Assembly (NCBI GenBank): GCA_016789445.1 | Contig: JAEUQT010000002.1 | Coordinates: 72,052-136,051 of the forward strand | Source of the DNA: a bacterium | GTDB taxonomy: Bacteria > Patescibacteriota > Minisyncoccia > Phycocordibacterales > UBA2100 | Length of the DNA stretch: 64,000 bases | Direction of reading: 5' to 3' | Shown here: one piece after another, positions 1-64,000 of the stretch | How positions within the stretch are numbered: the first letter of the stretch is position 1 | Layout: the number at the start of each line of letters is the position of its first letter | Translations under genes and position numbers: made by a program | Notes under the pieces: model-generated | Told to the model about the DNA's origin: nothing | Database searches by the model: none | Seen by the model: only the letters and a program-made list of their open reading frames with translations

Positions 1-177
1 GCGGCGGTCGAGAATATCATGCGGAGCCCGGAAAAAGTCCGCGCAATCGTCGCAACCGCGCGCCAGATGGTTCATGAGCGGTTCGACTGGTCATTGGTCG
101 CAAAGGATATGCGCGAAAAGGTCTTCGCCGAAGCGCTTGAGATATCCCCGGTTGCGCATTCGGATGAGCGGGTATAG
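1..177 (+). CDS. 3' end of a CDS entering from upstream (partial); glycosyltransferase-like C-terminus
   Basis: Frame 1 is open from position 1 to TAG at 175-177. The tail ...RQMVHERFDWSLVAKDMREKVFAEAL resembles the C-terminal region of GT4-type (GT-B) glycosyltransferases. The ORF-track entry 74-331 is in a different frame and looks spurious. Confidence 0.35.
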   Translation, partial: AAVENIMRSPEKVRAIVATARQMVHERFDWSLVAKDMREKVFAEALEISPVAHSDERV

Positions 178-376
178 GGTAATGGCAGTCACTCGGCGGG
201 TAGCCGCTGGGTGCAACTTGAGAAGGGACTTCGAAATGCAGATGCAGACCATGATGCTTGGTGCCATCTCAACCTCGGAGGGTAAAGAACTTCTTGAATT
301 TCAATATCACTGCGCCCGGCCCAATCCATAATTGGTCCTGACGCAGGCGCTCACTGTGGTGAGCGTAGACATGTAG

Positions 377-1474
377 TTGAGGGCGCGCCTGGCGCGCCTT
401 CTTCTTTTTCTATACAGTTTGGCGATGCAATCCCCCAAGCGTGTGGCCGTGGTCGGCGGCGGTATTTTCGGTTCGACTGCGGCGATTCATGCAGCGCGCG
501 CTGGGCACGAGGTACATCTCTTCGAGGAGAAACCCGCACTTCTGCAAGCGGCCTCCGGCATCAATCAGTATCGTCTCCATCGTGGCTATCACTATCCACG
601 CAGCTCGGATACCGCGCGATCAGCGCGTGATTCCGAATCCTCATTCCGTAGTGAGTATGGGAAATCGGTGATCGGTGGAGGACGGAATATCTATGCCATC
701 GCTCGGGAAGACACGTTTGTTGATGCGCGGGCGTTCCTCGAATTCTGCCGCGCACATGATCTTGCGTATACCGAATTGCCGATCGATCAGTACTGCGATC
801 CGGAGAATATCGATCTCGTGATTGAGGTCGAGGAATCGTGGATGGATCCCCACACGCTTCGCGAAGATATTACAGAGAAGCTGCGAGAGGTTGGCGTGAG
901 TGTGCATCTCGGCTCCCGAGCAACACATGAAATGCTTGATTCATTCGAGACCATCATCATCGCGACGTACGCGCACCTCAATGAACTCATTCCTGGCGAG
1001 CACCATCGCGAGTATCAGTTCGAGGTGTGCGAGAAGCCGGTAGTACGCGTACCGGGATTCGCCGACTTGGGTATCGTCGTCATGGATGGTCCTTTCATGT
1101 GTGTCGATCCGTGGGGGAAGAGCGGTCTGCATGTGATGGGGAACGTCGTGCATGCGATCCATGCAACGAATACCGGGAAAACGCCGGTTATTCCCGAGGC
1201 GATCCTCCCGCTCCTCAACAACGGCCTGATCGAGAATCCGCCACTCTCCAATTTTGAAGCATTTATCGAGACGGGCAGGCGTTATATACCCGGACTCAGG
1301 CATGCGGAGCATGTCGGTTCGCTCTTTACGATACGTACCGTCCTTCCGCGGATGGATGCAACGGATGCGCGCCCGACGATCGTGTCCAAGCTTTCCGATC
1401 GTCACATCCGCATCTTCTCGGGGAAGATCGGGAATTGCGTCGAAGCGGCAAAAGAAGCGGTTAGGCTTATCTGA
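377..1474 (+). CDS. FAD/NAD(P)-binding oxidoreductase
   Basis: 365-aa ORF with an N-terminal dinucleotide-binding motif VAVVGGGIFGSTAAIHAARAGHEVHLFE. The true start is probably the internal Met near 425 (MQSPKRVAVVGGG). Confidence 0.55.
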   Translation: MRARLARLLLFLYSLAMQSPKRVAVVGGGIFGSTAAIHAARAGHEVHLFEEKPALLQAASGINQYRLHRGYHYPRSSDTARSARDSESSFRSEYGKSVIGGGRNIYAIAREDTFVDARAFLEFCRAHDLAYTELPIDQYCDPENIDLVIEVEESWMDPHTLREDITEKLREVGVSVHLGSRATHEMLDSFETIIIATYAHLNELIPGEHHREYQFEVCEKPVVRVPGFADLGIVVMDGPFMCVDPWGKSGLHVMGNVVHAIHATNTGKTPVIPEAILPLLNNGLIENPPLSNFEAFIETGRRYIPGLRHAEHVGSLFTIRTVLPRMDATDARPTIVSKLSDRHIRIFSGKIGNCVEAAKEAVRLI

Positions 1475-2319
1475 GAAGTTCGTGGATTTCGAGGATGCGT
1501 GCGCCGAAATCGCCGGCGGTAACAGGCGTGGGGCCGCCGTGTACGGCGTGTAAGAACGCACGGATTTCTCGCGTGAGCGGTTCTTCTTCTGAGTGAAAAA
1601 CAGGTTCATCGTTACGAGTAAGCTCAGCACCATTCCAAACGAGAGTATCACCATTCGCGAGCGATGCGGTGATGGTATGCGAGCGTTCCTCTGAAAGGCG
1701 GTCGATGCGCGAGACGAATTTGCAATCGGGATACGAAAGAGTTGCTTCAATGCGATCGCACGCGGTCTCGCCGGATTCGCGGTGCGTAATTACGCCGGAT
1801 TGCGGCATGCCGAAAAGGTCGTAGCCCAGTGCGAGGTGATGGGTGAGGAGATTGGATTCGATGGATTCGGTGAAGGTGCCGTGTTTTTTCCAGACACATT
1901 CGATGCGGAGTGGTTTCTCCTCTTTCAGGATTCGTTTCAATTCCTGATAGACCGGATGGTAGAGAAAGATATAACCCGTCATGAGTATAAGGTTTTTCTC
2001 CTTCGCGAGGTGGGCGAGTGCATATGCTTCTTCAGAACTCCCCGCGAGAGTCTTCTCACAAAATACGTGCTTGCCGGCCTCAAGAGCACGGCGGGTCATC
2101 TCACCATGCGTGGCGATGGGGGTGGTGATTGCGACGGCGCTGATGGAGGTGTCTGCAAGGATCTCCTCGACGGTCTGATGTTTCGCCTCGAAAAAGGTGG
2201 GGGAACTCTCTTTGGTTGCGAAGCTGACGAAGTCCGACTGTGTATGGAGTTCGCGGGCGACGTTTGTGCCCCAGCGGCCGGCCCCGATAAGTGCTGTCTT
2301 GATTGGGTGCGTCACCGGT
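1467..2319 (-). CDS. Gfo/Idh/MocA-family NAD(P)-dependent oxidoreductase
   Basis: Rossmann motif IKTALIGAGRWGTNVARE at the N-terminus and an EKTLA-containing core. The start is placed at the GTG preceding THPIKTALIG; the longer ATG-initiated ORF (to 2480) would overlap the neighbouring divergent gene. Confidence 0.5.
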
Positions 2320-2351
2320 ATACTATGCGTGACACCTCTATCGAAGGCAAT

Positions 2352-3470
2352 ATGAAAATCCTCCTCACGACTGGCATCTTTTTCCCGGACGTCGGCGGCC
2401 CGGCGACGCATGTCCAGAAGATCGCTGAACACTTCCATTCGCTCGGCTGGCAGGTGAGCGTCGTTGCGTTCGGCGATCATACAGGAGACGAGAAATATCG
2501 TGTATTGCGTGCGAGCAGGAAGTACGGGAAGCTCGTGTCATGGGCGCTCTATGCGCTCGCGATCGCGCGAGAATCCCTCCGACATGATGTGATCTACGCA
2601 TTCGATCTCACGACCGCAGGCGTACCGTCGGCGTTCTTTGCGCGTCTGTTGCGAAAGCGATTCTTGTTGCGCATCGGAGGTGATCCTATCTGGGAGCGAG
2701 TTGTCGAACATGGTGAGCGGTTTGTGCCGATGCGGGCGTACTACGAGCAGGGACTTTTTAAAGTAGATCGACCGCGCCTCTTTCGCACGATTCGACGTGT
2801 GGTGCAGTCTGCGGAGACTATCGTGACCTACAACGAATTTCTCAAAGAGATCTATGTGACGCACTACGGTGTTCCAGCGGATCGCGTGCGCATCATCAGA
2901 AATCCCTTCCCGACGCGTACAGTATTTTCGCGAGAATCAGGCACCTTCACCTTTCTCTTCGCCGGCCGTTTCGTCTCGTACAAGAATCTGCCTGTGGTGC
3001 TTCAGGCATTTACAAAAGTCAGCGGGAAACATCCCGAGGCTCGGTTGGTGCTCATCGGTGACGGACCGGATCGTGAACTCATTGCAAAGGAGGCGGCATC
3101 TCTCGGAGAGCGAATCGAGATCCTACCGAAGATGGATCAGCAATCGCTCTTTGCACGCATCGATGCATCATCCGTTGCGCTTGCTCCGGCGCTCTCCGAA
3201 TTCAATCCGAATTTCATCCTTGAGAGTCTGGCGCATGGAAAACCCGCCATCATCAGCCGCGACAACGGGCTTTCGGTACAGCTTCCGGGGTATCTTCAGT
3301 TCGATCCGCTTAATGCCGACTCCATGCAGGCGGTAATGGAGTCGCTCTTCGATACCGAAACCTATGAGAAGGCGTTGCGCGATGTGGCTGCGCTACCGAC
3401 TGACCAGACGTGGGAGAAAGTCGCCGAGGAGCATGCGCATATTGCGCAGGGTGGGGGAAACGTGGTGTGA
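2352..3470 (+). CDS. GT4-family (GT-B) glycosyltransferase
   Basis: Starts MKILLTTGIFFPDVGGPATHV, the typical GT4 N-terminus. The C-terminal half carries a GT4-like nucleotide-sugar binding region. The upstream part of the 1782-3470 ORF is an antisense overlap and is not used. Confidence 0.65.
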   Translation: MKILLTTGIFFPDVGGPATHVQKIAEHFHSLGWQVSVVAFGDHTGDEKYRVLRASRKYGKLVSWALYALAIARESLRHDVIYAFDLTTAGVPSAFFARLLRKRFLLRIGGDPIWERVVEHGERFVPMRAYYEQGLFKVDRPRLFRTIRRVVQSAETIVTYNEFLKEIYVTHYGVPADRVRIIRNPFPTRTVFSRESGTFTFLFAGRFVSYKNLPVVLQAFTKVSGKHPEARLVLIGDGPDRELIAKEAASLGERIEILPKMDQQSLFARIDASSVALAPALSEFNPNFILESLAHGKPAIISRDNGLSVQLPGYLQFDPLNADSMQAVMESLFDTETYEKALRDVAALPTDQTWEKVAEEHAHIAQGGGNVV

Positions 3471-3506
3471 TTTGATACCCTCGGCAAACCCCGCTAGAAT
3501 GCGCCA

Positions 3507-5438
3507 ATGCGGGTATTGGTACTCTCTACCGACCGGAATGCCTTTGAAGAATCAAGCGCCGTTACGCGGCGTTTGCGCATGCAGGCGCGCACCGTCGAGC
3601 GCATGGACGTGTTGGTCCCTCATGGGCCCCGTCAGGTCATCCAGATCGCCGGGAACGCCTCGGTTCGCGGCTTCGGTTTAGGTCGCGTTTTGGGGGCATT
3701 TCGGGCCATTGCCGCGGGCTCTCGGGTGCAGCGTCCGGATGTCGTCTCGGCGCAGGACCCCTTCTTCACGGGACTTATCGCTTGGGTCATCGCACGCCTG
3801 CGCGGGAGCCGGTTGCATGTCCAGATACATACCGATCTCTTTGATGCGCAGTTTGCCGGACATTCGTTTGGCAGCCGCCTGAAGGTTCTTCTGGCGCGAT
3901 TCGTCCTGGCTCGTGCGGACGCGGTGCGCGCGGTCTCGAACCGTATCGCCCAGTCACTCGTTGAGCGCGGTTTCAATGCGCCGTCGGTTCTCCCGGTTTT
4001 CATTGATCTCGAGGCACTGCATAAAGCGGAAGCGATCAATCGTCGCGAACGCTATCCTGATTTTACGAAAGTAGTTTTGGTGGTTTCGCGGCTTGAGTCA
4101 GAAAAGAATGTCGCCGGCGCAATCCGTGCATTCGCGGAAATCGCGAACGCGGATTCCGGTGCGGGCCTCGTCATTGTCGGCAGTGGCAGCGAGCGCGCCT
4201 CACTTGAACATCTTGTTAAAGAGCTTGGTATCGAGAAGAAGGTGGTATTCGAAGGTGCGCAAGATCCGTTTCCGTTCTACAAAGCGGCCGATCTCCTCAT
4301 GCTCACGTCGCACTATGAGGGATACGGACTCGTGGTGGTTGAAGCACTCGCGGCAGGATGTCCGGTCGTCTCGTACGATGTCGGATTCGCGAAAGAGGCG
4401 GGCGCCGTCATTGCGTCGCCGGAAGAGCTTCCGCGTGTCGCGATCGCGATGCTTTCGGAAGGGAAGCGGAGCAAACTGATGCTCGATCTTCCGAACGAAG
4501 CGGAGTATCGCGATATGTGGTATTCGGACATCTCATCGTCGGGGAAAGTAGAGCGACGTCAGGGTGGCCAGAAGCCGTCTTCGGAACTCGTCATCGGCTA
4601 CGTGGGGCAGGGATTCATTGGGAAGAATTACGCGGATGAATTCGAGAGTCGCGGATTTACCGTGGTGCGCTATGCGCTTGAAGAGCCGTATCGTGCGAAC
4701 AAAGAGAACATCAAGGAGTGCGACATCGTCTTCATTGCGGTGCCGACGCCGACGACACCTGAGGGCTTCAGCGATGCGATCGTCCGGGACGCTGTGTCGC
4801 TCGTCGGCGATGGGAAGATCGCGATCATCAAATCGACGATGCTGCCGGGAATGACCAATACGATCCAAGCAGCGTATCCCACCAAGATCGTGATGCATTC
4901 GCCGGAATTCCTGCGCGAGGCGACGGCTGCATATGATGCCGGACATCCGGATCGGAACATCATCGGTATCTGCGCCGATACGCCGGAGAATCGTGCGGCG
5001 GCTCAGAAGGTGCTCTCGGTACTTCCGCCTGCACCGTTCGAGCTCATCTGCTCCGCTGTTGAAGCTGAGATCATCAAATACGCCGGCAACAATTGGCTCT
5101 ATCTCAAGGTCGTCTACATGAACATGCTGTATGACCTCACGCAGAAGCTCGGCGGCAAGTACGACGCGGTGCGTGATGCCTTCGCCGCTGATCCACGCAT
5201 GGGACGTTCTCACTTGGATCCGGTACACCAGAGCGGACACGGCGGTCCTGCGGGGCGCGGTGCGGGTGGGCACTGCTTCATCAAGGACTATGCGGCGTTC
5301 CGACATTTGTATGAACAGATGTTCCCTGAGGATCGTGCAGGCATCGAAGCACTGAAGGGAATGGAAGAGAAGAACAAGAAGCTGCTTCGCGATTCCGGGA
5401 AAGACCTCGATCTCCTGGACGGAGTGTACGGGAAATAA
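3507..5438 (+). CDS. Fusion protein: N-terminal GT4 glycosyltransferase + C-terminal UDP-glucose/GDP-mannose dehydrogenase-family NAD-binding and central domains
   Basis: A single 643-aa ORF. The first ~350 aa look GT4-like (EGYGLVVVEALAAGCPVVS). The remainder contains the NAD-binding motif IGYVGQGFIGKNYA and the catalytic-Cys motif GGHCFIKD typical of UDP-glucose 6-dehydrogenase-family enzymes. The C-terminal UDP-binding domain appears absent. Confidence 0.55.
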   Translation: MRVLVLSTDRNAFEESSAVTRRLRMQARTVERMDVLVPHGPRQVIQIAGNASVRGFGLGRVLGAFRAIAAGSRVQRPDVVSAQDPFFTGLIAWVIARLRGSRLHVQIHTDLFDAQFAGHSFGSRLKVLLARFVLARADAVRAVSNRIAQSLVERGFNAPSVLPVFIDLEALHKAEAINRRERYPDFTKVVLVVSRLESEKNVAGAIRAFAEIANADSGAGLVIVGSGSERASLEHLVKELGIEKKVVFEGAQDPFPFYKAADLLMLTSHYEGYGLVVVEALAAGCPVVSYDVGFAKEAGAVIASPEELPRVAIAMLSEGKRSKLMLDLPNEAEYRDMWYSDISSSGKVERRQGGQKPSSELVIGYVGQGFIGKNYADEFESRGFTVVRYALEEPYRANKENIKECDIVFIAVPTPTTPEGFSDAIVRDAVSLVGDGKIAIIKSTMLPGMTNTIQAAYPTKIVMHSPEFLREATAAYDAGHPDRNIIGICADTPENRAAAQKVLSVLPPAPFELICSAVEAEIIKYAGNNWLYLKVVYMNMLYDLTQKLGGKYDAVRDAFAADPRMGRSHLDPVHQSGHGGPAGRGAGGHCFIKDYAAFRHLYEQMFPEDRAGIEALKGMEEKNKKLLRDSGKDLDLLDGVYGK

Positions 5439-5441
5439 GCT

Positions 5442-6473
5442 ATGCGACTTCTTGTCGTGACACAGGTGGTCGATCGGAACGATTCGTTCCTCGGTTTTTT
5501 CCATCGCTGGCTCGAGGAACTCGCGACTCACTACGAACACATTCATGTCATCTGCCTCAAAGAAGGCGAGCATGCGCTGCCTGAGAACGTTACAGTGCAC
5601 TCGTTAGGCAAAGAAGGCGGAGAGTCCCGATGGAAGTACCTCACCAATTTTTTCCGATATGTATGGCAGCTGAGTCATGAATACGATGCGGTCTTCGTGC
5701 ACATGAATCAGGAGTATGTGCTTCTTGCCGGCTGGCTCTGGAAGCTGATGGGGAAGTGCATCTATCTGTGGCGTAATCACTATGCAGGCGGATTCCTTAC
5801 GGATGTTGCAGCGATGTTCGCTACCAAAGTGTTCTGCACATCAGAACATTCATATACGAGGAAGTACCGTAAGACCGTGGTCATGCCGGTCGGCATCGAC
5901 ACGACGCACTTCACGCCGCACGGCGAGAGGGTGCCGCATTCGATCCTCTCGCTCGGACGCATCGCGCCATCAAAGAATATCGAGGTGATACTGCAGGCAC
6001 TGAGGACCCTAAAGGATCAGGGTGCAGAATTCACTGCGTCGATCTATGGGGATTCATTGCCGCAGGATCGTGCGTATCACGACAGCCTGCGTGCGTATGT
6101 CGCTGATCAGGGCCTCAAGAGTCGTGTGCGTTTTTGTCCGGGAGTTCCGAATACCGAAACGCCGAAAATATTTGCCGCATATCAAATTTTTGTAAATGCG
6201 AGTGCGAGCGGCATGTTCGATAAGACGATCTTCGAAGCGGGAGCGTGCGGCGCGCTCTCGCTTGCGTCTAGTAAGGACTACGCACAGGATGCAGATCCAC
6301 GACTCGTCTTTCGCGAGAAGGACGCGCAGGATCTTGCACAGAAGCTTGCTGTGATCCTCTCGCTCGATGCACCGACCCTGAGCTCTCTCCAGCGTGCATC
6401 GGAGAAGAACATTGCAGCGCATAGTCTTTCAGCTCTCGTCAATCGGGTGGTATCAGAAATCTGTGTATCATAA
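5442..6473 (+). CDS. GT4-family glycosyltransferase
   Basis: 343 aa with GT-B features (MRLLVVTQVVDRNDSFLGFF N-terminus; C-terminal region with FEAGACGA). It starts 4 bp after the previous stop. Confidence 0.6.
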   Translation: MRLLVVTQVVDRNDSFLGFFHRWLEELATHYEHIHVICLKEGEHALPENVTVHSLGKEGGESRWKYLTNFFRYVWQLSHEYDAVFVHMNQEYVLLAGWLWKLMGKCIYLWRNHYAGGFLTDVAAMFATKVFCTSEHSYTRKYRKTVVMPVGIDTTHFTPHGERVPHSILSLGRIAPSKNIEVILQALRTLKDQGAEFTASIYGDSLPQDRAYHDSLRAYVADQGLKSRVRFCPGVPNTETPKIFAAYQIFVNASASGMFDKTIFEAGACGALSLASSKDYAQDADPRLVFREKDAQDLAQKLAVILSLDAPTLSSLQRASEKNIAAHSLSALVNRVVSEICVS

Positions 6474-6479
6474 ATTCAC

Positions 6480-9179
6480 ATGCGCTTCCTGTATTTCGGT
6501 ATCTACGATCCTGACTTCTCGCGCAATCGGATCTACATGCGCGCACTCCGCGCTGCGGGTCACGAGATTGTGGAATGTCGCGATACTTCTCCGGGGCCGA
6601 TGAAATACGCGCGCCTCGCATGGCGGCTACTCTCTCTTCGTGGGACATATGACGCGCTCATCGTCGGGTATCCAGGGCATGTGACCGTGCCGATCGCGCG
6701 ATTATTTTCGCGTGCGCCGGTCATTGTCGATTTTCTTGGCTCGTTCTCTGATGCGCTTGCACATTCGCATGGTGCGTCGCGATTTAAAAAATGGATCTTT
6801 ACGATCGTGGACTGGCTCGCTATCTGGTGTGCGGACCGTGTTCTTGTCGAGAGTGAGGCGCAGAAGAACTACCTCATTAGTCGTTTCGGTCGTGCAAAGT
6901 CATATGCGGTGATCTATACGGGCGTCGACGAATCGGTCTTCTTCAAAGAAAAAGGAAAGGAGCAGAATCAGAAATTCGCGGTGCTTTTCCGTGGACGACT
7001 CACGCCCGAATCAGGGATTATGCATATCCTTGAGGCGGCGCACCTGCTGCAATCTCAGAGTGATATTGAATTCCGTATTGTCGGATATGGGCACTTACTC
7101 AAGCACGTAGAGCAGGTGATTCACGAGCAGAATCTGACGAATGTACAGCTCATCTCTACACATCTCTCCTTCGACGAGATGCGAGGGTATATTTCTGATG
7201 CAGACGTAAGTCTCGGTCAGTTCGAAAATAACCCGCGACTCGATCGTACTATCCCGCATAAGGCATTCGAATCGGCGGTCATGGGCATCCCGTACATAAC
7301 CGGGTATTCTGATGCGGTACGCGAGATTTTCAGTGGCGCAGCATTTTGTATGCTTGAGAAGGCGAATCCTCGTGCGATTGCCGACGCCATCATCGCGCTC
7401 AAAAATGATCCCGAAAAAAGGAGACAGCTGGCGGTGAATGCCCGCAGCGAGTACGAGAAACACGCCTCGCAATCAGCGATTATGCGAAAAATCATGACTA
7501 GTATTCCTTCTCTGCACCATCGTGCGATGTATCTCTTACCACTTCTCCTTGGCGTATTTGCGCTGATCCGTCTGCTGGGGCTTGATCTTCCGTACCATCA
7601 AGATGAATGGAAAAACGCGCAAATGGTGCGCGTAGGTATCGAGGGCGGGCTCTCAGCGCACCCACCGCTCATGGAATTGATCTACGTCTGGAGCGGGGCG
7701 ATTTTCGGAGCGGATAATCTGCGTCTCATGCCGTTGATATTCGGCGTGCTCTCGGCGTGGCTTCTCTATATCGTGATGCGACGCCGCGTAAGTGCTTCAG
7801 CAGCGGCGTGGGCAACCGGACTGTATGCGATATCCATGTATGGCGTCTTGGCGTCCCTCATGCTGGATATGGACGGTACGATACTGCCTGCCTTCTTTTT
7901 AGCGGCTGTGTATGCCTATGGCCGCTTTTTTGATGCCGAGACGACTCGCGGCAAACTAGGCTGGCTTGGCGCGCTCTTCGGCGCGGTGGCACTTGGCTTT
8001 ATGACGAAGCTTAGCTTTGTACTCGTGCCGGCCGCCATCCTTCTGGATTATCTCTGGCACATGCGGAATCGATTTACGGCGCGGTTCGTTGCGAGCGCGG
8101 CCGGACTTTTTGTTCTCGGGGCTGGTGTTTTGGCGGTGGCACTCATTCTTGCGGACAAGCTCATGCCGGCGTTCGATATCGGCCCGACTATCTCACATGC
8201 GACGTCCTACATCCGTTTTGAAGGAAGGGGATATATGCAGATCGTCATCCAGGCAGTGAAGGCACTGTTCTACCTCTCGCCGCTTCTCATTCTCCTTCCG
8301 TTTCTTGCGACGAAAGAGCAGCTGCAGAAAAACAGCATCTTCATTATCTATGGTCTTCTCGGATCCCTCTTCTATTTCATTCTGTTTGATTTCTCGCAGG
8401 GAGCTTTGGATAAATACCTCATGTACACGATCGTGCCGCTTGTTGCTCTTTCAGGAACGGTGCTTGCCGCGGTATTCACGAATCGTCCTGAAGCCAGCCG
8501 GCGAACCGGCTTCCTTGTGGGGGTGGGGCTCAGTATCGTACTTATTGCCCTCGCACTTCTGCCACACACGGTGATACCGCTCTATCCAAAGACGGCGTGG
8601 CCTTCAGCGGTTGTATCGGGGCACTGGAATATCCTCATGCCGTTTACTGGCGGCAACGGCCCCCTCGGCTTCTACATGTCATTTCTTTTCATGGCGGTAG
8701 CGTTTCTGGTATCAGCGCTTCTCGTGCTTATGGCGAGAATCTCGTCGCCATTCCGATCGAGTGCGGTCACGGCACTGGTCGTCATCGGTGTCTCGTATAA
8801 CCTTCTCTTCATCCAAGAATACTTTTGGGGCGGTATGTATGGCAGTTCCGCGGACGTTCTTGCTGAAAGCGTAGCATTCATCGCTCAGTCGGATGCGCCG
8901 AGCATTATTACGCATGCCGATGCTGGTGCCTATGAACTGAATACGATCGGGAAATATGCGGGCCGATTCTATGCGGTACCTTCATATGTGACAGAGCATC
9001 GTGAGCGATTCGCACAGCATGATGGATGGTACCTCGTCGTCGATGTGCCACTCTTGAACGAAGGCGGGTTCTATCGCTCTTTCTTCAACACCTGCACGCC
9101 GCTTTTCGAGACGCACTCTGGCGTCATCAAGGGGTACGTGTATGATTGTGCCGACAGCGATCCGTACGCGATACCGTAA
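6480..9179 (+). CDS. Fusion: N-terminal GT-B glycosyltransferase + C-terminal polytopic GT-C-like (ArnT/PMT-like) membrane domain
   Basis: 899 aa. Residues ~1-340 are a soluble GT-B-like domain (MRFLYFGIYDPDFSRNRIY...). From ~345 on there are more than 10 hydrophobic helices plus a C-terminal soluble region, resembling GT39/ArnT-type glycosyltransferases. Confidence 0.5.
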   Translation: MRFLYFGIYDPDFSRNRIYMRALRAAGHEIVECRDTSPGPMKYARLAWRLLSLRGTYDALIVGYPGHVTVPIARLFSRAPVIVDFLGSFSDALAHSHGASRFKKWIFTIVDWLAIWCADRVLVESEAQKNYLISRFGRAKSYAVIYTGVDESVFFKEKGKEQNQKFAVLFRGRLTPESGIMHILEAAHLLQSQSDIEFRIVGYGHLLKHVEQVIHEQNLTNVQLISTHLSFDEMRGYISDADVSLGQFENNPRLDRTIPHKAFESAVMGIPYITGYSDAVREIFSGAAFCMLEKANPRAIADAIIALKNDPEKRRQLAVNARSEYEKHASQSAIMRKIMTSIPSLHHRAMYLLPLLLGVFALIRLLGLDLPYHQDEWKNAQMVRVGIEGGLSAHPPLMELIYVWSGAIFGADNLRLMPLIFGVLSAWLLYIVMRRRVSASAAAWATGLYAISMYGVLASLMLDMDGTILPAFFLAAVYAYGRFFDAETTRGKLGWLGALFGAVALGFMTKLSFVLVPAAILLDYLWHMRNRFTARFVASAAGLFVLGAGVLAVALILADKLMPAFDIGPTISHATSYIRFEGRGYMQIVIQAVKALFYLSPLLILLPFLATKEQLQKNSIFIIYGLLGSLFYFILFDFSQGALDKYLMYTIVPLVALSGTVLAAVFTNRPEASRRTGFLVGVGLSIVLIALALLPHTVIPLYPKTAWPSAVVSGHWNILMPFTGGNGPLGFYMSFLFMAVAFLVSALLVLMARISSPFRSSAVTALVVIGVSYNLLFIQEYFWGGMYGSSADVLAESVAFIAQSDAPSIITHADAGAYELNTIGKYAGRFYAVPSYVTEHRERFAQHDGWYLVVDVPLLNEGGFYRSFFNTCTPLFETHSGVIKGYVYDCADSDPYAIP

Positions 9180-9182
9180 TCT

Positions 9183-10595
9183 ATGCATCTCCACCCGGCA
9201 GCACGCGAATATTTCAATCAGCATGCACATCAGCGCCTGAAGTGGCGCCGGAAGAACCGTTTCTATCACGAACATATCGAGTCGTTCATCGCGTTCCTCG
9301 TGCCGAAAGGGAGCTCGGTACTGCATGTCGGCGCCGACTCTCCATCCTTATTACAGCGCGTGCAGCCGTCGCGCGGGCTTGGTATCCATGTGAGCGAGGC
9401 GCTCATCGAGCATATCCGCACATATGATCAGGGAGAGCTCGCCTTCGAGACGAAGGAGCTTTCAGCAGTAGAGGGCGAATTCGACTACGTGGTCATTTCC
9501 GACCTCCTCGGGCATGTCGAAGATATCCAGATGCTTTTCCGTGAAGCGAATGAGCACATATCGTGGCACGGAAGGATTATCGTGACGCAGCATAGTGCGT
9601 TCTGGGGACCAATCCTTCGCCTCGCCTCGCTCCTCGGCTTGCGTATGCCGTCTCGACTCGAGAATTGGGTGTCGCGTGCGGACATCGAGAACTTCGCGCG
9701 CCTTGAAGGATTGGAGGCGGTGCGCAGTGGCAGCCGCATGCTGATTCCGAAATACATTCCACTCGTCAGCTGGTTTTTTAATACGTACGTTGCGAACATA
9801 TTTCCGTTCTCGCACCTCGGCCTCTATCACTACGTGGTTCTGCGCAAACAGGATTCCCGCACGCCGCTCACGAATCCATCGCTTTCTATCGTGGTCCCGG
9901 CGCGCAACGAAGCGGGGATGATCGAGCGTATCGCGACTGAATTGCCGCAGCTCGGTGCGTTTACGGAGATTATCTTCGTCGAGGGCAATTCGAAGGACAA
10001 CACGTGGGAAGAGATACAGCGCATCGCGGGGAAGTATGGGAATGAGAAGCGGATCGTCATCGCGCAGCAAGACGGGAAAGGGAAGGGGGATGCCGTACGC
10101 AAAGGATTCGATATGGCGACGGGGGATATCCTCACGATTTACGATGCAGACATGACAGTCCCGGCACCGGATGTCGAGAAGTTCTATCGCGCGCTCGTCG
10201 AAGGGCGTGGCGATTTCATCAATGGTTCGCGCTTAGTGTATCCGCTCGAGAAAGAGTCGATGCGCTTCCTGAATCTTCTGGGTAACAAATTCTTCAGTCT
10301 CGCGTTCAGCTGGCTGCTTAATTCACGGCTCAAGGACACGCTCTGCGGGACCAAGATGCTCTGGCGGGAGGACTATGAGCACATCAAGGCAGGAAGGGCG
10401 TTTTTCGGCGACTTCGACCCATTTGGCGATTTCGATCTCCTTTTCGGTGCGTCCAAACTTAATTGCAAAATCATCGATCTCCCGATCCGCTATAAGGAGC
10501 GAGTCTATGGCGAGACCAACATCCGTCGCTGGAGCCACGGCTGGCTGCTCCTCAAAATGACAGTCTTCGCGATGCGGAAGGTGAAATTTGTATAG
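9183..10595 (+). CDS. Fusion: class I SAM-dependent methyltransferase + GT2 glycosyltransferase
   Basis: 470 aa. The N-terminal ~220 aa show a methyltransferase fold pattern (VLHVGADSPS..., acidic DxxxxH region). The C-terminal half begins SIVVPARNEAG... and contains DAD, a classical GT2 (DPM1-like) core. Confidence 0.5.
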   Translation: MHLHPAAREYFNQHAHQRLKWRRKNRFYHEHIESFIAFLVPKGSSVLHVGADSPSLLQRVQPSRGLGIHVSEALIEHIRTYDQGELAFETKELSAVEGEFDYVVISDLLGHVEDIQMLFREANEHISWHGRIIVTQHSAFWGPILRLASLLGLRMPSRLENWVSRADIENFARLEGLEAVRSGSRMLIPKYIPLVSWFFNTYVANIFPFSHLGLYHYVVLRKQDSRTPLTNPSLSIVVPARNEAGMIERIATELPQLGAFTEIIFVEGNSKDNTWEEIQRIAGKYGNEKRIVIAQQDGKGKGDAVRKGFDMATGDILTIYDADMTVPAPDVEKFYRALVEGRGDFINGSRLVYPLEKESMRFLNLLGNKFFSLAFSWLLNSRLKDTLCGTKMLWREDYEHIKAGRAFFGDFDPFGDFDLLFGASKLNCKIIDLPIRYKERVYGETNIRRWSHGWLLLKMTVFAMRKVKFV

Positions 10596-10597
10596 AT

Positions 10598-11332
10598 ATG
10601 GCAACAGATCCTATCCTTTCGATTGTGCTTCCTACCTACCGGGAAAAAGAAAATCTTGCGATATTCGTTCCACAGATCGAGCGTGAGTTTCAGGATGTAC
10701 CTATTGAAGTCATTATCGTAGACGATAATTCAAAAGATGGCACGCGTGAGCTGGTTTCGCAATTAAACAATACATATGGGAATGTGGTACTCATCGAAAG
10801 ATCAGGCCTCTTGGGTATTGGTTCGGCGTTGCGAGACGGATATAACGCTGCACGGGGGGAATATATCCTATCCTCAGATGCTGATCTTTCATTCATTGCA
10901 TCTGACATGCGAACTCTTTTCAATAGGGCGAAAGGAGGGGTGGACATGGTTTTGGGTTACAAGATCCCGAGGACAATACCCGGAGGTGAGATTCGCAGAC
11001 GGATGATAACCCAGGAAATGATGCTGCCGATCGGCCGGGTCTGTAACTGGATCGTTCGCATCATAAGCCGCGTCGGCGGACATCGTGAATACAATACGAA
11101 TTTTCGTATCCTGCGCACTTCTACCTGGAAGAAACTCCATACGATCGAGGACAAGAATTTCTTCCTCTTCGAGACGATATTCCGGGCCACCAGAAGTGGC
11201 GCCCGGATTGTTGAAGTTCCCGTAACGTTCCATCCGCGCAAATACGGCGAATCGAAACTAAATTTCCTGCAACAGGCGCCGAAGTATTTCCTGAACCTGT
11301 TGCGCCTGGTGATTTTCAATAGAACTTCTTGA
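10598..11332 (+). CDS. GT2 glycosyltransferase, dolichyl/polyprenyl-phosphate sugar synthase-like
   Basis: 244 aa with LSIVLPTYREKENL, DDNSKDGT and SSDADLS motifs characteristic of DPM1/GtrB-like GT2 enzymes. Confidence 0.65.
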   Translation: MATDPILSIVLPTYREKENLAIFVPQIEREFQDVPIEVIIVDDNSKDGTRELVSQLNNTYGNVVLIERSGLLGIGSALRDGYNAARGEYILSSDADLSFIASDMRTLFNRAKGGVDMVLGYKIPRTIPGGEIRRRMITQEMMLPIGRVCNWIVRIISRVGGHREYNTNFRILRTSTWKKLHTIEDKNFFLFETIFRATRSGARIVEVPVTFHPRKYGESKLNFLQQAPKYFLNLLRLVIFNRTS

Positions 11333-11362
11333 CGCATCAGGTACCTCACGTACACTGACCGC

Positions 11363-11767
11363 ATGAAAATCGAGATCCTCAAGCCCTCCTGTAACCTTGA
11401 GACCGTGCGAGACGGGAGAGGCGGCATTTTTACGTGGCTTCCTGAAGACCCATTGGTGGAATTCAATATGCTCTATTTCCAACCAGGGAAGACGCGAGGG
11501 CATCATTTCCATCCGGAATTCAATGAGTATTTTCTGGTCGTGGAAGGGTCGGGAGTCATGGTCACGAAGGATTCGGAAGATGCACCAGAAGAGCAGATAC
11601 ATATGAGTCGTGGTTCGTGTGTCCGGACACCGAAGGGGGTCTCGCATGCGTTCTATGCGATTACTGCCGTGACGGCGATCGCTATGCTTTCTAAACGGTG
11701 GGATGATTGCGACCCCCCGATCATTCGTATCGATCACCTCAAAGGAGAAGGTGAGGCACGTGAATAG
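11363..11767 (+). CDS. WxcM/FdtA-like cupin (NDP-sugar 3,4-ketoisomerase/epimerase-like)
   Basis: 134-aa small cupin with the His-containing motif GHHFHPEFNEYFLVVEGSG. Its size and context in a deoxysugar cluster fit the FdtA/WxcM C-terminal-domain family. Confidence 0.45.
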   Translation: MKIEILKPSCNLETVRDGRGGIFTWLPEDPLVEFNMLYFQPGKTRGHHFHPEFNEYFLVVEGSGVMVTKDSEDAPEEQIHMSRGSCVRTPKGVSHAFYAITAVTAIAMLSKRWDDCDPPIIRIDHLKGEGEARE

Positions 11768-11769
11768 CC

Positions 11770-12465
11770 ATGGCGTCTATTGCAGTAGTCGGCGCGCAGG
11801 GCTATGTCGGCAGGGCCTTAGTCATGGCGCTCAAATCTTCTGCGTACGAGGTGACGCCGGTCACGCGGGATACGTATACGGATAGTATGCATGGATCGTA
11901 TGACGTTCTTATAAACGCTGCGATGCCCAGTGCTCGTTTCAAAGCAAAGGAAGATCCAGAGTGGGATTTCCGGGAGACTGTTGCAAAGACCGCGGATCTC
12001 CTCTATCGATGGAAGTTTGGTAAATTCGTCCAGATCAGCACCATCTCTGCCCGCTCCCAACTCGATACGATGTATGGACGCCACAAGGCGGCAGCGGAGT
12101 CATTGTGTAGCGCGAAAGACAACCTCATAGTACGTCTCGGGGCAATGTACAGCGAAGATTTGCAAAAAGGGGTTTTGGTCGACATGGTCTCCGGCAGACC
12201 TGTGTTCGTCGACGGGGAAAGTAGGTATTGTTTCGCGTCTCGTGACTTCGTTGCTTCATGGATTGTATCTAATCTTGATCGCACGGGAATTGTCGAGGTC
12301 GGCGGGAGGGAGGCGGTTGCTCTCAAGGATATCGCTGCACATCTCGGCACGAACATCTTGTTTCAAGGCGTTGTCGATCATCAGGAGATATCGGAACCCC
12401 ATGACGATTTCCCCTATGCTCGCGAGGTATTCACCTTTCTTGATAATTGGAAGCCGAAGCTCTAG
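11770..12465 (+). CDS. Short NAD(P)-binding SDR-like sugar reductase/epimerase
   Basis: 231 aa with the N-terminal Rossmann motif IAVVGAQGYVGRALV. It is packed (3-bp spacing) in a sugar-modification operon. Confidence 0.4.
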   Translation: MASIAVVGAQGYVGRALVMALKSSAYEVTPVTRDTYTDSMHGSYDVLINAAMPSARFKAKEDPEWDFRETVAKTADLLYRWKFGKFVQISTISARSQLDTMYGRHKAAAESLCSAKDNLIVRLGAMYSEDLQKGVLVDMVSGRPVFVDGESRYCFASRDFVASWIVSNLDRTGIVEVGGREAVALKDIAAHLGTNILFQGVVDHQEISEPHDDFPYAREVFTFLDNWKPKL

Positions 12466-12481
12466 AATCAGATTACGAAAC

Positions 12482-13750
12482 ATGACTTCATCTAACGCTC
12501 CTCGTATTGATCGGTGCCGTGTTTGCGGCAATACCGAGATTATTCCGTGCATCGACATCGGCGAGCAGTATCTTTCCTCTGTCTTTCCGGAGAACCTTGA
12601 ATATCGTCGCGATGCGGTGAAGTATCCACTGGATATGGTCATGTGTAAGAAGAAGGAAGATGGGAGCACGTGCGGACTGGTGCAGCTCGGTCATCGCCTC
12701 GATCTGACCGCGATGTATGACGCCTACCCCTATACCAGCAGTACCAATTCCTCTATGGCCCGCATTCTCGAAGACGTAGCGGCAAGTGCAAAAACTTTGA
12801 ACGCACTTAAGGAGGGTGATGTTGTACTCGATATTGGAGGGAACGATGGGACGCTGCTCTCGTTCTTCCGCGAAGATCCTGTGCGTCTCATTACGATTGA
12901 CCCCGCGAAGAACGTCACCCCAATGTTTTCGTCAGAGCGATACACAGTGGTACGTGATTTTTTCAACAAGGCAGCGTTTGACGCTGTCTCTGCGCAGAAG
13001 GCGAAACTGGTATTCAGCATCGCGATGTTCTATCACCTCGACGACCCGATCAGCCTCGCACGAGACGTCGCGGCATGTCTTGATGACGACGGAGTGTGGA
13101 TCATTCAAATGGCGTATCTTCCTGCGATGATCAGGACGAACATGTACGACAATATTGTCCATGAACATGCGGGATACTACGCGACAAATCATATGACCTG
13201 GCTGCTGGACCAGGTGGGTTTGGAAGTATTCGATGTCACCGAGAATGATGTGTATGGAGGAAGTTTCAGGGTCTTCGTCAAGAAGAAGGGTTGTGCCGCG
13301 TATCCTACGACCGAGCGTCTGAATGCTAATCTTCGTCAAGAGATCGCCGACGGCCTTTTCGAGGAGGAGACCTATCACGCGTTCATGCGCCGCATCGAGA
13401 AGACTCGGGATGATCTTCGACAGTTATGCAACCAGATAAAGGCAGAGGGAAAGAGTATCTGGGTATACGGCGCTTCGACGAAAGGAAATACCATCCTTCA
13501 ATACTGCGGCATAGGAGGCGAGACTATCACCGCAGCGGCGGATTCTAATCCCTTCAAGCATTGGAAGTACATCATTGGATCGGATATCCGCATTACTACT
13601 GAAGAAGAGATGCGCGAAGCGAAGCCAGACTACCTTATTGCACTTCCGTACAGTTTCGTTGATGGCTTTATGAAGCGTGAATCAGCACTGGTTTCGCAGG
13701 GGACGAAATTCATCGTCCCGCTTCCTGATGTAAAGGTCATCGGGAACTGA
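12482..13750 (+). CDS. C-methyltransferase-like SAM-dependent methyltransferase with N-terminal Zn-ribbon (paralog 1)
   Basis: 422 aa. CRVCGN...CKKKEDGSTCGLVQL is a CxxC...C...C zinc-binding N-domain, followed by the class I MTase motif VLDIGGNDGT. It is similar along its full length to the 28179-29447 protein. The start is taken as the internal ATG at 12482, because the longer ORF from 12242 overlaps the previous gene. Confidence 0.6.
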   Translation: MTSSNAPRIDRCRVCGNTEIIPCIDIGEQYLSSVFPENLEYRRDAVKYPLDMVMCKKKEDGSTCGLVQLGHRLDLTAMYDAYPYTSSTNSSMARILEDVAASAKTLNALKEGDVVLDIGGNDGTLLSFFREDPVRLITIDPAKNVTPMFSSERYTVVRDFFNKAAFDAVSAQKAKLVFSIAMFYHLDDPISLARDVAACLDDDGVWIIQMAYLPAMIRTNMYDNIVHEHAGYYATNHMTWLLDQVGLEVFDVTENDVYGGSFRVFVKKKGCAAYPTTERLNANLRQEIADGLFEEETYHAFMRRIEKTRDDLRQLCNQIKAEGKSIWVYGASTKGNTILQYCGIGGETITAAADSNPFKHWKYIIGSDIRITTEEEMREAKPDYLIALPYSFVDGFMKRESALVSQGTKFIVPLPDVKVIGN

Positions 13751-15713
13751 TATTCTCCGATTTCTTTTCGTAGAGAATGTACTTATCGAATCTGTCCACT
13801 TGGGTGTATAGACCGGTAAGGCGCTCAGTTTCTTCGAATTTCTGATCAACTAGTACGAAATCAGGAGTACCGGAGAATAGTAGTGCCAGGTTTTTCTCGC
13901 CGCGGATGACGTTGTCGCCGTATCTGAGATATTGGTAATACTCGGAGGATTCAAAGAAGATCACTGCTTCCGGAACATTATAGAAAAAAACACTTTTTCC
14001 CTCGGGAATATTCCGCAAATGTTCAGTAAGTTCCGCTGAGCGAGTACTATTGCGGTATTCAGAGATCCACGAGTTAAAGACGGTTTGATGCGCTTGGAAC
14101 AGTATCAGGGCAGCGATACATACTCCGCTTCCCACACGAGTGATGGTCCGACGTTGTGGCGGGGTTGAAATGGTTGCGAGTGCGAGAGGAAGGAATACGA
14201 GCGCGAGGACTTCTGCAGGAAAGAAGTAGCGATAGAATCCGCGACTCATGAGGTAGAGGCCTAGGTTTACCATAGCGAACGTCACGGCAAAAAACTCGAT
14301 TGACTCGACTCTAATTCCGCGCTTCCAGCGAGCCATGAGTGAGAGTATCCATATGCCGAGCAGACCGAGGAAATACATCGGCTGCAATTCTGTGAAGAAT
14401 TGCACGAAGATCAGGGGAAGTCGTTGAAACGGGGTGGAGCCATCGGCGTTGGCGGCGAATAAAATCTCCCTGAGAGCATGGACGTCACCGCCGAGATGAA
14501 TCACAAACCAGGCGCATACGACCGCGAGAGCGCCGAGTGCGTAGGCGCACGCCGCATTGAAGGATAGGGATTTGCGTCGAATGAGAAAAATAAGAAACGC
14601 TGACGGAGCAATAATGAGGAGGTAGATTGGTTTTGTGGCCATTGAGAGTCCGGCAAGGATGCCGGCGCCAACCCAGACAGGTACGCGCCCTGATCGTTCG
14701 GCGCGTATAAATGCAAGCAGTGATGCTGCGAAAAACATGAGTCCCGGCACTTCGCCGAGTACGTTTTTCCCGTGACCGTAGAGAGGCGCGAATGTAACAA
14801 GAAGTAGCAGGGAGAGAATGGGTGTCGTATACCCGCGCTCGGGAGCAATGCTTCGAACCAATGCAAATATGCACCATCCGAGGAGAATAATGAACGCAAC
14901 CATAACGCATCGTGCGATCAAAAGATCTGTGCCGAAGAGCGCGAACGACAGCGCGATCGGATAGATGACCGGAATACTGGTGGTCAAGAAGTCGGTCGAT
15001 ATGAATTCCCCCGGGGCAATCTGTATTCCGTACACGTCGTGGTCTATGAGATTCTGTGACACTTGTACGATCGATCCCTCGTCCAACCATGTTGGTGGAT
15101 TCTCCTGTAATCGATAGAAGGAAAGTAGTAACAGTGCCACAACCGCTCCCGCTATCATAAGTAGGTGGATTAGTTTGAGCGGTTCAACATCAGACTTTGC
15201 TGTTCGAGACTTGAAAACGAGGTGCTTGTAGCTGAAGAAATTAATGATCGCTATGCAGATTCCGCTGACGAGCTGCCCGATCAGGTAGTGGATATTCGCA
15301 TGTTCGACAAGGGTGTAGATAATTGTCGTGTTCAATATAAGCGTCAGGATCATCACCAAGAGATACAGCGTTGCTTGTATGTGTAGATGAGTGCGCGAGT
15401 TCTCAGCAAACGTCCAGAATTTTTGAAGAGAGAAGCTGACGAAGAACGAGACCGCGAACGCCGCAATAGAGGAATAGAGGTACCAGATATCAAAGAAATG
15501 TGTGAGAACAAACAGCGTTCCGAGATTAACAGCGGTCGCAAGACCTCCTGACAGGATAAATCTTACCAACCGCACAGTGGCGGGATGCGAAGTATCCAGC
15601 TCTCGATAGAGGGTTACGGCAGAGAGTAGTATTTCTCGAGCTGACATATGATTCACGGCGGAAAGTTTTTGGCGCAGTGTAGCATGAAAGCTCTTGCTGG
15701 ACGGGTTAGGCAA
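13737..15713 (-). CDS. Fusion: GtrA-like domain + large GT-C-like polytopic membrane glycosyltransferase
   Basis: 658 aa. The N-terminus has a GtrA-family signature (RFILSGGLATAVNLGTLFVLT...FSLQKFWTF). It is followed by more than 10 TM helices and a C-terminal soluble domain. Confidence 0.5.
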   Translation of the reverse strand: MPNPSSKSFHATLRQKLSAVNHMSAREILLSAVTLYRELDTSHPATVRLVRFILSGGLATAVNLGTLFVLTHFFDIWYLYSSIAAFAVSFFVSFSLQKFWTFAENSRTHLHIQATLYLLVMILTLILNTTIIYTLVEHANIHYLIGQLVSGICIAIINFFSYKHLVFKSRTAKSDVEPLKLIHLLMIAGAVVALLLLSFYRLQENPPTWLDEGSIVQVSQNLIDHDVYGIQIAPGEFISTDFLTTSIPVIYPIALSFALFGTDLLIARCVMVAFIILLGWCIFALVRSIAPERGYTTPILSLLLLVTFAPLYGHGKNVLGEVPGLMFFAASLLAFIRAERSGRVPVWVGAGILAGLSMATKPIYLLIIAPSAFLIFLIRRKSLSFNAACAYALGALAVVCAWFVIHLGGDVHALREILFAANADGSTPFQRLPLIFVQFFTELQPMYFLGLLGIWILSLMARWKRGIRVESIEFFAVTFAMVNLGLYLMSRGFYRYFFPAEVLALVFLPLALATISTPPQRRTITRVGSGVCIAALILFQAHQTVFNSWISEYRNSTRSAELTEHLRNIPEGKSVFFYNVPEAVIFFESSEYYQYLRYGDNVIRGEKNLALLFSGTPDFVLVDQKFEETERLTGLYTQVDRFDKYILYEKKSENISSR

Positions 15714-15773
15714 GTAGTGCTCTAATGGCGAATTATGGTGCTTGTCATCCGGCCGCGAAGGAAATTTTCATGG

Positions 15774-16550
15774 ATGGATCTGAGAGAGCTCTGGCAGGGA
15801 AGGGAATTGCTGCTTTTTTTTACGTGGCGCGACCTCAAGATCCGGTACAAACAGACTTTCATCGGCGTCGGATGGGCCATATTCCAGCCGCTCTCGACGA
15901 TGTTGATTTTCACGGTCTTGTTCGGCAAGTTTGCCAAGATCCCTTCCGACAATATCCCATATCCCGTATTCGTCTTCACGGGCCTACTGTTCTGGCAGCT
16001 CTTTTCTGCTTCGCTTCTGCAGGCAAGCAATAGCCTGGTCGCGAATCAGAACCTTCTTACGAAGGTATATTTTCCCCGCATCCTTCTGCCGATTTCGTCG
16101 GTATTCTCAAATCTGATCGATTTCCTTATCGCGTCAGTAATCCTCGCGGGTCTTATGGTGTGGTACGGATTCGTTCCTGAGCTGCGGGGACTTTTTATAC
16201 TGCCGCTCCTTCTTCTTATTACCTGTGTTTTTGCGGTCGGGCTTGGGCTTCTGCTCTCGGCAGTGAACGTTAAATACCGCGACGTTAAGTATGTTCTTCC
16301 GTTCTTCGTTCAGTTACTCATGTTTGTAACCCCGGTCATTTATTCACCATCCATACTGGGAAAATATTCCTGGGTACTCGCACTGAATCCGATGACCGGC
16401 GTGATTAAGGCGGCACGAGCAGCGCTTTTCGGTCTGCAGCCGATCAATTGGACTTTGCTCGGTCTTGCTGCACTCGCTGCGCTTATTGTCCTGGTAATTG
16501 GACTTGTCTACTTTAAGCAGACCGAACGATTCTTTGCAGATCTCATATGA
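15774..16550 (+). CDS. wzm: ABC-2 type polysaccharide export permease (Wzm/TagG-like)
   Basis: MDLRELWQGRELLLFFTWRDLKIRYKQTFIGVGWAIFQPL is the canonical ABC-2 permease N-terminus. It has 6 predicted TM helices and overlaps the downstream ATPase by 4 bp. Confidence 0.7.
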   Translation: MDLRELWQGRELLLFFTWRDLKIRYKQTFIGVGWAIFQPLSTMLIFTVLFGKFAKIPSDNIPYPVFVFTGLLFWQLFSASLLQASNSLVANQNLLTKVYFPRILLPISSVFSNLIDFLIASVILAGLMVWYGFVPELRGLFILPLLLLITCVFAVGLGLLLSAVNVKYRDVKYVLPFFVQLLMFVTPVIYSPSILGKYSWVLALNPMTGVIKAARAALFGLQPINWTLLGLAALAALIVLVIGLVYFKQTERFFADLI

Positions 16551-17797
16551 AGCCCATTATTGAAGTTAAATCTATCTCCAAGTCATATGTCTTGTCGGGC
16601 AAGAGCGATTACTATTTTGCCTTGCGTGACTCGCTCGCGGCTCTGATACAGAGACCCGGATCTTTTCTTGCTCGGAAAACAAAGCAAATAAGCGAATCGA
16701 TGGTTTTCTGGGCGTTAAAGGACGTAACGTTCTCAGTGGAGCCCGGCGAGATTGTCGGCGTCATTGGAAGGAATGGGGCAGGGAAATCAACTCTATTGAA
16801 GATACTCAATCGCATAACCGAGCCGACAGATGGAGAGGTAGTGATACGTGGCCGCATCTCGTCGCTCCTTGAAGTCGGTACGGGTTTCCATCCCGAACTT
16901 ACCGGGCGTGAGAACATCTATTTCAGCGGCGCAATCCTCGGTATGAAGCGAAGCGAGATCGCGCGTAAGTTCGACGAGATTGTCGCGTTTGCTGAAGTCG
17001 ATAAATTCCTAGATACACCCGTAAAACGATATTCCTCTGGAATGCAGGTGCGTCTGGCTTTTTCAGTTGCAGTGCATATGGAGCCCGACATTTTGCTGAT
17101 TGATGAAGTATTGGCTGTTGGAGACGCTGAATTTCAAAGAAAGTGTCTTGCAAAAATACATGAATCTGCTCGAAAATACGGACGTACCATCCTTTTCGTC
17201 AGCCATAATCTGGATGTCGTTCAAAGTCTATGCGATAGGAGTGTATTGCTCGAAGAAGGTCAAGTAAGAATGGTGGGCCCGACATCAGAAGTAGTCTCTA
17301 CCTATTTAGAGAGAATGGAAGCTAACTCAGGGGTTGCGCGCATTGAATTTCCTGAAGATTCTTCAAAAGGATTTGAACTAAAATCTGTTACCGTGCGTGG
17401 TGGCGACGGGCAACCGGCAACTACTTTCGAGCCCGATGTTCCTTTTAGGGTAGATGTGGAATATGAGGTTCGTGATAAAAAATCAAAATTCTGGATTACG
17501 GCTTCATGCACTAATGAGCATGGTGCTCTTGTATTCTATTCACGAGACACGGATAAGAATCCTAATTTGCTTGCTCGTAGAAAGGAGGGTATTCACAGGT
17601 CTGTATTCACGTTTCCAAGCAATAGTCATATTGCGATGAATGTTGGAAATTACAGTCTGACTGTTCGGATTGAACAAGATCCTTCTCGAGAAGCTATAAT
17701 ACCGCTGCAGATTACAAACGTAACCAATCGATTCTCGCATCATCATCATGGTGTAATGCTGGTCGAGAGTCCATGGGATAACACGGAATCATCATGA
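16547..17797 (+). CDS. wzt: ABC transporter ATP-binding protein (Wzt/TagH-like) with C-terminal extra domain
   Basis: Walker A GRNGAGKSTLLKIL, signature YSSGMQVRLAFSVAV and Walker B ILLIDEV are present. An additional ~170-aa C-terminal domain, as in O-antigen Wzt proteins, may bind a glycan terminus. Confidence 0.8.
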   Translation: MKPIIEVKSISKSYVLSGKSDYYFALRDSLAALIQRPGSFLARKTKQISESMVFWALKDVTFSVEPGEIVGVIGRNGAGKSTLLKILNRITEPTDGEVVIRGRISSLLEVGTGFHPELTGRENIYFSGAILGMKRSEIARKFDEIVAFAEVDKFLDTPVKRYSSGMQVRLAFSVAVHMEPDILLIDEVLAVGDAEFQRKCLAKIHESARKYGRTILFVSHNLDVVQSLCDRSVLLEEGQVRMVGPTSEVVSTYLERMEANSGVARIEFPEDSSKGFELKSVTVRGGDGQPATTFEPDVPFRVDVEYEVRDKKSKFWITASCTNEHGALVFYSRDTDKNPNLLARRKEGIHRSVFTFPSNSHIAMNVGNYSLTVRIEQDPSREAIIPLQITNVTNRFSHHHHGVMLVESPWDNTESS

Positions 17798-18519
17798 AAT
17801 ATTCGCCGAAATGGATTGGAAAAAAAATATTTGCACGCTTCCTTCAAACTCGGGAAAAAATCGGATTTCTACCTCTGGAAGGGATTTATGCGATTATTGC
17901 CAGCTATGGCTATAAGAATCTTGATTTCCCTGAAGCACTAAAAGTGATAGAAAAAATCCGAGAAGATAAATGGGTTCTCCAAAGCAATCTCGAGATGTAT
18001 CAATTATTCTCTTTGGCAAAAAAAACCAGCAAATTGGACGGCGAAGTTGCAGAGGTTGGGGTATATCGAGGAGGCTCTGCAAGAATCATACGCGAAGCGA
18101 CCTCAAAACCGCTGCATCTTTTCGATACTTTTTCTGGAGTTCCTAAGCCTTCTGAAAAAGATGAGCCTGATCAGGCAGAAGAGGGAGAATTAGCTTTTCC
18201 GCTCGAAGGCGTGCAAGAATATCTTAAGAATTATCAAAACATTTTCTATTACAAGGGTTTTTTTCCAGACTCCGCAACCGAAGAAATTAAGGCAAAGAAA
18301 TTCTCATTTGTCCACCTCGATGTTGATTTGTATCAGTCAACATTGGATGGACTGAAATTCTTCTATCCAAGGATGACGAAAGGAGGGGTAATCATATGTC
18401 ACGATTACGGGAAAATTGATGGCGCCCGAAGAGCGTTTGATGAATTCTTTGCTGACAAGAATGAAATAATAATAAAACCAGTTGAGACAATTCAATGCTT
18501 CATTATTAAAACTGCATAA
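17794..18519 (+). CDS. TylF/macrocin-O-methyltransferase-family SAM-dependent methyltransferase
   Basis: 241 aa. It has the MTase motif EVGVYRGGSA and an acidic region VHLDVDLY typical of TylF-like O-methyltransferases. It overlaps wzt by 4 bp and the region is AT-rich. Confidence 0.5.
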   Translation: MKYSPKWIGKKIFARFLQTREKIGFLPLEGIYAIIASYGYKNLDFPEALKVIEKIREDKWVLQSNLEMYQLFSLAKKTSKLDGEVAEVGVYRGGSARIIREATSKPLHLFDTFSGVPKPSEKDEPDQAEEGELAFPLEGVQEYLKNYQNIFYYKGFFPDSATEEIKAKKFSFVHLDVDLYQSTLDGLKFFYPRMTKGGVIICHDYGKIDGARRAFDEFFADKNEIIIKPVETIQCFIIKTA

Positions 18520-18540
18520 GATCTAGCGCTCATTTGTTAC

Positions 18541-19284
18541 TCATCGACGTATCTTACGTACGATTCTTTGAAATAGATTCATCTTACTCGAACCCAAAAT
18601 TTTCCACTTCTTTCTTAAAGTGGGCAAATGCCATTCAGAATTTGGGCGCGCATATCTATGTACAAAAAGCGTTTGTCCGGATGTCTGATATGGCATGCAA
18701 TCGATGAGAAACATGAAGGAAGAATCAATGACATGAACTTCCGACGCGGATTCGATAATTTTCCCGTAATCGAAAATGTTATCCGTAAATCCAGTATTAG
18801 GAGCGATATGTGGCAATGTGGTCGAAATTCGCCGTCGCTTAATTGTGAAATTTCGTTCCTGGTCCTCGTGGAGGAATATATACGGTTTTGGGGGCGCTAT
18901 ACGATTATATAAATTTTGCTCGCGTATCAGGTCTCTTTGGACTTGAAAGCTAGTCCATTTTTTCTCAAAAACCACATTGGCAAGTGCATAAAACTGTCTT
19001 TCAACCGATACGCCTGAGGTGCGGTTCAGAAGTTCAAAACCGATTTTTTGAATGGAATCGAATTTATCTTTATGCCGTGCAAGAAAATGTGGTGCCTCGA
19101 TATGAGAGCATGGGATAATTTCAAGATTTTTGATATCACGATACATAAATGAGACGGAGGCAAGAGTCTGAGGTGCGGCAAGGATTGTTACGTGTGTGAA
19201 GCGAGTACAGTAGTCACGAACGATGCCGTGACAGATAATTTGATCCCCCAATCCGAGGTGAGAATAAAGAAGTACGGACGTCAT
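18541..19284 (-). CDS. Hypothetical protein (possible small GT-B-like/heptosyltransferase-like enzyme)
   Basis: ORF on the minus strand with the start placed at MTSVLLYSHLGLGDQIICHG (ATG at 19284). The longer ORF to 19506 would overlap the divergent ADH gene. Low GC. No confident family assignment. Confidence 0.3.
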   Translation of the reverse strand: MTSVLLYSHLGLGDQIICHGIVRDYCTRFTHVTILAAPQTLASVSFMYRDIKNLEIIPCSHIEAPHFLARHKDKFDSIQKIGFELLNRTSGVSVERQFYALANVVFEKKWTSFQVQRDLIREQNLYNRIAPPKPYIFLHEDQERNFTIKRRRISTTLPHIAPNTGFTDNIFDYGKIIESASEVHVIDSSFMFLIDCMPYQTSGQTLFVHRYARPNSEWHLPTLRKKWKILGSSKMNLFQRIVRKIRR

Positions 19285-19329
19285 AAAACGGAGTGTACCA
19301 TTCACGTCGCTGCGTGCTAGAATGTCGCG

Positions 19330-20376
19330 GTGAAAATGAAAGCGGCCATCCTTGAGACGATAGATGCCCCCCTTACTATCGGGGAGGTTACCGTGGGGCA
19401 GCCTGCTTTCGGACAAGTATTGGTGAAGGTTCTCGTGAGCGGGATCTGCGGCGCCCAACTTCAGGAAATCGCCGGAAACAAAGGGAATGCAAAGTTCGTG
19501 CCACATCTTCTAGGCCATGAAGGATGCGGCATCGTCGAGGCTGTCGGAGAAGGTGTCACGCGCGTCAAAAAAGGAGATAAAGTCGTGATGCATTGGCGTA
19601 AAGGCGAGGGGATAGAATCCGATTTCCCGACATACGAATATGCGGGTAAGAACATGCCGAGCGGAAAAGTCACTACGTTCAGTGAGTATTCGTTGGTCTC
19701 TGAAAATCGGCTGACCGCGGTTCCGCACGACACTCCTGATGAGCTGTGCGCACTTCTCGGCTGTGGACTCTCGACCGCGTTAAGTGTGATAAATGATGAG
19801 GCGCGCGTACTGTTCGGCGAGAGCGTTCTTGTCATCGGCGCAGGCGGCTTGGGACTAAATATCCTTCAAGCGGCGAACATAGCACGTGCATATCCCATCG
19901 TGACTATCGATATCCATCCTGGAAAGAAGGAATTGGCCGAAAAGTGTGGAGCGCATCTATTCGTTGATTCGACACAAAGTGATATACGAGAGGTAGTTCA
20001 GAAGACGTTCGGTATTTCGGATTTTGATGTAATCATCGACACCTCAGGAAATAAGAAGGCCATCGAGACAACCCTCCCGCTTTTGCGAGGAGGAGGGCGG
20101 TACATCATGGTCGGACAACCGAAGCCAGGAGAAGTGATCGAGATTTCGAATGCACATCACCTGTTCGGCGGAGAAGGTAAGTCTATTCGTGCAACACAGG
20201 GTGGCGGTTTCTTGCCGACGACCGATATTCCGCGGTATATCAATCTGTATAAGACCGGAGCGCTCCATATCGACGACGTCATCACGCATCGGATCAAGCT
20301 AGATCAGGTGAACGACGCGATCGATGCGATCCGGAGCGGCACGGCGGGCCGTATCATGATCGAAATGCACGTATGA
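19330..20376 (+). CDS. Zn-dependent alcohol dehydrogenase (MDR family)
   Basis: HLLGHEGCGIVEAVGEGV is the zinc-ADH signature, and GAGGLGL is the NAD(P)-binding motif. Confidence 0.7.
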   Translation: MKMKAAILETIDAPLTIGEVTVGQPAFGQVLVKVLVSGICGAQLQEIAGNKGNAKFVPHLLGHEGCGIVEAVGEGVTRVKKGDKVVMHWRKGEGIESDFPTYEYAGKNMPSGKVTTFSEYSLVSENRLTAVPHDTPDELCALLGCGLSTALSVINDEARVLFGESVLVIGAGGLGLNILQAANIARAYPIVTIDIHPGKKELAEKCGAHLFVDSTQSDIREVVQKTFGISDFDVIIDTSGNKKAIETTLPLLRGGGRYIMVGQPKPGEVIEISNAHHLFGGEGKSIRATQGGGFLPTTDIPRYINLYKTGALHIDDVITHRIKLDQVNDAIDAIRSGTAGRIMIEMHV

Positions 20377-21332
20377 AGAAGCAATTGATCAATGCGTATA
20401 CGAAGATGCTCAGCATTCGAGCTGCTGAAGAGCAGATAGCCAAGCACTATCTCGATAATAAGATAATGAGCTTCGTGCACTTTTATGTGGGCCAGGAAGC
20501 AGTGGCTGTTGGGGTGAGTGATGCCCTGCGAGCGGAAGACCGAGCGATGGGGAATCATCGATCGCATGGACATTACCTTGCGAAAGGAGGGGATATGAAG
20601 CGGATGATGTGTGAGCTTCTCGGTAAAGCTGGGGGTTGTGCGCATGGTAAAGGGGGATCGATGCATATGATTGATACGTCGGTCAATTTCATCGGATCGA
20701 CGCCGATTCTCGGAAGTATTGTGCCTTTGGCCAACGGAAGCGCTTTCGAACAGAAATACTCGAAGAAAAAAGGCGTGACAGTGGCTTTTTTCGGGGATGG
20801 CGCTTTCGAAGAAGGTGTTGTCTACGAAACCCTCAATTTGGCAGCGCTCTTCAAACTACCGCTGCTTCTCGTGGTGGAAAACAACCTGTACTCCGTCAAT
20901 TCCAAGTTGCATGAGCGTCGCTCCGCCGGGCATGATTCTGAAAAGATTGTCACTGGTTTCGGTGCTGCGTATATCCGAGCTGACGGTAACGACTATGAGG
21001 ATGTGTATCGCAAGGCCGCAAAAGCAGTGACTGCGATGAGAAAGGGAGGAGGGCCTGTCGTCCTCGAATGCATGACCTATCGGCATATGGCGCACAGCGC
21101 TCCTATCTTCGATGATGCGCAGGGATATCGCGAAGAGGACGTGTTTGAGGTGCGCATCAAGAAAGATTCGGTACAGCGACTGCGCAAAAAACTCTTGCGA
21201 TTGGGGGTCTTAGAGAAACGGCTGGGCGCGATCGAGTCCGATGTGCAACAGGAAGCCGCGCGAAATCTCGCATATGCTATCGCTGCCGAGTACCCTGAGA
21301 AATCTGAGCTTTATACCGACGTCTATGCCTGA
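20373..21332 (+). CDS. TPP-dependent 2-oxoacid dehydrogenase E1 component, alpha subunit
   Basis: 319 aa with the TPP-binding region GDGAFEEGVVYETLNLAALFKLPLLLVVENNLY, an E1-alpha hallmark. It overlaps the previous gene by 4 bp. Confidence 0.7.
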   Translation: MKKQLINAYTKMLSIRAAEEQIAKHYLDNKIMSFVHFYVGQEAVAVGVSDALRAEDRAMGNHRSHGHYLAKGGDMKRMMCELLGKAGGCAHGKGGSMHMIDTSVNFIGSTPILGSIVPLANGSAFEQKYSKKKGVTVAFFGDGAFEEGVVYETLNLAALFKLPLLLVVENNLYSVNSKLHERRSAGHDSEKIVTGFGAAYIRADGNDYEDVYRKAAKAVTAMRKGGGPVVLECMTYRHMAHSAPIFDDAQGYREEDVFEVRIKKDSVQRLRKKLLRLGVLEKRLGAIESDVQQEAARNLAYAIAAEYPEKSELYTDVYA

Positions 21333-22365
21333 GCGAATCATAAAATACACGGAAGCGCTGAAAGAAGCGGCTGATCAGATGATGGAAATCGATCCGAAGG
21401 TGTTTATCATCGGTCTCGGCGTCTCGTATAAGAACGGTGCCGACGGTACCACTGCCGGACTCAAGGCGAAGTATCCGACCCGCGTGCTCGATGTCCCGGT
21501 CTCCGAAGCGGGAGTTACCGGCATGGCGGTCGGGGCAGCTATAACCGGTCTTCATCCGATCGTGCATCATGGCCGCGTCGAATTCAGCCTCCTTGCCTCA
21601 GATTCCATCTTCACCCAGGCGGCAAAATGGAATTATATGTTCGGCGGCGGTAATCCCGTGCCTATCGTCATCCGGATCAATGTCGGAAGACAATGGGGAA
21701 ACGGGCCGCAGCATACCCAAGCGTTATATTCGCTCTTCGGCAATGTACCCGGACTCAAGGTCGTGATACCCGCGACACCCTACATGGCGAAAGGTCTGCT
21801 CGTCTCTGCTCTTAAAGACAAAAATCCGGTCGTGATACTCGAACCGCGCTGGCTCTTCGGAATCAAGCAGCATGTACCGGTTGAACTGTATGCAGAACCG
21901 CTGGACAGGGCCCGTGTCGTGAAAAAAGGCAGGGACATCACCATCGTCGCGTATGGCGACGGTTTGATCGCGGCGCAGGAGGCGCTCGAGCTTATGAATG
22001 ACGATATCGACGCAGAGCTTATTGATCTCGTGAGTATCAATCCCATAGACATCGATACGGTCATCTCCTCGGTCAAGAAGACCGGCAGGCTTCTCTCTAT
22101 AGATACCACGAATGAAGCGTTCAATGTGGGATCAGAAATCACCGCGAAAGTAGTACAGAACGCATCCGTGACGCTCAAAGAGCGACCGCACGCGCTCAGT
22201 ACGCCGAATGTACCGTGTCCGACCTCGACAAACCTGACCGAATCGTATTATCCGACCAAGGTCAGCATCGCGAATGCCGTGAACACCATTTTCAAAAAGC
22301 CCGCGATCGATCACAAGCTCGGATTCGAAGAATTGCATCTCGCGCCGGGCATAACCATCAAATGA
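21325..22365 (+). CDS. TPP-dependent 2-oxoacid dehydrogenase E1 component, beta subunit
   Basis: Begins MPERIIKYTEALKEAADQMMEIDPKVFIIGLGV. It has transketolase-like pyrimidine-binding and C-terminal domains and overlaps the alpha subunit by 8 bp. Confidence 0.7.
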   Translation: MPERIIKYTEALKEAADQMMEIDPKVFIIGLGVSYKNGADGTTAGLKAKYPTRVLDVPVSEAGVTGMAVGAAITGLHPIVHHGRVEFSLLASDSIFTQAAKWNYMFGGGNPVPIVIRINVGRQWGNGPQHTQALYSLFGNVPGLKVVIPATPYMAKGLLVSALKDKNPVVILEPRWLFGIKQHVPVELYAEPLDRARVVKKGRDITIVAYGDGLIAAQEALELMNDDIDAELIDLVSINPIDIDTVISSVKKTGRLLSIDTTNEAFNVGSEITAKVVQNASVTLKERPHALSTPNVPCPTSTNLTESYYPTKVSIANAVNTIFKKPAIDHKLGFEELHLAPGITIK

Positions 22366-22367
22366 AA

Positions 22368-23102
22368 AAGATCCTTGTCATCGGCGAGAGTGCACGGGAT
22401 GTCTTCGTCTACTGTCATGCAGAACGTCTTGCTCCTGATCTCCCGATCCCTGTTTTGAACGTCATCGAGCAGAAAGAAAATCCCGGGATGGCGATGAATG
22501 TCGAGCGTAACATCAAAAGCATACTCTCGAGCTGCGATATTGTGACGAACCCGAATTGGAAGAACGTGACCAAGACGCGGTATATGCACCATGCAAGCAA
22601 TCATGCGTTCCTCAGGGTCGACACGAACCCGCGCATGCCGCGAGCCCAGGTGCGGAAGATTCCTTTGTCACGATATTCAGTCATCGCGATCTCGGACTAT
22701 AACAAGGGTTTCCTATCGGAAGCGGATATTCAGTATATCTGCGAGAATCACAACTGTGTGTTCCTCGACACCAAGAAGATCCTCGGCAATTTCGCTGCAA
22801 AAGCAGCTTTCATAAAGATAAACAACTTCGAGTACGAACGATCGAAAGCAAGCATCACCCCCGAAGTGATGCAGAAGACTATCGTGACACAAGGAGGAGG
22901 GGGTGCTTTATTTAAAAACAAGATATATCCGGTTCGACGATTTGAGGTGAAGGATACGTCGGGTGCCGGCGACAGCTTTTTCGCGGCATTAGTGGTCAAA
23001 TATGCAGAGACGAAGGATGTAATCAAATCGATTAAATTCGCCAATCTCTGTGCTTCAAACACCGTTCAGCACCGAGGAGTCTCCGTCATCAAGCGTCCGT
23101 AG
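22368..23102 (+). CDS. PfkB-family carbohydrate kinase (HldE kinase-domain-like; possible heptose-7-phosphate kinase)
   Basis: MKKILVIGESARDVFVY N-terminus and the C-terminal PfkB signature DTSGAGDSFFAALV. It is short (244 aa). Confidence 0.5.
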   Translation, partial: KILVIGESARDVFVYCHAERLAPDLPIPVLNVIEQKENPGMAMNVERNIKSILSSCDIVTNPNWKNVTKTRYMHHASNHAFLRVDTNPRMPRAQVRKIPLSRYSVIAISDYNKGFLSEADIQYICENHNCVFLDTKKILGNFAAKAAFIKINNFEYERSKASITPEVMQKTIVTQGGGGALFKNKIYPVRRFEVKDTSGAGDSFFAALVVKYAETKDVIKSIKFANLCASNTVQHRGVSVIKRP

Positions 23103-23105
23103 AGG

Positions 23106-23831
23106 TCATCGGATCAGGTCTGCGAATGCGCTGTCTATAAACACGGTATTCACGTTCGTATCGGCATAGACCATGTATCCTACTGATGCGAGGTACTCAA
23201 GTATTTCCTTCTGTTTTTCAACCGTACCTTGATCGCTATATCGTAACGTTTCGGCGCAAATAAGCTTCGGGCGGTATTTCGTTACATTGATCGATTTGAG
23301 GATCTCGAAATCCAATCCTTCTGCGTCGACGGAAATAATATCGACAGACCCGGAGAGATATTTTTCGACGATTGAATCAACAGTGTAGAGAGGGAGCTTT
23401 AGTACCTTCTGTATCGATTGATCGCCGTAGTTCTTAGTCGAGGCGTTCTTCTCGGCTTCTTTCTGAGAGAATGTGCCAAGGGGTTTCGAGCTCATGGCGT
23501 AGAAATCTGCGCCCTCGCTTTCCTCAGGACCGACGCCTGCCTGAAGACATACATCTCGTGTTCGCGTCCGTTTGATCACGCGAAAGAGTTCAGGATCAGG
23601 TTCGACGCACACGCCTCGAGATCCTGTCGAATAAAAGAGATACGTATTGTTGTTGAGGATCGGATGGTTGGTGCCGATGTCGATATAGGTCGGGTGCTCG
23701 ATACCTATCAGGTTCAGGGCGCACCGCATGAGAAGATCCTCGCCGCATTGCGAATAACTCTTCTTGTATTTTGTACTCAAGTGGTATTGCGCAAAAAGCA
23801 CATACTTTCTCCAATCAAGATATTTATTCAT
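23106..23831 (-). CDS. FkbM-family methyltransferase
   Basis: SQCGEDLLM...YIDIGTNHP matches the FkbM (Methyltransf_21) N-terminal signature. 241 aa. Confidence 0.55.
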   Translation of the reverse strand: MNKYLDWRKYVLFAQYHLSTKYKKSYSQCGEDLLMRCALNLIGIEHPTYIDIGTNHPILNNNTYLFYSTGSRGVCVEPDPELFRVIKRTRTRDVCLQAGVGPEESEGADFYAMSSKPLGTFSQKEAEKNASTKNYGDQSIQKVLKLPLYTVDSIVEKYLSGSVDIISVDAEGLDFEILKSINVTKYRPKLICAETLRYSDQGTVEKQKEILEYLASVGYMVYADTNVNTVFIDSAFADLIR

Positions 23832-24273
23832 GCTTGGGAGGGGATATCTTGTCCTGTATAAACTGCGTATAGTTTTCCCACAGATTTTTATCTGCCGAAT
23901 CTATCTTCTGACTGTCTCCTTTTCCGATCCGATACGAGTCCTTTTCATCGTGAGGGGTCGAGACTTCGAGCACGATTGCATCCGTTAGTGCAGTCAACTG
24001 ATGGGGGGCACCAATGGGAACATGCACAACATCGCCCTCTTTTAGGACATCTATAATACGTTCCGCATTCGTTAAATCATAATGACGCAGTTCAATACTT
24101 CCTTGAAGGATGTACCATGTCTCGTCTTTCTTGAGATGAAAATGGTCACTAAATGATGCGCCCGCAGTGAAATGCAATAATTTACCGCAGTATTTATCAT
24201 TATTTATGATCCAGATTTCCTTGCCCCAGCCTTTGGGGTGGATTTCGGGCTTAAGAATACGGATTTTACTCAT
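23824..24273 (-). CDS. Cupin-domain protein
   Basis: 149 aa with the GWGKEIWI...FHLKKDETWYILQGS conserved cupin barrel motifs. Confidence 0.45.
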   Translation of the reverse strand: MSKIRILKPEIHPKGWGKEIWIINNDKYCGKLLHFTAGASFSDHFHLKKDETWYILQGSIELRHYDLTNAERIIDVLKEGDVVHVPIGAPHQLTALTDAIVLEVSTPHDEKDSYRIGKGDSQKIDSADKNLWENYTQFIQDKISPPKHE

Positions 24274-24284
24274 GAAAGGTGGAG

Positions 24285-24983
24285 CTACGTGCCGGTAGAG
24301 TCATTATGCTGCGCTGGATGAAAAAGTCGAGGTACCGCTTCCCAATCCTCAAACAAGGCTACAGGTCCCGCTTCTTGAAGCAGGGATATTCGATCTTCAT
24401 CAAGAGCGAAGGGGGCGGGGATGGCAATGACCGAGGATCCAGCCTGGTGTGCTGCTTGTATGCCGACGACTGAATCCTCAAAGACTAGCTGGTCATTTCC
24501 AACTACATGTAATATATGTGCGGTGCGTGCGAAGACCTCTCCCGCGGGCTTTATCTCGCTGACGTCTTCTCGGAATACACATACAGCAGGTGGGAAAAAA
24601 CGATCCAAGCCAGTTTTTATCAGGATATCTGTTCCGAAATCTCGGCTCGTTGTAGAGCCGATGGCTATAGTGCAACCATGTGATAATTGCGACTCGATAA
24701 ACTCTATTAAGCCAGGTCGAGGAGCGAGGGTGGTTGCATTAAACAGTTCGACAAAATGAATTCGCTTGCGCTCTCGAGCAATTTCGAGTTGAAAATCAGG
24801 AAATTTCGACAACATGGCCTGAAAAATAAAACGCGCTCCGCCACCCATTGCGTTTGGCAGCCTGGCAATTTCAAGAGGAGACATGATGATGCCTTGTTCG
24901 GCGAAGGCTTGGGAATATGCTGTGAAATGAATTTCTTCCAAGTCGACACATGTGCCTTCCAGGTCGAATGCGACACCTTTCAT
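24285..24983 (-). CDS. HAD-superfamily hydrolase (subfamily IA-like phosphatase)
   Basis: Start at MKGVAFDLEGTCVDLEE (DxD motif I), with later SVVGIQAAHQAGSSVIAI-type motifs. The longer ORF to 25190 overlaps the divergent gene, so the internal start was chosen. Confidence 0.5.
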   Translation of the reverse strand: MKGVAFDLEGTCVDLEEIHFTAYSQAFAEQGIIMSPLEIARLPNAMGGGARFIFQAMLSKFPDFQLEIARERKRIHFVELFNATTLAPRPGLIEFIESQLSHGCTIAIGSTTSRDFGTDILIKTGLDRFFPPAVCVFREDVSEIKPAGEVFARTAHILHVVGNDQLVFEDSVVGIQAAHQAGSSVIAIPAPFALDEDRISLLQEAGPVALFEDWEAVPRLFHPAQHNDSTGT

Positions 24984-25059
24984 AGCGGAAGAGTGCAATG
25001 CATCACGAAAGAATGCAAGGTGAAATGGACGACGAGGGCGAGCTCTGTATACTGGCACG

Positions 25060-25962
25060 ATGCGAACCTTAGTGACTGGCGGAACCGGTTTTGTTGGATC
25101 GAATCTCGCGTTTGAACTGGAAAAGCAAGGACATGATGTCGTGGTCATCGGCAGCCGAGCCGAGCCTGCGTTGGCCGGGTTTAGCGGCACGGTCCTGTAT
25201 CGAGAAAACGGCAGGTTGCCGCTCGAATCGATCGGACATATCGACGTCCTCTTTCATCAAGGCGCGAATGCGGATACTTCGATTCTCGATCGTGAGCAGA
25301 TGTTCCGCGATAATGTCGAAGATTCGAGAGCTGTGTTCGAGTACGCACTCAAAAATGGCGCACATCACATTACCTACGCATCATCGACCGCTGTATACGG
25401 TAATCTACCTACTCCGTATAAGGAAGATGGCCCTGTTGCGCCTTTAAATCCGTACGGTGAATCGAAAGCTGCGCTCGATACATACGCAATGGATTTTGCT
25501 CGAAACAATCCTGCGGTACGAGTGATCGGCCTGAGATACTGCAATGTCTACGGCCCGCGAGAAGCACATAAGGGAAAGATGGCCAGCATGATCTATCAGC
25601 TCGCGACGCAGATGCACCAAGGAAATCCGCGCATATTCAAATGGGGTGAGCAGAAGCGCGAGTATATCTATGTAAAGGATGTGGTCGAGGCGAATATCAG
25701 CTCGCTTACGGCGAACGAAAGTACTGTCGTGAACTGCTCGAGCGGCGTACCGGTCAGTTTCAATGAACTGGTGCGTATACTCAACAAGGTCTTAGGGCTG
25801 GATCGCGTGCCGGAATATATCGATAATCCGTATGAGGGTCTCTATCAGAATCACATCGAGTGCGATATCTCTCGCATGGCAGACGTTCTAGGGTTCCGAC
25901 CCGCGTACACCGTCGAGACAGGGATCAGGGATTACTTCGATTCCGGTTTCTTGTCTCGATAA
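25060..25962 (+). CDS. NAD-dependent epimerase/dehydratase, ADP-L-glycero-D-manno-heptose 6-epimerase (HldD)-like
   Basis: MRTLVTGGTGFVGSNL Rossmann start and the YGESKAALD catalytic motif. The 300-aa size and the neighbourhood (kinase, nucleotidyltransferase, phosphatase) fit HldD-like enzymes. Confidence 0.55.
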   Translation: MRTLVTGGTGFVGSNLAFELEKQGHDVVVIGSRAEPALAGFSGTVLYRENGRLPLESIGHIDVLFHQGANADTSILDREQMFRDNVEDSRAVFEYALKNGAHHITYASSTAVYGNLPTPYKEDGPVAPLNPYGESKAALDTYAMDFARNNPAVRVIGLRYCNVYGPREAHKGKMASMIYQLATQMHQGNPRIFKWGEQKREYIYVKDVVEANISSLTANESTVVNCSSGVPVSFNELVRILNKVLGLDRVPEYIDNPYEGLYQNHIECDISRMADVLGFRPAYTVETGIRDYFDSGFLSR

Positions 25963-26486
25963 GCGGAAACAATCCTCTCAATCTGCCGTGTCGTCGAATG
26001 GCGACCGGTATGGCGGATCAGCTTCACTTTCCCGCCGTAGGAGGCGACGATTGCGCCTTCGGTAATCTCAGCAAGAGAGCGATCGGATCCTTTCACGTGG
26101 ATATCGGGCCTCACCTTCTTGATCCACGGATCAGGCGTGTCCGATGAGAATATGAATACATAATCGACGCACTCCAGGGCGGACACCATGAATGCCCGTT
26201 CCTTTGCGGGAACGATCGGGCGGAGCTTGCCTTTATAGCGTCGTACTGATGCATCCGAATTAACGCCCACAATAAGCACATCACCGTGCTTCTTTGCTTC
26301 AATTAAGCTGTGTACATGTCCGGGATGCAGGAGATCAAATGTGCCGTTGGTGGTGACTATCAGCATGCCGTTGCTGCGGAGATTCTGTACTTTGCGCGCT
26401 ACTGCAGCAATGCTCAGTATCTTAGGGGAGGTGAGGCTCGGAGCCATATAGATCCGCATCATAGGTGCGTCCCAGGCTTTATTCAA
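25932..26486 (-). CDS. Cytidylyltransferase-like nucleotidyltransferase (RfaE domain II-like heptose-1-P adenylyltransferase)
   Basis: NGTFDLLHPGHVHSL is the (H/T)xGH motif of the cytidylyltransferase superfamily, preceded by an IAAVARKVQNLRSNG region as in HldE domain II. The true start may be an internal Met. Confidence 0.55.
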   Translation of the reverse strand: MNKAWDAPMMRIYMAPSLTSPKILSIAAVARKVQNLRSNGMLIVTTNGTFDLLHPGHVHSLIEAKKHGDVLIVGVNSDASVRRYKGKLRPIVPAKERAFMVSALECVDYVFIFSSDTPDPWIKKVRPDIHVKGSDRSLAEITEGAIVASYGGKVKLIRHTGRHSTTRQIERIVSAYRDKKPESK

Positions 26487-26545
26487 GCGTTGGTCGGGTG
26501 GTACGCCTGATGCTATAGTGAGGCACTTACGTTTGACTGAAATAC

Positions 26546-27517
26546 ATGGCTGATTTTTACTCCGGCAAGAAGGTGTTGGTAACGGGAGGTGCTGGATTTA
26601 TCGGCAGCCACACAGTTGAGATGCTGGTTGAACGTGGTGCCGATGTTACGGTGCCGGTACGCTCGACGACAAGCCAAGATTTCCTTAAAGACGTCAAGGG
26701 TCAAATTTCGATCATTGAATCTGATCTCCGAGATCGAAAAAAGATTGAAGAACTGATGCAAGGGAAAGACATTGTCGTCAATCTTGCTGCAGCCAAAGGA
26801 GGTGGCATCGCGCACAGTATGCGACACCATGGCAGCTTGTTTCGAGACAACATGGAGCCGTTCCTTACGGTACTCGATGCGGCGCGGGTCGCGGGAGTCG
26901 AGCGCTTCCTCGTCGTTAGTTCTGCATGTGTGTATTCTCGAGAAGCAAGTGATCATGCTGTTGAGTCGGACGGATTTGTGGGTGTTCCAGAAGCCGCGAA
27001 CGCGGGATATGGATGGGCGAAGCGTATGGAGGAATATCTGGGACAGGCATACGCTGAGGAATTCGGCATGAAAATTGCAATTGCGCGTGCCTACAACGCC
27101 TACGGTCCTCGTGACGCATATTTCGCCGAGTACAGCCATGTGATCCCAAGTCTCATTCAGCGTATTTTCCGTGGAGACAATCCGCTGACTATCTGGGGAA
27201 CCGGTACACAGACTCGTTCGTTTGTATATTCGACCGATTTCGCTCGAGGCATTCTTGATGTGTGTGAAAAATATCCCGTCGCTGACCCCTTGAATATCGG
27301 CAGTGACGAGGAGATATCGATAGCTGATCTCGCCCGGCTCCTGATTGAGATTTCAGGAAAAAAGATAGATATCGAATTCGATACGTCGAAGCCTGATGGT
27401 CCGATGCGTCGGAGTGCTGATATGTCGAAAGCGTTCGAGAAGATAGCATTCAAGGCTCACATGCCGTTGCGTGAGGGTCTTCAGAAGTGTGTAGATTGGT
27501 ACAGAGCCCACATATGA
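26546..27517 (+). CDS. NAD-dependent sugar epimerase/dehydratase (extended SDR)
   Basis: VLVTGGAGFIGSHTVEML Rossmann motif and the YGWAK catalytic motif. 323 aa. Confidence 0.65.
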   Translation: MADFYSGKKVLVTGGAGFIGSHTVEMLVERGADVTVPVRSTTSQDFLKDVKGQISIIESDLRDRKKIEELMQGKDIVVNLAAAKGGGIAHSMRHHGSLFRDNMEPFLTVLDAARVAGVERFLVVSSACVYSREASDHAVESDGFVGVPEAANAGYGWAKRMEEYLGQAYAEEFGMKIAIARAYNAYGPRDAYFAEYSHVIPSLIQRIFRGDNPLTIWGTGTQTRSFVYSTDFARGILDVCEKYPVADPLNIGSDEEISIADLARLLIEISGKKIDIEFDTSKPDGPMRRSADMSKAFEKIAFKAHMPLREGLQKCVDWYRAHI

Positions 27518-28179
27518 GTGTCACCTTGATCGCGGCAACATTGAATGAGCTTGAGGCCGCTAAGGTTGTTTTGCCGCGTATTGATCGATCGGTCGTTGAT
27601 GAGATTATTGTCGTCGACGGCGGATCAACAGACGGCACAGTTGAATTCTGTGAATCGCAAGGGTACACGGTGTATCGTCAGAAACAGCGCGGATATGGAT
27701 CTGCAATGCGGGAAGCCTCTGCTCTCGCAAAGGGCGATCTTATTATCGAATTTCCGCCGGATGGGAATTCGCTTCCCGAGAAGGTTCCTGATGTAGTGAA
27801 AAAACTTGAAGAAGGGTACGATCTCGTCATTGCATCACGGTACGCGCCGGGTGCACGGAGTGATGATGATGATTTCCTCACCGGCATCGGGAATTGGGGA
27901 TTCACGTTTGTCACTAATCTGTTGTTCTGGAGCTCGTATACCGACGTCTTGGTGGGTTTTCGTGGATACAGGAAGTCGGCGCTTGAGAAGGTGCGTATGG
28001 ACGCACCTGGCCTTGAATGGTCCATCCAGATGCCCATTCAATTCCGCAAGCATCGTCTCCGCACTGCTGATATTCCGGCTATTGAACCAGCGCGCATCGG
28101 TGGCGTGCGTAAGATGCGTCCGTTCAGGACGGGGTGGCGAATACTGAAGCTTCTCATTCGTGAGCGGTTTGCCCTATAA
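27514..28179 (+). CDS. GT2 glycosyltransferase (polyprenyl-phosphate sugar synthase-like)
   Basis: Start at the ATG in an ATGA overlap with the previous stop. It carries IIVVDGGSTDGT and DLVIASR motifs. 221 aa. Confidence 0.6.
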   Translation: MSVTLIAATLNELEAAKVVLPRIDRSVVDEIIVVDGGSTDGTVEFCESQGYTVYRQKQRGYGSAMREASALAKGDLIIEFPPDGNSLPEKVPDVVKKLEEGYDLVIASRYAPGARSDDDDFLTGIGNWGFTFVTNLLFWSSYTDVLVGFRGYRKSALEKVRMDAPGLEWSIQMPIQFRKHRLRTADIPAIEPARIGGVRKMRPFRTGWRILKLLIRERFAL

Positions 28180-29447
28180 TGCCTGCCATGTATACGAATA
28201 TCTCCCGTTGCCGGATCTGCGGATCGGATACCCTGGTCGACGTCTTGGATTTAGGCGAACAATTCCTGTCGTCGTCGTTCGTCAAGAATAATCTCGAAGA
28301 GCCGCTCGCAAAAGCTCGAGTCCCACTTACGGTCCTTTTGTGTTCAACGTGTGGCCTGGTACAGCTCCGACAGACCGTCGATCGTGATCTCATGTATCGC
28401 AGTTACTTCTATCGTTCGGGCGTGAATCCTATGATGCGGGATGCTCTTGCGGATGTGACGCGAGATATAAAGGCGCATGCGGGCTTGCAGGAGGGAGATT
28501 CCGTGCTCGATATTGGCTGCAACGATGGGACTATGCTGACGTACTACCCGATCACGATGCGACGTATCGGCATGGATCCGGCCCAGAATATAAACCGCGA
28601 TTCGCTCGATCCTTCGATCACCGTCATTCAGGATTATTTCTCAGCAGAGAAGGCGCGCACTGCGAACGAGGGTGCACTCTTCAAGGCAGTGTCGTCTATC
28701 GCAATGTTCTACGATTTAGATGATCCAAACGCCTTCGTCTCGGAGGTGAAATCGGTCCTTGCGCCTCGTGGTACCTGGTGCGTGCAGCTCAGTTATCTTG
28801 CTACCACGGTCGAGACGATGAATTTTTACGACATTTGTCACGAACATCTTCTGTACTACTCCTTGCGCACGCTTAAATTCCTCATGGAAAAGCACGGACT
28901 CAAGATCATCGACGCATCGCTCAATGACGTCAACGGAGGAAGTCTACGGTTCTTTGCGGTACATGCTGACGATCCGCGTGAGCCATCCGATGCACTCCGT
29001 GCGATTGAGGCAACCGAAGAAGTACTTGCGCTCGAAGAGAAGGCGACCTACGACCGGTTCGCGGCGTCCATCCAAAAGCTCAAGGACATTACGGTGGACT
29101 TCATTGAGAAAGAGCGCGCTTCAGGCGGTACCGTAATCGGCCTCGGCGCGTCGACCAAGGGCAATGTTCTTTTACAGTATTTCGGTATTACCAAGGAGAT
29201 GCTCCCGGCCATCAGTGATCGTTACGCCGAGAAAGTAGGTCTGCGTACGCTCGGGACGGATATTCGTGTCGTCTCCGAAGAAGAGGCTCGTGACATGAAG
29301 CCGTCCGCCATGCTCGTTCTCATTTGGTTTTTCAAAGAGGAACTCTTGAAGCGTGAGCGGCAGTATCTTGAAGGGGGTGGGAAGCTCTATTTCCCGATGC
29401 CGTATCCACATGTCGTCACCAAGGACGGTGAGGTGAGGCTTGATTAG
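28179..29447 (+). CDS. C-methyltransferase-like SAM-dependent methyltransferase with N-terminal Zn-ribbon (paralog 2)
   Basis: 422 aa. CRICGS...CSTCGLVQL zinc-binding domain followed by VLDIGCNDGT. It is collinear with the 12482-13750 protein (same length, same motif order). Confidence 0.6.
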   Translation: MPAMYTNISRCRICGSDTLVDVLDLGEQFLSSSFVKNNLEEPLAKARVPLTVLLCSTCGLVQLRQTVDRDLMYRSYFYRSGVNPMMRDALADVTRDIKAHAGLQEGDSVLDIGCNDGTMLTYYPITMRRIGMDPAQNINRDSLDPSITVIQDYFSAEKARTANEGALFKAVSSIAMFYDLDDPNAFVSEVKSVLAPRGTWCVQLSYLATTVETMNFYDICHEHLLYYSLRTLKFLMEKHGLKIIDASLNDVNGGSLRFFAVHADDPREPSDALRAIEATEEVLALEEKATYDRFAASIQKLKDITVDFIEKERASGGTVIGLGASTKGNVLLQYFGITKEMLPAISDRYAEKVGLRTLGTDIRVVSEEEARDMKPSAMLVLIWFFKEELLKRERQYLEGGGKLYFPMPYPHVVTKDGEVRLD

Positions 29448-29448
29448 C

Positions 29449-30225
29449 CTATTCCGCTTTCTGTAGCGCCCACCATTGTTTCAGGGAAAGCGATTCATCC
29501 TTCGCATATCGCGAATCCTTGAGAAATAGTTCTTCTGCGATCATGCGAATGTGCGGCACCGATTGTTGGTGTTCTGTATATTCGCTGAAATTGTATATCT
29601 TGCGATAGAAGTGCCACTGACTGAGGCTGCGTTTCAGATTTGCTTTAAGGAATGAGAGCGTCCATTGCATGTCGTCGAGAAGAAGGTAGCCACCTGGCTT
29701 GAGAAGCCTATCTGCAAGGAGTATTGCTGGCAGATCGATATAGAACGTATGGTGACCATCGATATAGATCACTTCGTATTGTTCTCCGGATTTCAGCATC
29801 TCAAACAGAGTCCATGCATAGGTTCCAGTAGAGTTTGGTGCAAAACGGATCCGTGTCTGATCTATCTCTTTTAACGCGAGCTCCACTTCGTGACTTTTAC
29901 ACACGCTCTCGAAATCGCAGCCAACATACGAGATGTCCATATCGCGCATGAGCGCGAAGCGTTCAGCGCGAGGGAATTCACCGATACCGACCTCGAGGAA
30001 TTTCCCTCCAGGAATGCGAGCAAGAATTTCACAGATGCGGTCTTCTTTACGCCCGCGAGGGTCATCAGCGAGCGTGTCAATTGCGGGAGAAGCGGTGTGT
30101 CGTACCTTGAATGCAAGCCATAGTGGCAGGTGTGCAAGATGGGCGATTTTCTTCCCTATACGTGTCCGGAGCCAGATAAGGGCACGTTTCGGGCCCAGGG
30201 AGATAACTCGTTGGATGGATTTCAT
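29449..30225 (-). CDS. Class I SAM-dependent methyltransferase
   Basis: 258 aa with FLEVGIGEF (motif I) and an acidic motif II downstream. Confidence 0.5.
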   Translation of the reverse strand: MKSIQRVISLGPKRALIWLRTRIGKKIAHLAHLPLWLAFKVRHTASPAIDTLADDPRGRKEDRICEILARIPGGKFLEVGIGEFPRAERFALMRDMDISYVGCDFESVCKSHEVELALKEIDQTRIRFAPNSTGTYAWTLFEMLKSGEQYEVIYIDGHHTFYIDLPAILLADRLLKPGGYLLLDDMQWTLSFLKANLKRSLSQWHFYRKIYNFSEYTEHQQSVPHIRMIAEELFLKDSRYAKDESLSLKQWWALQKAE

Positions 30226-30298
30226 GCCGGTGGCTCCGGTATTCTCTCATGCCCCGAATTTCGCGCCACCCCGACACTGAGTGCTATAATCCTGTCCT

Positions 30299-31444
30299 GT
30301 GGAACCTGACGAGTCACATGCGATGAGTGCCGTGCCGGCGAGCGAGAAAAAATGGTTTTTCATCGCGTACCTCTTCTGCATATGTGCGATAGGAATCGGG
30401 GCAGCTTTGATACTGCCGCGCGTTATGGACGGTGATGCGGTTGGGTATGCACATGCCATACAGGTGTACCAGGGAACCATACAGCTCCATATCCCGCCGG
30501 GTCTCACCGAGAATACTCTTGATGTTGTTGCTGCACACCGCATCCTCACGACGTTTCTCGGTATAGAGGCTGTTCGTATCTTCTCGGAAATCTTCGGCTC
30601 CTTGATCGGAGGGTGGATGATATGGAATACCCTCCTCTTTTTCGGTGTATCGATAGTGTTTTATCGTCTCTTAGAACGTTTTTTCCAAAGCGCTAAAGTC
30701 GCATTCGTGGGCGGTCTTTTCTTGGCGGGGAACTATTCGGTGGTGGCTCAAGGCCTCGCGCTCTTTATGGATATGGGCGGCTGGTTCTTCTATCTGCTCT
30801 CGATCTACTGGCTCTACCGATATATCGAATCAGAGCGGTATCGTGACGTGTTTTTCGCCGCATTGGCGATAGCGATAGGCGGTTTCTTTAAAGAGAATTC
30901 GTTCGTCGCGTTCATTCCGATTGGGCTCGTGCTTCTCTATGAGAACTATCGAACTCCTTTTCGCTATTTGAAACGAGTTGTTCCACTCGGCCTGTTGGTG
31001 GTGGTTCCCATGGCGATTCTCCACATCGGCGTCTATCTCAAATACGGATACGTCTACACGTACTGGATCCGCCTGGCGGGCACTTTCGTCTACCCGTCTA
31101 TCATCGTCGAGTACATTAAAAGTTTCGGATCGCTCTTGAATTTCCTGGTCCCGGTTGCATTGGCGGGGGCGATAATTTTCCTTCGCGGCGGATATCCTAT
31201 TGATGCGAAACGCAAGATATTCCTCGGCGGAGTCGTGCTTTCAACGATTCCTGCGGTGATGTGGCCGGCTATAACCCAGCGCGTTCTTTTCTTGGTTGTG
31301 CCATGGGTGATCATTCTTGCTGGATTCTGCATCAAACGATACGAACGCTACTGGTATGCATTTCTGCCGATTCTTGCCGTATATATTCTTGCGGCGTTCA
31401 CCATGGACTCGTTTATTCTCGATTTCGTGAATCTGCCGATCTGA
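30299..31444 (+). CDS. Polytopic integral membrane protein (possible GT-C-like glycosyltransferase or polymerase)
   Basis: 381 aa with about 10 hydrophobic segments and no recognisable soluble domain. Located in the glycan operon. Confidence 0.4.
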   Translation: MEPDESHAMSAVPASEKKWFFIAYLFCICAIGIGAALILPRVMDGDAVGYAHAIQVYQGTIQLHIPPGLTENTLDVVAAHRILTTFLGIEAVRIFSEIFGSLIGGWMIWNTLLFFGVSIVFYRLLERFFQSAKVAFVGGLFLAGNYSVVAQGLALFMDMGGWFFYLLSIYWLYRYIESERYRDVFFAALAIAIGGFFKENSFVAFIPIGLVLLYENYRTPFRYLKRVVPLGLLVVVPMAILHIGVYLKYGYVYTYWIRLAGTFVYPSIIVEYIKSFGSLLNFLVPVALAGAIIFLRGGYPIDAKRKIFLGGVVLSTIPAVMWPAITQRVLFLVVPWVIILAGFCIKRYERYWYAFLPILAVYILAAFTMDSFILDFVNLPI

Positions 31445-31446
31445 AC

Positions 31447-32541
31447 ATGAAGCCTACTGTGCATCTCGCGTATACGGCTCCTTTTGGACCCACACTGGTA
31501 CGGCGGGGGATCGATAAGGCATTGCGTCTTGCGCATCTTCCGCCGCTCTATCGAAGTGGTCAGGATTTCTTAATACCGTGGCAGCATCCGATTCGTGCGC
31601 CGCACAGCATCACGTACCAACTCTTGCACGCGATCCGGGATCGAGGATACCCTGTGCGACTCTATAGTCTGTATGAGCACGGAGTGGCACCAATGAAAAA
31701 AGGGGATATATTCATCGGCCAGCCGCTGCCTAGTAAGGGAATGGGGCAGAGGCGATCGCTTGACGACGATCCGCTTTCAGTTACTTCGCGAACGTTGCGC
31801 GAATTTCCCAGTCCAAGAAATTTTATACTGATGCCATACGCTCACGATACTGAATATTCCACGTTCGCGAAAAAGCTTATCGCTGAAAATAATGCTACTG
31901 GAGGAGGTGCGATATTCATCGGCGGCGATATCTGGCAGCGGGACTGGGAAACGAAATCGCCGTATGCGGATCTCGGTCACTTGCGAAAAACACATATAAC
32001 TGCAATGGGTATCGATCCGGCCGAATATCCTCTTGTAAAAAAAAGCTTCAATCAGAAAGGAAAGCGACGATATCTATATATAGGGCATACAGCCTGGTAT
32101 AAGAACACCGCTGAATTAGAGAGAATTGCAGAACGAATGCCTCAGTTTGAATTTGGACATATCGGAGGAGGGTCGGTACGAGGGTGGAAAAAGATAGCGG
32201 ATTTCGCGACTCTGACACCTGCATACATGGCTCGTCTTGCTAAGGAATATGACATATTTGTTACTGTGAGTACCGCTGATCCTCAAGCTACTACTATCGT
32301 TGAACAGATGTGTTTCGGATTGGCGGTTGCGTGCACCTCTGAGACCGGGTATGAGTATGACACAGTCACGCGATTGTTTACCGCTGATACGGATGCGAAC
32401 GTGCGAATACTCACTGCTCTCCAAGACTTGGAAGAAGACGAGCTCATTTCATTAGCTCGGCAGAACCGCGAAATTGTTGAAAAAAAACATAGCTGGCAAC
32501 AGTTCGTGAGCTGCGTTCTCGATTTTGCTGGAGTGGCTTAG
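31447..32541 (+). CDS. Hypothetical protein, possible glycosyltransferase
   Basis: 364 aa starting at MKPTVHLAYT, 3 bp after the previous stop. The C-terminal half loosely resembles a GT-B C-domain (YLYIGHTAWYKNTAEL). Confidence 0.35.
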   Translation: MKPTVHLAYTAPFGPTLVRRGIDKALRLAHLPPLYRSGQDFLIPWQHPIRAPHSITYQLLHAIRDRGYPVRLYSLYEHGVAPMKKGDIFIGQPLPSKGMGQRRSLDDDPLSVTSRTLREFPSPRNFILMPYAHDTEYSTFAKKLIAENNATGGGAIFIGGDIWQRDWETKSPYADLGHLRKTHITAMGIDPAEYPLVKKSFNQKGKRRYLYIGHTAWYKNTAELERIAERMPQFEFGHIGGGSVRGWKKIADFATLTPAYMARLAKEYDIFVTVSTADPQATTIVEQMCFGLAVACTSETGYEYDTVTRLFTADTDANVRILTALQDLEEDELISLARQNREIVEKKHSWQQFVSCVLDFAGVA

Positions 32542-32583
32542 TATTGACAGTGCCTCTAGACCCGTCGATGATTCACATACCAT

Positions 32584-33186
32584 ATGACTGCCGACAGGAA
32601 TACAGCTTTCATCAATTCCGCAATGAAGAGCGTAGGCAAGAGGAAAGGTGTGGTTCTGGATGTTGGAGGAGGGGAGCGGTTCGGGAAATGGCTCTCACGA
32701 TACAAGAGTGAATTTGAGGGTTGCGATTACAAGACGTTCGATTACGATGCATCGACGGGGGCTGACATCGTCGGGGACATCCACAAGATGCCGATCGCTG
32801 ATGGGTTCTGTGATGCGATCATTTGTTCCTCTGTTCTTGAGCATGTGCGAGATCCTCTGACTGCAATGTCGGAGCTTCGACGCATCCTTAAAGACGGCGG
32901 GAAGATATTCCTGTATGTCCCTTCGATATACCCCTATCACGCACGCAAAGGGCACTATCCTGATTACTGGCGGTTCTTTGATGACACACTGTTGGAGCTC
33001 TTCAAGGGATTTTCTGATGTGCGAATCGAGAAGCGAGGAGGATATTTCTTCGCGCTCTCGTTCTTTGTCCCGATGCAGCACAAGATGCGATGGTTCTTGA
33101 ACCCTGTCGCTGACCTTCTCGATCGGCTATTTCAGACTGAAAAGCGCACAACCACCTCCGGATATTACGTATTGGCTACGAAGTAG
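32584..33186 (+). CDS. Class I SAM-dependent methyltransferase (Methyltransf_11-like)
   Basis: [11 protein letters not shown] motif [10 protein letters not shown] and [10 protein letters not shown] downstream motifs. 200 aa. Confidence 0.55.
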
Positions 33187-34108
33187 CGGTTTCAGCGAAC
33201 CATCGATAGGTATCGACGAGGCCTTGAGGAAGCGCAATGGCGTGGCGCCAGCCGAGGGAGTGTATTTTGCTAACATCGAGGCGTTTGCGAGGGGTGCCGT
33301 CGGGTTTTGAGGTGTCCCAGACGATATCGCCATTGTAGCCAATCGTGGTCTTGATGAGTTCGGCCAATTCCTTGATGGTCACGTCTTCGCCGGTGCCGAC
33401 ATTGATGATCGAAGGATCGTTGTAGGTCTCCATAAGAAAGACGCAGGCACTGCCCATATCGTCGACATGGAGGAATTCGCGCATGGGGGCGCCGCTGCCC
33501 CAGACAGTGACTGAGGGCGCATTCGACACTTTTGCTTCATGGAAGCGGCGCAAAAGGGCGGGGAGGACGTGGGCGCGTTCGAGGTCGAAGTTGTCGTTCG
33601 GGCCGTACAGGTTGGTCGGCATGACGGAGATGAAATTCGAACCGTACTGGCGACGGTAGGCATTACACATCTCAATGCCGGCGATCTTGGCGATCGCGTA
33701 GGCGCTATTGGTATCCTCGAGTGGGCCGGTCATGAGGTATTCCTCCTTGATCGGCTGGGGGGCCATCTTCGGATAGATACAGGAGCTGCCGAGGAAAAGG
33801 AGTTTTTTCACGTCGCTTGCATGGGATTGATGGATGACGTTGGTCTGCACGACGAGGTTCTCGCGGATGAAATCAGCGGGGTAGGTATTGTTGGCCATGA
33901 TGCCGCCCACGCGTGCCGCCGCCAGAAAGACATACTCAGGCTTTTCTTTCTCGAAGAAGTCGCGTACTGCCTCGGCGTCCATGAGTTCAAGCTCCGCATG
34001 GGTTCGAGTAATGATATTGGTATATCCCTTGCGCGTCAGTTCACGCACGATGGCGGAGCCCACAAGGCCGCGATGACCGGCCACGAAAATCTTTGAATTC
34101 TTTTCCAT
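33176..34108 (-). CDS. fcl: GDP-L-fucose synthase (GDP-4-keto-6-deoxy-D-mannose 3,5-epimerase/4-reductase)
   Basis: [34 protein letters not shown] and LYGPNDNFD are highly characteristic of Fcl/WcaG. The start is taken as [11 protein letters not shown]. Confidence 0.85.
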
Positions 34109-34109
34109 G

Positions 34110-34582
34110 CTATTTGAGGGCACGCAGGGCACCTTCGATGCGTGCTTTCACGTTCGGATGCAGGGAAGGGTCGTCGATCGAAAACCACTGCATCTCGCTG
34201 TGTTGGCTATCCGCATCCGCTTTCTCATCGGCGAGCGTACAGGCGAAGTATACATCCACGGTATGGTAATTCACGCCGTCGAATATCGATGCAGGATTGA
34301 TCTCGTTGATAATGCCGCTGAAGACGAGGTCAGAAGCAGTGCGATCAAGACCGAGTTCTTCTTTGGCGATGCGGCAAGCTGCTTGGACGAGGTCTTCGTT
34401 CTTGTAGAGGCGACCACCGAAGCTGTAGAACTTGCCGGCGTAGGGTTCGTTGGTGCGCTTGCCGAGGAGGATCTTGGTCCTGTCGGGATTAAAAAAGAGA
34501 ACATCCACCGTCACGACGGGGAAGTTCTCCATAAGGCGTCGGTATTCTTCAAGAGGGACGCGGCCGACGATCGGGAATTCGC

Positions 34583-34586
<4 letters not shown>
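34110..34586 (-). CDS. gmm: NUDIX hydrolase, GDP-mannose mannosyl hydrolase-like (Gmm/WcaH)
   Basis: 158 aa with a Nudix box ([23 protein letters not shown]). Its position between gmd and fcl is as in colanic-acid-type operons. Confidence 0.7.
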
Positions 34587-35620
<1,034 letters not shown>

Positions 35621-35711
35621 GGTGGTAGCCAGTGCATGGTAGCTGTGGCGCCCGCATTCCGCAAGGAAAACCTCTTGCATCTCAAGTGGGTGAGGGGCAT
35701 ACTTCCGTATC

Positions 35712-36503
35712 ATGAAGAAAACGAAGACCGTCTCTGAGAAGTGGGTTGCTGTCTCGGGAGGGTTCGATCCTATTCATATCGGGCATGTGCGCATGATGCA
35801 GGCGGCCCGCAAGCTGGGGGATAGGCTCCTCGTCATCCTCAATAACGACCACTGGCTGCGCGACAAGAAGGGTTTTGCCTTTATGCCGCAGAAGGAGAAG
35901 GTGGAGCTCCTCAAATCATTCCCGTTCGTCGACAAGGTGGTGCTCACCGATCACAAGCCAGGCGACCAAGATCGCAGTGTCTCGCGCACACTCCGCAAGG
36001 TGAAGCCGCACATCTTCGCGAACGGCGGCGATCGCGGCAAGGGCAATACGCCGGAGATGGATGTCTGCAAGGATCTCGGTATCACGATGCGTTTCAATGT
36101 CGGGAAGGGCGGTAAAGTGCAGTCTTCCTCGTGGATGATCAATGCCTCAAGTCGTGAGGTGCGCCGGAGCGTGCGCCCCTGGGGCGAGTTCTACGGATGG
36201 GACAGCGGTCAGGGCTGGTATCTGAAGACGCTCTACGTGAATCCGAATAGCCGCCTCTCGCTCCAGTATCACCATCACCGCTCCGAGCGTTGGGTCTTGG
36301 TGCAGGGCGATGCGACCGCGGTCACGATCGAAAAGGGAAAGGAGAAGAAGACCAAACTCAAGGTGGGTGAGACCTTCATCGTGCCGAAAAGAATGCCGCA
36401 CCGCCTCACTTCCAAGAATGGCGGTACGCTCGTGGAGGTCGCGGTCGGCAATTTTGATGAAAACGACATCGTACGCCTCCAGGACGACCACGGTCGCGTG
36501 TAG
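35712..36503 (+). CDS. Fusion: cytidylyltransferase-like nucleotidyltransferase + C-terminal cupin (mannose-6-P isomerase type II C-domain-like)
   Basis: The N-terminus has [12 protein letters not shown], the HxGH nucleotidyltransferase motif. The C-terminus has [20 protein letters not shown] cupin motifs. It is divergent from gmd. Confidence 0.5.
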
Positions 36504-36515
36504 TACAATCTTCCT

Positions 36516-38699
36516 ATGGCGCTGGAGAAATTCCTTCGCGGCGTAGCTCTGACGGGAGTATTCGCGCTCCCGTTCGTCGTGTTGTACGTCGCGAATTCCA
36601 TGTTCTTCCCGTTCATTACGGGGAAGAACTTCGCATTCCGCATCATTACCGAGATCGTCTTCGGCGCGTGGCTTGCGCTCGCCTTCATCCGATCCGAATA
36701 CCGACCGCGTAATTCGTGGCTCCTCTGGGCATTCGCGGCATTCGTCGCAGTAATTGGTATCGCTGATATCTTCGGCGTCTACCCAATGAAGAGTATCTGG
36801 AGCAACTACGAGCGCATGGATGGCTGGGTGACCCTGGTGCACCTCTTTGCCTACTTCGTCGCAGCAACCTCGATCCTCAATACGGAGAAACTCTGGCGGG
36901 CATGGTGGCACACCTCGCTCGCAGTATCCGTCGTCGTGGCGTTCATCGGTATCTTCCAATTCATGGGTTTTGTCGGCATCAATCAGGGCTCGACCCGTTT
37001 GGATGCTCGCCTCGGCAACGCAACCTACGCGGCCGTCTACATGCTCTTCCATGTCTTTATCGCGGCGCTCTTTATGGCGCGGCTGTGGGCAGAGAAGGCG
37101 AAGGATAAGGGCTTCTACACCTGGCTCTACGCTTCGATAATTGCCGTCGATTCGTTCGTGCTCTTCTTCTCGGGTACACGCGGTGCCATCCTCGGCATCT
37201 TGGGCGGTGCAATGCTTTCCGCACTCATCCTTATCGTACTTGCGCCGCGTTCGCGTGTCGCATGGCGTGCGGGAACGGCGATCGGCATCTTCCTCGTCGT
37301 CGCGGGCGGTTTCTGGCTCGTGAAGGACCAGGCGTGGGTCCAGAAGATCGAGCCCTTGCACCGTATCGCCACCTTGAATAACGACGGCATCACCATCGCG
37401 CGCGTCCTTAACGCGCAGATGGCGTGGGAAGGCTTCAAGGAGCGCCCGATCCTGGGGTGGGGCCAAGAGAACTACGCGGTTGTCTTCGATAAGAATTATC
37501 TTCCAGCAATGTATGCGCAGGAGCAGTGGTTTGATCGTACGCACAACATCGTGATGGACTGGCTCATCGCCGGCGGCATCTTGGGTCTCTTGGGCTATCT
37601 CTCGCTCTATCTTTTCTCGCTTCTCATGGTCTGGCGATCAGGTGCGTTTGCGCCGTATGAAAAGGCGCTCCTCACCGGTTTCTTTGCGGCGTATTTCTTC
37701 TATCTCGTATTCACGTTCGATAATCTCCTCAGCTATCTTCTCTTCGCATCGATGCTTGCGTATATCACCGTGCGAGCGCAATCGGTGCAGCCACGAGAAC
37801 GCATCGCGGGGCCAGTTGATCCGAAGTATCTTCCGATCGTGGCGGTTGTCGTGCTTATCGGTACGTGGGGCATCGGCTGGTATGCAAATGCAAGCATGAT
37901 CAGTGCGAATAGAACGCTCATCCAGGCGATGATGCCACAGCCGCAAGGCGCTGAACGCAACCTGCAGCTCTTCCAGGAGGCGCTCGCGAAGCCGCGCGCC
38001 GGGCATCAGGAGATTCGTGAACAGCTCGCCCAAGCGGCAATGAGTGCGGTCGGTACCGAAGGTATCAGCAACGACGTGAAGCAGCGTTTCCTTCAGCTGG
38101 CGGTCAGCGAACTCGAAAAGCAGATGCAAGAGGCTCCGCTTGCGGCGCGACCGCCGTTCTTCCTCGGCGTCCTTCTTAATCGCGTTGGTGCATATCCGGA
38201 GGCAAAGATCGCGCTCGAGAAAGCACAGGCGCTCTCGCCGCAGAAGCAGGGAATCATGTTCGAGCTTGGATTGAATGCGGAGGCGCGGGGCGCAAAGGAC
38301 GAGGCGCTCGCGATCTTCAAGAAAGCATACGATCTCGCACCTGCGTCGCATGAGGCAAGCATCAATTACGCAACGGCGCTTCTTCGTGCCGGAAAGGATG
38401 CCGAAGCTGATGAGGTATTGAAGCCCATTATCGAGAAGGGGGAGACGAACGATCAGCGCATCGCGGCGGCGTATGCAGGGCGAAATCGTTTCGATACGAT
38501 CGTCGAGATCTGGACTCGATATGTAGAAGTGAATCCCACGGTTCCTGATGCGCGATTCGTACTTGCCGGCGCATACTACTCTGCGGGCAATAAAGAGAAA
38601 GCGATCGAAGTTTTGGAGGAAACGAAGCGCGCCATTCCGTCTGCTGCAGCGCAGGCCGATGGTCTCATTCAGCAGATTCGCACGGGGAATACTCAGTAG
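36516..38699 (+). CDS. O-antigen ligase/Wzy_C-domain polytopic membrane protein with C-terminal TPR repeats
   Basis: 727 aa with about 12 TM helices. It carries the Wzy_C-like motif GTRGAILGILGGAM and a large external loop. The C-terminal ~250 aa are TPR-like helical repeats (EAKIALEKAQALSP..., KDEALAIFKKAYDLAP...). Confidence 0.55.
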   Translation: MALEKFLRGVALTGVFALPFVVLYVANSMFFPFITGKNFAFRIITEIVFGAWLALAFIRSEYRPRNSWLLWAFAAFVAVIGIADIFGVYPMKSIWSNYERMDGWVTLVHLFAYFVAATSILNTEKLWRAWWHTSLAVSVVVAFIGIFQFMGFVGINQGSTRLDARLGNATYAAVYMLFHVFIAALFMARLWAEKAKDKGFYTWLYASIIAVDSFVLFFSGTRGAILGILGGAMLSALILIVLAPRSRVAWRAGTAIGIFLVVAGGFWLVKDQAWVQKIEPLHRIATLNNDGITIARVLNAQMAWEGFKERPILGWGQENYAVVFDKNYLPAMYAQEQWFDRTHNIVMDWLIAGGILGLLGYLSLYLFSLLMVWRSGAFAPYEKALLTGFFAAYFFYLVFTFDNLLSYLLFASMLAYITVRAQSVQPRERIAGPVDPKYLPIVAVVVLIGTWGIGWYANASMISANRTLIQAMMPQPQGAERNLQLFQEALAKPRAGHQEIREQLAQAAMSAVGTEGISNDVKQRFLQLAVSELEKQMQEAPLAARPPFFLGVLLNRVGAYPEAKIALEKAQALSPQKQGIMFELGLNAEARGAKDEALAIFKKAYDLAPASHEASINYATALLRAGKDAEADEVLKPIIEKGETNDQRIAAAYAGRNRFDTIVEIWTRYVEVNPTVPDARFVLAGAYYSAGNKEKAIEVLEETKRAIPSAAAQADGLIQQIRTGNTQ

Positions 38700-38783
38700 C
38701 GCTTGCGTGAATGTGCCTCAGGATTACAATAGTGGAGTGAGTGTCACAAAGTGTGATGCCTTCAAGATCGAAAGTCCGCAGAT

Positions 38784-38806
38784 CCCGCCTTCGGCGGGGT
38801 TTTGCG
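38784..38806 (+). terminator. Candidate intrinsic terminator (CCCGCC-UUCG-GCGGG + U-rich)
   Basis: GC stem with a UUCG tetraloop followed by GTTTTGCG, about 85 nt after the ligase stop. Confidence 0.35.
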
Positions 38807-39019
38807 TTCCTGTACCGCACCCGAGCATTGCTCGGGTTCATTCGTACAGGAACGGAAAACCGGTCGGAGCGGGGTACCCGCATCTGGCGGGTCGCGAGAC
38901 GGGCCCGCGAGCGCTTAGTATTTTGGAGCATGGCGAACAAAATACTTAGCGACACGTGGGTTTTGCGTTATAGGGGATTGCGTTCAATGCGAATAGTTCT
39001 ACACTTGGGAGAGATAAAG

Positions 39020-39338
39020 GACCCACAACGCAGGGCGGCGGCACTCACATTTGACTTTCACTTTTGGAGCTCGCACCCGTCCTGCGCTGTGGGTCTTTTT
39101 TGTTTGGGTGCTCTGTTTGTTGCGTAGAGGTGAATGCGAGCTCCAAAAGCGAAGGGGGTCGGGGAAACTGTAGTTTCCCCGTGGAGGAGATATTTAAGAA
39201 CCGCAGGTTCTTAACGCGTAGCGTTTTGCGTGCTCGCACCCGTCCTGCGCTGTGGGTCTTTTCTCTTTTGAGAAAAGACATGCTGGACGGGTGCGAGCTT
39301 TGCTGCGCTGTCTGCGCTGTGGGTCTTTTTTGTTGAAA
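39020..39338 (+). repeat. Cluster of nested inverted repeats and three copies of CTGCGCTGTGGGTCTTTT(TT)
   Basis: Motif copies at 39081-39101, 39246-39262 (diverged tail) and 39312-39333. The 15-bp stem 39020-34/39081-95 is followed by T6. Perfect 14-bp inverted repeats lie at 39061-74/39136-49 and 39232-45/39285-98. Smaller hairpins sit at 39161-80 and 39194-39214. Confidence 0.55.
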
Positions 39339-39441
39339 GAAAAAACTTCTTCGAAAAAACTTTCAGCCCATTCTTTTTATCGTTACAAAAATATTTTTAT
39401 ACAAACTTTTTTAATCTTTTATTACTTATAAAAAATAAAAG

Positions 39442-39450
39442 TTATCCACA
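39442..39450 (+). promoter_or_regulatory. Perfect DnaA-box-like nonamer TTATCCACA in AT-rich tract
   Basis: Exact match to the E. coli consensus, within a ~200-bp AT-rich region. A single box only. Confidence 0.15.
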
Positions 39451-39583
39451 GAAAAAAATAAAAATGCATGCAATAAAAATAGCGAGTGCAATAATTCAGA
39501 AAACGCATCTGCGATTTTCAATAAGAGCTGATGCGGGTCGAAAGAAAATATTTTACTCCCTAGGGAAAAAGTAAAAAATACTA

Positions 39584-39634
39584 TGGCAAAGAAAAAGAAG
39601 GCAAAGAAGGCAAAGAAGGCAAAGCGCCAGTAGT
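39584..39634 (+). other. Tiny Lys-rich ORF MAKKKKAKKAKKAKRQ built on a 3x tandem 9-bp repeat (AAGAAGGCA)
   Basis: ATG preceded by GGGAAAAAG. It is followed ~50 nt downstream by a strong hairpin terminator. Coding status unknown. Confidence 0.15.
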
Positions 39635-39684
39635 CATTCGCGGCTACGCCGCGACGACCTGGTCTGAGCAATCTTGCTTGAGCC

Positions 39685-39720
39685 GACAATCCCTCCCTCC
39701 GGAGGGATTGTCTTTGTATA
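39685..39720 (+). terminator. Intrinsic terminator-like hairpin (12-bp perfect stem GACAATCCCTCC/GGAGGGATTGTC, 4-nt loop, TTTGTAT tail)
   Basis: Read directly from the sequence. It lies 40 nt upstream of the secA start. Confidence 0.5.
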
Positions 39721-39760
39721 AGCCTGCATATGGGTGCATCGAGGGGTATTTTGAGTTACT

Positions 39761-42313
39761 ATGTCGCGACGTATGTCATTCCTCAATCGATGGTTCGGGG
39801 ACGGCTCAGGATCGGCTTTGCGCAAAGCGGAGCCTATCGTGGCTAAGGTAAATGCCCTCGAGGAAAGCTTTATGGCGCTCAATGACGACGCCCTGAAGGC
39901 TAAAACGGCGGAATTCAAGGCTCGTATCGCCTCAGGGGAAAGCTTGGACGACCTTATGCCGGAAGCTTTCGCGGCCGTACGTGAGGCATCCCGCCGCACG
40001 CTCGGCCAGCGTCATTTCGATGTGCAGCTCATCGGCGGCGCAGTCCTCCATCAGGGCGGTATTTCCGAGATGCGCACCGGTGAAGGTAAGACCCTTGTGG
40101 CGACGCTGCCGGCATACCTCAATGCACTCATGGGCAAAGGCGTGCACGTGGTCACCGTCAACGACTACCTCTCGCGCCGCGACGCGGTCTGGATGGGGCA
40201 GGTGTACTGGGCGCTCGGCATGACGACCGGCATCATCAATCACGAGGCGTCCTATCTTTACGACCCGACGATCGTGCCGGAGGAAGAGAAGAAAGAAGAT
40301 GAGAAAGTGCAGGACGAACAGGGAAGTTTCAAGGTCGTGCACGAATTCATGCGCAAAGTATCGCGCGAAGAGGCGTATGCGGCGGATATCACCTACGGCA
40401 CCAACAATGAGTACGGATTCGATTACCTGCGCGACAACCTTGAGTACGACCCTGCAAAGATCCGTCAGAAGAACCACTACTTTGCGATTGTGGACGAGAT
40501 CGACTCGATTCTTATCGATGAGGCGCGCACGCCACTCATAATCTCTGCGCCGACCGCCGATGCGGAGGGTCTCTACACGAAGTTCGCCAAGATCGCGGAA
40601 ATGATGATCGAGGACGAGGATTACACTATCGAGCACAAGCATCGCGCGATCGTCATGACTGACGCCGGTATCGAGAAGGCGGAGAAGATGCTCGAGATCG
40701 GCTCTATCTATACCGACGCGGGTATCAAATACGTGCACCATCTGGAAACGGCGGTGCGTGCAAAGGCGCTGTATCATCGTGATAAGGAATACGTCGTGCG
40801 TGGCGGCGAAGTCGTCATCGTCGATGAATTCACCGGCCGTATGCAGCCGGGCCGTCGCTGGAGCGAGGGTTTGCATCAGGCGATCGAAGCGAAGGAAGGC
40901 GTGGCTATCCAGAAGGAATCGCGCACATTCGCATCCATCACGTTCCAGAATTACTTCCGTCTCTACGAGAAGCTCGGCGGCATGACCGGTACGGCGGCAA
41001 CCTCTTCAGAGGAGTTCTTCAAAGTGTACGGCCTCACGTCGGTCGCTATCCCGACGAACAATCCGCCACAGCGTATCGACCACGAGGATTTCATGCTCCA
41101 GACGGAGAACGGCAAATTCCGCGCTATCGCAAAGAAGGTGAAGGAGTTGCATGAGAAGGGGCAGCCGGTACTTGTGGGCACTGTCTCTGTCGAGAAGAAC
41201 GAGTTGCTTAGTACCTATTTCAAACAGGAAGGTATTCCGCACGAGGTCCTCAATGCGAAGAACCACGAACGCGAAGGCGAGATCGTAGCGCAGGCAGGCA
41301 AGAAGGGTGCGGTCGTTATCGCCACCAACATGGCGGGTCGCGGCGTCGACATCAAGCTCGGCGGAAATCCGGCAACGCAGGAAGAATACGATGCGGTGAA
41401 GAACGCGGGAGGTCTTTTTGTCATCGGTACCGAGCGCCACGAAGCACGCCGCATCGACAACCAGTTGCGCGGCCGTGCAGGCCGTCAGGGCGATCCGGGT
41501 GAGACGCAGTTCTATGTTTCCCTCGAAGATTCGCTGATGAAGATCTTCGCCTCTGATGTCATCAAGCGCGTCATGGGAACCTTCAAGATTCCGGAAGACG
41601 AGCCGATCTTCAATAGCATGATCACGCGCTCACTCGAGAAGGCGCAGACGCGCATCGAGGAAATGAACTTCGATTCACGTAAGCACGTTCTTGCCTACGA
41701 CGATGTCTTGAATATCCAGCGTAAGAGTATCTACGGTCGCCGCCGTGCGGTACTCACGGGAGGGAATGAGGCAGTGGACAAGGAATTGGAAGATGTGACT
41801 GGCATGCTTCTTGAGGAAAGTGAGCGCGATGCGTGGACCAAGGCAGTGGAGAGCCTTAAGGCGAAGCATGGCGAAGCGTTCTATCCAGCAGTCCGACGCC
41901 TCCTCCTCCAGACCGTCGATCTTCTCTGGGTCGAGCACCTTGAAGCGATGGAATACCTCCGCTCTTCGGTGAATTTGCGTGCGTATGGCCAGCGCGACCC
42001 TCTCGTCGAGTACAAGAAGGAGGGCCTACGCCTCTTCCAAGGCCTTGAAGCCTCTTTTGCATCGCATGTCGCCTCGAATCTGCCGAATCTCTTCGATCAG
42101 CGCCCGGCACAGGTCGCGCCGATGCGTCAGCAGGAAAGTGCCGCAGTCGCACGCGCCGCACAGGCCCTTACGGCCTCAAATGGTGCCTCAGGAGCTAAGA
42201 AATACGGCCGCAACGATAAGGTAACCATTACCGACGGCACAACCACTGAGGAAATGAAATACAAGAAGGCCGAACCGCTCCTCATGAGCGGGAAGTGGAG
42301 GATCGTGAAGTAG
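39761..42313 (+). CDS. secA: Preprotein translocase ATPase SecA
   Basis: 850 aa. The N-terminus LNRWFG..., the DEAD-like motor motifs GEGKTLVATLPAYLNAL, TVNDYLSRRD and IVDEIDSILIDEARTPLIIS, and the C-terminal region are all canonical SecA. Confidence 0.95.
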   Translation: MSRRMSFLNRWFGDGSGSALRKAEPIVAKVNALEESFMALNDDALKAKTAEFKARIASGESLDDLMPEAFAAVREASRRTLGQRHFDVQLIGGAVLHQGGISEMRTGEGKTLVATLPAYLNALMGKGVHVVTVNDYLSRRDAVWMGQVYWALGMTTGIINHEASYLYDPTIVPEEEKKEDEKVQDEQGSFKVVHEFMRKVSREEAYAADITYGTNNEYGFDYLRDNLEYDPAKIRQKNHYFAIVDEIDSILIDEARTPLIISAPTADAEGLYTKFAKIAEMMIEDEDYTIEHKHRAIVMTDAGIEKAEKMLEIGSIYTDAGIKYVHHLETAVRAKALYHRDKEYVVRGGEVVIVDEFTGRMQPGRRWSEGLHQAIEAKEGVAIQKESRTFASITFQNYFRLYEKLGGMTGTAATSSEEFFKVYGLTSVAIPTNNPPQRIDHEDFMLQTENGKFRAIAKKVKELHEKGQPVLVGTVSVEKNELLSTYFKQEGIPHEVLNAKNHEREGEIVAQAGKKGAVVIATNMAGRGVDIKLGGNPATQEEYDAVKNAGGLFVIGTERHEARRIDNQLRGRAGRQGDPGETQFYVSLEDSLMKIFASDVIKRVMGTFKIPEDEPIFNSMITRSLEKAQTRIEEMNFDSRKHVLAYDDVLNIQRKSIYGRRRAVLTGGNEAVDKELEDVTGMLLEESERDAWTKAVESLKAKHGEAFYPAVRRLLLQTVDLLWVEHLEAMEYLRSSVNLRAYGQRDPLVEYKKEGLRLFQGLEASFASHVASNLPNLFDQRPAQVAPMRQQESAAVARAAQALTASNGASGAKKYGRNDKVTITDGTTTEEMKYKKAEPLLMSGKWRIVK

Positions 42314-43813
42314 CTATTTCTCCTGGAAGGTCGGCAGGATGCGCACGGTCACTTGTCTCGAGTGCGTATCGCCGCGTGCGTCGCGGCAGGAAAGCGTGTA
42401 CTTCGTCTCGCCGGTGATCGGGCGTGATGTCTCGCCGCCGACAGGGGAGGTCAATCCGTTCCAGCTATCGCTGTTGGTTCCGGTGACGGTGCAGGAGACG
42501 ACGCCGGTCGCGCTCCAGTTTACTTTCGTGGAGTTGTTCTGGCGTACGAGTGATGGGATCGCGCGCAGAGTCAGGTCAATGGGTGCAGGGCCGACCGCTC
42601 CGCCATTGCCGCCGCCCGGGACACCATCATCGTCTTCGTTGAGACCGACGGTCTCTGTTCCTCCGGAGCAGGTGAAATTCACGCTCGCCCAGGTAGATGT
42701 GAGGCCGCTTTCGTCCTGTGTGAGGACTTTCACGGTCTTTGCGCCTGCAGTACCGAATGAGCGCGATGCGGTGACGGCCGTACCTGAATTGACGAAGCCT
42801 GAAGCAGGGACGTATTCATCTATCGTGCCGTTGTTGTTCCAGTCGATCGCGTAGCGGATCTTGTCGCCATCAGGATCGGTGGCGTTCATGGAGATGGTGT
42901 ACGGCGTACCGGCCACACATGCGCCGCCGCTGGCGGTGACATTAGGTGCAGCTGGCGGGTTGCCGACCGCATCCACGACCGTGATCGGGCATGAGATCGT
43001 CCGCACCGGAACGGGAAGCGTGTAGACGTTCGCCGTCGGCTTCGCGAACTGGCAGGATTTGAATTGTCTCTGCGAAGATATGTCGTCTCGGCAATCGTTG
43101 CCGGAAACTGTGTAGGTACGCATCGGGGAATTGCTGCCGAGGCAGTCATCCGTACTTCCGGCGACTTCGTTGTTCGTAACGACGGTTCGTCCATAGAATT
43201 GACCGCTCGTGGCGCCGAAATTAAAGACCACGGTGTTGCTGCCGATTTCCGTTGGGGTGCACTTCATGACGCCATCGCTGAGCGAGCTGCATCCAAGGTT
43301 ACTCTGGCCGGTGATCGATTTGCTTGGCGGTGCGACCGAAAGCGGGACATACATCTTTCCGTTTACCTGGTCTTTCGCGAGGCATTGATGCGGCGAGCCG
43401 GCAGGTGGGCCTGCGTTTGCGATCCAATCGCCATACGGTGTGTCGTTGGAATATCCGACGCCGTTCCACGAGATGTCCGTATAGTGATGAGGGACGAATT
43501 CGAAGGAAAGCCTGTCTCCCTTAGTGACGGTGCTACCGCATGCTATCTGGGTCCCCTTGGTCTCATTCACTACGCGGACGTTGTATTCGATAGATACGTT
43601 CCTGCTCATGAGACGTGTGGCCGTACACGGGCCGCCGTATTTATTGACATACGTCTTACTCTTTTCTGATCCACCCGGACCCCAGCTAGGCATACAGATC
43701 TTTGTTGTAGATGTATTTGTCCAGATAGCACTCTCCGCATGCACAGTAGTAATGGTGAAGAACGAAAGCAAAACAATCGCACAGGCCCCAATAATGCGAC
43801 GTGAGATGGTCAT
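42314..43813 (-). CDS. Secreted Cys-rich protein with PKD/Ig-like domain
   Basis: Signal peptide MTISRRIIGACAIVLLSFFTITTVHAES. It has about 20 Cys residues, a NATDPDGDKIRYAIDWNNNGTIDE (PKD-like) segment and a Gly-rich linker. Its stop codon abuts the secA stop. Confidence 0.5.
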   Translation of the reverse strand: MTISRRIIGACAIVLLSFFTITTVHAESAIWTNTSTTKICMPSWGPGGSEKSKTYVNKYGGPCTATRLMSRNVSIEYNVRVVNETKGTQIACGSTVTKGDRLSFEFVPHHYTDISWNGVGYSNDTPYGDWIANAGPPAGSPHQCLAKDQVNGKMYVPLSVAPPSKSITGQSNLGCSSLSDGVMKCTPTEIGSNTVVFNFGATSGQFYGRTVVTNNEVAGSTDDCLGSNSPMRTYTVSGNDCRDDISSQRQFKSCQFAKPTANVYTLPVPVRTISCPITVVDAVGNPPAAPNVTASGGACVAGTPYTISMNATDPDGDKIRYAIDWNNNGTIDEYVPASGFVNSGTAVTASRSFGTAGAKTVKVLTQDESGLTSTWASVNFTCSGGTETVGLNEDDDGVPGGGNGGAVGPAPIDLTLRAIPSLVRQNNSTKVNWSATGVVSCTVTGTNSDSWNGLTSPVGGETSRPITGETKYTLSCRDARGDTHSRQVTVRILPTFQEK

Positions 43814-44165
43814 ATGTAGTTAAGTATCGTCGAAAAAGTGCTGAAAACCGAGGGGGCACTGTGAATAGCAAAGCGTAAATAAGTGAACACAAAACCGGTA
43901 CCAGCAATAAGAAGGATGGCAGCGCATGATTCCGCGCTGGTCATGCGTCTCAGAGAGGCGTCACGAGCACGTCGAGCCGAACTATGGGTATGCAGGGCAT
44001 GAGGGGTCACTCGAGAGCGGGAGGGGCAATAAAGCCATCGGTCCCACGACGCTCTGTTTGGAGCCATTCAGCCAGTTTCCGATAGAATCATGCATCTTTT
44101 ATGCGTCGGTGTAGTTACAAACGCCTGCGGGGAGCTCATATCCACATGCCAGCCATAGAATCTTC

Positions 44166-44369
44166 TCACGCCTTGTAATAAAACTCTTCTCTGAAGAGCC
44201 GAGTGATGTAGTTAGGAGAAAGTCCAACTTGAATTGCCGCTCCCTTAGTCGAGTGGCACTCTGTCTCCTTGGAAGTAATCATAAAAAACGCAAGAGAATC
44301 CAGAAAATGCCAACGTTCCTCGTTAATACTCACTATTGTATATATCGACCTCCTAGTTTGGTATTCCAA
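44166..44369 (-). pseudogene. Possible remnant of an AraC/XylS-family HTH regulator
   Basis: The 67-aa ORF ends ...AIQVGLSPNYITRLFREEF, matching a single AraC-type HTH helix signature. It is too short to be functional and lies next to a mobile element. Confidence 0.2.
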
Positions 44370-44387
44370 TAACCTTAATGGCTTTCA

Positions 44388-44460
44388 AATTCGAGATATC
44401 GGCACCGAGATACGAAACATATTGATATCTCGTTCAATATCGGATTAATCTCGGATTGAT
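44388..44460. repeat. ATCTCGGAT-family motif cluster (locus A)
   Basis: TCGAGATATCGGCACCGAGATACG ... GATATCTCG ... AATATCGGATTAATCTCGGATTG. Shares a core with the arrays at 55971-56108 and 60545-60620. Confidence 0.35.
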
Positions 44461-44635
44461 CTAAAGCCGCAATTAATGCCGCTATGGAAAACGAGTGAGT
44501 AAGCGGCATCGCGACTATCAAAGACGAGTTTCTATGCATTCTATTGAGTGAGTGCGACGTTCATTTCATAATTTGACGTCAACTATAAAACGTTGTGCAT
44601 GTAGATACTGGACGTATCCGGCTTACTGAGAGGGG

Positions 44636-45425
44636 ATATGGACGTCTGACGTCCATATTTCTTGTTATCATGTATCGCATGGAATTCTTTCACGTGGTGA
44701 ATCGCGGAATCGATAATCGGATGATCGTTCTTGATGATAAGGATCGCATGCGATTCGTGCATTCGCTTTTCGAATTGAATGATCAGATGCTTGCTGATCC
44801 GAATCATCGTCTGCGCGATTTTGATCCGATGCGTAAGCGGGAAACATTGGTCGCGATCCATGCATGGTGCCTCATGCCGAATCATTATCATCTTCTTCTT
44901 ACTGAATCCATTGAAGGTGGGATCTCGCTTTTCTTGAAGAAGCTCAACATGGGCTATGCAAAATATTTCAATCAGAAGTATGAGCGCAGCGGGGCTCTGT
45001 GGCAGGGGAAGGCAAAAAAGTTGCGTATCAAGAAGGATGAGAACTTCCACCTCATGCCGAAGTACATCCATCTGAACCCGTTGGACCTCTCGTTTCCGAA
45101 TTGGCGCAAGGGTAATCTGAAAGACCCCGATCATGCGCTTGACAGGCTTCGCACGTATCGGTGGAGCAGTCACCTCGACTACGTGGGGGAGAGTAATTTT
45201 CCCTCCCTTATCCGCATGGGAATCGTCAGGGATTCGGTAGGGGATCGCTACGCTTACGAGAAAGGATTGAAGGAAATCACGGAAGATGCTGAATTGGCGC
45301 AACATAGTGCCATTTTGGAGTAATTTCGGTTCATTTTTTGAGTAGGTTTTATAGGTGTTATTTCAATTTTGACGAAAAAAGCTATGGACATCGACAGTCC
45401 ATATATGGACATCCGATATCCATAC
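44636..45425 (+). mobile_element. IS200/IS605-family (RAYT-like) single-ORF insertion element, approximate bounds
   Basis: The HUH/Y1 transposase ORF is flanked by subterminal palindromes: ATATGGACGTCTGACGTCCATAT (44636-44658) upstream, and ATGGACATCGACAGTCCATATATGGACATCC (about 45383-45425) downstream. Confidence 0.45.
44679..45323 (+). CDS. IS200/IS605-family Y1 (HUH) transposase TnpA / REP-associated tyrosine transposase-like
   Basis: FHVVNRGIDNRMIVLDDKDRMRFVHSL (the typical TnpA/RAYT N-terminus), the HUH motif HAWCLMPNHYHLLL, and SGALWQGK. The start is placed at MEFFHVV; the ORF-track start at 44595 adds an unlikely 28-aa leader. Confidence 0.65.
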   Translation: MEFFHVVNRGIDNRMIVLDDKDRMRFVHSLFELNDQMLADPNHRLRDFDPMRKRETLVAIHAWCLMPNHYHLLLTESIEGGISLFLKKLNMGYAKYFNQKYERSGALWQGKAKKLRIKKDENFHLMPKYIHLNPLDLSFPNWRKGNLKDPDHALDRLRTYRWSSHLDYVGESNFPSLIRMGIVRDSVGDRYAYEKGLKEITEDAELAQHSAILE

Positions 45426-45776
45426 CGGCGTCATTATTTGATCAAATGGACACTCCTCAATGCGTCTGCGTGCATAGCTTCAAAAATTAGACATTCCGCT
45501 TTGAAAATTGCGAAATCAGGTTTGTATCTGAATATTTTAGGGAAAAAATCGAGCAAAACAGGCCTTTAACGATGATACGCCTGCTGTTTTGTGCATGATA
45601 GTGCGCCATGCAACGAAGAAGGTGGGGCTGAGATTTCGTCGGTGATCAGAGGCAGCTGTTTCCCTCACAAAAGCCGTGCCGGCATGCATTTAGGGTAGTC
45701 GTACCAGACCACATTTTGATCTCGATTCGCGCGGCCAATGACTCGCAGCAGGTGAGGAATTGGGCCTCTTTTGGCG

Positions 45777-46346
45777 TTAGTGAGCCAGGGTATAACGCGT
45801 CGATCGGCCCTTACCGGTGCGGAAGAGTTTGCCGCGAGAGATGAGTATCCTTGCATACCGTGATGCGGTGGAATCGGAGACTGCTAGGAGTTTCTGAATG
45901 CCGTCGTTCGTGATGTGCGTATGCGAAGCAAGATGACTCAGAATCTTCTCCAGATCATTCTCGCGCTTACGGGTACGATGTTCCAGAGATTTAAGTCGAC
46001 CCGCACTTCCTTGAAATCTTTTCTCAACAACTGCGTGAGATTGATCGGCGGGTGTATCACTTCCAGAATTATGCGCGGTAGTAGTTCCGGAATCTGAGGA
46101 AGTCTTCGTGCTATTTGATTCAACTGCAGACACGTGGGTGGTATCAGCGCTGGTTTCCGTTTTCCTAGCTGCATCAGCAGGCACTTCATCGCTATTGGTT
46201 GGAGAAGTATTTGATACGGATATTGGAGTCTCAATATCGACCGGCAGGGCGCTCGTTGGTACGGGAGTAGTCACGTGGTCTTGAACGCGCTGTTCGGAGG
46301 CTACTTGAAGTTCAGTAGGTTCAGGAGTTGGGGTTGGGTCTGTCAT
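45777..46346 (-). CDS. Small protein with Thr/Pro/Ser-rich N-terminus and C-terminal winged-helix HTH
   Basis: 189 aa. The C-terminal ITNDGIQKLLAVSDSTASRYARILISRGKLFRTGKGRSTRY resembles a wHTH DNA-binding domain. It lies 136 bp downstream of the giant protein gene on the same strand. Confidence 0.4.
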   Translation of the reverse strand: MTDPTPTPEPTELQVASEQRVQDHVTTPVPTSALPVDIETPISVSNTSPTNSDEVPADAARKTETSADTTHVSAVESNSTKTSSDSGTTTAHNSGSDTPADQSHAVVEKRFQGSAGRLKSLEHRTRKRENDLEKILSHLASHTHITNDGIQKLLAVSDSTASRYARILISRGKLFRTGKGRSTRYTLAH

Positions 46347-46482
46347 ACCGTAATCGGGTCAGTCTAAAAGCGTAATCGGGTCATTTGTATACAAATGACC
46401 CGATTAGCTACGCCGAGATTTAGTCCCGAGACACGCATTTTCAATGCTTTCTCGGTTATATCGCGGCGTGAGAGGGCAGCGT

Positions 46483-49400
46483 TCATACTTCTTCTGGTGA
46501 TGGTTCCGGAGTGGATTCTGGCTCAGGATTTTCATCATTCGGCGGTGTTTCAGACTCTTCGGGAGCATCTTCTGGTGCCTCGGTCTCAGGTGAATCCTCT
46601 GGTTCCGGAGCGGGTTCCTCACTTCCAGTCTCTTCAGGTGGTGTCTCTGATTGGGGTTCATCAGGTGGCTCTTCCGGTGTTGATGCCGGGGTCGCACCGC
46701 TTTGGTTCAGCAGCTGCTGAAGCTCTGCCTTCGTCACGCAAAGATCTTCAAGGCAGAGTTTGTTTGCGTTCACGGTATCCGCATACACGTTCTCCGCACG
46801 CAATGTCTTCGTGAATATCTCCGTGATGCCGTTCTGTGCATCCGCGAGCCAATTGGTCATGCGCGCGAAGATGTTTGCAAAGACAGGTGTAGAAGTTGCG
46901 GTGCTTGTTGCATTCAGAAGATCTCGCAGTGCATTCTTCTCTTCGATCACGAGTGTGTATTCGTTTTCGACGAAGACTTCAATCTCACCAGAGACTGAGG
47001 TTGCCTCAAGTGCGCGTGCAACGGTATACGAAGATGTCGTCGCCTTGGTACCGATACCCGGCACGGATGAGATCGTGAGACGATCGCCGACTGCGATCGG
47101 ACCGCCTTCCATGTTCACTTTAAGTGGTACGCGTCCCTTAAGAGCGACGGCACGACCGTCCTTGATCTCCTGGCCGAGCAAGAGGCCTGGCTTGGTAGAT
47201 AGGACTCCCAATCCTTCTTCGCCGTGCTTCGCGCGGCGGATCGTGGAGGTGGAGTTCTCAAGGAGGGAGACGATCTCTCCTGTGAGGAGAGTTGAATCGA
47301 TGGCGCGGTAGTTTTCGGCAAGGTCGATGTCGCTGATGGTCGCGGTGGTTGCGTAGATGGTGCCGGCGGTGGTGCCACAAGAGCCGGTGCTGCGCACACA
47401 GAGAGAACCTTGGACGGAGAGAGTGGAGACTGGGGTGGTGGTGCCGACTCCCACATTGCCACTCTGGGTAAGGCTCATGATCTCGTTTGCAGTATCACTG
47501 AAGAATCTCAAACGATCATCAGATACCAGGTTATCAATGATCCACTTCCTAGCACCGCTCTCGTAGATCTCCATTCCACTGTTAGCAGAACCGTCGAGGC
47601 GAACGTATGCGTTCGTGCCGCTTACATGCAACTGGCGAAGCGGTGTAGTGGTTCCTATACCGACGTTGCCAGAGGAGTCGATAAAGAGTCGGGTGCTCGT
47701 CGCGCCAGCGGTGTCTGAAGTGAAGAGGCTGAGGCTGCCACCGAAGTTGTTGGAATGGCGTCCTGCATCGATACCGGCAATCTCTTTCTGTGTCGATGGA
47801 TTGCCATCGGTGTTGAAGAAGGAGAGGCCTGCAGCTGTGCCGTTGGTGGTGTTCTGGCGTCCCCATACCGCGATGCGGTTTTTTGCATTGGTGCCGTTAC
47901 CAGAGACGGAGAGCATATACGTTGGCGTCGTGGTGCCGATGCCGAGTCGTTGGTTTGTGGTATCCCAGAACAGCGAAGAAGAAGTGCCGATTGAGCCTGT
48001 GTCGTTTCCGAAAAGGATGGAACCAGAGCTGATCGAGGTAAGGCCGGTTCCGCCATTCGCAACGCCGAGAGCGGATGTCAGGCTGAGTGATTGTGCGGAC
48101 AGTGAGCCCGTAACGGATAGTGCACCTGCATTCTGAGCAGAGACCTCTCCCCATTGCAGGGAGACACCGCGCAACATGATGCCTGCGGGCGAGCTCGGGC
48201 TCATCAGAATGCGGTATTTCATTGAGGTGCCTGATGGTTGTCCCGAAAGATCCACTGCCGTGTCGCCATACAATGTCGAGCCATCCTCAAGTGTAGAAAG
48301 GGCTTGTAGGGTGGTGGTCGACCAGGTGGTGCCTCCATCGCGAGACACGGCTGCGGCGATGTGGGTGTTGAGCGTAAATGCAGCCGTCGAAGTGCCGGCA
48401 AAGAAGAATTTTGCTGTGCTCGGTGATGACGATGCGGTAAAGGTGTTTGAGATAAGGCGAGACGCTCCTGTTCCAGAGACGGTAGTGTAGCGGACGATCA
48501 CAATGCCGTCCGCGCCGGTACCGCCGGTGACTACTGTTGATGCGCCACCGCCCGCGCCTCGTCCGCCGCTTCCCGGCGTTGCTCCGTTGGTTCCGTTGTT
48601 ATTGCCGCTGCGCGTACCACCGGCACCACCACTGGAATACGTGACCGATGTTCCGGAGATGGTGTTTGCAATACCGGTACCACCAGCACCGCCTGCTTCG
48701 ACGCCGTTACCCCCGCCAGAACCGCCTGCACCCGCAGCGCCTCCTCCACCTGCGCCTCCACCGCCGCTTCCTCCGGAGCCTGCATTTCCACCGCTGGATC
48801 CGACGCCAGGAGAAACTGCCGTCGAAGCTCCTCCTGTTGTAGCTGAGGAGTCATCTCCCGCACCGCCACCACTACCGCCGGGTCTACCGTTGTTGAATGG
48901 TTCGGCACCTGCGCCACCGCCACGAGCAGTGAGGCCGAATGCGGTCGTCGTTGCGCCATCGGTATTCGAACCACCGCCGGTGCCGACAGTTATTGCGTAG
49001 GATGTCGCAGGCGTGACGTTGAAGGAACTAATAGCAACATATTCGCCGGCTCCACCACCTCCCGAGCCACGCACGCTTGCGGTGGCATTACCACCGCCAC
49101 CGCCACCGCCGCCAACAACGAGGACTTGTACCGTGCCGACGGCACCGGAATAGAAGGTTCCGTTCGACGTGAATGTGCGGATGCTGTCGCCGCCGGAAGA
49201 GGATGAACTGCCGCCGCTCGGAGCGGCGTCGGGTACCAATGCGATCATGCCTGCGCTTGTCGCGATGCCGCTTGAATTTACGAGATCGATTCCTGAATCA
49301 TCAGCAATCGATGCAGAGCCAAAAGAATCAGCCACGCCGTTGCTAAGGCTGACCCATTTCGCGCTGCTCGATGCGATCTGAAGTGCATTTACGGAAGTAT

Positions 49401-52400
49401 TGATCGCTGTAGTGAGATCACCGGCAACCAGTCCTGATGTGTTTGCCGAAAGAACGCAGGTATTGAGGATCGAGAAGCAACCTCCCGCGAGGTCGATTCC
49501 GTTTGAGAAGGTGCTTGTTCCGGAGCCGTTGAGGTATATGGAGTTCGTGCCAACCTTCAATTGACCTTGCACATTGAGGTTCTGATACAGGGTCGAAGTC
49601 CCGGCTTGGAAGTTCGCAATACTGCCGATTGAAAATACTGAGCCTGGTGAAGTGGTTCCGATGCCCACGTTGCCGCCGAAATACGCATTTCCTGTGGTCG
49701 TTGCGCCACCATTGATGGTGAGTCCTGTCGCCTGGCCGCCTGCACCGATCGTCGACGAAGCATATGCGGTGAGGCCGCCATTGAACTGCGTGAGTGTCGA
49801 AGTCGCATTGCCATTAAGAAGGAACGGATACGCGAACGATGAGCCGCTGCTGAGGCATACGCCACCGACCGCATAACAGCCCGAAGTGATGTTCATGCCT
49901 ACGTTGCTTGTCGAGGTCGCTGAGCCGGAGATGTTGAGGCCGGAGAGGGTGGTAGTGCCGAATCCAGTAGCGGATACAGAGAGGAACTTGGTCGCGGTCG
50001 AGCTCGAAGCAATCTCAAACACCGGATTCGTCTGCCCAGCATCACCCTGCAGTGCGAGCTTTGCCCACGGCGTGGTCGTACCGATACCAACCTTATCGGC
50101 GTTATCCAACAAGAACGACTGCGTGCCATCATTCGCCCAACCGGCCGCGTTGTTGCCGTTGACGGGTGCGATCATGGCACCGGTGAAGTAGGTGATAGCC
50201 GTGTTCCCGCCGTCGACGATTTGGTTTGAGGCGGTCTGTGTGTCGCCGTATACCTCGAAGTAGTCGGTCGTACCGTTTGCTTCGACGATGGTAGTTATCA
50301 CCACATTCACGGTGCTTGCTTCCGCGGTCTCGCTCGGCAATATTGCGTTCGCAGCTGCAACTCCGTTCTTATAGATCATCGCGAATCCATGATCGTCAGC
50401 GCTGAGGGCACCATATTGAAGATTAGCTGTAAGGATGTATTTGCCCGGCACGGTCGGCATGAAGCGGTTGCCGCTAAAGTTGTTATTTGTATCGAAGCTC
50501 TCAACGTCCCAGGTGATAAGCGTAGGGCTCGCGCCGACGTTCGTCTGATCAGCGGTTTTGCTCACATGAAATGACGGCCCCGTCGTCGCGGTCGTCACCC
50601 CCTGCCACGTCCCGCCGGCGTTCTTGAATTCGATGACACCGCCGTTGTCACGGAAGCCATAGCCGTCCGTACCGGTCGTGGTGCCGAAGTTCGTGTAGCG
50701 ATCCGTGCCGTTGAAAAGGGTATCGCCGAAGACGGTGAGTTTTGCATTCGGTGTTGAGGTGCCGAGTCCCATATCGCCATTGGAATTGACGAGCAGACGA
50801 GTGCTTTTCGCGCGATTATCCGAAAGAGTAAATGATCCATTATTGGCAAATGCGAGCCAATCTCCTGCAGTGCCAGTAGTGTCATTGAGTCTCAAAGACG
50901 CATTGTCTCCTTCGATAGCGAGACTTCGCGCGGAACATCCGGTACATGCAACAGGCGTGGTTGTTCCGATGCCGATGTTTCCGTTTGTTGCGATAAACAA
51001 GCTCGACGTACCAATCGCCGTATTCGTGCCGCTGAAGTAGGCGACTTGGCCGGTGGTGCCAGTGAGCGAGGCGCTTCCACCACCGACGCACGTGCCGTTT
51101 ACTGCATAGCAGCCGCTCGTGATGTTCATGCCTACGTTCGAGGTAGAAGTCGCAGAACCGGAAATATTCAAACCAGAAAGAGTGGTGGTGCCGAAACCGG
51201 TACCAGATACCGAGAGGAACTTGGTCGCGGTCGAGCTCGAAGCAATCTCAAACACCGGATTCGTCTGCCCAGCATCACCCTGCAGTGCGAGCTTCGCCCA
51301 CGGCGTGGTCGTGCCGATGCCAACCTTATCCGCATTGTCCAAAAGGAACGACTGCGTACCATCATTTGCCCAGCCTGCGGCGTTGTTGCCGTTCACGGGC
51401 GCGATCATGGCGCCTGAGAAGTTGGTGAGAATCGCTGTGCCGTCGACAACCTCCGATCCTGCGGTGGCGTGGCTGACGTAGATTTCAACGTAGTCGGTCG
51501 AACCGTTCATGTCGATTATCTCGCTTATGGAGCTAGTGAGGCGTTGTGCGGCAGCGACATCGGGATAGTTATAGACCTGTGCGACTACTGCGCCGTTCTT
51601 ATAGATCATGATCGATGCGTTCCCCCCGGCATCGATGGTATTCGCCCACCATGCCTGCGCGCGGATGAGGTATTTGCCTGGCACTGTTGGCGTGAATCGA
51701 TTCGACGCGAAATTGTTGTTAGTGTCGAACGTTTCGGTACTCCAAGTGAGAAGTGTGGCTCCGCCGGCGGCAATCGTCTGATCCGAACCGTTCTTATGCA
51801 CACTGAACGACGGCCCCGTCGTCGCGGTCGTCACCCCCTGCCACGTCCCGCCGGCGTTCTTGAATTCGATGACACCGCCGTTGTCACGGAAGCCGTAACC
51901 GCTTGATCCAGTAGTGGTGCCGAAGTTCGCGTAGCGATCCGTGCCGTTGAAGAGGGTATCGCCGAAGACGGTGAGCGCAGCTATTGGGGTTGTGGTACCG
52001 ATACCGACGAACCCGTTGGTGCCCGGAGAAAGAATCACATCACCGGTGCCGAAGGTGGTGCCAATAGCGACATTGCCGTTGGTGCCATCGTAGAGCGTGA
52101 GGAAGCCGTTCGCGTTTCGAGAGCTATTGTATGCGCGGAGATTTGTGGTGCCACCTGCGCCGATCTCCATGTCGCCCCAAACGTTGAATTTTGCTACGGG
52201 AGTTGTTGTGCCCACACCGACGCGGCCGTTCGTGTCTATGAACAAACTCGACGTACCAATCGCCGTATTCGTGCCGCTGAAGTAGGCGAGCTGACCTTGA
52301 GTACCTGAGAGCGATGCAGAACCACCGCCGATGCAGGTGCCGTTTATGGCGTAGCAGCCACCGGAAAGATTGATACCGCCCGTCGATGAGAAGGTCGAAG

Positions 52401-55400
52401 TGGCAGTCGAGAAGTTGATGCCGTTCGTGTTGCCGATAGAGAAAAGTGAGCCCGGTGTCGAGGTGCTAATACCGACATTTCCGTTACCGCGAACGACGAA
52501 TGTGTTATCGGTCGAGGCGGTGCGGAGGCCGAGGAAGTCATTGCTGGTGCTGCTGTCGAGATCCGTCTCGAACGTGTAGCGATTTGAGCCATCCGATGCG
52601 CCGAAGATAAGACGAGCCTCGTCTGCTCCTTCGGTGCCGCCGATCTCGAGCTTGCCGCTCGGAGATGCGACTCCGATACCGACGTTGCTCGCGACATAGA
52701 GTGAGCCGGTTGTTGTTGCACCGCCGGAGATGGTGAGGCCACCGGTCTGCGTACCGTCACCAATGGTCGACGATGCATACGCCGTGAGTCCGCCGTTGAA
52801 GCCGAGCAGGGTTGAAGTCGCATTCGATGGGAACGGATACGCAAAGTTCTGGTAGTCGGTGCCAGGTGTCGCAACGGAGACGACGCCGTTTGCTGCTTTC
52901 AAAACTCCGCTCAAATTGCCTGAGAGAGTGGTCTGGCCGGATACCACCAGCGCACTTGTCGATGCAACACCGTTAGCTTGTGTGAATGCAGTCGAGCCCA
53001 AAGCAGCAGTCGGCGCACTCACCGATTCCGTGAACGAGCTGAACGTGAAGGTAGAAGCGGCTCCAAGCTGCTCGATATTGATAGTCGCAGTTCCTACGGT
53101 CGAACCTAATGTTCGACGAATGCGGAAGTCAGCCACTTGATTTGTAATACGCACATCAAGAGCAAAATCGTTTCCGACATAGGAACCAGTATCTGAAATC
53201 GGGAGCGCCAATTGCCACGCGCCACTTGTCTGTGCATATTTGAGCGGCAACGCATATTGTTTTGAGACCGAGAAGCTCGATGCAGGCACCGTAATGCTTA
53301 TGTAGAGATTGTGGGCACCATTGGTGATCGTGGTGCTTGCGATACTAATTGTGTCATTGATCGTTGTGGGCACTGCGCGCGTGACGCTGAAGCGCTTCTG
53401 AGCAGATGCCGACGTTTCTGAGAAAAGATAGTCTCTTGCAGTCACATTGCCACTTACGGTTGTTGAACCGAAAAAGGCATTTGTCGAAGATGCATAACTT
53501 GAGGAGAAGAGCGTCGAGGACGCGTTCGCGAAGGTCTGGAGTGCGGTGAAGGTGTTTGCGCTGTACGTCTTCGGGATTGTCGTCGAGGAGTGGGCTAAGT
53601 AGATGGCAGACGTCGTCGAGAAGAAATCACGAGTGGTCTGCCAGTAGTTGGCTGATGTCGTGGAGAATCCGAGACCGAGCGACGACCAGTAATTCGCGCT
53701 GGTCGTCGAGAAGCTGTTCGCGAGATAGTAGCTACCTTCAAGGCCATCAAACGTGCCGGTCCAATCACCGGCAGTGGTTGCGATGTAGTCGGTGCCAGGA
53801 ACCGCCGTCAAAACCGCGCCCGTGCCATTGCCCTTGAGGAGTCCGGTGAGCGTCGTCGAGCCGGTGCCGCCGTTGGGTACGCTGAGCGCCGCACCGAGAT
53901 TCAGTGAGCCGAAGTATCCGACGGTCGAGGATGCATAGGTGCTCGAGAAGAGCGTGGTCGATGCGTTCGAGAATGTTTGTAAGCCGGTATACGTATTGGC
54001 GGTATAGGTCTTCGGGATTGTCGTCGATGAGTGGACGAAGTACGTCGCAGATGTCGTTGAGAAGAAGTTATTGACTGACTTCCAGTAGTCGTTCGAGGTG
54101 GTAGAGAAGGCGAGGCCGATCGAGGAGAAGTACGAGGCTGAGGTAGTCGAGAAGAAGTTGCGCTGGTCCTTCCAGGCGTCGGCGCTGGTCGTTGAGAACG
54201 CATTGCCTTGATTCTGCGCGAGGAAATACGAGGCAGACGTGGTGGAGAAGAAATCACGCTGCGTCTTCCAATAATCAGCACTCGTCGTCGAGAACGAGGT
54301 GTCGGTGAACGTCGGCCATGCCTGACGACAATCTCCTGAGATGCAGAGGGAATTCGTGCTGAGTGCCGTCGTGGATGCGTACGGGAATACGGATGCCGCG
54401 GACGAGGTGGCGGTGAAGCGCGGCGCAGTCACGTTGCCATAGCTCGTCATAGCGCCGCGGAAGAGGGAGTTTCCGGCGATTTCGAGGATAGTTCCTACGG
54501 TAGTCGTCGCACTGCTACCGATGATGACGACATCCGTCGGGTCCGCAGGGTAGATGGCCAAGTCATCCGTCGTAGAAGCAAAGAAGCTCGCACCACCGCC
54601 TCCACCACCGGTGAGGTCGGTGCTCCATGTAAGATTGCCGCTGACCATCTTCAGTACTTGGCCGTTCGAGCCATTGGTAAGCGTCGAGGCGATACCATCG
54701 CTTGTCTGCAGAAGGCCGGTGCCAGTACCGAAGCCGAAGGAGCCGCTCACATACATATTAGTAGAGGTGGCATTGGTGCTGGTTGCGTCAGTCACCTCAA
54801 GTCCGTCGAAGGCCTGTGTGCCTGAGAAGGTGATCCCCGAGAGCGTGGAGCCGGATATGGAGGCACCGGAGATGGAGCCGCCCGTGAACGTCGAATCAGT
54901 GATATCGATATCGTCGAATCCGGCGCCTCCGATGCCGTCGGGGAAGCTGTCGACGATGCTCTCCGCCTGGCGATCGCCCCGGTACTCAGCAAGCTCGATG
55001 CGCCCGGTGAGGTAGTTCTCCATCGCATTGAGACGGCTATCCAACAGCTGCTCGGAAAGGCCCGAAGCAAGCACTCCGCCGGAGCCGACCGTCGGTTGGA
55101 TGTAGTTGGTGATGTTGTTCGTGATCTGGGTTGGGGCAGGTGCCTGAGCAACCGGCTGCGAACCACCGCGAACGTACACAACTGGCATCGGCTGCACGTC
55201 GTCACACCAGCCGGTGATGCTGCAGGCGATTGAAGTAATGCTGGTGTAGCTCGCGCGCGCGATCGATTCGATCGGCGAGAAGAAAGATGCAGCAGCAACC
55301 TGCTCGGCCGCAGAACCACGAAGCATGTTGGCGATCGGAGTGGAAAGCGCCGTAGTGTTTGCGATGAAAAGGAGAAGTACTGCACAGATGGAAGATATCG

Positions 55401-55833
55401 TGATGCGCGTGATCAGCATCGTCTGTGCCTTCTCGCGTGCCGCGTGAGCTTTTTCGGATGCACGCAAGATATGCAGCTGACGAGGTGCTACGTGTACAGG
55501 GGAGAGCGGCTGGAAGTTCTCATCGCGCACGACGACCGGCTCCGCAACACTCTTAAGCTCGCGTGAGAGGTTTTGGTGCCATGCCTCTTTCTTCGCCTCA
55601 TGCGCCTTGATAAAGGGGACCAAGGAATCAGCTTCAACGATCCACGTCTTACCCGAGCGTCGTCCACGAAGTTTTCCTTCGCGACAAAGGCGCGATACAT
55701 AATCCGGCGCGTACCCCAAAACATCTCCGGCTTCGCGTGCCGTCAGGTAGTGAACGCCGTCAATGTACAAGTTATTTTTCACACCGCGAAAGTGACGAAA
55801 TATGTTGCAACTATAACTTTTTTCGTCAGTCAC
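46483..55833 (-). CDS. Giant (3116 aa) membrane-anchored surface repeat protein with N-terminal excisionase-like HTH domain
   Basis: The N-terminus YLTAREAGDVLGYAPDYVSRLCREGKLRGRRSGKTWIVEADSL looks HTH_17/MerR-excisionase-like. It has a single TM helix (LITRITISSICAVLLLFIANTTAL). The huge extracytoplasmic part carries more than 25 FSTTSA-(D/N/S)Y(W/F) repeats, Gly-rich low-complexity tracts and a large internal duplication. The C-terminal tail is acidic and Pro/Glu-rich. Confidence 0.7.
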   Translation of the reverse strand: MTDEKSYSCNIFRHFRGVKNNLYIDGVHYLTAREAGDVLGYAPDYVSRLCREGKLRGRRSGKTWIVEADSLVPFIKAHEAKKEAWHQNLSRELKSVAEPVVVRDENFQPLSPVHVAPRQLHILRASEKAHAAREKAQTMLITRITISSICAVLLLFIANTTALSTPIANMLRGSAAEQVAAASFFSPIESIARASYTSITSIACSITGWCDDVQPMPVVYVRGGSQPVAQAPAPTQITNNITNYIQPTVGSGGVLASGLSEQLLDSRLNAMENYLTGRIELAEYRGDRQAESIVDSFPDGIGGAGFDDIDITDSTFTGGSISGASISGSTLSGITFSGTQAFDGLEVTDATSTNATSTNMYVSGSFGFGTGTGLLQTSDGIASTLTNGSNGQVLKMVSGNLTWSTDLTGGGGGGASFFASTTDDLAIYPADPTDVVIIGSSATTTVGTILEIAGNSLFRGAMTSYGNVTAPRFTATSSAASVFPYASTTALSTNSLCISGDCRQAWPTFTDTSFSTTSADYWKTQRDFFSTTSASYFLAQNQGNAFSTTSADAWKDQRNFFSTTSASYFSSIGLAFSTTSNDYWKSVNNFFSTTSATYFVHSSTTIPKTYTANTYTGLQTFSNASTTLFSSTYASSTVGYFGSLNLGAALSVPNGGTGSTTLTGLLKGNGTGAVLTAVPGTDYIATTAGDWTGTFDGLEGSYYLANSFSTTSANYWSSLGLGFSTTSANYWQTTRDFFSTTSAIYLAHSSTTIPKTYSANTFTALQTFANASSTLFSSSYASSTNAFFGSTTVSGNVTARDYLFSETSASAQKRFSVTRAVPTTINDTISIASTTITNGAHNLYISITVPASSFSVSKQYALPLKYAQTSGAWQLALPISDTGSYVGNDFALDVRITNQVADFRIRRTLGSTVGTATINIEQLGAASTFTFSSFTESVSAPTAALGSTAFTQANGVASTSALVVSGQTTLSGNLSGVLKAANGVVSVATPGTDYQNFAYPFPSNATSTLLGFNGGLTAYASSTIGDGTQTGGLTISGGATTTGSLYVASNVGIGVASPSGKLEIGGTEGADEARLIFGASDGSNRYTFETDLDSSTSNDFLGLRTASTDNTFVVRGNGNVGISTSTPGSLFSIGNTNGINFSTATSTFSSTGGINLSGGCYAINGTCIGGGSASLSGTQGQLAYFSGTNTAIGTSSLFIDTNGRVGVGTTTPVAKFNVWGDMEIGAGGTTNLRAYNSSRNANGFLTLYDGTNGNVAIGTTFGTGDVILSPGTNGFVGIGTTTPIAALTVFGDTLFNGTDRYANFGTTTGSSGYGFRDNGGVIEFKNAGGTWQGVTTATTGPSFSVHKNGSDQTIAAGGATLLTWSTETFDTNNNFASNRFTPTVPGKYLIRAQAWWANTIDAGGNASIMIYKNGAVVAQVYNYPDVAAAQRLTSSISEIIDMNGSTDYVEIYVSHATAGSEVVDGTAILTNFSGAMIAPVNGNNAAGWANDGTQSFLLDNADKVGIGTTTPWAKLALQGDAGQTNPVFEIASSSTATKFLSVSGTGFGTTTLSGLNISGSATSTSNVGMNITSGCYAVNGTCVGGGSASLTGTTGQVAYFSGTNTAIGTSSLFIATNGNIGIGTTTPVACTGCSARSLAIEGDNASLRLNDTTGTAGDWLAFANNGSFTLSDNRAKSTRLLVNSNGDMGLGTSTPNAKLTVFGDTLFNGTDRYTNFGTTTGTDGYGFRDNGGVIEFKNAGGTWQGVTTATTGPSFHVSKTADQTNVGASPTLITWDVESFDTNNNFSGNRFMPTVPGKYILTANLQYGALSADDHGFAMIYKNGVAAANAILPSETAEASTVNVVITTIVEANGTTDYFEVYGDTQTASNQIVDGGNTAITYFTGAMIAPVNGNNAAGWANDGTQSFLLDNADKVGIGTTTPWAKLALQGDAGQTNPVFEIASSSTATKFLSVSATGFGTTTLSGLNISGSATSTSNVGMNITSGCYAVGGVCLSSGSSFAYPFLLNGNATSTLTQFNGGLTAYASSTIGAGGQATGLTINGGATTTGNAYFGGNVGIGTTSPGSVFSIGSIANFQAGTSTLYQNLNVQGQLKVGTNSIYLNGSGTSTFSNGIDLAGGCFSILNTCVLSANTSGLVAGDLTTAINTSVNALQIASSSAKWVSLSNGVADSFGSASIADDSGIDLVNSSGIATSAGMIALVPDAAPSGGSSSSSGGDSIRTFTSNGTFYSGAVGTVQVLVVGGGGGGGGNATASVRGSGGGGAGEYVAISSFNVTPATSYAITVGTGGGSNTDGATTTAFGLTARGGGAGAEPFNNGRPGGSGGGAGDDSSATTGGASTAVSPGVGSSGGNAGSGGSGGGGAGGGGAAGAGGSGGGNGVEAGGAGGTGIANTISGTSVTYSSGGAGGTRSGNNNGTNGATPGSGGRGAGGGASTVVTGGTGADGIVIVRYTTVSGTGASRLISNTFTASSSPSTAKFFFAGTSTAAFTLNTHIAAAVSRDGGTTWSTTTLQALSTLEDGSTLYGDTAVDLSGQPSGTSMKYRILMSPSSPAGIMLRGVSLQWGEVSAQNAGALSVTGSLSAQSLSLTSALGVANGGTGLTSISSGSILFGNDTGSIGTSSSLFWDTTNQRLGIGTTTPTYMLSVSGNGTNAKNRIAVWGRQNTTNGTAAGLSFFNTDGNPSTQKEIAGIDAGRHSNNFGGSLSLFTSDTAGATSTRLFIDSSGNVGIGTTTPLRQLHVSGTNAYVRLDGSANSGMEIYESGARKWIIDNLVSDDRLRFFSDTANEIMSLTQSGNVGVGTTTPVSTLSVQGSLCVRSTGSCGTTAGTIYATTATISDIDLAENYRAIDSTLLTGEIVSLLENSTSTIRRAKHGEEGLGVLSTKPGLLLGQEIKDGRAVALKGRVPLKVNMEGGPIAVGDRLTISSVPGIGTKATTSSYTVARALEATSVSGEIEVFVENEYTLVIEEKNALRDLLNATSTATSTPVFANIFARMTNWLADAQNGITEIFTKTLRAENVYADTVNANKLCLEDLCVTKAELQQLLNQSGATPASTPEEPPDEPQSETPPEETGSEEPAPEPEDSPETEAPEDAPEESETPPNDENPEPESTPEPSPEEV
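49886..52351. repeat. Intragenic tandem duplication, two copies of about 1233 bp inside the giant gene
   Basis: The DNA at 49975-50200 matches 51208-51433 almost exactly, as does 50581-50760 vs 51811-51990, giving a period of 1233 bp. The protein segment ...NGNNAAGWANDGTQSFLLDNADKVGIGTTTPWAKLALQGDAGQTNPVFEIASSSTATKFLSVS... occurs twice. Confidence 0.6.
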
Positions 55834-55970
55834 GCTTACGCGAAAGGGTGTGGATTCTGTGAATAACTGTGCAAAGTATTTTCTGGATCATGTATTCGTG
55901 CAGTCGTGTATAAAATCTTTGCATGCACGTGCTGTAGAGCGGAATCCGGAGCTTAGGAAGCAATCTTTGT

Positions 55971-56108
55971 GAGATCTCGGTAGCGTCTCGGATATTACGT
56001 AGTAGCGTCTAACATATACATCTCGATTTAACGAGCTAAATAAATTAACGGTATCTCGTTTAATCTCGGAATATCTCGGATCCAAATCTCGGATGCATCT
56101 CGGATTGG
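55971..56108. repeat. Array of ATCTCGGAT-family motifs (locus B), including 4-5 head-to-tail copies at 56051-56108
   Basis: GAGATCTCGGTAGCGTCTCGGATATT ... CATCTCGATT ... GGTATCTCGTTTAATCTCGGAATATCTCGGATCCAAATCTCGGATGCATCTCGGATTGG. It sits in the divergent promoter region between the giant gene and gatB. Confidence 0.5.
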
Positions 56109-56344
56109 CGCTTTCGTCGGTTGTTCTTCAGGCATTTTCATTTGTTGGTGTGGTTTCTCGGACTTTAGGTGTGATCCTTGCGGCCCTTTTTCGTTGAGTC
56201 TGTTCTTTTCGGGTGGGACTTGCCATCGATTCGTTCTCGTGGCGTATCATAAACGGCACTGAAATGAACTCAAGAATTCGGTAAAGTCATCCGTACTAGG
56301 GAAGGTTCCTGCAAAGGCGGCGATTCCTTATATACTTAAGAACT

Positions 56345-57781
56345 ATGGCCTACACACCGACGATCGGAATGGAAGTACACGCAGAGCTGAAAACCGCGAC
56401 AAAGATGTTCTGCAATTCGAAGAACGATGCGCATGAGATGCGTCCGAATGTAAACATCTGTCCGGTGTGTCTCGCGCATCCGGGAACGCTTCCCGTCATC
56501 AATAAGGAAGCGGTGAAGCATGTGCTTCGTGTGGGCATCGCACTTGGCAGCGAGCTCGCTGATTACACCGAATTCGATCGCAAGAATTATTTCTATCCTG
56601 ATCTTCCGAAGGGATACCAGATAAGCCAATATGAATTTCCATTGGTTAGCGGCGGTACGCTCGCAGGCGTACAGATTACACGCATACACCTTGAAGAAGA
56701 CACGGCAAGCTCGGTGCACGACAGCCAAACGGGCGCTACACTCATAGACTTTAACCGCTCCAGCATGCCGCTCATGGAGTTGGTCACCGAGCCGGTTATC
56801 CATAGCGCGGAGGAAGCAGGGAAGTTCGGTCGTGAGCTGCAGCTCTTGCTGCGCTATCTCGGTGCATCTGATGCGGATATGGAGCAAGGACAGATGCGTC
56901 TCGAAGCGAACATTTCTCTTTCTGATACCGACAAGCTCGGTACGAAAGTGGAAGTAAAAAACATCAATTCATTCCGCGCGATGGAACGCGCAGTTGCATA
57001 CGAGATCAAGCGCCAGACCGAGCTTCTATCCAAAGGAGAGAAGGTGATACAAGAGACGCGTGGTTGGGATGATGTAAAACAGCAGACGTTCTCGCAGCGC
57101 GTAAAAGAAGTCGCCGCTGATTACCGCTACTTCCCGGATCCTGATCTCCCATCACTCAAGCTTTCAGAGATACCGGAATTCTCACGAGAGAATCTCGCAC
57201 AGACATTGCCTGAATTGCCCGACGCACGCCGAGCACGCTACGCGTCGTGGGGTATTAAGCCTGCAGATGCGGAGCAGTTCGTACAGTATCCGCGCATCGG
57301 ATCCTTCTTTGATGCGGTGGCAGCCACCAAAACAGGGGATGCAGCTTTCGCACAGCGTGCCGCCAACTATATTGCCAACGACTTAGTGAAGATAATCCGA
57401 GATACTGATTCGCGAGATTCAGAATTAAGCGCCGAGATACCGGTTTCTGTAGAGAATTTTGCCAAAATAATCGATCTCATCGGTGCAGGTAAGATATCTT
57501 CCCGTGTCGCCAAGGACCTCCTGCTTATGGTTATCGCTGAAAGGCGCGATCCTGAGTCCCTTGCCACAGAGAAGGGGCTCTTCCAGACCAGTTCTGCTGC
57601 TGATCTCGGGCCTACGATTGATGCAATTCTCACCGAGCATACATCCGTGGTTGCAGATTACAAGGGAGGAAAGGAAGCGGCACTGCAATTCCTCTTCGGA
57701 CAGGCAATGAAGGTTCTGAAGGGTGCTGCTGAGCCAGCTACGTTGCGTCAGGCGCTTATTGACGCCATCGCTAAGAAATAA
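56345..57781 (+). CDS. gatB: Asp-tRNA(Asn)/Glu-tRNA(Gln) amidotransferase subunit B
   Basis: 478 aa. The N-terminus YTPTIGMEVHAELKTATKMFC, the C4 Zn motif NVNICPVCLAHPGTLP, the GatB core and the C-terminal YqeY-like domain are all present. Confidence 0.9.
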   Translation: MAYTPTIGMEVHAELKTATKMFCNSKNDAHEMRPNVNICPVCLAHPGTLPVINKEAVKHVLRVGIALGSELADYTEFDRKNYFYPDLPKGYQISQYEFPLVSGGTLAGVQITRIHLEEDTASSVHDSQTGATLIDFNRSSMPLMELVTEPVIHSAEEAGKFGRELQLLLRYLGASDADMEQGQMRLEANISLSDTDKLGTKVEVKNINSFRAMERAVAYEIKRQTELLSKGEKVIQETRGWDDVKQQTFSQRVKEVAADYRYFPDPDLPSLKLSEIPEFSRENLAQTLPELPDARRARYASWGIKPADAEQFVQYPRIGSFFDAVAATKTGDAAFAQRAANYIANDLVKIIRDTDSRDSELSAEIPVSVENFAKIIDLIGAGKISSRVAKDLLLMVIAERRDPESLATEKGLFQTSSAADLGPTIDAILTEHTSVVADYKGGKEAALQFLFGQAMKVLKGAAEPATLRQALIDAIAKK

Positions 57782-57801
57782 CTCGGGTACCCGAGCCTCC
57801 G

Positions 57802-58962
57802 TTGAAACACAAGGGGTTTTCCCCGATGTCTACTCTTGCAAACAGGCGAGAGGAGTATAATAGCTGCATGGCACAGGAGATTAATCTCGGAGGAACGATA
57901 TACATCTCGTCTAAGCATGCAGCCGAGAAGACCGGCTATACGCAGGACTACATCGGCCAGCTTGCCCGCGGCGGCTCCATCGAGGCGAAGCGTGTATCAG
58001 GTATGTGGTACATCCTTGAGGAATCCCTTCGGGCGTATAAGGAGAAAGCAGACCAGTTCGTCCCCACGCCTCCTGAGGGATTCACGAAGTCACCCGAAGC
58101 GGAAGTGGCAGTATCATTCGATGGTAAAGACTACATCTCGGCAAACCGAGCAGCGAAGATTACAGGATATAACCAGGACTATATCGGTCAGCTTGCCCGC
58201 AGTAATCAGATCCTCTCGCGGCAGGTCGGTAAGCGCTGGTATGTCGATCGAGAATCGCTCCTGAAGCATAAAGAGGAGAAGGACGCGCTTCTTGCTGCGG
58301 TACAGGTCGAATCTGTCGGTCTTGCGAAGCCAGAAGACCTCCCGCCGATCCAGGAGCCGGAACCTGCTCCCGTAGAGGAGGTGGTCGTCGAACAGGAGGT
58401 AACCCATTTCAGCTACGTTAAGGAAGAGGAAGCGCCTCTTATCCCGGAGTTTGAGACCGAGGAGCCAGAACCCATGCCGGAATTCCCGCGACGCAAAGTA
58501 GCTGAACCGGTCTTTCAGGAATATCGTGCCCCCGAGCCCGAACTGGCTAGATTTGAAGCCGTAGAATCGATAGAGGAAGCTCCGGTAGTCGGTGAGGAAA
58601 TCGCCCCGCAGACGCCACAAGAGCCCGTCATGGAGGAGGTCGTCATCCCGATCCGAGTCACGGACGAAGAGGCGATAGAGGAGGCGTATATCGAGGAGGA
58701 TGCGCCGGTACGTAAGGCGCGAAAGCCGGTAGGCGCCTTTAATTTCATCGCAATCTCGTCTCTCACGGTAGTTGCTGCTCTCGGGACGCTCGCCTACATC
58801 GGAAGCTCGCTTGGATTCCTCGATTTCGGTAGCGTCATGCCGCAGGGAGATGGCTCTCAGAATGCTTCTGCGGCCAATACTGTTGTAGAGAGCAATGCTG
58901 ACAAGGCAGGAGAGACGATCCGTGGATTCTTCTCGAAAGAGATAACGTATAAGCGTCAGTAA
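57802..58962 (+). CDS. Membrane protein with two tandem N-terminal excisionase-like HTH modules, acidic Pro/Glu linker and C-terminal TM helix
   Basis: The two modules are YISSKHAAEKTGYTQDYIGQLARGGSIEAKRVSGMWYILEESL and YISANRAAKITGYNQDYIGQLARSNQILSRQVGKRWYVDRESL. The TM helix is FNFIAISSLTVVAALGTLAYIGSSLGF. The start could also be the internal Met at MSTLANR. Confidence 0.5.
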   Translation: MKHKGFSPMSTLANRREEYNSCMAQEINLGGTIYISSKHAAEKTGYTQDYIGQLARGGSIEAKRVSGMWYILEESLRAYKEKADQFVPTPPEGFTKSPEAEVAVSFDGKDYISANRAAKITGYNQDYIGQLARSNQILSRQVGKRWYVDRESLLKHKEEKDALLAAVQVESVGLAKPEDLPPIQEPEPAPVEEVVVEQEVTHFSYVKEEEAPLIPEFETEEPEPMPEFPRRKVAEPVFQEYRAPEPELARFEAVESIEEAPVVGEEIAPQTPQEPVMEEVVIPIRVTDEEAIEEAYIEEDAPVRKARKPVGAFNFIAISSLTVVAALGTLAYIGSSLGFLDFGSVMPQGDGSQNASAANTVVESNADKAGETIRGFFSKEITYKRQ

Positions 58963-58977
58963 TCGTTTTGCGATCAG

Positions 58978-59004
58978 AGCCGCACCGAGAGGTGCGGCTT
59001 TTCT
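58978..59004 (+). terminator. Rho-independent terminator (AGCCGCACC-GAGA-GGTGCGGCT + TTTCT)
   Basis: Perfect 9-bp GC-rich stem, 4-nt loop and U-tract, 16 nt after the stop of the preceding gene. Confidence 0.7.
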
Positions 59005-59069
59005 ATCCCCACATTTCCGAAGAAAAAAGGAGAAGCCCCGGAAAAGCTAGTAGTATATAGCTAAATCGC

Positions 59070-59780
59070 TTGCGAGCCTGCATGAAAAACGCAACCGACA
59101 TAGGTTCGTACATTCCGGCACGTGATGCCGCTCTTCGTGCGCGCCTGCATCCGGATTACATCGCACGCCTCGCGCGTCAGTCGAAGATCAAGGCAAAACG
59201 TGTCGGTCGCAAGTGGTATGTCGACGAATCCGCCCTCGAGAAATTCCTGAAAAGCCACTCGGAAGGGAAAGAAGAACGTCGCGAGAAATTGCGCGAGAAG
59301 CACAAGAAAGAATATCTTGAGCACGCACAGCCGCTTGCGCGCGTAGACGATACGATCGCGGATAACGTATCTCCACGCACACAGCATGCAGTCGTGACCA
59401 CGGTGAAGCACGCAAACCTCTGGGCGACTCCGGGCCTCAATGCACATGCGGTGACGTATGCGATGCACCCCGGAATCGACCTCTTCCATCGAGTCGTCGC
59501 TCTCGTTACGGCATTCGTTCTCGTCTTCGGCGCTTACGGACTCTTCGATAGGGAATTCGGCGCTGCAGCTGTTGACGCTCTTGCGTATTCTGCAAGCGGT
59601 ATCGTCGCATTTGCGGCTGTAACTATCGGTTTTTCGCCTGATTGTGCATCGGGAACCCAACGCATGGCGGCCGCAGCGCATCTCGCATTCCAGAATGCGC
59701 TCACCTCGATCGATAACGCGATGCCATCGGGACTTCCCGATACGTCACTCACCCCGCTCAGCGCAGCGTGCGCACACTGA
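59070..59780 (+). CDS. Membrane protein with N-terminal excisionase-like HTH module and two TM helices
   Basis: The HTH module is YIPARDAALRARLHPDYIARLARQSKIKAKRVGRKWYVDESALEKFL. The TM helices are VVALVTAFVLVFGAYGLF and GIVAFAAVTIGF. 236 aa. Confidence 0.45.
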   Translation: MRACMKNATDIGSYIPARDAALRARLHPDYIARLARQSKIKAKRVGRKWYVDESALEKFLKSHSEGKEERREKLREKHKKEYLEHAQPLARVDDTIADNVSPRTQHAVVTTVKHANLWATPGLNAHAVTYAMHPGIDLFHRVVALVTAFVLVFGAYGLFDREFGAAAVDALAYSASGIVAFAAVTIGFSPDCASGTQRMAAAAHLAFQNALTSIDNAMPSGLPDTSLTPLSAACAH

Positions 59781-59781
59781 T

Positions 59782-60546
59782 ATGACCTTCAAATTTCGCG
59801 CAAAAATGACTTCAGAGATACGTAACGCATCACACACGTCACTTATCGCATTTGTTATATCTCTCATTTCTTTTGTGGCATTTTGCTCGTTTCCATACGT
59901 ATCTCATGCGCAACAAGCGAAAATTCCTGCAGCATCAATCACTTCGATAGTGCGTTCGGTCGATACTCCTGGTGCGATCGATGTGAAAGGAAAGGCGCAG
60001 CCACGTACGACCATCAATGTCGAGATCATTTCCGATGATGTGGGTCCACTCTTGCGGCAGCAAACGGTCTCGAATGAGGCAGGAGACTGGTATCTCACTA
60101 TAGGAGATAGCTCATTCAAAGACGGTGCGTATACGTTACGTGCGATCGTGCAGGATCAAGGTGGTCTACTCGGTCCCGTAACCGAAGTACGCGGATATAA
60201 GATACAGCCGAAGCCTCTCTTAGATGTAAACGGCTACCAGTTCGGATGGCTCGATGCCTTCATAGGAGCCCTCTTCATACTTTTCCTCGTTGCCGCAGTC
60301 GGCAGTTGGTACTACGAGCACCGTCGTCGTATCCATGAAGAGCAGCTTCTTATGGCAGAGCGCGACATCCATAGCATGTCGCATAACCTCATGGAAGAAG
60401 TCGAGCGTCTCGACCACCTTATTCGAGACTCGAAGGGTATGGATCCGCATGTTGCAGCCGAAGCAGAGTATTTGCTGAAGAGTCAGCAGAATAAGCTCGA
60501 GAAGATGAAGGGGATGCTCGCCATCGAGCCCTCAAAGGCTATATAG
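59782..60546 (+). CDS. Bitopic membrane/secreted hypothetical protein
   Basis: Start MTFKFRAKMTSEI, 1 bp after the previous stop. It has an N-terminal signal/TM segment (SLIAFVISLISFVAFCSFPYVSHAQQ), a beta-rich middle, a second TM segment (FIGALFILFLVAAVGSWYY) and a C-terminal coiled-coil-like tail. Confidence 0.45.
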   Translation: MTFKFRAKMTSEIRNASHTSLIAFVISLISFVAFCSFPYVSHAQQAKIPAASITSIVRSVDTPGAIDVKGKAQPRTTINVEIISDDVGPLLRQQTVSNEAGDWYLTIGDSSFKDGAYTLRAIVQDQGGLLGPVTEVRGYKIQPKPLLDVNGYQFGWLDAFIGALFILFLVAAVGSWYYEHRRRIHEEQLLMAERDIHSMSHNLMEEVERLDHLIRDSKGMDPHVAAEAEYLLKSQQNKLEKMKGMLAIEPSKAI

Positions 60547-60620
60547 CCGAGATGTATCTCAATATCCGAGATAGAGCTTAAATAAAGGATGGAATAATAA
60601 CTCGGTTTGCCGAGAATACG
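60545..60620. repeat. ATCTCGGAT-family motif cluster (locus C)
   Basis: AGCCGAGATGTATCTCAATATCCGAGATAGAG ... CTCGGTTTGCCGAGAATACG (mostly in reverse-complement orientation, CCGAGAT). It is upstream of the second giant paralog. Confidence 0.35.
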
Positions 60621-60886
60621 TAGGATTTACCGCCAAGAAGTCCTTATACAGCAATCTCCATATGGATGAATGTCTGCAACCGCCTGCGATGGGCAGTTTT
60701 TATCTTCTCGGAATACTGAGAGCGGCAAACCGATGTCGCAGGGCCGATATCGAACATCCTATAACGAGTTTGTATCGTGTTCACGAGGTATTCATCTTTG
60801 TCCACAGTCTCAATACTTTTGAACCCGATATCGTCGGAAAAGCAAGTAAAATACTACTTAAATCGCATTGACGATATGGGACGTCT

Positions 60887-63800
60887 ATGACAGAAATCAT
60901 TCACCATGGCATGCGGCTTGTTCCGTCGCGCGAATCCGCGCGACGCTTCAATATCACGAACGATTACATCGGTCGTTTGTGCAAACAGGGCAAAGTCTCG
61001 GGATCCCTCATCTCGGGTTCGTGGTACGTAAATGAAGAGTCGCTCCGAGATTTCTTGCTCAAAACAAATCGAGAGAAATATGAGCGCCGTGAAGCGTTGC
61101 GCGAGCAGCGTGCACATGCATACCGCGAAGCACAGGCGCGCCTGCTCGGAGATGCGATACCGGCCAAGCGTGCTGTGATTGCCGAGAAAAAAGTTGCGCC
61201 GCTTCCTCCGCGACCGCTCCGCATTCATCCGGCACCACGACGTGTACCGAAGACATTCACGATCTTCGCGCAGCGTGGTCTCGCGGTCATGTTTGCGGTC
61301 ATTGTTGTTGTAGGCGGTTTGCGATTCAGCGATGCGAGTGTATTCCAGGTTGCGCGTGAAGTACTTCCGGCTGCTGCGGCGATCAGTGGTCGCAATGATG
61401 TTTTTGCAAACGCGTCGCAAAGCGCAATCGCGAAATTCTTGGGCGCGAATCGTGATAACGAGTCGTACTGGATCTGGTATGAGACCAGTGGTGCGACATA
61501 CGATCAGCCGGAGATCTCTTCCGGTCTCGCAGGAAACGATTCGGTCATCGGCCGCGTGATCGATGCGATCACTCCGGGTAGTATTTCGGAAGCGATTCTT
61601 AATGCGCGTCTCGCCGCACTCGAATCACGATTGATGGCGCTCATCTCGATCGTTCCGCCGACAAACAGTGTGGCGCCGGTGTATCACTATTATGTAGACA
61701 ATAGTAGCGGCATCGGTGGCAGCGGATTTGATGACATCGACATCACGAATTCGACGTACACCGGCGGTACGATCACCGGTGCAACGATCACGGGTGGCAG
61801 TGTTACCGCAACAGAGTTTGATGGAGTACTTCCGGTTGCAAATGGTGGTACCGGAACTTCGACGTACGCAGTCGGAGACATTTTGTATGCAGATTCGCCA
61901 TCGACGCTTGGTCGACTCGCGCAAGGAACGAACGGACAAGTTCTTAAAGTTGTCGGAGGAAATCTCGTGTGGTCGCAAGATATCGCCGGTGGCGGAGGTT
62001 CTGGTGCATTCGCAACCACCTCTGATGATCTTGCGATCTACGTCGCTGATCCAAGTGATGTTGTGATCATCGGATCGAATGCGACATCAACCACCGGAAA
62101 TATTCTTGAAATCGCCGGAAATACTCTGATGCGCGGTGCGCTCACCGCATACAACACGATTACCGGGCCGATCTTTACCGCAACATCAACGACGGCAACT
62201 TCGACGATGCCGCGCCTCAATATCACCGGCTCCCTCGGTATCGGCAGCGACTATATAACTGATATCTCAGGGGATGGCCTCTCGGTCCAATCCGGGGCTC
62301 TAGCATTGGATAGAACAGGGGATTGGACGGGTACGTTTGATGGCTTGGAAGGCAGCTACTATCTCGCGAATTCCTTCTCAACGACCTCTGCGTCATATTT
62401 CATCTCGCAGCAGAATCTGAGCGGCTTTTCGACCACATCAGCGGATTACTGGAAGACGCAGCGTGATTTCTTCGCCACGACCTCCGTCGAATACTGGAAG
62501 TCCGTCAGTAACTTCTTCTCAACGACCTCCGCAGCGTATTTCCTTTCTGAAAATCAGGAAGAAGCGTTCTCGACGACGTCTGCGGCATACTTCTTGTCGC
62601 AGCAGAACGTAAGCGGCTTCTCAACGACGTCAGCGGATTTCTGGCAGACGCAGCGTAACTTCTTCTCCACTACTTCCACTGATTATTGGAAGAGTGTAAA
62701 TAATTTCTTCTCGACTACGTCGGCTGATTTCTGGAAGACCGCAAACAACTTCTTCTCGACATCTTCGGCGCAGTACTTCGTCAATTCCTCGACGACGATA
62801 CCGAAGACCTACACCGCGAATACCTTCACGGCACTGCAGACTTTCGGTAACGCATCATCATCGATCCTCTCCGCTGATACGTTCTGTCTCTCAAACGATT
62901 GCCGCACCTCATGGCCGAGTGCAGGCTCGTCGTTCGCATATCCATTCCCGAACGATGCGACCTCAACCACCATTACCTTCAATAACGGTATCGTGAGCGT
63001 AGGTTCTACTACTATCAATGGGAACGCGACGACGACCGGTATGCAGAGCGTCGGCAGCCTGTACATTAATGGAGAGCGCTTCACCGATCTCACCGGCTCT
63101 GGTCTCCTCAATACGGCAGGCGTCCTCTCGCTCGACACCTCCGGCAACTGGACCGGTACCTTCGACGGCCAAGAGGGAAGCTACTATCTTGCGAACTCGT
63201 TCTCGACGACCTCCGCCTCATACTTCTCCTCCATCGGCCTCGCGTGGTCCACGACCTCAGCGAACTACTATCTTTCGCAGAACGGCGCGCTCGGCTTCTC
63301 AACGACCTCGAATGACTACTGGATGTCGCAGCGTAACTTCTTCTCGACGACGTCTGCAAACTACTGGCAGACGACGAGGGACTTCTTCTCCACGACAAGT
63401 GCGGCGTACTTCCTCGGTCAGAACCAGGGCGCAGCCTTCTCCACCACTTCCGCCAACTACTGGGAATCCCAGCAGACCGCCCGCACTGCCGATGACCTTT
63501 CTAATAATAGTATCGAAGATCTCTCGGACGTCGCGGCGATGACCGAGAACTACGGCGATCTCCTCTATTGGAACGGCAGCAGCTGGGCAGACATCGCCAC
63601 CAGCTCGCTCGGCCTGGTGACCTCGAGCGAGCTTGGTGCCTACCTTTCGCTTGCTTCGTGGTACGCAACTACGACGGACGGTCTTGATGAAGGCTCTGCG
63701 AATCTCTATTTCACTAATGCGCGCGTCCAGAGCTACCTCGATACGGTCGGTAAGGGATACTTCTTCTCAACGACCAGTGCGGATGCCTGGAAGGATCAAC

Positions 63801-64000
63801 GTAACTTCTTCTCGACAACTTCGGCAGCGTACTTCTCGTCCGTCGGCCTCGCGTTCTCGACCACGTCAAACGATTACTGGGCATCGGTACGTAATTTCTT
63901 CTCGACGACCTCAGCGTCGTACTTCCTCTCACAGAACCAGGGTGCCGCGTTCTCATCGACCTCGGCAAACTACTTCATCCATTCGTCGACGACCGTGCCG
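60887..64000 (+). CDS. Second giant surface repeat protein (paralog of 46483-55833), 5' part only; continues beyond window
   Basis: ATG at 60887; I translated the frame through to 64000 by hand and found no stop (1038 codons). N-terminal HTH-like module (LVPSRESARRFNITNDYIGRLCKQGKVSGSLISGSWYVNEESLRDFL). TM helix (GLAVMFAVIVVVGGL). Then GFDDIDITNSTYTGGTITG..., TGTFDGLEGSYYLANSFSTTSASYF and many FSTTSA-Y(W/F) repeats, as in the minus-strand giant protein. It is not in the ORF track because it has no stop in the window. Confidence 0.6.
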   Translation, partial: MTEIIHHGMRLVPSRESARRFNITNDYIGRLCKQGKVSGSLISGSWYVNEESLRDFLLKTNREKYERREALREQRAHAYREAQARLLGDAIPAKRAVIAEKKVAPLPPRPLRIHPAPRRVPKTFTIFAQRGLAVMFAVIVVVGGLRFSDASVFQVAREVLPAAAAISGRNDVFANASQSAIAKFLGANRDNESYWIWYETSGATYDQPEISSGLAGNDSVIGRVIDAITPGSISEAILNARLAALESRLMALISIVPPTNSVAPVYHYYVDNSSGIGGSGFDDIDITNSTYTGGTITGATITGGSVTATEFDGVLPVANGGTGTSTYAVGDILYADSPSTLGRLAQGTNGQVLKVVGGNLVWSQDIAGGGGSGAFATTSDDLAIYVADPSDVVIIGSNATSTTGNILEIAGNTLMRGALTAYNTITGPIFTATSTTATSTMPRLNITGSLGIGSDYITDISGDGLSVQSGALALDRTGDWTGTFDGLEGSYYLANSFSTTSASYFISQQNLSGFSTTSADYWKTQRDFFATTSVEYWKSVSNFFSTTSAAYFLSENQEEAFSTTSAAYFLSQQNVSGFSTTSADFWQTQRNFFSTTSTDYWKSVNNFFSTTSADFWKTANNFFSTSSAQYFVNSSTTIPKTYTANTFTALQTFGNASSSILSADTFCLSNDCRTSWPSAGSSFAYPFPNDATSTTITFNNGIVSVGSTTINGNATTTGMQSVGSLYINGERFTDLTGSGLLNTAGVLSLDTSGNWTGTFDGQEGSYYLANSFSTTSASYFSSIGLAWSTTSANYYLSQNGALGFSTTSNDYWMSQRNFFSTTSANYWQTTRDFFSTTSAAYFLGQNQGAAFSTTSANYWESQQTARTADDLSNNSIEDLSDVAAMTENYGDLLYWNGSSWADIATSSLGLVTSSELGAYLSLASWYATTTDGLDEGSANLYFTNARVQSYLDTVGKGYFFSTTSADAWKDQRNFFSTTSAAYFSSVGLAFSTTSNDYWASVRNFFSTTSASYFLSQNQGAAFSSTSANYFIHSSTTVP

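Follow-up and report, generated by a model that had tools for sequence, protein, structure and literature searches.

A probable island of small genes before secA in Parcubacteria-group bacteria, with two conserved RNAs that appear to base-pair

Pairs of RNAs that bind one another are known in several forms. In the sponge and decoy systems GcvB-SroC, ChiX-chb spacer and RyhB-3'ETS-leuZ, a small RNA pairs through short single-stranded seeds with a noncoding RNA from another gene. In CopA/CopT, RNAI/RNAII and Sok/hok a small RNA makes contact, by a free end or a loop, with the loop of a stable hairpin in its partner, while tracrRNA:crRNA, two-piece tmRNA and U4/U6 are made of two separate RNAs that are held by conserved intermolecular helices and inherited as a pair. 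The candidate-phyla-radiation (CPR) bacteria, mostly uncultured and with genomes of some 1 Mb, account for a large part of the diversity of bacteria. A literature search on noncoding RNAs of CPR/Parcubacteria, 6S, DnaA boxes and Lys-rich small ORFs upstream of secA returned nothing relevant, and no paper describing the modules presented here was found.

The DNA analysed, referred to below as the window, is 64 kb long. It contains a spacer of approximately 1 kb between a gene for a ligase-like Wzy_C/TPR membrane protein and secA. A sequence-only reading of this spacer had seen no credible ORF and had proposed an unannotated noncoding RNA, a regulatory leader for secA or a nest of REP/MITE-like elements. 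To compare it with relatives two sets of loci were used. Six independent relatives were found through SecA alone, down to a SecA identity of 61%, and a metagenome set (at least 120 contigs; 126 loci in all) was gathered with a pattern that fixed the S1 and S2 segments of the module that we call B. Looking up the exact sequence of the window SecA gave no record, and the best 120 ligase homologues listed reached down to around 48% identity, no more distant than the loci already compared. The comparison of the six relatives and 120 metagenome contigs resolves the spacer into separate single-copy modules, in the order A, E, B, D, a second extension and C, all on the (+) strand. A, B and C are common to the six SecA-found loci, among which the remainder of the spacer cannot be aligned. 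Wzy_C/TPR, secA, murB and gatB genes are the neighbours of the locus, with B flanked by the ligase-like gene in 87 loci and by secA in 88. We consider it likely that small independent genes form a conserved island in this spacer in Parcubacteria-group (CPR) bacteria, and that it is not a leader of secA, a reading that includes antisense pairing of A with B and a further gene, C. We infer the expression, RNA ends and isoforms of these genes from the sequence.

The density of palindromes, which had been judged to lie far above background, is borne out: eight terminator-like hairpins were counted against 1.8 ± 1.4 in shuffled sequences, and folding z-scores are -6.4 for 39008-39104, -8.8 for 39008-39340 and -5.0 for 39497-39725. 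The G+C content is locally 52-57%, not the ~58% that had been taken as background.

The first module lies directly after the ligase-like gene and is predicted to encode a small RNA, A.

38703 to 38730, (+) strand: predicted promoter of A, with -35 TTGCGT (38703-08), 16 nt and -10 TACAAT (38725-30)
38737 to 38808, (+) strand: sRNA A, ~72 nt, consisting of 5' GUGAGUG, hairpin H1, a GAAAGUC linker and an intrinsic terminator (CCCGCC-UUCG-GGCGGG and U-run)
38737 to 38745, (+) strand: a1, GUGAGUG, the single-stranded 5' end of A
38770 to 38776, (+) strand: a2, GAAAGUC, the linker that follows H1

The promoter begins 4 nt past the stop codon of the ligase-like gene. Over 101 distinct relatives the sigma-70-like match upstream of A has a mean score of 8.6/12, compared with 5.1 for shuffled sequences, and among the matches scoring at least 8/12 the -10 is found exactly 6 nt before GUGAGUG in 69. 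The promoter of the window copy is itself modest (8/12) and below the threshold of the strict scan. A single copy of A is detected in the window (nhmmer, E = 2e-16), with a folding z-score of -3.2. Alignment with MAFFT followed by RNAalifold gave almost no structure for A, because the hairpins vary in length, and was replaced by folding each sequence separately. H1 is then seen with 5 bp or more in 90 of 100 distinct sequences and the terminator hairpin in all 100, with 81 distinct arms. With a predicted promoter of its own and a Rho-independent terminator bounding a transcript of 50-300 nt, A is as expected of a trans-encoded sRNA. The comparison establishes A as a predicted RNA gene with a conserved promoter and intrinsic terminator.

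The second RNA, B, is a long hairpin.

38978 to 39005, (+) strand: putative promoter of B, TTGCGT (38978-83), 16 nt, TACACT (39000-05)
39012 to 39101, (+) strand: RNA B, ~90 nt, closing helix and apical region followed by U6
39016 to 39038 with 39077 to 39099: closing helix of B, 22-23 bp
39040 to 39048: b1, GGCACUCAC, in the apical region of B, containing CACUCAC
39053 to 39059: b2, GACUUUC, in the loop of B
39062 to 39077: S2, UUUUGGAGCUCGCACC, in the apical region of B

A 15-bp stem at 39020-34/39081-95 followed by T6 had already been recognised. The stem and T-run are there, though the stem contains one A·C mismatch and is part of a 22-bp helix. Amongst 115 distinct sequences 20 of the 25 pairs of this stem show changes on both sides, and 94.2% of cells are paired compared with 76.2% after shuffling. 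Cells changed on both sides number 596 against 174 in shuffles, none of 500 of which reached the observed value, and sliding the register by 1-3 columns lowers pairing to 41-52%. G:U pairs outnumber A:C combinations on the (+) strand of B (335 vs 80), which fixes the transcribed strand. The length of the stem is constant, variation occurring only through compensatory changes, and a U-rich tract ends 58 of the 115 copies. The window copy (39008-39104) folds with a z-score of -6.4. S1 and S2 are identical in the six SecA-found loci, and the apical region of ~37 nt is conserved to the nucleotide. Since the search pattern fixed S1 and S2, their invariance in the 120 contigs is partly by construction and only the six SecA-found loci are independent in this respect. 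The promoter signal of B across the family is weak (7.2/12 vs 5.7 shuffled). The same layout is seen in one of the SecA-found relatives' loci (L001), and in compact relatives the -35 falls within the terminator tail of A. Taken together B is established as a predicted, conserved hairpin RNA of ~90 nt, read from the same strand as A. The suggestion of an unannotated noncoding RNA was therefore well founded, and there is more than one: A and B are both conserved and structured, with strong covariation.

A and B stay linked in almost every locus, while their orientation to each other and to secA can flip. A adjoins B in 111 of 126 loci, lying upstream on the same strand in 93, upstream on the opposite strand in 7 and downstream on the opposite strand in 11, at a distance of 30-250 nt and mostly on the same strand. 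Six loci (L045, L050, L072, L073, L128 and L106) yielded no A in the 3-5 kb around B.

The many palindromes and local direct repeats could come from a nest of dispersed REP/MITE-type elements. The modules A, B, C and D, however, are each present once in the 64-kb window, and the 18-mer and 17-mer repeats are confined to this spacer within it, the search for dispersal of the 18-nt repeat giving none outside. B is found once per metagenome contig (at least 120 contigs, including contigs of 100-200 kb and up to 213 kb) and its syntenic position is conserved. Viral contigs scanned for the B pattern gave no matches, which also led us to reject a phage origin for the region. We give a REP/MITE nest practically no credence.

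The linker a2 of A (GAAAGUC) is complementary to b2 in the loop of B (GACUUUC), and the two covary. Both-side changes are seen at 6 of the 9 pairs of the a2:b2 helix, with variant pairs GAAAAUC/GAUUUUC, GAAAAAC/GUUUUUC, GAAUGUC/GGCAUUU, GAAGGUC/GACCUUC and AAAAGUC/GACUUUU, perhaps representing 5-6 independent events. There are 41 both-side-changed cells compared with 19.2 ± 3.2 in shuffles, which ignore relatedness, and 0 of 500 shuffles reach 41. In register 92% of cells are paired, against 27-44% in slid registers. That GAAAGUC and GACUUUC change together implies pairing, and A and B appear, from this covariation, to base-pair with each other. At the second site a1 (GUGAGUG) is complementary to CACUCAC of B, a match of complementarity only, since the search pattern left b1 no room to vary. 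In 7 of 60 rows a1 carries a U-to-C change expected to cause a mismatch with b1, and the last 2-3 nt of a1 covary inside H1, so that a1:b1 would comprise at most ~7 bp. The complementary segments of A and B measure 7-13 nt. RNAcofold of A with B did not recover the contact, as the topology of a loop pairing with a free strand cannot be modelled by it. Some copies of B have a GGAUGUU loop, for which an A carrying AACAUCC would be predicted, and within 3-5 kb of these (L045, L050, L072 and L073) no A was found. RNA-RNA interaction predictions gave no signal of A or B targeting the leader of gene C.

It would seem that the best reading of these observations is one in which A is a trans-acting antisense partner that remodels the structured RNA B. 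The 5' GUGAGUG of A would also pair with CACUCAC of B, so that A would dock at two sites on the apical loop. Docking may then unwind the S1:S2 apical helix, which is weak, and free the invariant segment GGAGCUCGCACC. A bolder proposal, which we put forward only as a speculative and rather unlikely extension, is that A and B form a two-piece structured RNA that is core, and possibly essential, to cells of the Parcubacteria group and lacks a counterpart elsewhere among bacteria, serving as an RNP scaffold or as a 6S-like or RNase III-dependent global regulator. The fixed 23-bp stem would be a ruler for a double-strand-binding protein, GGAGCUCGCACC an active or protein-binding site exposed when A docks, and the poly-lysine micro-protein described below a possible partner.

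B is single-copy, very widely conserved and indifferent to the orientation of its neighbours, and has invariant internal-loop nucleotides, all features usual in housekeeping RNP RNAs, and two covarying partner RNAs recall two-piece tmRNA. A and/or B could therefore be imagined to be a very divergent, perhaps split, housekeeping RNA such as 6S, SRP RNA, RNase P RNA or tmRNA. We think this improbable. A scan of the 64 kb with Rfam 15 (4227 models), a check that the sequence-only reading had advised, gave no match at gathering scores, and at E ≤ 10 positions 38500-39900 gave chance-level matches only, to miRNA precursors and the terminator part of rnk_pseudo, the best scoring 23.9 bits against a gathering score of 100. 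ARAGORN found no genes in the 64 kb and hence no tmRNA, permuted or otherwise. Domain IV of SRP RNA is marked by a GNAR tetraloop and AGCA/GGA loops; neither this motif nor the conserved regions of RNase P or a tRNA-like end was seen on inspection. The sizes of A and B (72 and 90 nt) are well below that of 6S. Several specific candidates were also rejected. 6S RNA (RF00013) is a rod of ~180 nt with a large central bubble and gave no match at E ≤ 10, B being a hairpin of ~90 nt with a 23-bp stem. One- and two-piece tmRNA were set aside on the ARAGORN result and the lack of any Rfam tmRNA match. SRP domain IV, RNase P regions, T-box, hammerhead and K-turn were compared with B by hand using consensus sequences, as leads only, and none fitted. 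For tracrRNA:crRNA, neither a CRISPR array nor cas genes lie nearby, and the spacer has no evenly spaced repeat array.

The part of the spacer nearest secA had been read as non-coding, apart from a DnaA box and a terminator. Here we find a third gene, C.

39442 to 39718, (+) strand: gene C module
39442 to 39450, (+) strand: single DnaA-box nonamer TTATCCACA, after an A+T-rich tract (39336-39441)
39487 to 39541, (+) strand: predicted promoter and leader of gene C, with an extended -10 TGcAATAAT (39487-95) and a likely start near 39502
39504 to 39535: 5' leader hairpin, CGCAUC...GAUGCG
39535 to 39541: near-invariant GGGUCGA of the leader
39583 to 39633, (+) strand: tiny ORF of 16 codons and stop, MAKKKKAKKAKKAKRQ
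39685 to 39718, (+) strand: intrinsic terminator, 12-bp stem (39685-39712) with a 4-nt loop, then TTTGT

The ORF is conserved, contrary to the view that the spacer holds no credible ORF: in 78 of the 84 loci having module C there is an ORF of 10-53 codons with ATG and stop kept, starting MAKKKK and mostly ending in RR, HR or RL. In one of the SecA-found relatives (L005) this box and leader are followed, at the corresponding position, by an ORF of 65 aa rich in Lys and Ala. The differences examined between the window and four relatives (L001-L004) are synonymous or in-frame. Versions of 21-65 aa had no match in Pfam or NCBIfam, a comparison in which low complexity makes sequence tests uninformative. 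The promoter and leader are conserved in the upstream regions of 71 distinct relatives, and the region 39497-39725 folds with a z-score of -5.0. RNAalifold was near-blank on the leader, again because its hairpins vary in length, so the leader structure is supported by few visible compensatory changes, read by eye. One is in a second leader hairpin (39551-76), where TTTTACT/AGTAAAA and TTTTAGT/ACTAAAA differ in a compensatory manner between the window and L001. The strong terminator noted before secA is present but belongs to gene C, ending ~45 nt before the secA ATG at 39761. A hairpin and T-run follow the tiny ORF in L001-L004, and in L002 an additional ORF of ~190 aa lies between the gene C terminator and secA.

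The perfect DnaA-box nonamer at 39442-39450 is likewise confirmed, as a single, promoter-proximal site. The exact sequence TTATCCAC is found nowhere else in the 64 kb. In 62 of 71 distinct relatives the consensus 9-mer TTATNCACA is present at a fixed distance, ~37-40 nt before the gene C -10, a predicted DnaA site on the basis of its sequence. A strongly conserved perfect TTATCCACA beside ~100 nt of A+T-rich DNA might suggest a chromosomal replication origin or a DnaA-titrating site. Against this, a single box is found in the spacer when 1 mismatch is allowed, the GC skew is positive on both sides with the cumulative skew rising monotonically through the site, and the fixed distance of 37-40 nt from the -10 is as for an operator or activator site. 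An origin or titrating site is thus highly improbable. Most likely gene C makes a polycationic, nucleic-acid-binding micro-protein that would be under DnaA control.

A very small ORF directly upstream of secA brings to mind SecM and other small ORFs upstream of sec genes. SecM, however, is a secreted arrest peptide with a signal peptide and a C-terminal arrest motif and is translationally coupled to secA, whereas the gene C ORF has neither element and no hydrophobic segment, and is cut off from secA by its 12-bp terminator and in some loci by other genes. An arrest peptide of the SecM type was rejected for a 16-aa poly-Lys peptide with a terminator between it and secA. In being extremely basic the product is like ribosome-binding or DNA-binding peptides such as the ribosomal bL37, bS22 and Thx and AKKA-repeat H1-like proteins, and its composition fits a micro-protein of these kinds. 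The longer members (35-65 aa) resemble H1-type Lys/Ala repeats, although the 16-codon ORF is far shorter than any known H1-like protein.

The remaining modules are optional additions to the 3' ends of A and B.

38809 to 38969, (+) strand: E, a lineage-specific 3' extension of A
38797 to 38808 and 38958 to 38969: direct 12-nt copies of the A tail, GGGTTTTGCGTT, flanking E
38844 to 38861: segment in E complementary to the A tail
38821 to 38835 and 38912 to 38951: hairpins in E, the first perfect (CCGAGCattGCTCGG)
39102 to 39268, (+) strand: D, an optional 3' extension of B
39135 to 39149: anti-S2, GCGAGCUCCAAAAG, in D
39160 to 39181 and 39194 to 39214: hairpins in D
39232 to 39262: copy 2 of the B 3' strand with U-run, in D
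39256 to 39335, (+) strand: second extension, with a hairpin (39256-79), a complement of copy 2 (39282-98) and copy 3 with T6 (39312-35)

The repeats and competing folds of the window arise because D and E carry extra copies of the 3' end of the parent RNA. The repeat CTGCGCTGTGGGTCTTTT, three copies of which had been reported, is found exactly at 39082, 39245 and 39312 on the (+) strand, and an inverted copy with two mismatches lies at 39016-39033; these four matches, all that the 64 kb contains, compare with an expectation of 0.06. Two inverted repeats described as perfect over 14 bp are present and prove to be longer, spanning 39057-75/39135-53 (19 nt, 95%) and 39232-48/39282-98 (17 nt, 94%). 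The other hairpins said to be perfect are found at 39160-81 and 39194-214, whereas that at 38849-38865 is not perfect, a perfect one lying nearby at 38821-35. Folded as a whole, 39008-39340 reaches a minimum free energy of -164 kcal/mol (z = -8.8) in a structure where copy 3 is the partner of the B 5' strand, anti-S2 is that of S2, and copy 2 is bound to its own complement. Read-through transcripts of A or B that include the extensions could adopt alternative, mutually exclusive folds, since each extension ends in a copy of the parent 3' end and holds a complementary segment. The mutually exclusive foldings that had been proposed therefore hold up in that one 5' strand faces 2-3 copies of its 3' partner, which change together by lineage.

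D occurs in some 15-20 of the 126 loci. In all of these it lies on the strand of B, 50-70 nt to its 3' side; more than 80% of loci lack it. Copy 2 matches copy 1 exactly or almost exactly in every one of nine lineages, while from one lineage to the next their sequence varies. Homologues of E were seen in about nine loci, among them one in which A is inverted relative to B (L121), where E is on the side and strand of A. Its flanking copies likewise agree inside a lineage and vary from one to another, and the 38912-51 hairpin shows a compensatory change. In L032 and L063 the hairpin of 39256-79 lies directly 3' of B.

It is possible, although we do not favour it, that the extra 3'-strand copies (D, E and the third copy) are functionless scars of DNA segments inserted or duplicated at the 3' ends of A and B, much as islands insert into the ends of tRNA genes, which would make the competing folds a product of chance. 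Direct repeats of the parent 3' end, 12 nt long around E and 31-40 nt around D, border each extension, and the distribution of the extensions is patchy. L032 and L063 resemble clean deletions between repeats, and three identical tandem copies in L132 suggest a recent duplication. However, lineages whose SecA proteins are 70% identical share homologous D and E, which makes the extensions old. The flanking copies are identical within a lineage while tracking the stem sequence of that lineage, which would need selection or continual gene conversion, and each extension has a conserved stretch with complementarity to its parent RNA, namely anti-S2 in D and the anti-tail in E. On the reading of D and E as extensions that are kept, sRNA genes in these genomes would grow by gaining 3' modules that re-use their own terminators.

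The arrangement of one 5' strand with 2-3 alternative 3' strands, each followed by a U-run, and built-in competitor segments, as seen in the window and ~15-20 relatives, is also that of attenuator and riboswitch platforms. With a strong terminator ~45 nt before secA, and with B upstream of and co-oriented with secA in 69 of 88 loci, it could be thought that the whole spacer is a cis-acting leader in which alternative hairpins decide transcription into secA. Such platforms have a fixed orientation to the downstream ORF, whereas in 19 of 88 loci B and secA are divergent, in 47 of 88 at least one ORF separates them, and in L001 the whole A-B block is inverted. A has its own predicted promoter and terminator, and gene C, with promoter, ORF and terminator, sits between B and secA. 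The fold-switching extension is optional, being lacking in over 80% of loci, and no riboswitch model matches, nor is there a known aptamer. The leader for secA that had been proposed thus loses its footing, and we regard it as very unlikely.

The island of small independent genes that we favour includes two RNA families absent from Rfam 15 and conserved across at least 120 environmental contigs, with sequence evidence for mutual binding at defined sites. This offers a defined RNA-RNA system, open to experiment, in organisms that have few regulators, alongside a 16-codon poly-lysine gene conserved behind a DnaA box. Gene callers that leave this 1 kb blank would miss at least three genes.

Of the known systems, the kissing pairs CopA/CopT, RNAI/RNAII and Sok/hok share with the predicted A:B contact the docking of a free end or loop on a stable hairpin loop, and a long perfect duplex that RNase III could cut. 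The A and B genes do not overlap, for which reason a cis-antisense pair of the CopA/CopT type was rejected and the complementarity is 7 plus 7-13 nt and not complete as it is there. The plasmid and toxin-antitoxin pairs also differ in their setting, the A/B locus being chromosomal, single-copy and syntenic, with no replicon or toxin ORF. Like tracrRNA:crRNA, two-piece tmRNA and U4/U6, A and B would be two separate RNAs joined by conserved intermolecular helices and inherited as a pair, though unlike two-piece tmRNA they have no tRNA-like domain or tag ORF. A has most in common with the sponges and decoys: it is small, with a predicted promoter and terminator and short single-stranded seeds, and is predicted to pair with the noncoding RNA of another gene through complementarity that is short, discontinuous and maintained by covariation. 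Unlike these sponges, A and B have been kept throughout a very deep clade and are genomically linked, the predicted pairing has two contact sites in non-nested order, and the partner, B, is a rigid 23-bp hairpin with an invariant loop.

The spacer between a 727-aa Wzy_C/TPR 'O-antigen-ligase-like' gene and secA is 1061 nt long, a gene-free gap of 1 kb being unusual for genomes this small. Close relatives retrieved through SecA (83-61% SecA identity) carry the names Patescibacteria group, Candidatus Paceibacterota and Candidatus Kaiserbacteria, the last of which NCBI taxonomy places within the Parcubacteria group. Set against the window, the spacer of five relatives (loci L001-L005) is mostly unalignable, with three near-identical blocks, and the conservation profile of the window spacer against all loci has four peaks, A to D. 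The features are as follows.

36516-38699, +, Wzy_C/TPR 'O-antigen-ligase-like' gene, 727 aa
38720-38810, +, conservation peak A, with the predicted sRNA gene A (38737-38808)
38809-38969, +, E, an extension of A bounded by copies of A's tail, in ~9 loci
39010-39100, +, conservation peak B, with the putative hairpin RNA B (39012-39101)
39130-39270, +, weaker conservation peak D, a 3' extension of B
39400-39630, +, conservation peak C, part of gene C with its DnaA box
39685-39718, +, terminator of gene C
39761-42313, +, secA

The repeats and hairpins reported by the sequence-only reading were largely recovered. The 18-mer CTGCGCTGTGGGTCTTTT is present in three exact copies and one inverted copy with two mismatches (four against 0.06 expected) and nowhere else in the 64 kb. 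Also recovered were the lone TTATCCACA, a 12-bp terminator before secA, the long inverted repeats and the small perfect hairpins other than 38849-65, which is not a perfect hairpin. Palindromes do exceed background, with eight terminator-like hairpins against 1.8 expected, and folding energies lie 5-9 standard deviations under shuffles. A nest of REP/MITE elements, as had been suggested, does not fit modules that are all syntenic and single-copy, each block occurring once in the window. The proposed Rfam scan gave no match of A, B, C or D to Rfam 15 at gathering scores, and just chance-level matches at E<=10. Literature searches turned up no published description of these families.

Upstream of the ligase-like gene, 34583-36503 carries genes for a GDP-mannose 4,6-dehydratase and for a protein that joins nucleotidyltransferase and mannose-6-phosphate-isomerase (cupin) domains, so that the left flank looks like a glycan-synthesis cluster. 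Convergent with secA is a 499-aa ORF (42314-43813, -) without a Pfam match at E<=0.001. G+C is lower at 16000-20000 (0.41-0.46) and 43000-46000 (0.47-0.49) than elsewhere in the window (0.52-0.58), and these two stretches may be acquired islands. Over the whole 64 kb, neither a tRNA nor a tmRNA gene was found by ARAGORN, nor any RNA family by Rfam.

A pattern of the two invariant apical segments of B (GGCGGCACTCAC N14-30 GGAGCTCGCAC), run on a metagenome collection, matched at least 120 contigs, with a single copy in each, and no viral contig. Invariance of the segments in this set is imposed by the pattern; independently, both are identical in the six loci derived from SecA. The 115 distinct sequences align with almost no gaps, and their 23-bp closing helix, which hardly varies in length, has changes on both sides at 20 pairs. 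Stem cells are 94.2% paired, against 76.2% in column shuffles, and 596 are doubly changed, against 174 +/- 13 (reached by none of 500 shuffles), while registers slid by 1-3 columns fall to 41-52% paired. This covariation gives good support for B being a structured RNA. As G:U outnumbers A:C in the stem (335 vs 80), the RNA would be read from the window's + strand. A U-rich tract follows the stem in only 58 of the 115 copies, so the helix is more than a terminator. The promoter match upstream of B is far less clear than that of A (7.2/12 vs 5.7 in shuffles); the best candidate, in the window and L001, is TTGCGT-N16-TACACT, its -35 lying inside A's terminator tail. A leader of secA, as previously proposed, is hard to reconcile with the 19 of 88 loci where B and secA are divergent and the 47 where ORFs separate them. 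In one sub-clade an additional 5' hairpin, CUUCGUCAAGACUACGAAG, precedes the B stem (L004 5210-5300, L002 4480-4510, L003 5560-5600), tandemly repeated in L004.

Module A, located with an iterated nhmmer profile, adjoins B in 111 of 126 loci, and a contig end cuts most of the others. It lies upstream of B on the same strand in 93 loci (typically 30-250 nt apart); where the two are on opposite strands, A is upstream in 7 loci and downstream in 11. A sigma-70-like promoter precedes it (mean match 8.6/12 vs 5.1 in shuffles), with the -10 exactly 6 nt upstream of the conserved GUGAGUG in 69 sequences. All 100 distinct copies end in a hairpin and U-run, built from 81 different stem sequences, and in 90 an internal hairpin reaches 5 bp or more. 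The structure of A and its linkage to B are well supported, and A would be expressed as a separate sRNA gene. Some loci (L003 5270-5280; L004 4920-4935, -; L119) carry a TATCCACA / TAATCCACA box ~35 nt upstream of A's -10, a layout that matches that of gene C; A in the window is without such a box. One 5.7-kb contig (L061) has two A-B pairs near its ends (165-348 and 5315-5500) in inverted orientation, the second B with a single change in the otherwise invariant second segment (GGAGCTCGCAA); this may reflect either genuine duplication or misassembly.

The linker of A, GAAAGUC (a2), is complementary to GACUUUC (b2) in the apical loop of B. Both positions were taken from two independent alignments, without any pairing search, and the 7-bp core is 96-100% paired. 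Across 60 concatenated rows, six of nine pairs change on both sides, with 41 doubly changed cells against 19.2 +/- 3.2 (0/500 shuffles reach this), and the register is 92% paired against 27-44% in slid ones. Different clades show GAAAAUC/GAUUUUC, GAAAAAC/GUUUUUC, GAAUGUC/GGCAUUU, GAAGGUC/GACCUUC and AAAAGUC/GACUUUU, and clade-specific extensions bring the helix to 11-13 bp. A handful of independent compensatory events supports A and B pairing through a2:b2. A second contact may form between GUGAGUG(YC) at the 5' end of A (a1) and the complementary (GG)CACUCAC of B (b1), B's side being fixed by the search pattern. Variation in A mostly keeps wobble there, with U in place of C opposite G in 33 rows; seven of the 60 rows have a mismatch, and the final 2-3 nt of a1 covary within A's own hairpin. 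Since the contact that comes first, 5' to 3', on A also comes first on B, the two would amount to two-site docking on the B loop and not a continuous duplex. RNAalifold pairs the two invariant segments of B weakly with each other, and docking of A would free GGAGCUCGCACC.

One clade (L045, L050, L072, L073) has GGAUGUU or GAAUGUU in the B loop instead of GACUUUC; no A gene was found within 3-5 kb of B in these loci. The upstream neighbour of B in L045 and L072 is from another gene family than the ligase-like gene.

About 15-20 loci, the window and L002 among them, carry module D 50-70 nt downstream of B. It is made up of GCGAGCUCCAAAG, which is complementary to B's UUUGGAGCUCGC, two conserved hairpins (39161-80 and 39194-214, both picked out earlier) and a repeat of B's 3' strand (copy 2) together with its U-run. 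The window has in addition a hairpin, a segment complementary to copy 2 and a further copy (copy 3), and other inserts, in L064 and L141, again end in an extra copy. Copies 1 and 2 are identical or nearly so within each of nine lineages, with stem sequences that vary between lineages. The copies bounding E are likewise lineage-specific, and in L121, which has A inverted with respect to B, E is on A's side and strand. In a 333-nt fold of the window (-164 kcal/mol, z=-8.8), copy 3 is the partner of the 5' strand, the second invariant segment pairs with its complement and copy 2 with its own complement. We favour a model in which read-through isoforms may switch helices. It seems rather unlikely that the copies are instead scars left where DNA was inserted or duplicated at the 3' ends of the genes, held alike by gene conversion. 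At about 9069-9354, L132 has B's 3' half in triplicate, as identical 40-nt units (GCTCGCACCCGTCCTTCACAAAGTGTATGATTTTTATTTT) with ~120-nt spacing; the module seems to have been amplified in tandem recently.

Gene C is found in 84 of 126 loci, always oriented toward secA, with its elements in constant order: aGTTATCCACa (62 of 71 distinct upstream regions), a spacer of 37-40 nt, the extended -10 TGCAATAAT, some 7 nt on AACGCAUC-hairpin-GCGGGUCGA, then an A-rich stretch and ATG GCA AAG AAA AAG. The 1061-nt spacer had been said to hold no credible ORF; that at 39583-39633 is tiny but credible. It is 10-53 codons long in 78 loci, beginning with MAKKKK and mostly finishing in RR, HR or RL, and L005 has a Lys/Ala-rich 65-aa ORF at the same place. 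Set against L001-L004, the window differs, where examined, by synonymous or in-frame changes, and longer versions gave no Pfam or NCBIfam match. TTATCCAC occurs once in the 64 kb, with no GC-skew turn at the box, which points to a promoter-proximal site; by analogy with the E. coli R-box consensus it would most simply be a DnaA operator. The terminator at 39685-39718 belongs to gene C and has no demonstrable role as a secA attenuator; a further ORF precedes secA in L002.

By type, A belongs with ordinary trans-encoded sRNAs, and its proposed contact with B is similar to sRNA-sponge or kissing antisense pairs. Four traits set it apart from those known to us: both partners are more deeply conserved, the proposed contact has two sites and is non-nested, the 23-bp stem of B is fixed, and the 3' modules copy themselves.

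Follow-up and report, generated by a model that had tools for sequence, protein, structure and literature searches.

A giant membrane-anchored protein of a patescibacterium, built of phage-tail-fibre-type modules and probably serving in host or surface binding

Introduction

The mosaic adhesive trimeric (MAT) fibres of Bdellovibrio bacteriovorus, such as Bd2133, Bd3182 and Bd2439 (Caulton et al. 2024, PMC10769870), form a family whose hallmark is a signal peptide followed by a conserved β-rich N-terminal domain of ~130 aa (PMC10769870). Fibre modules also make up phage tail fibres and spikes, among them the phi29 gp12 pre-neck appendage (Peptidase_G2) and the C1q tail fibres of uncultured Caudovirales. 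Other giant adhesins (RTX adhesins, SiiE and Giant1-5 of Apilactobacillus) consist of monomeric domains, Ig-like/BIg or similar, one after another, and depend on T1SS export or sortase anchoring. Cultivated Patescibacteria have an epibiotic lifestyle, and to our knowledge little is known about host recognition and attachment in this group apart from type IV pili and a handful of unnamed adhesins. Surface proteins abound in Patescibacteria genomes, and for one cultivated species adhesins have been shown to be essential (PMC11665869, PMC10633639). A search of the literature found no description of giant fibres or of C1q in Patescibacteria.

Here we analyse a giant gene within a 64,000-nt stretch of DNA (the window). 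The gene probably encodes a chromosomal, membrane-anchored surface fibre of Minisyncoccia/Paceibacteria-type Patescibacteria, assembled from the module set shared by phage tail fibres and Bdellovibrio MAT fibres, with binding to a host or a surface as its likeliest role. If so, Patescibacteria possess fibres that are anchored to the cell and combine modules of the phage/MAT set with diversified heads of C1q type, and the gene supplies specific candidates for the proteins by which an uncultivated lineage recognises its hosts.

The giant gene and its modules

In agreement with the original prediction, an open reading frame of 3116 aa, the longest for this gene, occupies positions 46483..55833 on the (-) strand. 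The GTG at 55782 is nevertheless the likelier start, since the resulting 3099-aa form is identical to NCBI MBL8158400.1 (annotated "hypothetical") and homologs begin with MKKDLYIDG; residue numbers below follow the 3116-aa reading frame, not the 3099-aa form. The gene is the largest in its neighbourhood, a 510-bp intergenic region lies between it and gatB, and its product is a real surface protein of ~3,100 residues from an ultrasmall (Patescibacteria/CPR) bacterium. Relatives are almost all Patescibacteria, named as Minisyncoccia, Paceibacteria, Parcubacteria or Patescibacteria. The whole protein gave few matches in Pfam, NCBIfam and PHROGs, and these searches became informative once it was split into ten segments; three segments were queried against a database of 5.8 billion proteins. 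The protein, assembled from modules of phage-tail-fibre type, reads as a mosaic of some ten distinct parts and not mainly of FSTTSA repeats. From N- to C-terminus these are HTH_17, a TM helix, FSTTSA arrays, β-helix segments, two heads of C1q/TNF fold, Gly_rich_2, a weak autochaperone candidate and an acidic tail:

46483..55782, (-) strand: giant gene, probable GTG start, 3099 aa
55606..55749, (-) strand: HTH_17 (excisionase/MerR-type) domain, aa 29-76, predicted cytoplasmic (Pfam, PHROG, family HMM)
55345..55413, (-) strand: single TM helix, aa ~141-163, with a K/R-rich N-side (Kyte-Doolittle scan)
54817..54918, (-) strand: pentapeptide-like β-helix turns (GFDDIDITDSTFTGGSISGASISGSTLSG), kept in the paralog alignment (Pfam Pentapeptide_3, weak, E 0.01)
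54019..54294, (-) strand: FSTTSA array 1, six units with a 15/17-aa period, aa 514-605, then the conserved cap HSSTTIPKTYTANTYTGLQTF
53578..53712, (-) strand: FSTTSA array 2 (aa 708-752) with three units; GDWTGTFDGLEGSYYLANS stands before it and the cap HSSTTIPKTYTANTYTGLQTF of array 1 recurs behind it
51163..52407, (-) strand: tandem unit 1, aa 1143-1557, GIGTTTP β-helix turns and a C1q/TNF-like head
51394-51819, (-) strand: C1q/TNF-like head of unit 1, aa ~1339-1480
49876..51162, (-) strand: tandem unit 2, aa 1558-1986, laid out as unit 1, with a second C1q/TNF-like head
50161-50583, (-) strand: C1q/TNF-like head of unit 2, aa ~1751-1891
48487..49167, (-) strand: Gly-rich domain, aa ~2223-2449, the "G8/GGAG" tract (Pfam Gly_rich_2)
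47344..48024, (-) strand: tail-fibre/MAT-like distal fibre segment, aa ~2604-2830, containing three GIGTTTP turns
46744..47337, (-) strand: putative intramolecular chaperone/autocleavage domain (phi29 gp12, Peptidase_G2 type)
46486..46698, (-) strand: acidic Pro/Glu-rich C-terminal tail

The core of the tandem unit is predicted by AF2 to be a ten-strand jelly-roll of C1q/TNF type (pLDDT 89.1, pTM 0.80). In Foldseek searches of the PDB it is matched by Caprin-2, C1QL and EDA (E 1e-7 to 1e-5, prob 1.00, TM-score on the target 0.75-0.82), and, likewise at prob 1.00, by C1q and the spike knob of phage phi812; Foldseek also retrieved phage C1q proteins at 25-36% identity. The core has 3537 sequence homologs, just one of which carries a precomputed PF00386; neither unit matched Pfam C1q (PF00386) at E<=1. 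Heads of C1q type are usually terminal in fibres, and two internal ones in tandem are an unusual arrangement. A phmmer search of the PDB matched aa 1483-1705 to 8OND (Bdellovibrio Bd2133; E 4.1e-8) and aa 2705-2757 to 8OJN (E 1.9e-4), and a C-terminal piece to 8OL4 (E 0.045). PHROG tail-fibre families matched several segments of the protein, including the distal fibre segment (phrog_18345, E 6e-12; phrog_9942, E 2e-9). The predicted G8/GGAG tract is indeed present as a Gly-rich domain, which Gly_rich_2 (PF21722) matches over 224 of its 226 profile positions (E 1.3e-13; 51.9 bits against a cut-off of 24.3) and phrog_2295 at E 7e-34.

Toward the C-terminus, the region matched Peptidase_G2 (PF11962) at 20.5 bits (E 3.4e-4), below the 25-bit gathering cut-off. 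The motif DLAENY (aa 2837) could be aligned, weakly (E 0.36-0.5), to the phi29 gp12 cleavage site DFAEYF (S691|D692); in this weak alignment it falls on the first residue of the released gp12 domain in 3GQH and on residue 691 in 6QZ9. DLAENY occurs once in the giant protein, and a motif scan recovered it in 15 relatives, at a distance of 280-620 aa from the C-terminal end. A phi29-gp12-like autochaperone is thus a weakly supported candidate for this region. A C-terminal S74 chaperone was considered and rejected: no C-terminal SDxxxK is present, the sole SDxxxK lying mid-fibre at aa 1671. The acidic tail that had been described is present, its last 86 aa comprising 27 D/E, 20 P and a single K/R.

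Comparison with described fibres

Among the known systems closest to the giant protein are the MAT fibres. Both are encoded by the cell and not by a phage, both belong to a bacterium living on other bacteria, and several paralogs per genome occur in each case. The likeness extends to long fibres of β-helix turns with GIGT-type loops, parts of which match the solved MAT structures 8OND and 8OJN directly in sequence, to mosaics of exchangeable binding modules, TNF/C1q-like domains among them, and to the C-terminal autoprocessing chaperone found in part of the MAT family, for which the giant protein has its weak candidate. There are also differences. The giant protein, three times longer, has HTH_17 and a TM helix (aa 141-163) in place of a cleavable N-terminal signal peptide, and shows no evidence of the ~130-aa MAT N-domain, for which no model or solved structure is available for comparison. 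Its C1q heads are internal and in tandem and there is no terminal adhesive tip domain; its chaperone candidate is of the G2/phi29 type and not S74 (with no C-terminal SDxxxK); and it possesses FSTTSA arrays and a Gly_rich_2 domain in addition.

Phage tail fibres share with it the fibre modules, including heads of C1q fold and, in phi29 gp12, the weakly aligned cleavage site. In contrast to them, however, the giant protein is membrane-anchored and chromosomal, has housekeeping neighbours and lies outside any virion gene set, and its Peptidase_G2 match remains under the curated threshold. The RTX adhesins, SiiE and Giant1-5 are likewise very large, extracellular, repetitive and modular, but the present protein consists of trimer-type fibre modules behind an N-terminal signal anchor. 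The fibre, C1q-head and candidate chaperone modules each belong to the receptor-binding-fibre type, which supports the predicted reading of a TM-anchored, largely extracellular, adhesin-like protein.

The 1.23-kb tandem units

The original prediction reported two nearly identical 1.23-kb units and, from these, a recent duplication in a gene actively expanding by unequal recombination. A tandem repeat does exist at the predicted place, with a spacing of 1233-1245 nt, and its self-blastn match (916 nt at 75%, E 3e-165) is far beyond chance. The units are, however, only 67.3% identical in nucleotides and 64.5% in amino acids overall. A contingency locus would be marked by a simple-sequence tract or by near-identical (>95%) tandem units able to slip or recombine frequently. 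With dS ~1.06 and dN ~0.30, synonymous sites between them are near saturation, which contradicts both recency and ongoing expansion. Even the best blocks between the units reach just 86-88% nucleotide identity, and only two exact tracts (86 and 83 nt) are found. The locus should accordingly no longer be recorded as a recently expanding contingency gene.

The 1.23-kb repeat is instead an old internal duplication of a cassette composed of a stalk and a C1q head. Between aa 1476-1578 and aa 1887-1989, a single amino-acid change stands against 37 synonymous codon changes, and the pattern points to purifying selection on the stalk part of the units, the protein there being nearly unchanged. The two heads have diverged and may therefore bind different ligands. 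Two metagenome scans, one with the unit junction and one with unit 1, gave no match and hence no independent assembly of the duplicated region; the giant gene beyond aa ~523 is likewise without independent assembly support. The strain itself is represented, at 99.7-99.96% identity, in the samples SRR17233805, SRR32830374, SRR31850043 and JGI 3300028486. That the duplication is an assembly artefact is unlikely, because artefactual copies would be identical and not 67% so.

FSTTSA arrays and the paralog

The FSTTSA repeat, thought to dominate the protein with more than 25 copies spaced 16-20 aa apart, is present in nine FSTTS[A/N] units (6+3), which recur every 15 or 17 aa; the two arrays together account for 4.4% of the giant protein. 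They are aromatic-rich, contain short and long unit types and are membrane-proximal (aa 514-752). Unit-to-unit DNA identity within array 1 is 62-75%, and TRF assigns this array a 96-nt period at 76%. At array 2, the GDWTGTFDG/cap part has matches on IMG/VR contigs. No Pfam model matched the repeat, and sequence comparison with solved structures found none alike (best E 0.55). For the repeat region, an AF2 monomer of aa 470-830 (48-sequence alignment) has low confidence (pLDDT 51.5, pTM 0.21), and its short helices are no more than a hint. The 15/17-aa repeat defines a small family of 369 clusters, almost confined to Patescibacteria, of which we found no description. Small secreted proteins carrying FSTTSA arrays exist, and the number of units per array varies among paralogs and relatives.

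As predicted, a paralog begins at 60887 on the opposite strand, and repeats the N-terminal HTH-TM-β-helix-FSTTSA layout with 36% identity over 916 aa. Its fragment of 1038 aa contains 20 FSTTSA units:

60887..64000, (+) strand: paralog, incomplete at the window end, HTH-TM-β-helix followed by three FSTTSA arrays (9+6+5 units)

N-terminal domain, membrane anchor and clustered genes

The N-terminal domain of the giant protein scores 26.4 bits against HTH_17 (PF12728; E 8.5e-6), 0.6 bits under the 27-bit gathering cut-off, and is also matched by the DNA-binding protein family phrog_6401 (E 8e-7) and by a family-specific HMM (E 2.8e-32). Behind it, the one predicted TM helix near the N-terminus was recovered as the sole segment above threshold in a Kyte-Doolittle scan; the K/R-rich flank on its N-side argues for an N-in/C-out topology. 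Further domains of the same kind are encoded in two neighbouring genes, where Pfam scores the HTH_17 at 39.5 and 30.7 bits:

57802..58962, (+) strand: neighbour with two HTH_17-subfamily domains, a linker rich in acidic residues and Pro, and a single TM helix close to the C-terminus
59070..59780, (+) strand: neighbour with an HTH_17-subfamily domain, then TM segment(s)

All five HTH copies fit one subfamily HMM (E 1e-20 to 1e-32). Within the window, the pairing of an HTH_17-subfamily domain with a TM helix behind it is restricted to four clustered genes, where it is seen five times. Among FSTTSA-family proteins with an intact start, 21-24 are headed by the HTH domain; most members of the family (91) begin with a conventional signal peptide or anchor in its place.

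Proposed function and alternative readings

In the most probable scheme, HTH_17 would remain cytoplasmic, with a single signal-anchor helix fixing the chain to the membrane and some 2,950 residues exported, as judged from the predicted topology. C1q/TNF heads, MAT-type β-helices and intramolecular chaperones at the C-terminus are modules that exist only as trimers, and we therefore infer that three chains form a homotrimer. The phi29-gp12-like domain would nucleate trimerisation and, if the weak alignment holds, would then self-cleave near D2837, shedding the acidic tail. The membrane-proximal FSTTSA arrays could act as a spacer or shaft module of variable unit number among paralogs and relatives, while the candidates for ligand binding are both C1q-like heads as well as the Gly-rich domain and the β-sandwich behind it. 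The protein probably binds other cells; attachment to a host cell or another surface would be its likeliest function, which fits the epibiotic lifestyle of cultivated Patescibacteria.

An envelope role, as an S-layer or wall-spanning scaffold whose FSTTSA arrays bind the cell's own wall glycopolymers and not a host, would suit the aromatic-rich, membrane-proximal arrays with their short and long units, the large glycan-synthesis cluster adjoining the gene and the small secreted proteins that share the arrays. It is nevertheless unlikely: the assignable folds (MAT β-helix, C1q heads, tail-fibre chaperone) are those of receptor-binding fibres, no S-layer or cell-wall-binding Pfam family matched, and the weak AF2 model has short helices, not the β-hairpins of known wall-binding repeats. 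Rather improbable, although compatible with the fibre explanation and not exclusive of it, is a contact-sensing, membrane-tethered regulator in which the fibre is the sensor and HTH_17 the output, acting either tethered (like ToxR and CadC) or after proteolytic release once the fibre binds or is pulled. The five HTH_17-TM pairings clustered in four genes, the recurrence of HTH_17 at the head of FSTTSA-family proteins and its DNA-binding fold (by Pfam and PHROG names) speak for such a role; yet the 91 members with a signal peptide or anchor instead indicate that the fibre works without the HTH. We could find no description in the literature of HTH-TM fusions of this kind, or of a cytoplasmic HTH_17 recurring ahead of a membrane anchor. 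In an extended and likewise rather improbable form of this reading, the HTH_17-TM heads would be functional in one-piece contact sensors coupling host binding or pulling to cytoplasmic DNA binding, the four HTH-TM genes would make up a host-contact regulon, and the FSTTSA array would be a new trimeric fibre-shaft fold common to Patescibacteria and their phages.

The many tail-fibre PHROG matches might instead denote a prophage or tailocin tail-fibre gene and not a cellular surface protein, the more so as FSTTSADYW arrays were found on 12 IMG/VR contigs, one of them beside tape-measure-like and head-tail-adaptor-like genes. A prophage or tailocin gene is very unlikely, however, given the N-terminal cytoplasmic domain and TM anchor, the flanks of housekeeping (gatB, secA) and HTH-TM genes, and the absence of phage structural, packaging and lysis genes among the 10 neighbours scanned. 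A length of 3,100 aa and a second copy nearby also fit a chromosomal giant-protein family across Patescibacteria genomes. Least probable of all is a contingency locus, in which a recent, near-identical 1.23-kb unit would shift in copy number by unequal recombination and so switch the adhesin. The tandem duplication is real, its exact 86- and 83-nt tracts suggest occasional gene conversion, and array unit numbers do vary between paralogs and relatives. Against this stand the divergence of the units (67% in DNA, dS ~1) and the absence from the gene and its upstream region of any homopolymer of at least 7 or simple-sequence tract of the phase-variation type. Individual FSTTSA units are 62-80% identical in DNA, repeat DNA within and between paralogs does not exceed ~80% identity, and exact matches between the giant gene and its paralog reach no more than 24 nt. 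The 90% cluster of the giant protein has a single member, with no allele of different copy number on record.

At 1-39 kb of the window lies the glycan-synthesis cluster, which contains two PMT_2-family genes and a Wzy_C-TPR gene. This context lends support to a putative O-glycosylation of the Ser/Thr-rich parts of the giant protein.

Gene, topology and module organization

The ORF 46483..55833 (-) is real and encodes a giant protein of 3116 aa (residue numbers refer to this ORF), although its interest does not lie in the reasons given by the original prediction. The start of its homologs, MKKDLYIDG, aligns with residue 18, and translation from the GTG at 55782 gives a 3099-aa product with the exact sequence of NCBI MBL8158400.1 ('hypothetical protein JNK62_02625 [bacterium]'), encoded on a 326-kb MAG contig. 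As predicted, a hydropathy scan detected exactly one transmembrane (TM) segment (aa ~141-163); Lys/Arg residues flank its N-side, and the long C-terminal part of the protein should therefore be extracellular. The anticipated acidic Pro/Glu tail (27 D/E, 20 P and 1 K/R among the last 86 aa) and the G8/GGAG tract were also found, and the incomplete gene starting at 60887 (+), which runs off the window at 64000, is indeed a paralog with the same N-terminal layout (36% identity over 916 aa). The giant protein was cut into ten pieces, each of which was scanned against Pfam, PHROGs and the PDB.

Modules of the giant protein
aa 29-76: HTH_17, 26.4 bits (cut-off 27); phrog_6401 'DNA binding protein'
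aa 141-163: TM helix (hydropathy scan)
aa 306-339: pentapeptide-like beta-helix turns, weak Pfam match
aa 514-605 and 708-752: FSTTSA arrays, each closed by the conserved cap HSSTTIPKTYTANTFTxLQTF
before the second FSTTSA array (aa 708-752): GDWTGTFDGLEGSYYLANS
aa 1143-1986: two stalk+head units
spread over the whole fibre: eleven turns of the G-[IV]-G-T-T-T-P type
aa 2223-2449: Pfam Gly_rich_2, E 1.3e-13, above cut-off
aa ~2604-2830: further tail-fibre-like stretch, PHROG and PDB matches
from aa ~2833: Peptidase_G2, weak match
aa 3046-3116: acidic tail

Fibre parts of the protein match the solved Bdellovibrio structures 8OND (Bd2133, E 4e-8) and 8OJN (E 2e-4), as well as tail-fibre PHROGs. 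A third internal repeat (aa 996-1054 and 1999-2059; nt 52672-52845 and 49657-49836; 69% nucleotide identity) brackets both tandem units; its motif, (S/N)FAYPF...NGGLTAYASSTIG...GGLTI(S/N)GGATTTG, recurs in the paralog as well as in proteins from viral contigs.

Near the C-terminal end, a lone D-L-A-E-N-Y motif (aa 2837), unique within the giant protein, recurs 280-620 aa from the C-terminus in 15 relatives. It aligns with D-F-A-E-Y-F of phage phi29 gp12, the alignment beginning exactly at residue one of the released autochaperone domain (3GQH) and at residue 691 of full-length gp12 (6QZ9). The alignment is weak (PDB E-values of 0.36-0.5; Pfam G2 20.5 bits against 25); from the sequence, a putative gp12-type intramolecular chaperone is likely in the C-terminal part. 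A motif scan of the C-terminal part detected no S74 motif (SDxxxK).

An old tandem duplication of a stalk and C1q-like head

The predicted tandem repeat lies where it had been placed, its units 1233-1245 nt apart (self-blastn: 916 nt, 75% identity, E 3e-165), unit 1 corresponding to aa 1143-1557 and unit 2 to aa 1558-1986. Rather than being nearly identical, the units share 67.3% nucleotide and 64.5% amino-acid identity in a codon alignment, with dS ~1.06 and dN ~0.30 (Nei-Gojobori), which refutes a recent, still expanding duplication. An assembly artefact is also unlikely, because a false duplicate would be identical; no independent assembly of the duplicated part was found, metagenome scans for the unit junction and for unit 1 included. 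Divergence is mosaic along the units: the C1q-like head falls to 18-60% identity per 40-residue window, and the ~100-aa stalk block ending each unit (aa 1476-1578 vs 1887-1989) differs by 1 amino-acid vs 37 synonymous codon changes, indicating strong and long-lasting purifying selection. Two exact tracts, of 86 nt (50573-50658 / 51809-51894) and 83 nt (49979-50061 / 51212-51294), are embedded in units otherwise 67% identical; at 86% local identity, tracts of this length are by estimate not expected by chance, and they suggest occasional short patches of gene conversion. The proposed contingency locus likewise lacks its markers: the gene and the region upstream of it hold neither homopolymers >=7 nor SSR arrays, and FSTTSA units compared at the DNA level, inside either gene or between the giant gene and its paralog, are 62-80% identical; the two genes share no exact match longer than 24 nt.

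The head was modelled from unit-1 residues 1295-1480 aligned with 86 homologs. AF2 returned a confident all-beta model (pLDDT 89.1, pTM 0.80), and Foldseek matched it in the PDB to C1q/TNF jelly-rolls (Caprin-2 C1q, C1QL1-3, EDA and collagen X NC1) and to the central spike knob of phage phi812 (E ~1e-7, prob 1.00). On the strength of this model and the C1q/TNF matches, the 1.23-kb unit is a 'stalk + C1q head' cassette. A homolog search with the same residues retrieved 3537 proteins at E<=1e-3, and the top viral-model matches of the head were annotated 'C1q domain containing protein [uncultured Caudovirales phage]' (25-36% identity). In the set of 281 examined family proteins and ORFs, the giant protein is the sole carrier of two heads; one head is present in one other, and a partial protein terminates with a truncated match to the head.

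The FSTTSA repeat family

The protein had been described as dominated by more than 25 FSTTSA copies spaced 16-20 aa apart. It contains nine FSTTS[A/N] motifs (six at aa 514-605, three at aa 708-752) spaced 15 or 17 residues apart, and both arrays together represent 4.4% of its length; the higher figure fits the paralog better, whose 1038-aa fragment has three arrays totalling 20 units. When an array of the paralog was run with HMMER against all 1.84 billion representative proteins, 369 were matched at E<=1e-3, of which 57 reached E<=1e-30; many are 1,500-5,700 aa long, with up to 16 matched stretches. In 280 proteins, 1991 motifs were counted; the arrays range from 1 to 23 units, and the units are either 15-mers (F-S-T-T-S-A-D-Y-W-K-S-x-x-N-F) or 17-mers (F-S-T-T-S-A-(S/A)-Y-F-L-S-Q-N-Q-G-A-A). 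The repeat matches no Pfam, NCBIfam or PHROG model and no solved structure, and the AF2 monomer of the region is poor (pLDDT 51.5), with one short helix per unit in this low-confidence model. Family members are highly mosaic; where the start is intact, it is a conventional signal peptide or anchor in 91 members and an HTH followed by a TM helix in 21-24. A group of small secreted members (350-600 aa; P0044, P0047, P0050, P0052, P0058, P0072, P0073, P0076, P0089), devoid of Pfam matches, combines a signal peptide with 2-6 units that begin around residue 75, and shares a conserved C-terminus of the form ...Y(V/I)(K/D)IG(T/N)PASSPT..(I/V)SCT...

FSTTSADYW is also found on 12 IMG/VR contigs (L086-L097), sometimes as a 45-nt tandem, in large signal-peptide proteins (for example L093 810-4667, L090 9543-13262 and L096 5142-5258). 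On L093 the gene has tape-measure-like and head-tail-adaptor-like genes in its vicinity; on L090 it adjoins a collagen-like tail-fibre gene. The contigs, classed as viral, may derive from phages of Patescibacteria or be genome fragments that were wrongly classified. Given this occurrence near phage-type genes, the array is probably a fibre-shaft module common to Patescibacteria proteins and phages.

A putative trimeric surface fibre

The best-supported reading is that the giant protein is a homotrimeric surface fibre oriented N-in/C-out. One helix would anchor it in the membrane; the C-terminal chaperone would start folding and then be cut off; the FSTTSA arrays would form a proximal spacer whose length varies, and binding would fall to the C1q heads, the Gly-rich domain and the beta-sandwich following it. 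The analysis shows the modules, the single TM helix, the C1q fold and the taxonomic setting; that the chains trimerise, are cleaved, are displayed on the surface and bind a host is inferred. The closest described system is the Bdellovibrio family of mosaic adhesive trimeric (MAT) fibres, which are cell-encoded, phage-like and trimeric, carry swappable tips including TNF-like ones, and sit on the surface of a bacterium attacking other bacteria (PMC10769870). The giant protein would work like a MAT fibre, but we rejected its membership of that family, since it has no signal peptide and no S74 end and is anchored differently. According to published work, surface proteins abound in Patescibacteria genomes, and adhesins are essential in a cultivated species (PMC11665869, PMC10633639); no description of the present fibres was found in the literature. 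Mosaic fibres of the phage/MAT type are known and are here found in an understudied phylum, the new elements being the undescribed FSTTSA repeat family and the HTH-TM anchor. The HTH, a DNA-binding fold predicted to be cytoplasmic and fused ahead of the membrane anchor, suggests a putative coupling of contact to gene regulation; however, most FSTTSA-family members lack an HTH.

Relatives and genomic neighbourhood

Homologs of the N-terminal 512 aa belong to Minisyncoccia, Paceibacteria, Kaiserbacteria or Parcubacteria and are labelled 'helix-turn-helix domain-containing protein, partial'; a scan of 185,579 species genomes retrieved 76 loci, almost all from Patescibacteria. The same strain is present, at 99.7-99.96% identity, in four other public samples. 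The short-read contigs from three Logan samples (L001-L003), all that extend toward the repeat, stop at about aa 523 (window ~54265), inside the first FSTTSA unit, where the 24-nt match with the paralog is located, at nt 1563 in the giant gene and the paralog alike; JGI contig L004 covers less, stopping somewhere in the initial ~155 residues of the giant gene. Such breaks at a repeat shared by both genes explain why nearly all database relatives are 'partial'.

The flanking genes, secA (39761-42313) and gatB (56345-57781), are not phage genes. One HTH_17 subfamily domain occurs in five copies, with a TM helix after each, in four clustered genes and nowhere else in the 64-kb window; the giant gene and its paralog are two of the four.

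Other clustered HTH-TM genes
57802-58962 (+): two HTH_17 copies, then TM helix
59070-59780 (+): one HTH_17, then TM helix

Just downstream of the giant region, a low-GC stretch (46.5%) encodes an IS200-like Y1 transposase domain (44595-45323 (+), PF01797, E 7e-7). Two further products have no family match: one of 189 aa (45777-46346 (-), directly downstream of the giant gene), rich in Ser/Thr/Asp and with a basic C-terminus, and one of 499 aa with a signal-peptide-like start (42314-43813 (-)). Positions 1-39000 of the window hold a large glycan-biosynthesis cluster with several GT4/GT1/GT2 glycosyltransferases, which, judging from gene content, could be a source of glycosylation for the Ser/Thr-rich giant proteins.

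Other genes of the glycan cluster
6480-9179 and 13737-15713 (-): two PMT_2-family (protein-mannosyltransferase-like) genes
12242-13750 and 28179-29447: two C-methyltransferases
16547-17797: Wzt-like ABC ATPase
36516-38699: Wzy_C (O-antigen ligase)-TPR protein

Follow-up and report, generated by a model that had tools for sequence, protein, structure and literature searches.

A repeated ATCTCGG motif near gatB belongs to a conserved set of probable protein-binding sites in a group of uncultivated bacteria

The 64,000-nucleotide stretch analyzed here (the window) comes from a Patescibacteria (Kaiserbacteria-like) bacterium, and its right-hand part carries gatB together with several genes whose products begin with a winged helix-turn-helix (wHTH) domain of the excisionase/BldC type (Pfam HTH_17). 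The genes and promoter elements that concern us are as follows.

44166..44369, − strand: decayed HTH_17-type pseudogene downstream of cluster A (below), reading ...STKGAAIQVGLSPNYITRLFRE..., then an in-frame stop, then ...MAGMWI; Pfam gives no hit, and the assignment rests only on inspection of the translation against the N-termini of the other family members.
45777..46346: gene for a 189-aa wHTH protein.
46483..55782, − strand: giant gene 1, encoding an N-terminal HTH_17 domain, a TM helix, and about 3000 aa of extracellular repeats, transcribed divergently from gatB; the N-terminal 100 aa alone score 27.7 bits against the Pfam cutoff of 27, and the start is placed by the gene calls in relatives.
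55847..55858, − strand: upstream box GGTGTGGATTCT, a DnaA-box-like promoter element shared by the HTH_17 genes, which reads ATCCACA on the strand of giant gene 1.
56345..57781, + strand: gatB (Pfam GatB_N, E = 4.8e-105).
57856..57912, + strand: leaderless promoter and 5′ end of the double-HTH_17 gene, with TATAAT at 57856-61, ATG at 57868, and sites ATCTCGGAG (57884-92) and ATCTCGTCT (57904-12) in codons 6-15.
57868..58962, + strand: gene for the candidate binder, a 364-aa protein with two HTH_17 winged-helix domains, an acidic linker, one TM helix, and a short tail (39.5 bits against the cutoff of 27).
59082..59780, + strand: gene for a 232-aa paralogue with an N-terminal HTH_17 domain (30.7 bits) and hydrophobic C-terminal segments.
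60798..60806, + strand: the same box (TTGTCCACA) upstream of giant gene 2, followed 41 nt later by TAAAAT.
60887..64000, + strand: giant gene 2, with an HTH_17 N-terminus that is weak in Pfam (17.7 bits), which runs off the end of the window and is called in near-identical contigs.

Between giant gene 1 and gatB, eight same-strand ATCTCG(G) sites lie at 55974-56105, with start-to-start spacings of 11, 35, 33, 10, 10, 13, and 11 bp. Together with smaller clusters and single sites elsewhere, they can be described as follows.

55974..55993, + strand: distal pair of sites, ATCTCGGTA (55974-82) and GTCTCGGAT (55985-93), 11 bp apart.
56020..56037, no single strand: convergent pair ATCTCGATT (56020-28) and TAACGAGCT (56029-37, the one inverted partner), the decayed form of the palindrome TCTCGG-N3/4-CCGAGA seen in more distant relatives.
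56037..56050, no strand: AT-rich spacer TAAATAAATTAACG between the inverted pair and the tandem array.
56053..56105, + strand: tandem array of five sites, ATCTCGTTT (56053-61), ATCTCGGAA (56063-71), and ATCTCGGAT at 56073-81, 56086-94, and 56097-105, spaced 10, 10, 13, and 11 bp; on the strand of giant gene 1 they read CCGAGAT.
56155..56163, + strand: weak outlying site TTCTCGGAC (10.0 bits with the weight matrix described below).
44389..44456, both strands: cluster A, a paralogous copy of the composite element, with two sites on the − strand followed by three on the + strand; read on the − strand it gives three CCGAGAT-type sites (spaced 11 and 10 bp), an AT-rich spacer, then two inverted sites (11.0-15.3 bits).
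46411..46419, − strand: single strong site ATCTCGGCG (13.7 bits) in the gap between the stop of giant gene 1 and the start of the 189-aa gene.
57395..57438, + strand: sites inside the gatB coding sequence, ATCCGAGAT (codons I351-R352-D353), CGCGAGAT (R357-D358), and GCCGAGAT (A-E-I).
60545..60616, − strand: cluster C, with sites at 60545-53, 60564-72, and 60608-16, which read CCGAGAT on the + strand, the strand of giant gene 2, and lie upstream of its box and −10 element.

The observation made in the sequence-only reading, that an ATCTCGG-type motif forms arrays in three intergenic regions of this window, is confirmed, although the tandem part has five copies, not four. The 9-mer ATCTCGGAT occurs 7 times in 64 kb against 1.25 expected, and 0 of 100 shuffles reach 7; five of these copies are intergenic in the three clusters, and only one lies in the first 39 kb. 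CCGAGAT occurs 33 times against 14.7 expected. The main region holds 8 TCTCG cores in 150 bp, whereas no other 150-bp stretch holds more than 4; clusters A and C are real but weak when counted alone. A weight matrix trained only on sites from relatives places 13 of its 32 hits of at least 11 bits in the 3.9 kb of intergenic DNA, a density ratio of 10.5 over coding DNA (Fisher p = 1.8e-8). All of these hits fall in 4 of the 11 intergenic gaps of 50 bp or more, all beside HTH_17 genes, the 189-aa wHTH gene, or gatB, and in none of the gaps of the 39-kb upstream gene cluster.

The array is identical in 7 strains of 99.5-99.9% identity that differ elsewhere in the same spacer, and it is therefore not a slippage-variable tract. 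Orthologous spacers in relatives with 97, 90, 86, and 85% GatB identity keep the same order of inverted pair, AT-rich spacer, and tandem sites upstream of the giant gene, while the surrounding spacer is barely alignable, and the spacing is identical in the closest relative. In the locus of a relative designated L008 (loci of relatives are numbered in this way below), the distal pair is present with the same spacing, the tandem spacing is identical, and a TCTCGG lies at a distance similar to that of the weak outlying site; L011, L012, and L138 have 3-5 tandem copies, three of them at 10 and 10 bp in L138. The AT-rich spacer is conserved as TAAATAA.TAAC in L008, L011, L012, and L138, and the upstream box in L008, L012, and L138. 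Sites equivalent to cluster C occur in L008, L138, L136, and L011. A relative with 76% GatB identity has a perfect palindrome plus one site at the same place as the convergent pair, where L136 has TCTCGGACGTCCGAGA. Tandem arrays of 3 or more sites are, however, limited to this lineage, L049 (see below), and single short runs in L136 and L169, and a histogram of same-strand spacings over all loci is dominated by conserved coding sites (7-8, 15, and 20 bp) and cannot be used as a test of helical phasing.

We next asked whether the motif is associated with particular genes. In 73 non-identical loci of the double-HTH_17 gene, a blind 6-mer scan of positions −150 to −1 returned only three signals: TATACT, TCCACA, and TCTCGG/CCGAGA. 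The last has 72 occurrences against 17.4 expected, in 43 loci (p = 1e-22), and the sites concentrate between −60 and +20, often as TCTCGG-N12-CCGAGA or overlapping the −10 hexamer. In these 73 loci the −10 hexamer starts at −12 or −13 from the ATG in most cases, and the upstream box lies at −60 to −50 in 51 of them. At the 5′ end of this gene, ATCTCGG is invariant in 7 orthologues, including at synonymous positions. A motif-only scan of 185,579 genomes for three copies of the motif returned almost only microsatellites and high-GC coding repeats, with chance hits more numerous than we had estimated, but at least one CPR hit stood out from this noise. In this locus (L049), from a Nomurabacteria genome in another CPR family, three CCGAGAT at 10-bp spacing are followed by a TTTTCCACA box, TATAAT, and the ATG of a gene of more than 1620 aa with an HTH_17 domain, a TM helix, and GIGTTSP repeats. 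The same pattern in viral contigs returned 103 stretches, none of which has an HTH_17-type N-terminus nearby, and those inspected look like repeats with a 12-bp period; there is no phage link.

The element is tied more tightly to gatB than to the giant gene. Upstream noncoding TCTCGG density is 7.8 per kb for gatB, 5.0 for HTH_17-type genes, and 2.0 for other genes, although TCTCGG is a fairly common hexamer in these genomes, the last value being itself about four times the roughly 0.5 per kb that we estimate for an unbiased hexamer. Many loci have TCTCGG-N3-CCGAGA upstream of gatB, and in many relatives the element lies between secA and gatB with no divergent HTH_17 gene. Within the gatB coding sequence, R352 is encoded by CGA in 51/54 and R357 in 47/48 distinct gatB sequences, which preserves the motif; no other of 135 conserved degenerate columns exceeds 0.9 for its commonest codon. 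Arg in the RD dipeptides of this loop is CGA in 75/76 cases, against 12/42 elsewhere in gatB, and codons 350-353 read ATA ATC CGA GAT. This codon analysis led us to reject the reading of the internal site as a coding coincidence.

The candidate binder was examined by sequence and by structure prediction. Pfam finds two HTH_17 stretches in the 364-aa protein, there is a weak match to TIGR01764 (“excise”), and the family alignment shows an invariant helix, QDYIGQLAR, and a conserved hydrophobic TM segment with an extracellular tail. HTH_17 scores above the Pfam cutoff in three paralogues of the window, and every HTH_17 protein here carries a hydrophobic membrane segment after the DNA-binding domain. 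The model (pLDDT 85) shows two wHTH domains as two β-β-α-α-β-β-α units, and a Foldseek search matched them to TraN, a double-wHTH autorepressor (the top hit, probability 0.99), Pukovnik Xis (TM 0.69, rmsd 1.6 Å), BldC (TM 0.66), TorI, the pSK1 Par centromere-binding domain, and RacA. The Foldseek E-values are weak (4e-3 to 0.7), and a phmmer sequence search of the PDB found nothing.

The interpretation offered in the sequence-only reading, cooperative transcription-factor sites or iterons with possible autoregulation by the HTH module or, alternatively, REP-like elements, is partly supported. The sites behave as a conserved, sequence-specific cis-element, not as chance or slippage, and they are tied to genes carrying the HTH module, which belongs to a fold class known to bind direct repeats one helical turn apart (PMC7498355, PMC5859096). 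The REP alternative fails, and iterons in the replication sense have no support. The placement of cluster A at the promoter of a secreted protein or IS gene was also not supported: cluster A is not the promoter of either, but lies upstream of the decayed HTH_17 pseudogene. The 189-aa wHTH protein, proposed as a partner in DNA-binding assays, has only subthreshold HTH hits and was not seen in the gene lists of the corresponding loci of relatives, and it is a poor candidate binder. The anchoring of the element to gatB across the clade, including the codon-constrained sites inside the gene, had been missed.

Taken together, these observations are best read, with moderate confidence, as a cluster of double-stranded DNA operator sites (core ATCTCGG, full 9-mer ATCTCGGAT) belonging to a cis-regulatory or architectural system conserved across Paceibacteria-type Patescibacteria and centered on gatB and on genes whose products begin with a cytoplasmic HTH_17 winged helix followed by a membrane anchor. 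The occurrence of sites in both orientations and inside gatB fits a sequence-specific reader. The most likely readers are the HTH_17 domains, first that of the conserved 364-aa protein, whose recognition helix is invariant, and then the N-terminal domains of the giant surface proteins and of the 232-aa paralogue. In this view, protomers, or the two domains of one protein, would bind head-to-tail on one face of the helix at sites 10-13 bp apart, cooperatively, as for Xis, Apl, Cox, and BldC. At the leaderless promoter of the double-wHTH gene the sites lie between the upstream box and the −10 element and at +14, so occupancy would repress that gene (autoregulation), whereas the array in this window, about 110-310 bp upstream of the start codons of giant gene 1 and gatB, would act as a high-avidity nucleation or looping site together with the sites inside gatB and at the downstream promoter. 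What the analysis establishes is the motif, its conservation and positions, the synonymous constraint inside gatB, and the fold class of the candidate binder; that a protein binds the sites (cooperatively and with DNA bending, as in the RDF/BldC-type arrays compared below), which protein it is, and whether and in which direction it regulates are inferred. The link between motif and HTH_17 rests on co-location only, and because the recognition helix is invariant, no protein–DNA covariation can be read. In addition, the main array does not overlap any recognizable core promoter: a sigma-70 promoter and terminator scan of the spacer gave counts at chance level, with nothing overlapping the array, and promoters placed there by eye are not evidence.

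A bolder reading, which we consider possible but unlikely, is that in these ultra-small bacteria the giant surface proteins and the double-winged-helix membrane protein reach through the membrane and hold a specific stretch of the chromosome, the gatB region, marked by ATCTCGG sites in its spacers, its promoters, and even its coding sequence. Such a link between envelope and chromosome could act as a transmembrane switch coupling the state of the cell surface or host attachment to transcription, or as a centromere-like anchor for the nucleoid.

Of the alternative explanations, that of a chromosome landmark or tether survives best, although it remains doubtful. Here the binder would be the same, but the sites, spread over about 5 kb around gatB and including those inside the gene, would form a centromere-like cluster by which membrane-anchored HTH_17 proteins attach this part of the chromosome to the envelope, for DNA positioning and not transcription control. 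The membrane segments of the HTH_17 proteins, the fold matches to pSK1 Par and RacA, the absence of a core promoter over the main array, and the parallel with RocS, RacA, and Par, MerR-type wHTH proteins linked to the membrane or the cell pole (PMC11500499), are consistent with this notion. Sites kept inside a coding sequence by synonymous constraint are also more usual for chromosome-organization sites than for operators. On the other hand, the concentration of sites at −60 to +20 of a promoter in the 73 loci, often overlapping the −10 element, is classic operator placement, no partner ATPase or coiled-coil domain is evident, and clustering at a single locus is inferred from only about 20 kb per genome.

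An RNA-level element is likewise unlikely, whether as hairpins (AUCUCGG-loop-CCGAGAU) that terminate, attenuate, or stabilize the secA-gatB message or as repeated single-stranded sites for an RNA-binding protein in a gatB leader. In many relatives TCTCGG-N3-CCGAGA follows the secA stop within a few bases, some copies have stems extended to 9-14 bp by differing, complementary flanks and are followed by T-rich tails, which looks like a hairpin or terminator function, a third site 26 nt downstream could pair alternatively with the middle site, and the constrained sites inside gatB are transcribed. In this window, however, the palindrome has decayed to a 4-5 bp stem while the direct repeats have multiplied, and the region does not fold better than shuffled sequence on either strand (z = +1.8 and +0.3). 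Rfam 15 gives no hit at the gathering threshold in the window and none at E ≤ 1 in 55700-56400. Sites also lie upstream of the −10 elements of leaderless genes and upstream of the promoter box in L049, where transcription is not expected, and the same word is conserved in both orientations and in unrelated contexts. An sRNA sponge (CsrA-like GGA repeats) was rejected on the same grounds of folding, Rfam, and orientation.

REP-like elements mobilized by the neighboring RAYT-like (Y1) transposase are largely refuted. A Y1_Tnp gene (29.8 bits; weak match to the NCBIfam REP-associated tyrosine transposase model) does lie about 150 bp from cluster A, Y1_Tnp genes lie between gatB and the HTH_17 gene in L135 and L136, and some motif copies form hairpins. 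REP units, however, are imperfect palindromes of about 20-40 nt, whereas the unit here is a 9-mer that is not self-complementary, arranged in direct arrays, with palindromic pairs only in some distant copies, and the Y1_Tnp gene is flanked by its own, different hairpins, TATGGAC-N7-GTCCATA at 44637-57 and 45383-403, with 0 expected by chance. REPs are dispersed in many extragenic copies at positions not conserved between species, whereas in the 64 kb and the loci examined the clusters are few, their positions are conserved down to 60-65% GatB identity, and the motif is embedded in a coding sequence.

A replication origin, an iteron array, or a DNA-uptake sequence is very improbable: although the direct repeats adjoin an AT-rich stretch (of only 14 bp), a DnaA-box-like word recurs near HTH_17 promoters, CPR bacteria are thought to take up DNA, and uptake sequences can form terminator pairs and occur inside genes, no rep, dnaA, or parB gene is present in the annotated ORFs of the window, DnaA-box-like words are scattered (13 observed against 9.9 expected), GC skew shows no origin-type switch (its turn near 60 kb probably reflects C-rich coding strands in the two giant genes), iterons are typically 17-22 bp, and the 9-mer is clustered at about 0.1 per kb where uptake sequences are dispersed at roughly 1 per kb.

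We are aware of no published work on gene regulation in Patescibacteria/CPR, and targeted literature searches found nothing linking HTH_17 to CPR or describing their promoters. The present analysis provides a cis-element supported by comparative evidence, a promoter architecture (box, sites, −10 element, leaderless start), and a candidate reader amenable to study without a culture. It links the enigmatic giant surface proteins of these epibionts to a DNA-binding module, and the maintenance of the motif inside the essential gene gatB by synonymous-codon selection is a clear example of dual coding. If the readers really are membrane-anchored, this would be a new way of coupling the cell envelope to the chromosome in bacteria with minimal genomes.

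The arrangement is reminiscent of the operators of recombination directionality factors (RDFs) and excisionases (lambda Xis, Pukovnik Xis, P2 Cox, 186 Apl), which are short direct repeats about one helical turn apart bound head-to-tail by proteins of the same small winged-helix fold as the candidate reader; some RDFs, such as Apl, also act as transcription regulators at arrays of 7 operators (PMC7498355). No integrase was found among the window ORFs annotated with Pfam, no att site or mobile element is present, and the locus is syntenic chromosomal DNA across the clade, so this is not a recombination system. The candidate readers are also large membrane-anchored proteins, not free proteins of about 60-80 aa, and inverted copies and copies inside a coding sequence occur.

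BldC of Streptomyces is a chromosomal transcription regulator of the same fold class that binds variable numbers of direct repeats in different promoters as head-to-tail multimers (PMC5859096), which the variable number of 1 to 5 tandem sites among relatives mirrors. BldC, however, is a 68-aa soluble protein that recognizes AT-rich AATT-N4-C repeats about 9 bp apart, whereas here the motif is ATCTCGGAT at 10-13 bp spacing and the domain is fused, singly or in tandem, to transmembrane proteins. TraN of plasmid pIP501, the best structural match, carries two excisionase-like wHTH motifs in one polypeptide that contact adjacent DNA, and it binds and represses its own promoter (PMC10877727), as is proposed here for the sites at −60 to +20 of the 364-aa gene. 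TraN is a cytosolic monomer of a conjugative plasmid that binds a single 34-bp site, whereas the protein here is chromosomal, conserved across a phylum-level lineage, and membrane-anchored, and its presumed sites form arrays.

The MerR-type wHTH DNA tethers (RacA and its ram sites, RocS, and pSK1 Par and its centromere) share an N-terminal wHTH plus a membrane or pole attachment (PMC11500499). These proteins bind multiple clustered sites, but they use a coiled coil with an amphipathic helix or DivIVA and not an integral TM helix with an extracellular domain. Membrane-bound one-component regulators of the ToxR and CadC type use an OmpR-type winged helix in place of HTH_17, and none is known to have an extracellular part of thousands of residues, but their topology matches: a cytoplasmic N-terminal DNA-binding domain, a single TM helix, and an extracytoplasmic domain, with binding to direct repeats near promoters.

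The sites lie in and around the following features, in window coordinates:

46483-55782, - strand: a giant gene (giant gene 1)
55783-56344: the 562-bp spacer that separates giant gene 1 from gatB
55974, 55985, 56020, 56053, 56063, 56073, 56086 and 56097: starts of eight same-strand copies of ATCTCG(G) within the spacer
56029-56037: one inverted partner
56037-56050: a 14-bp AT-rich stretch
56345-57781, + strand: gatB

The last five of the eight copies are tandem, at 10, 10, 13, and 11 bp, with conserved cores and spacers that differ. The exact 9-mer ATCTCGGAT occurs 7 times in the window against 1.25 expected, CCGAGAT occurs 33 times against 14.7 expected, and the densest 150-bp window holds 8 TCTCG cores, whereas no other holds more than 4. 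The observation made in the sequence-only reading therefore holds, and the two other clusters that it named also exist, although by raw count they are no denser than several coding windows. A position weight matrix trained only on sites from relatives gives 32 hits of at least 11 bits, 13 of which lie in the 3.9 kb of intergenic DNA (density ratio of 10.5; Fisher p = 1.8e-8); these hits are confined to four gaps, at 43814-44669, 46347-46482, 55783-56344, and 60547-60886. The array is identical in seven near-identical strains (99.5-99.9% identity), whose only differences in the 511-bp spacer, the length of a T-run at 56184-56189 (5 or 6) and one A/C SNP at 56250, both lie outside the array. The array is therefore not a slippage-prone or phase-variable tract.

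The best named GatB relatives are Candidatus Kaiserbacteria, Paceibacterota, or Patescibacteria MAGs. Positions 1-39 kb encode glycosyltransferases, methyltransferases, epimerases, a Wzm/Wzt-type ABC transporter, and a Wzy_C ligase, followed by SecA. Within this glycosylation cluster, a low-GC island at 16000-19000 (0.41-0.46, against about 0.52-0.58 elsewhere) covers the Wzt-type ABC ATPase and TylF-like methyltransferase genes and may reflect horizontal acquisition. No integrase, rep, dnaA, or parB gene was found among the annotated ORFs, and the window contains no tRNA genes and no Rfam hits.

Around the motif clusters lie four genes whose products start with a Pfam HTH_17 domain (the excisionase/MerR-like type) followed by a hydrophobic segment:

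Giant protein 1: about 3100 aa; the N-terminal 100 aa score 27.7 bits against a cutoff of 27
A 364-aa protein: two HTH_17 domains, 39.5 bits
A 232-aa protein: 30.7 bits
Giant protein 2: runs off the window; 17.7 bits, below the cutoff

Giant protein 1 contains long, near-identical internal duplications (for example, the stretch containing NGNNAAGWANDGTQSFLLDNADKVGIGTTTPWAKLALQGDAGQTNPVFEIASSSTATKFLSVS occurs twice) and a weak Peptidase_G2 (intramolecular chaperone) match near its C-terminus. Independent metagenome assemblies of this strain all break at the same two points inside the giant genes, 54265 and 63108, as expected for repeats. Cluster A, one of the two smaller site clusters, lies just upstream of a short ORF (44166-44369, - strand) that, judged by eye, is a decayed copy of the same N-terminal module with an in-frame stop, although Pfam does not detect it. 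Further features of the intervening DNA are as follows:

44595-45323: a RAYT-like Y1 transposase gene
44637-44657 and 45383-45424: hairpins, TATGGAC-N7-GTCCATA, flanking the transposase gene, with a degenerate second copy on the 3' side
46351-46406: three copies of TAATCGGGTCA, two of which form a perfect 34-bp palindrome (46373-46406) followed on the - strand by CGCTTTT
55786-55830, - strand: the block TGACGAAAAAAGTTATAGTTGCAACATATTTCGTCA, with 8-bp inverted arms around GTTGCAAC, just upstream of the giant gene 1 start

The palindrome lies between the stop of giant gene 1 and the start of a gene for a 189-aa wHTH protein, and could be a terminator for the giant gene, an operator for the 189-aa protein, or both. 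In L135, a locus from a relative, secA is directly followed by gatB (7291-11440), whereas in the window (39761-56345) about 14 kb lie between them: a 499-aa secreted protein gene, the HTH_17 pseudogene, the RAYT-like gene, the 189-aa gene, and giant gene 1 on the opposite strand. This difference implies an insertion or inversion that carried a copy of the site cluster with it. Y1_Tnp genes also lie between gatB and the HTH_17 gene in L135 and in L136 (a relative with 76% GatB identity), and in L135 a different 19-bp perfect hairpin lies upstream of the gene, which suggests a long-standing, possibly domesticated, association with the locus.

Contigs carrying GatB at 97% (L008), 90% (L011), 86% (L138), and 85% (L012) identity keep the divergent arrangement of giant gene and gatB. 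Their spacers keep the same order of elements, a convergent pair, TAAATAA.TAAC, and then three to five tandem sites, with spacing identical in L008, whereas the DNA between the array and either gene is hardly alignable even at 97% GatB identity. The best-conserved part of the spacer in L008, L012, L138, and L136 is the block at 55786-55830, which is probably the core promoter or the 5' leader of the giant gene. L136 has a perfect palindrome, TCTCGGACGTCCGAGA, an AT-rich spacer, and a single ATCTCGGAT at the same place as the array. In many more distant relatives the element reads ATCTCGG-N3-CCGAGAT, about 20 bp, then TCTCGG(AT), and lies 120-300 bp upstream of gatB, sometimes with a giant HTH_17 gene on the other side and sometimes directly after secA. 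The array in the window is therefore a lineage-specific expansion of an old element tied to gatB. True tandem runs of three or more sites occur in this lineage and in L049, a Candidatus Nomurabacteria locus, with single short runs in L136 and L169 (another of the loci compared). Long perfect hairpins unrelated to the ATCTCGG motif lie in the same spacers of relatives, GTCGTAAGGCTTAG...CTAAGCCTTACGAC in L138 (2925-2965) and AGCAAGGCTAAACCTCGCA-TG-TGCGAGGTTTAGCCTTGCT in L135 (12020-12070), and are possibly genuine REP-like elements or terminators.

The 364-aa protein belongs to a large family (561 hits), none with a functional name. Its two wHTH domains are very well conserved, with an invariant helix, QDYIGQLAR, and are followed by an acidic linker, one TM helix, and a short tail ending in FSKELxYxR. 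From 80 loci encoding family members (L140-L219), we compared the -150 to -1 region of the 73 non-identical loci with the rest of those loci. The top 6-mers fall into three groups: TATACT (62 observed against 2.4 expected), TCCACA (47 against 5.1), and TCTCGG/CCGAGA (72 against 17.4, in 43 loci, p = 1e-22). The -10 hexamer, TATA(C/A)T, starts 12-13 nt before the ATG (57856-57870 in the window), which leaves no room for a Shine-Dalgarno sequence, and the gene is thus probably leaderless throughout the clade. A DnaA-box-like word, (T)TATCCACA(G), lies at -60 to -50 from the ATG, about 41 nt upstream of the -10 hexamer, in 51 of the 73 loci; it is too far upstream to be a -35 element. The same word occurs upstream of both giant genes (55847-55858, - strand, and 60798-60806, + strand) and of the L049 giant gene (about 3090). 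The TCTCGG sites fill the interval from -60 to +20, often forming TCTCGG-N12-CCGAGA or overlapping the -10 hexamer (CCGAGATATAAT). One site lies in codons 6-8, where ATCTCGG is invariant, including at synonymous positions, in seven orthologues.

Non-coding upstream DNA holds 7.8 TCTCGG per kb before gatB, 5.0 before HTH_17-type genes, and 2.0 before other genes; for genes with at least 2 sites, the comparison of HTH_17-type with other genes gives Fisher p = 0.002. An independent check came from a motif-only scan of 185,579 genomes, which was otherwise uninformative. Its one CPR hit, L049 (42% GC), has three CCGAGAT at 10-bp spacing, followed by TTTTCCACA, TATAAT, and the ATG of a gene of more than 1620 aa with an HTH_17 domain, a TM helix, and GIGTTSP repeats. 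In giant gene 1, giant gene 2, and L049, the sites read CCGAGAT on the strand of the gene and lie upstream of the box.

A site scoring 17 bits at 57393, inside gatB, recurs at the same place in the gatB of every relative. This site could be taken for a coding coincidence, but analysis of codon usage in 54 distinct gatB sequences (60-100% identity, median 65%) reversed that view. Arg352 is CGA in 51 of 54 sequences and Arg357 is CGA in 47 of 48, whereas 16 other conserved Arg columns have commonest codons at only 28-78% (CGC in all but two); of 135 conserved four- to six-fold degenerate columns, only these two exceed 0.9. Arg in the RD dipeptides of the loop is CGA in 75 of 76 cases, against 12 of 42 elsewhere in gatB (p = 3e-17) and 114 of 732 in other long ORFs. 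Codons 350-353 read ATA ATC CGA GAT in most sequences, which is the full 9-mer ATCCGAGAT, and codons 357-358 read CGA GAT. This is selection at the nucleic-acid level, in a variable loop of an essential enzyme.

An AlphaFold2 model of residues 1-145 of the 364-aa protein (mean pLDDT 85) shows two predicted beta-beta-alpha-alpha-beta-beta-alpha winged-helix units joined by a disordered linker. A Foldseek search of the PDB with this model matches TraN of pIP501, a two-wHTH protein (probability 0.99, E = 4e-3), and, per domain, Pukovnik Xis (TM 0.69, rmsd 1.6 A), BldC bound to DNA (TM 0.66), the pSK1 Par centromere-binding domain, RacA, TorI, and GlnR. The E-values are weak and a sequence search of the PDB finds nothing; the fold class is therefore supported, but close kinship is not. 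Within this fold class, recombination directionality factors (RDFs) bind head-to-tail to direct repeats one helical turn apart (PMC7498355), BldC binds variable numbers of direct repeats as head-to-tail multimers (PMC5859096), TraN binds its own promoter as a monomer with two wHTH motifs (PMC10877727), and RocS, RacA, and pSK1 Par are MerR-type wHTH proteins attached to the membrane or the cell pole (PMC11500499).

The most likely interpretation, which we consider somewhat more probable than not, is that the sites are operators on double-stranded DNA read by HTH_17 domains. The main candidate reader is the conserved double-wHTH protein encoded next to gatB; the N-termini of the giant proteins and the 232-aa protein share the DY(I/V)xxLxR helix and are further candidates. 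In this view, occupancy of -60 to +20 at the leaderless promoter would block RNA polymerase, giving autoregulation. The array itself lies about 190-320 bp upstream of the start codon of giant gene 1 and about 240-370 bp upstream of the gatB ATG, separated from both by non-conserved DNA, and a high-avidity nucleation, bending, or looping site fits it better than a simple roadblock does. The motif, its conservation, its placement, the codon constraint, and the fold class rest directly on the analysis, whereas the occurrence of binding, the identity of the protein that binds, and the sign of regulation are inferences. The sequence-only reading, which proposed cooperative transcription-factor sites or iterons with possible autoregulation, or alternatively REP-like elements, is thus supported only in part.

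Of the alternatives, a chromosome tether or centromere-like cluster, which shares the binder with the operator model, survives best but is unlikely; it is favored by the membrane anchors, the intragenic sites, and the Par and RacA fold matches, whereas the operator-like placement of sites at promoters counts against it. A role as an RNA hairpin or leader is slightly more doubtful. Some palindromic copies directly after the secA stop have extended, covarying stems and T-rich tails, consistent with such a role; in the window, however, the palindrome has decayed while the direct repeats multiplied, folding is no better than that of shuffled sequence, Rfam gives no match, and sites also lie upstream of -10 elements. 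REP/RAYT elements are very unlikely, as the RAYT-like gene has its own hairpins on both flanks and the motif is positionally conserved and partly intragenic. An origin, iterons, or an uptake sequence is equally improbable, with no rep or dnaA gene among the annotated ORFs, no DnaA-box cluster, no origin-type skew switch, and only a low, clustered motif density.

The interest of these sites lies in a first testable cis-regulatory module for this lineage, in the dual-coded sites in gatB, and in the possibility of a physical link between envelope and chromosome. Targeted literature searches found nothing on HTH_17 in the Candidate Phyla Radiation or on promoters of Patescibacteria. As inferred here, the system works like an RDF/BldC/TraN operator system, but it is not a member of any of those families: no integrase was found among the annotated ORFs and there is no mobile element, there is no detectable sequence similarity to the solved proteins, and the predicted DNA-binding domains are fused to integral membrane proteins, two of them giant surface proteins.
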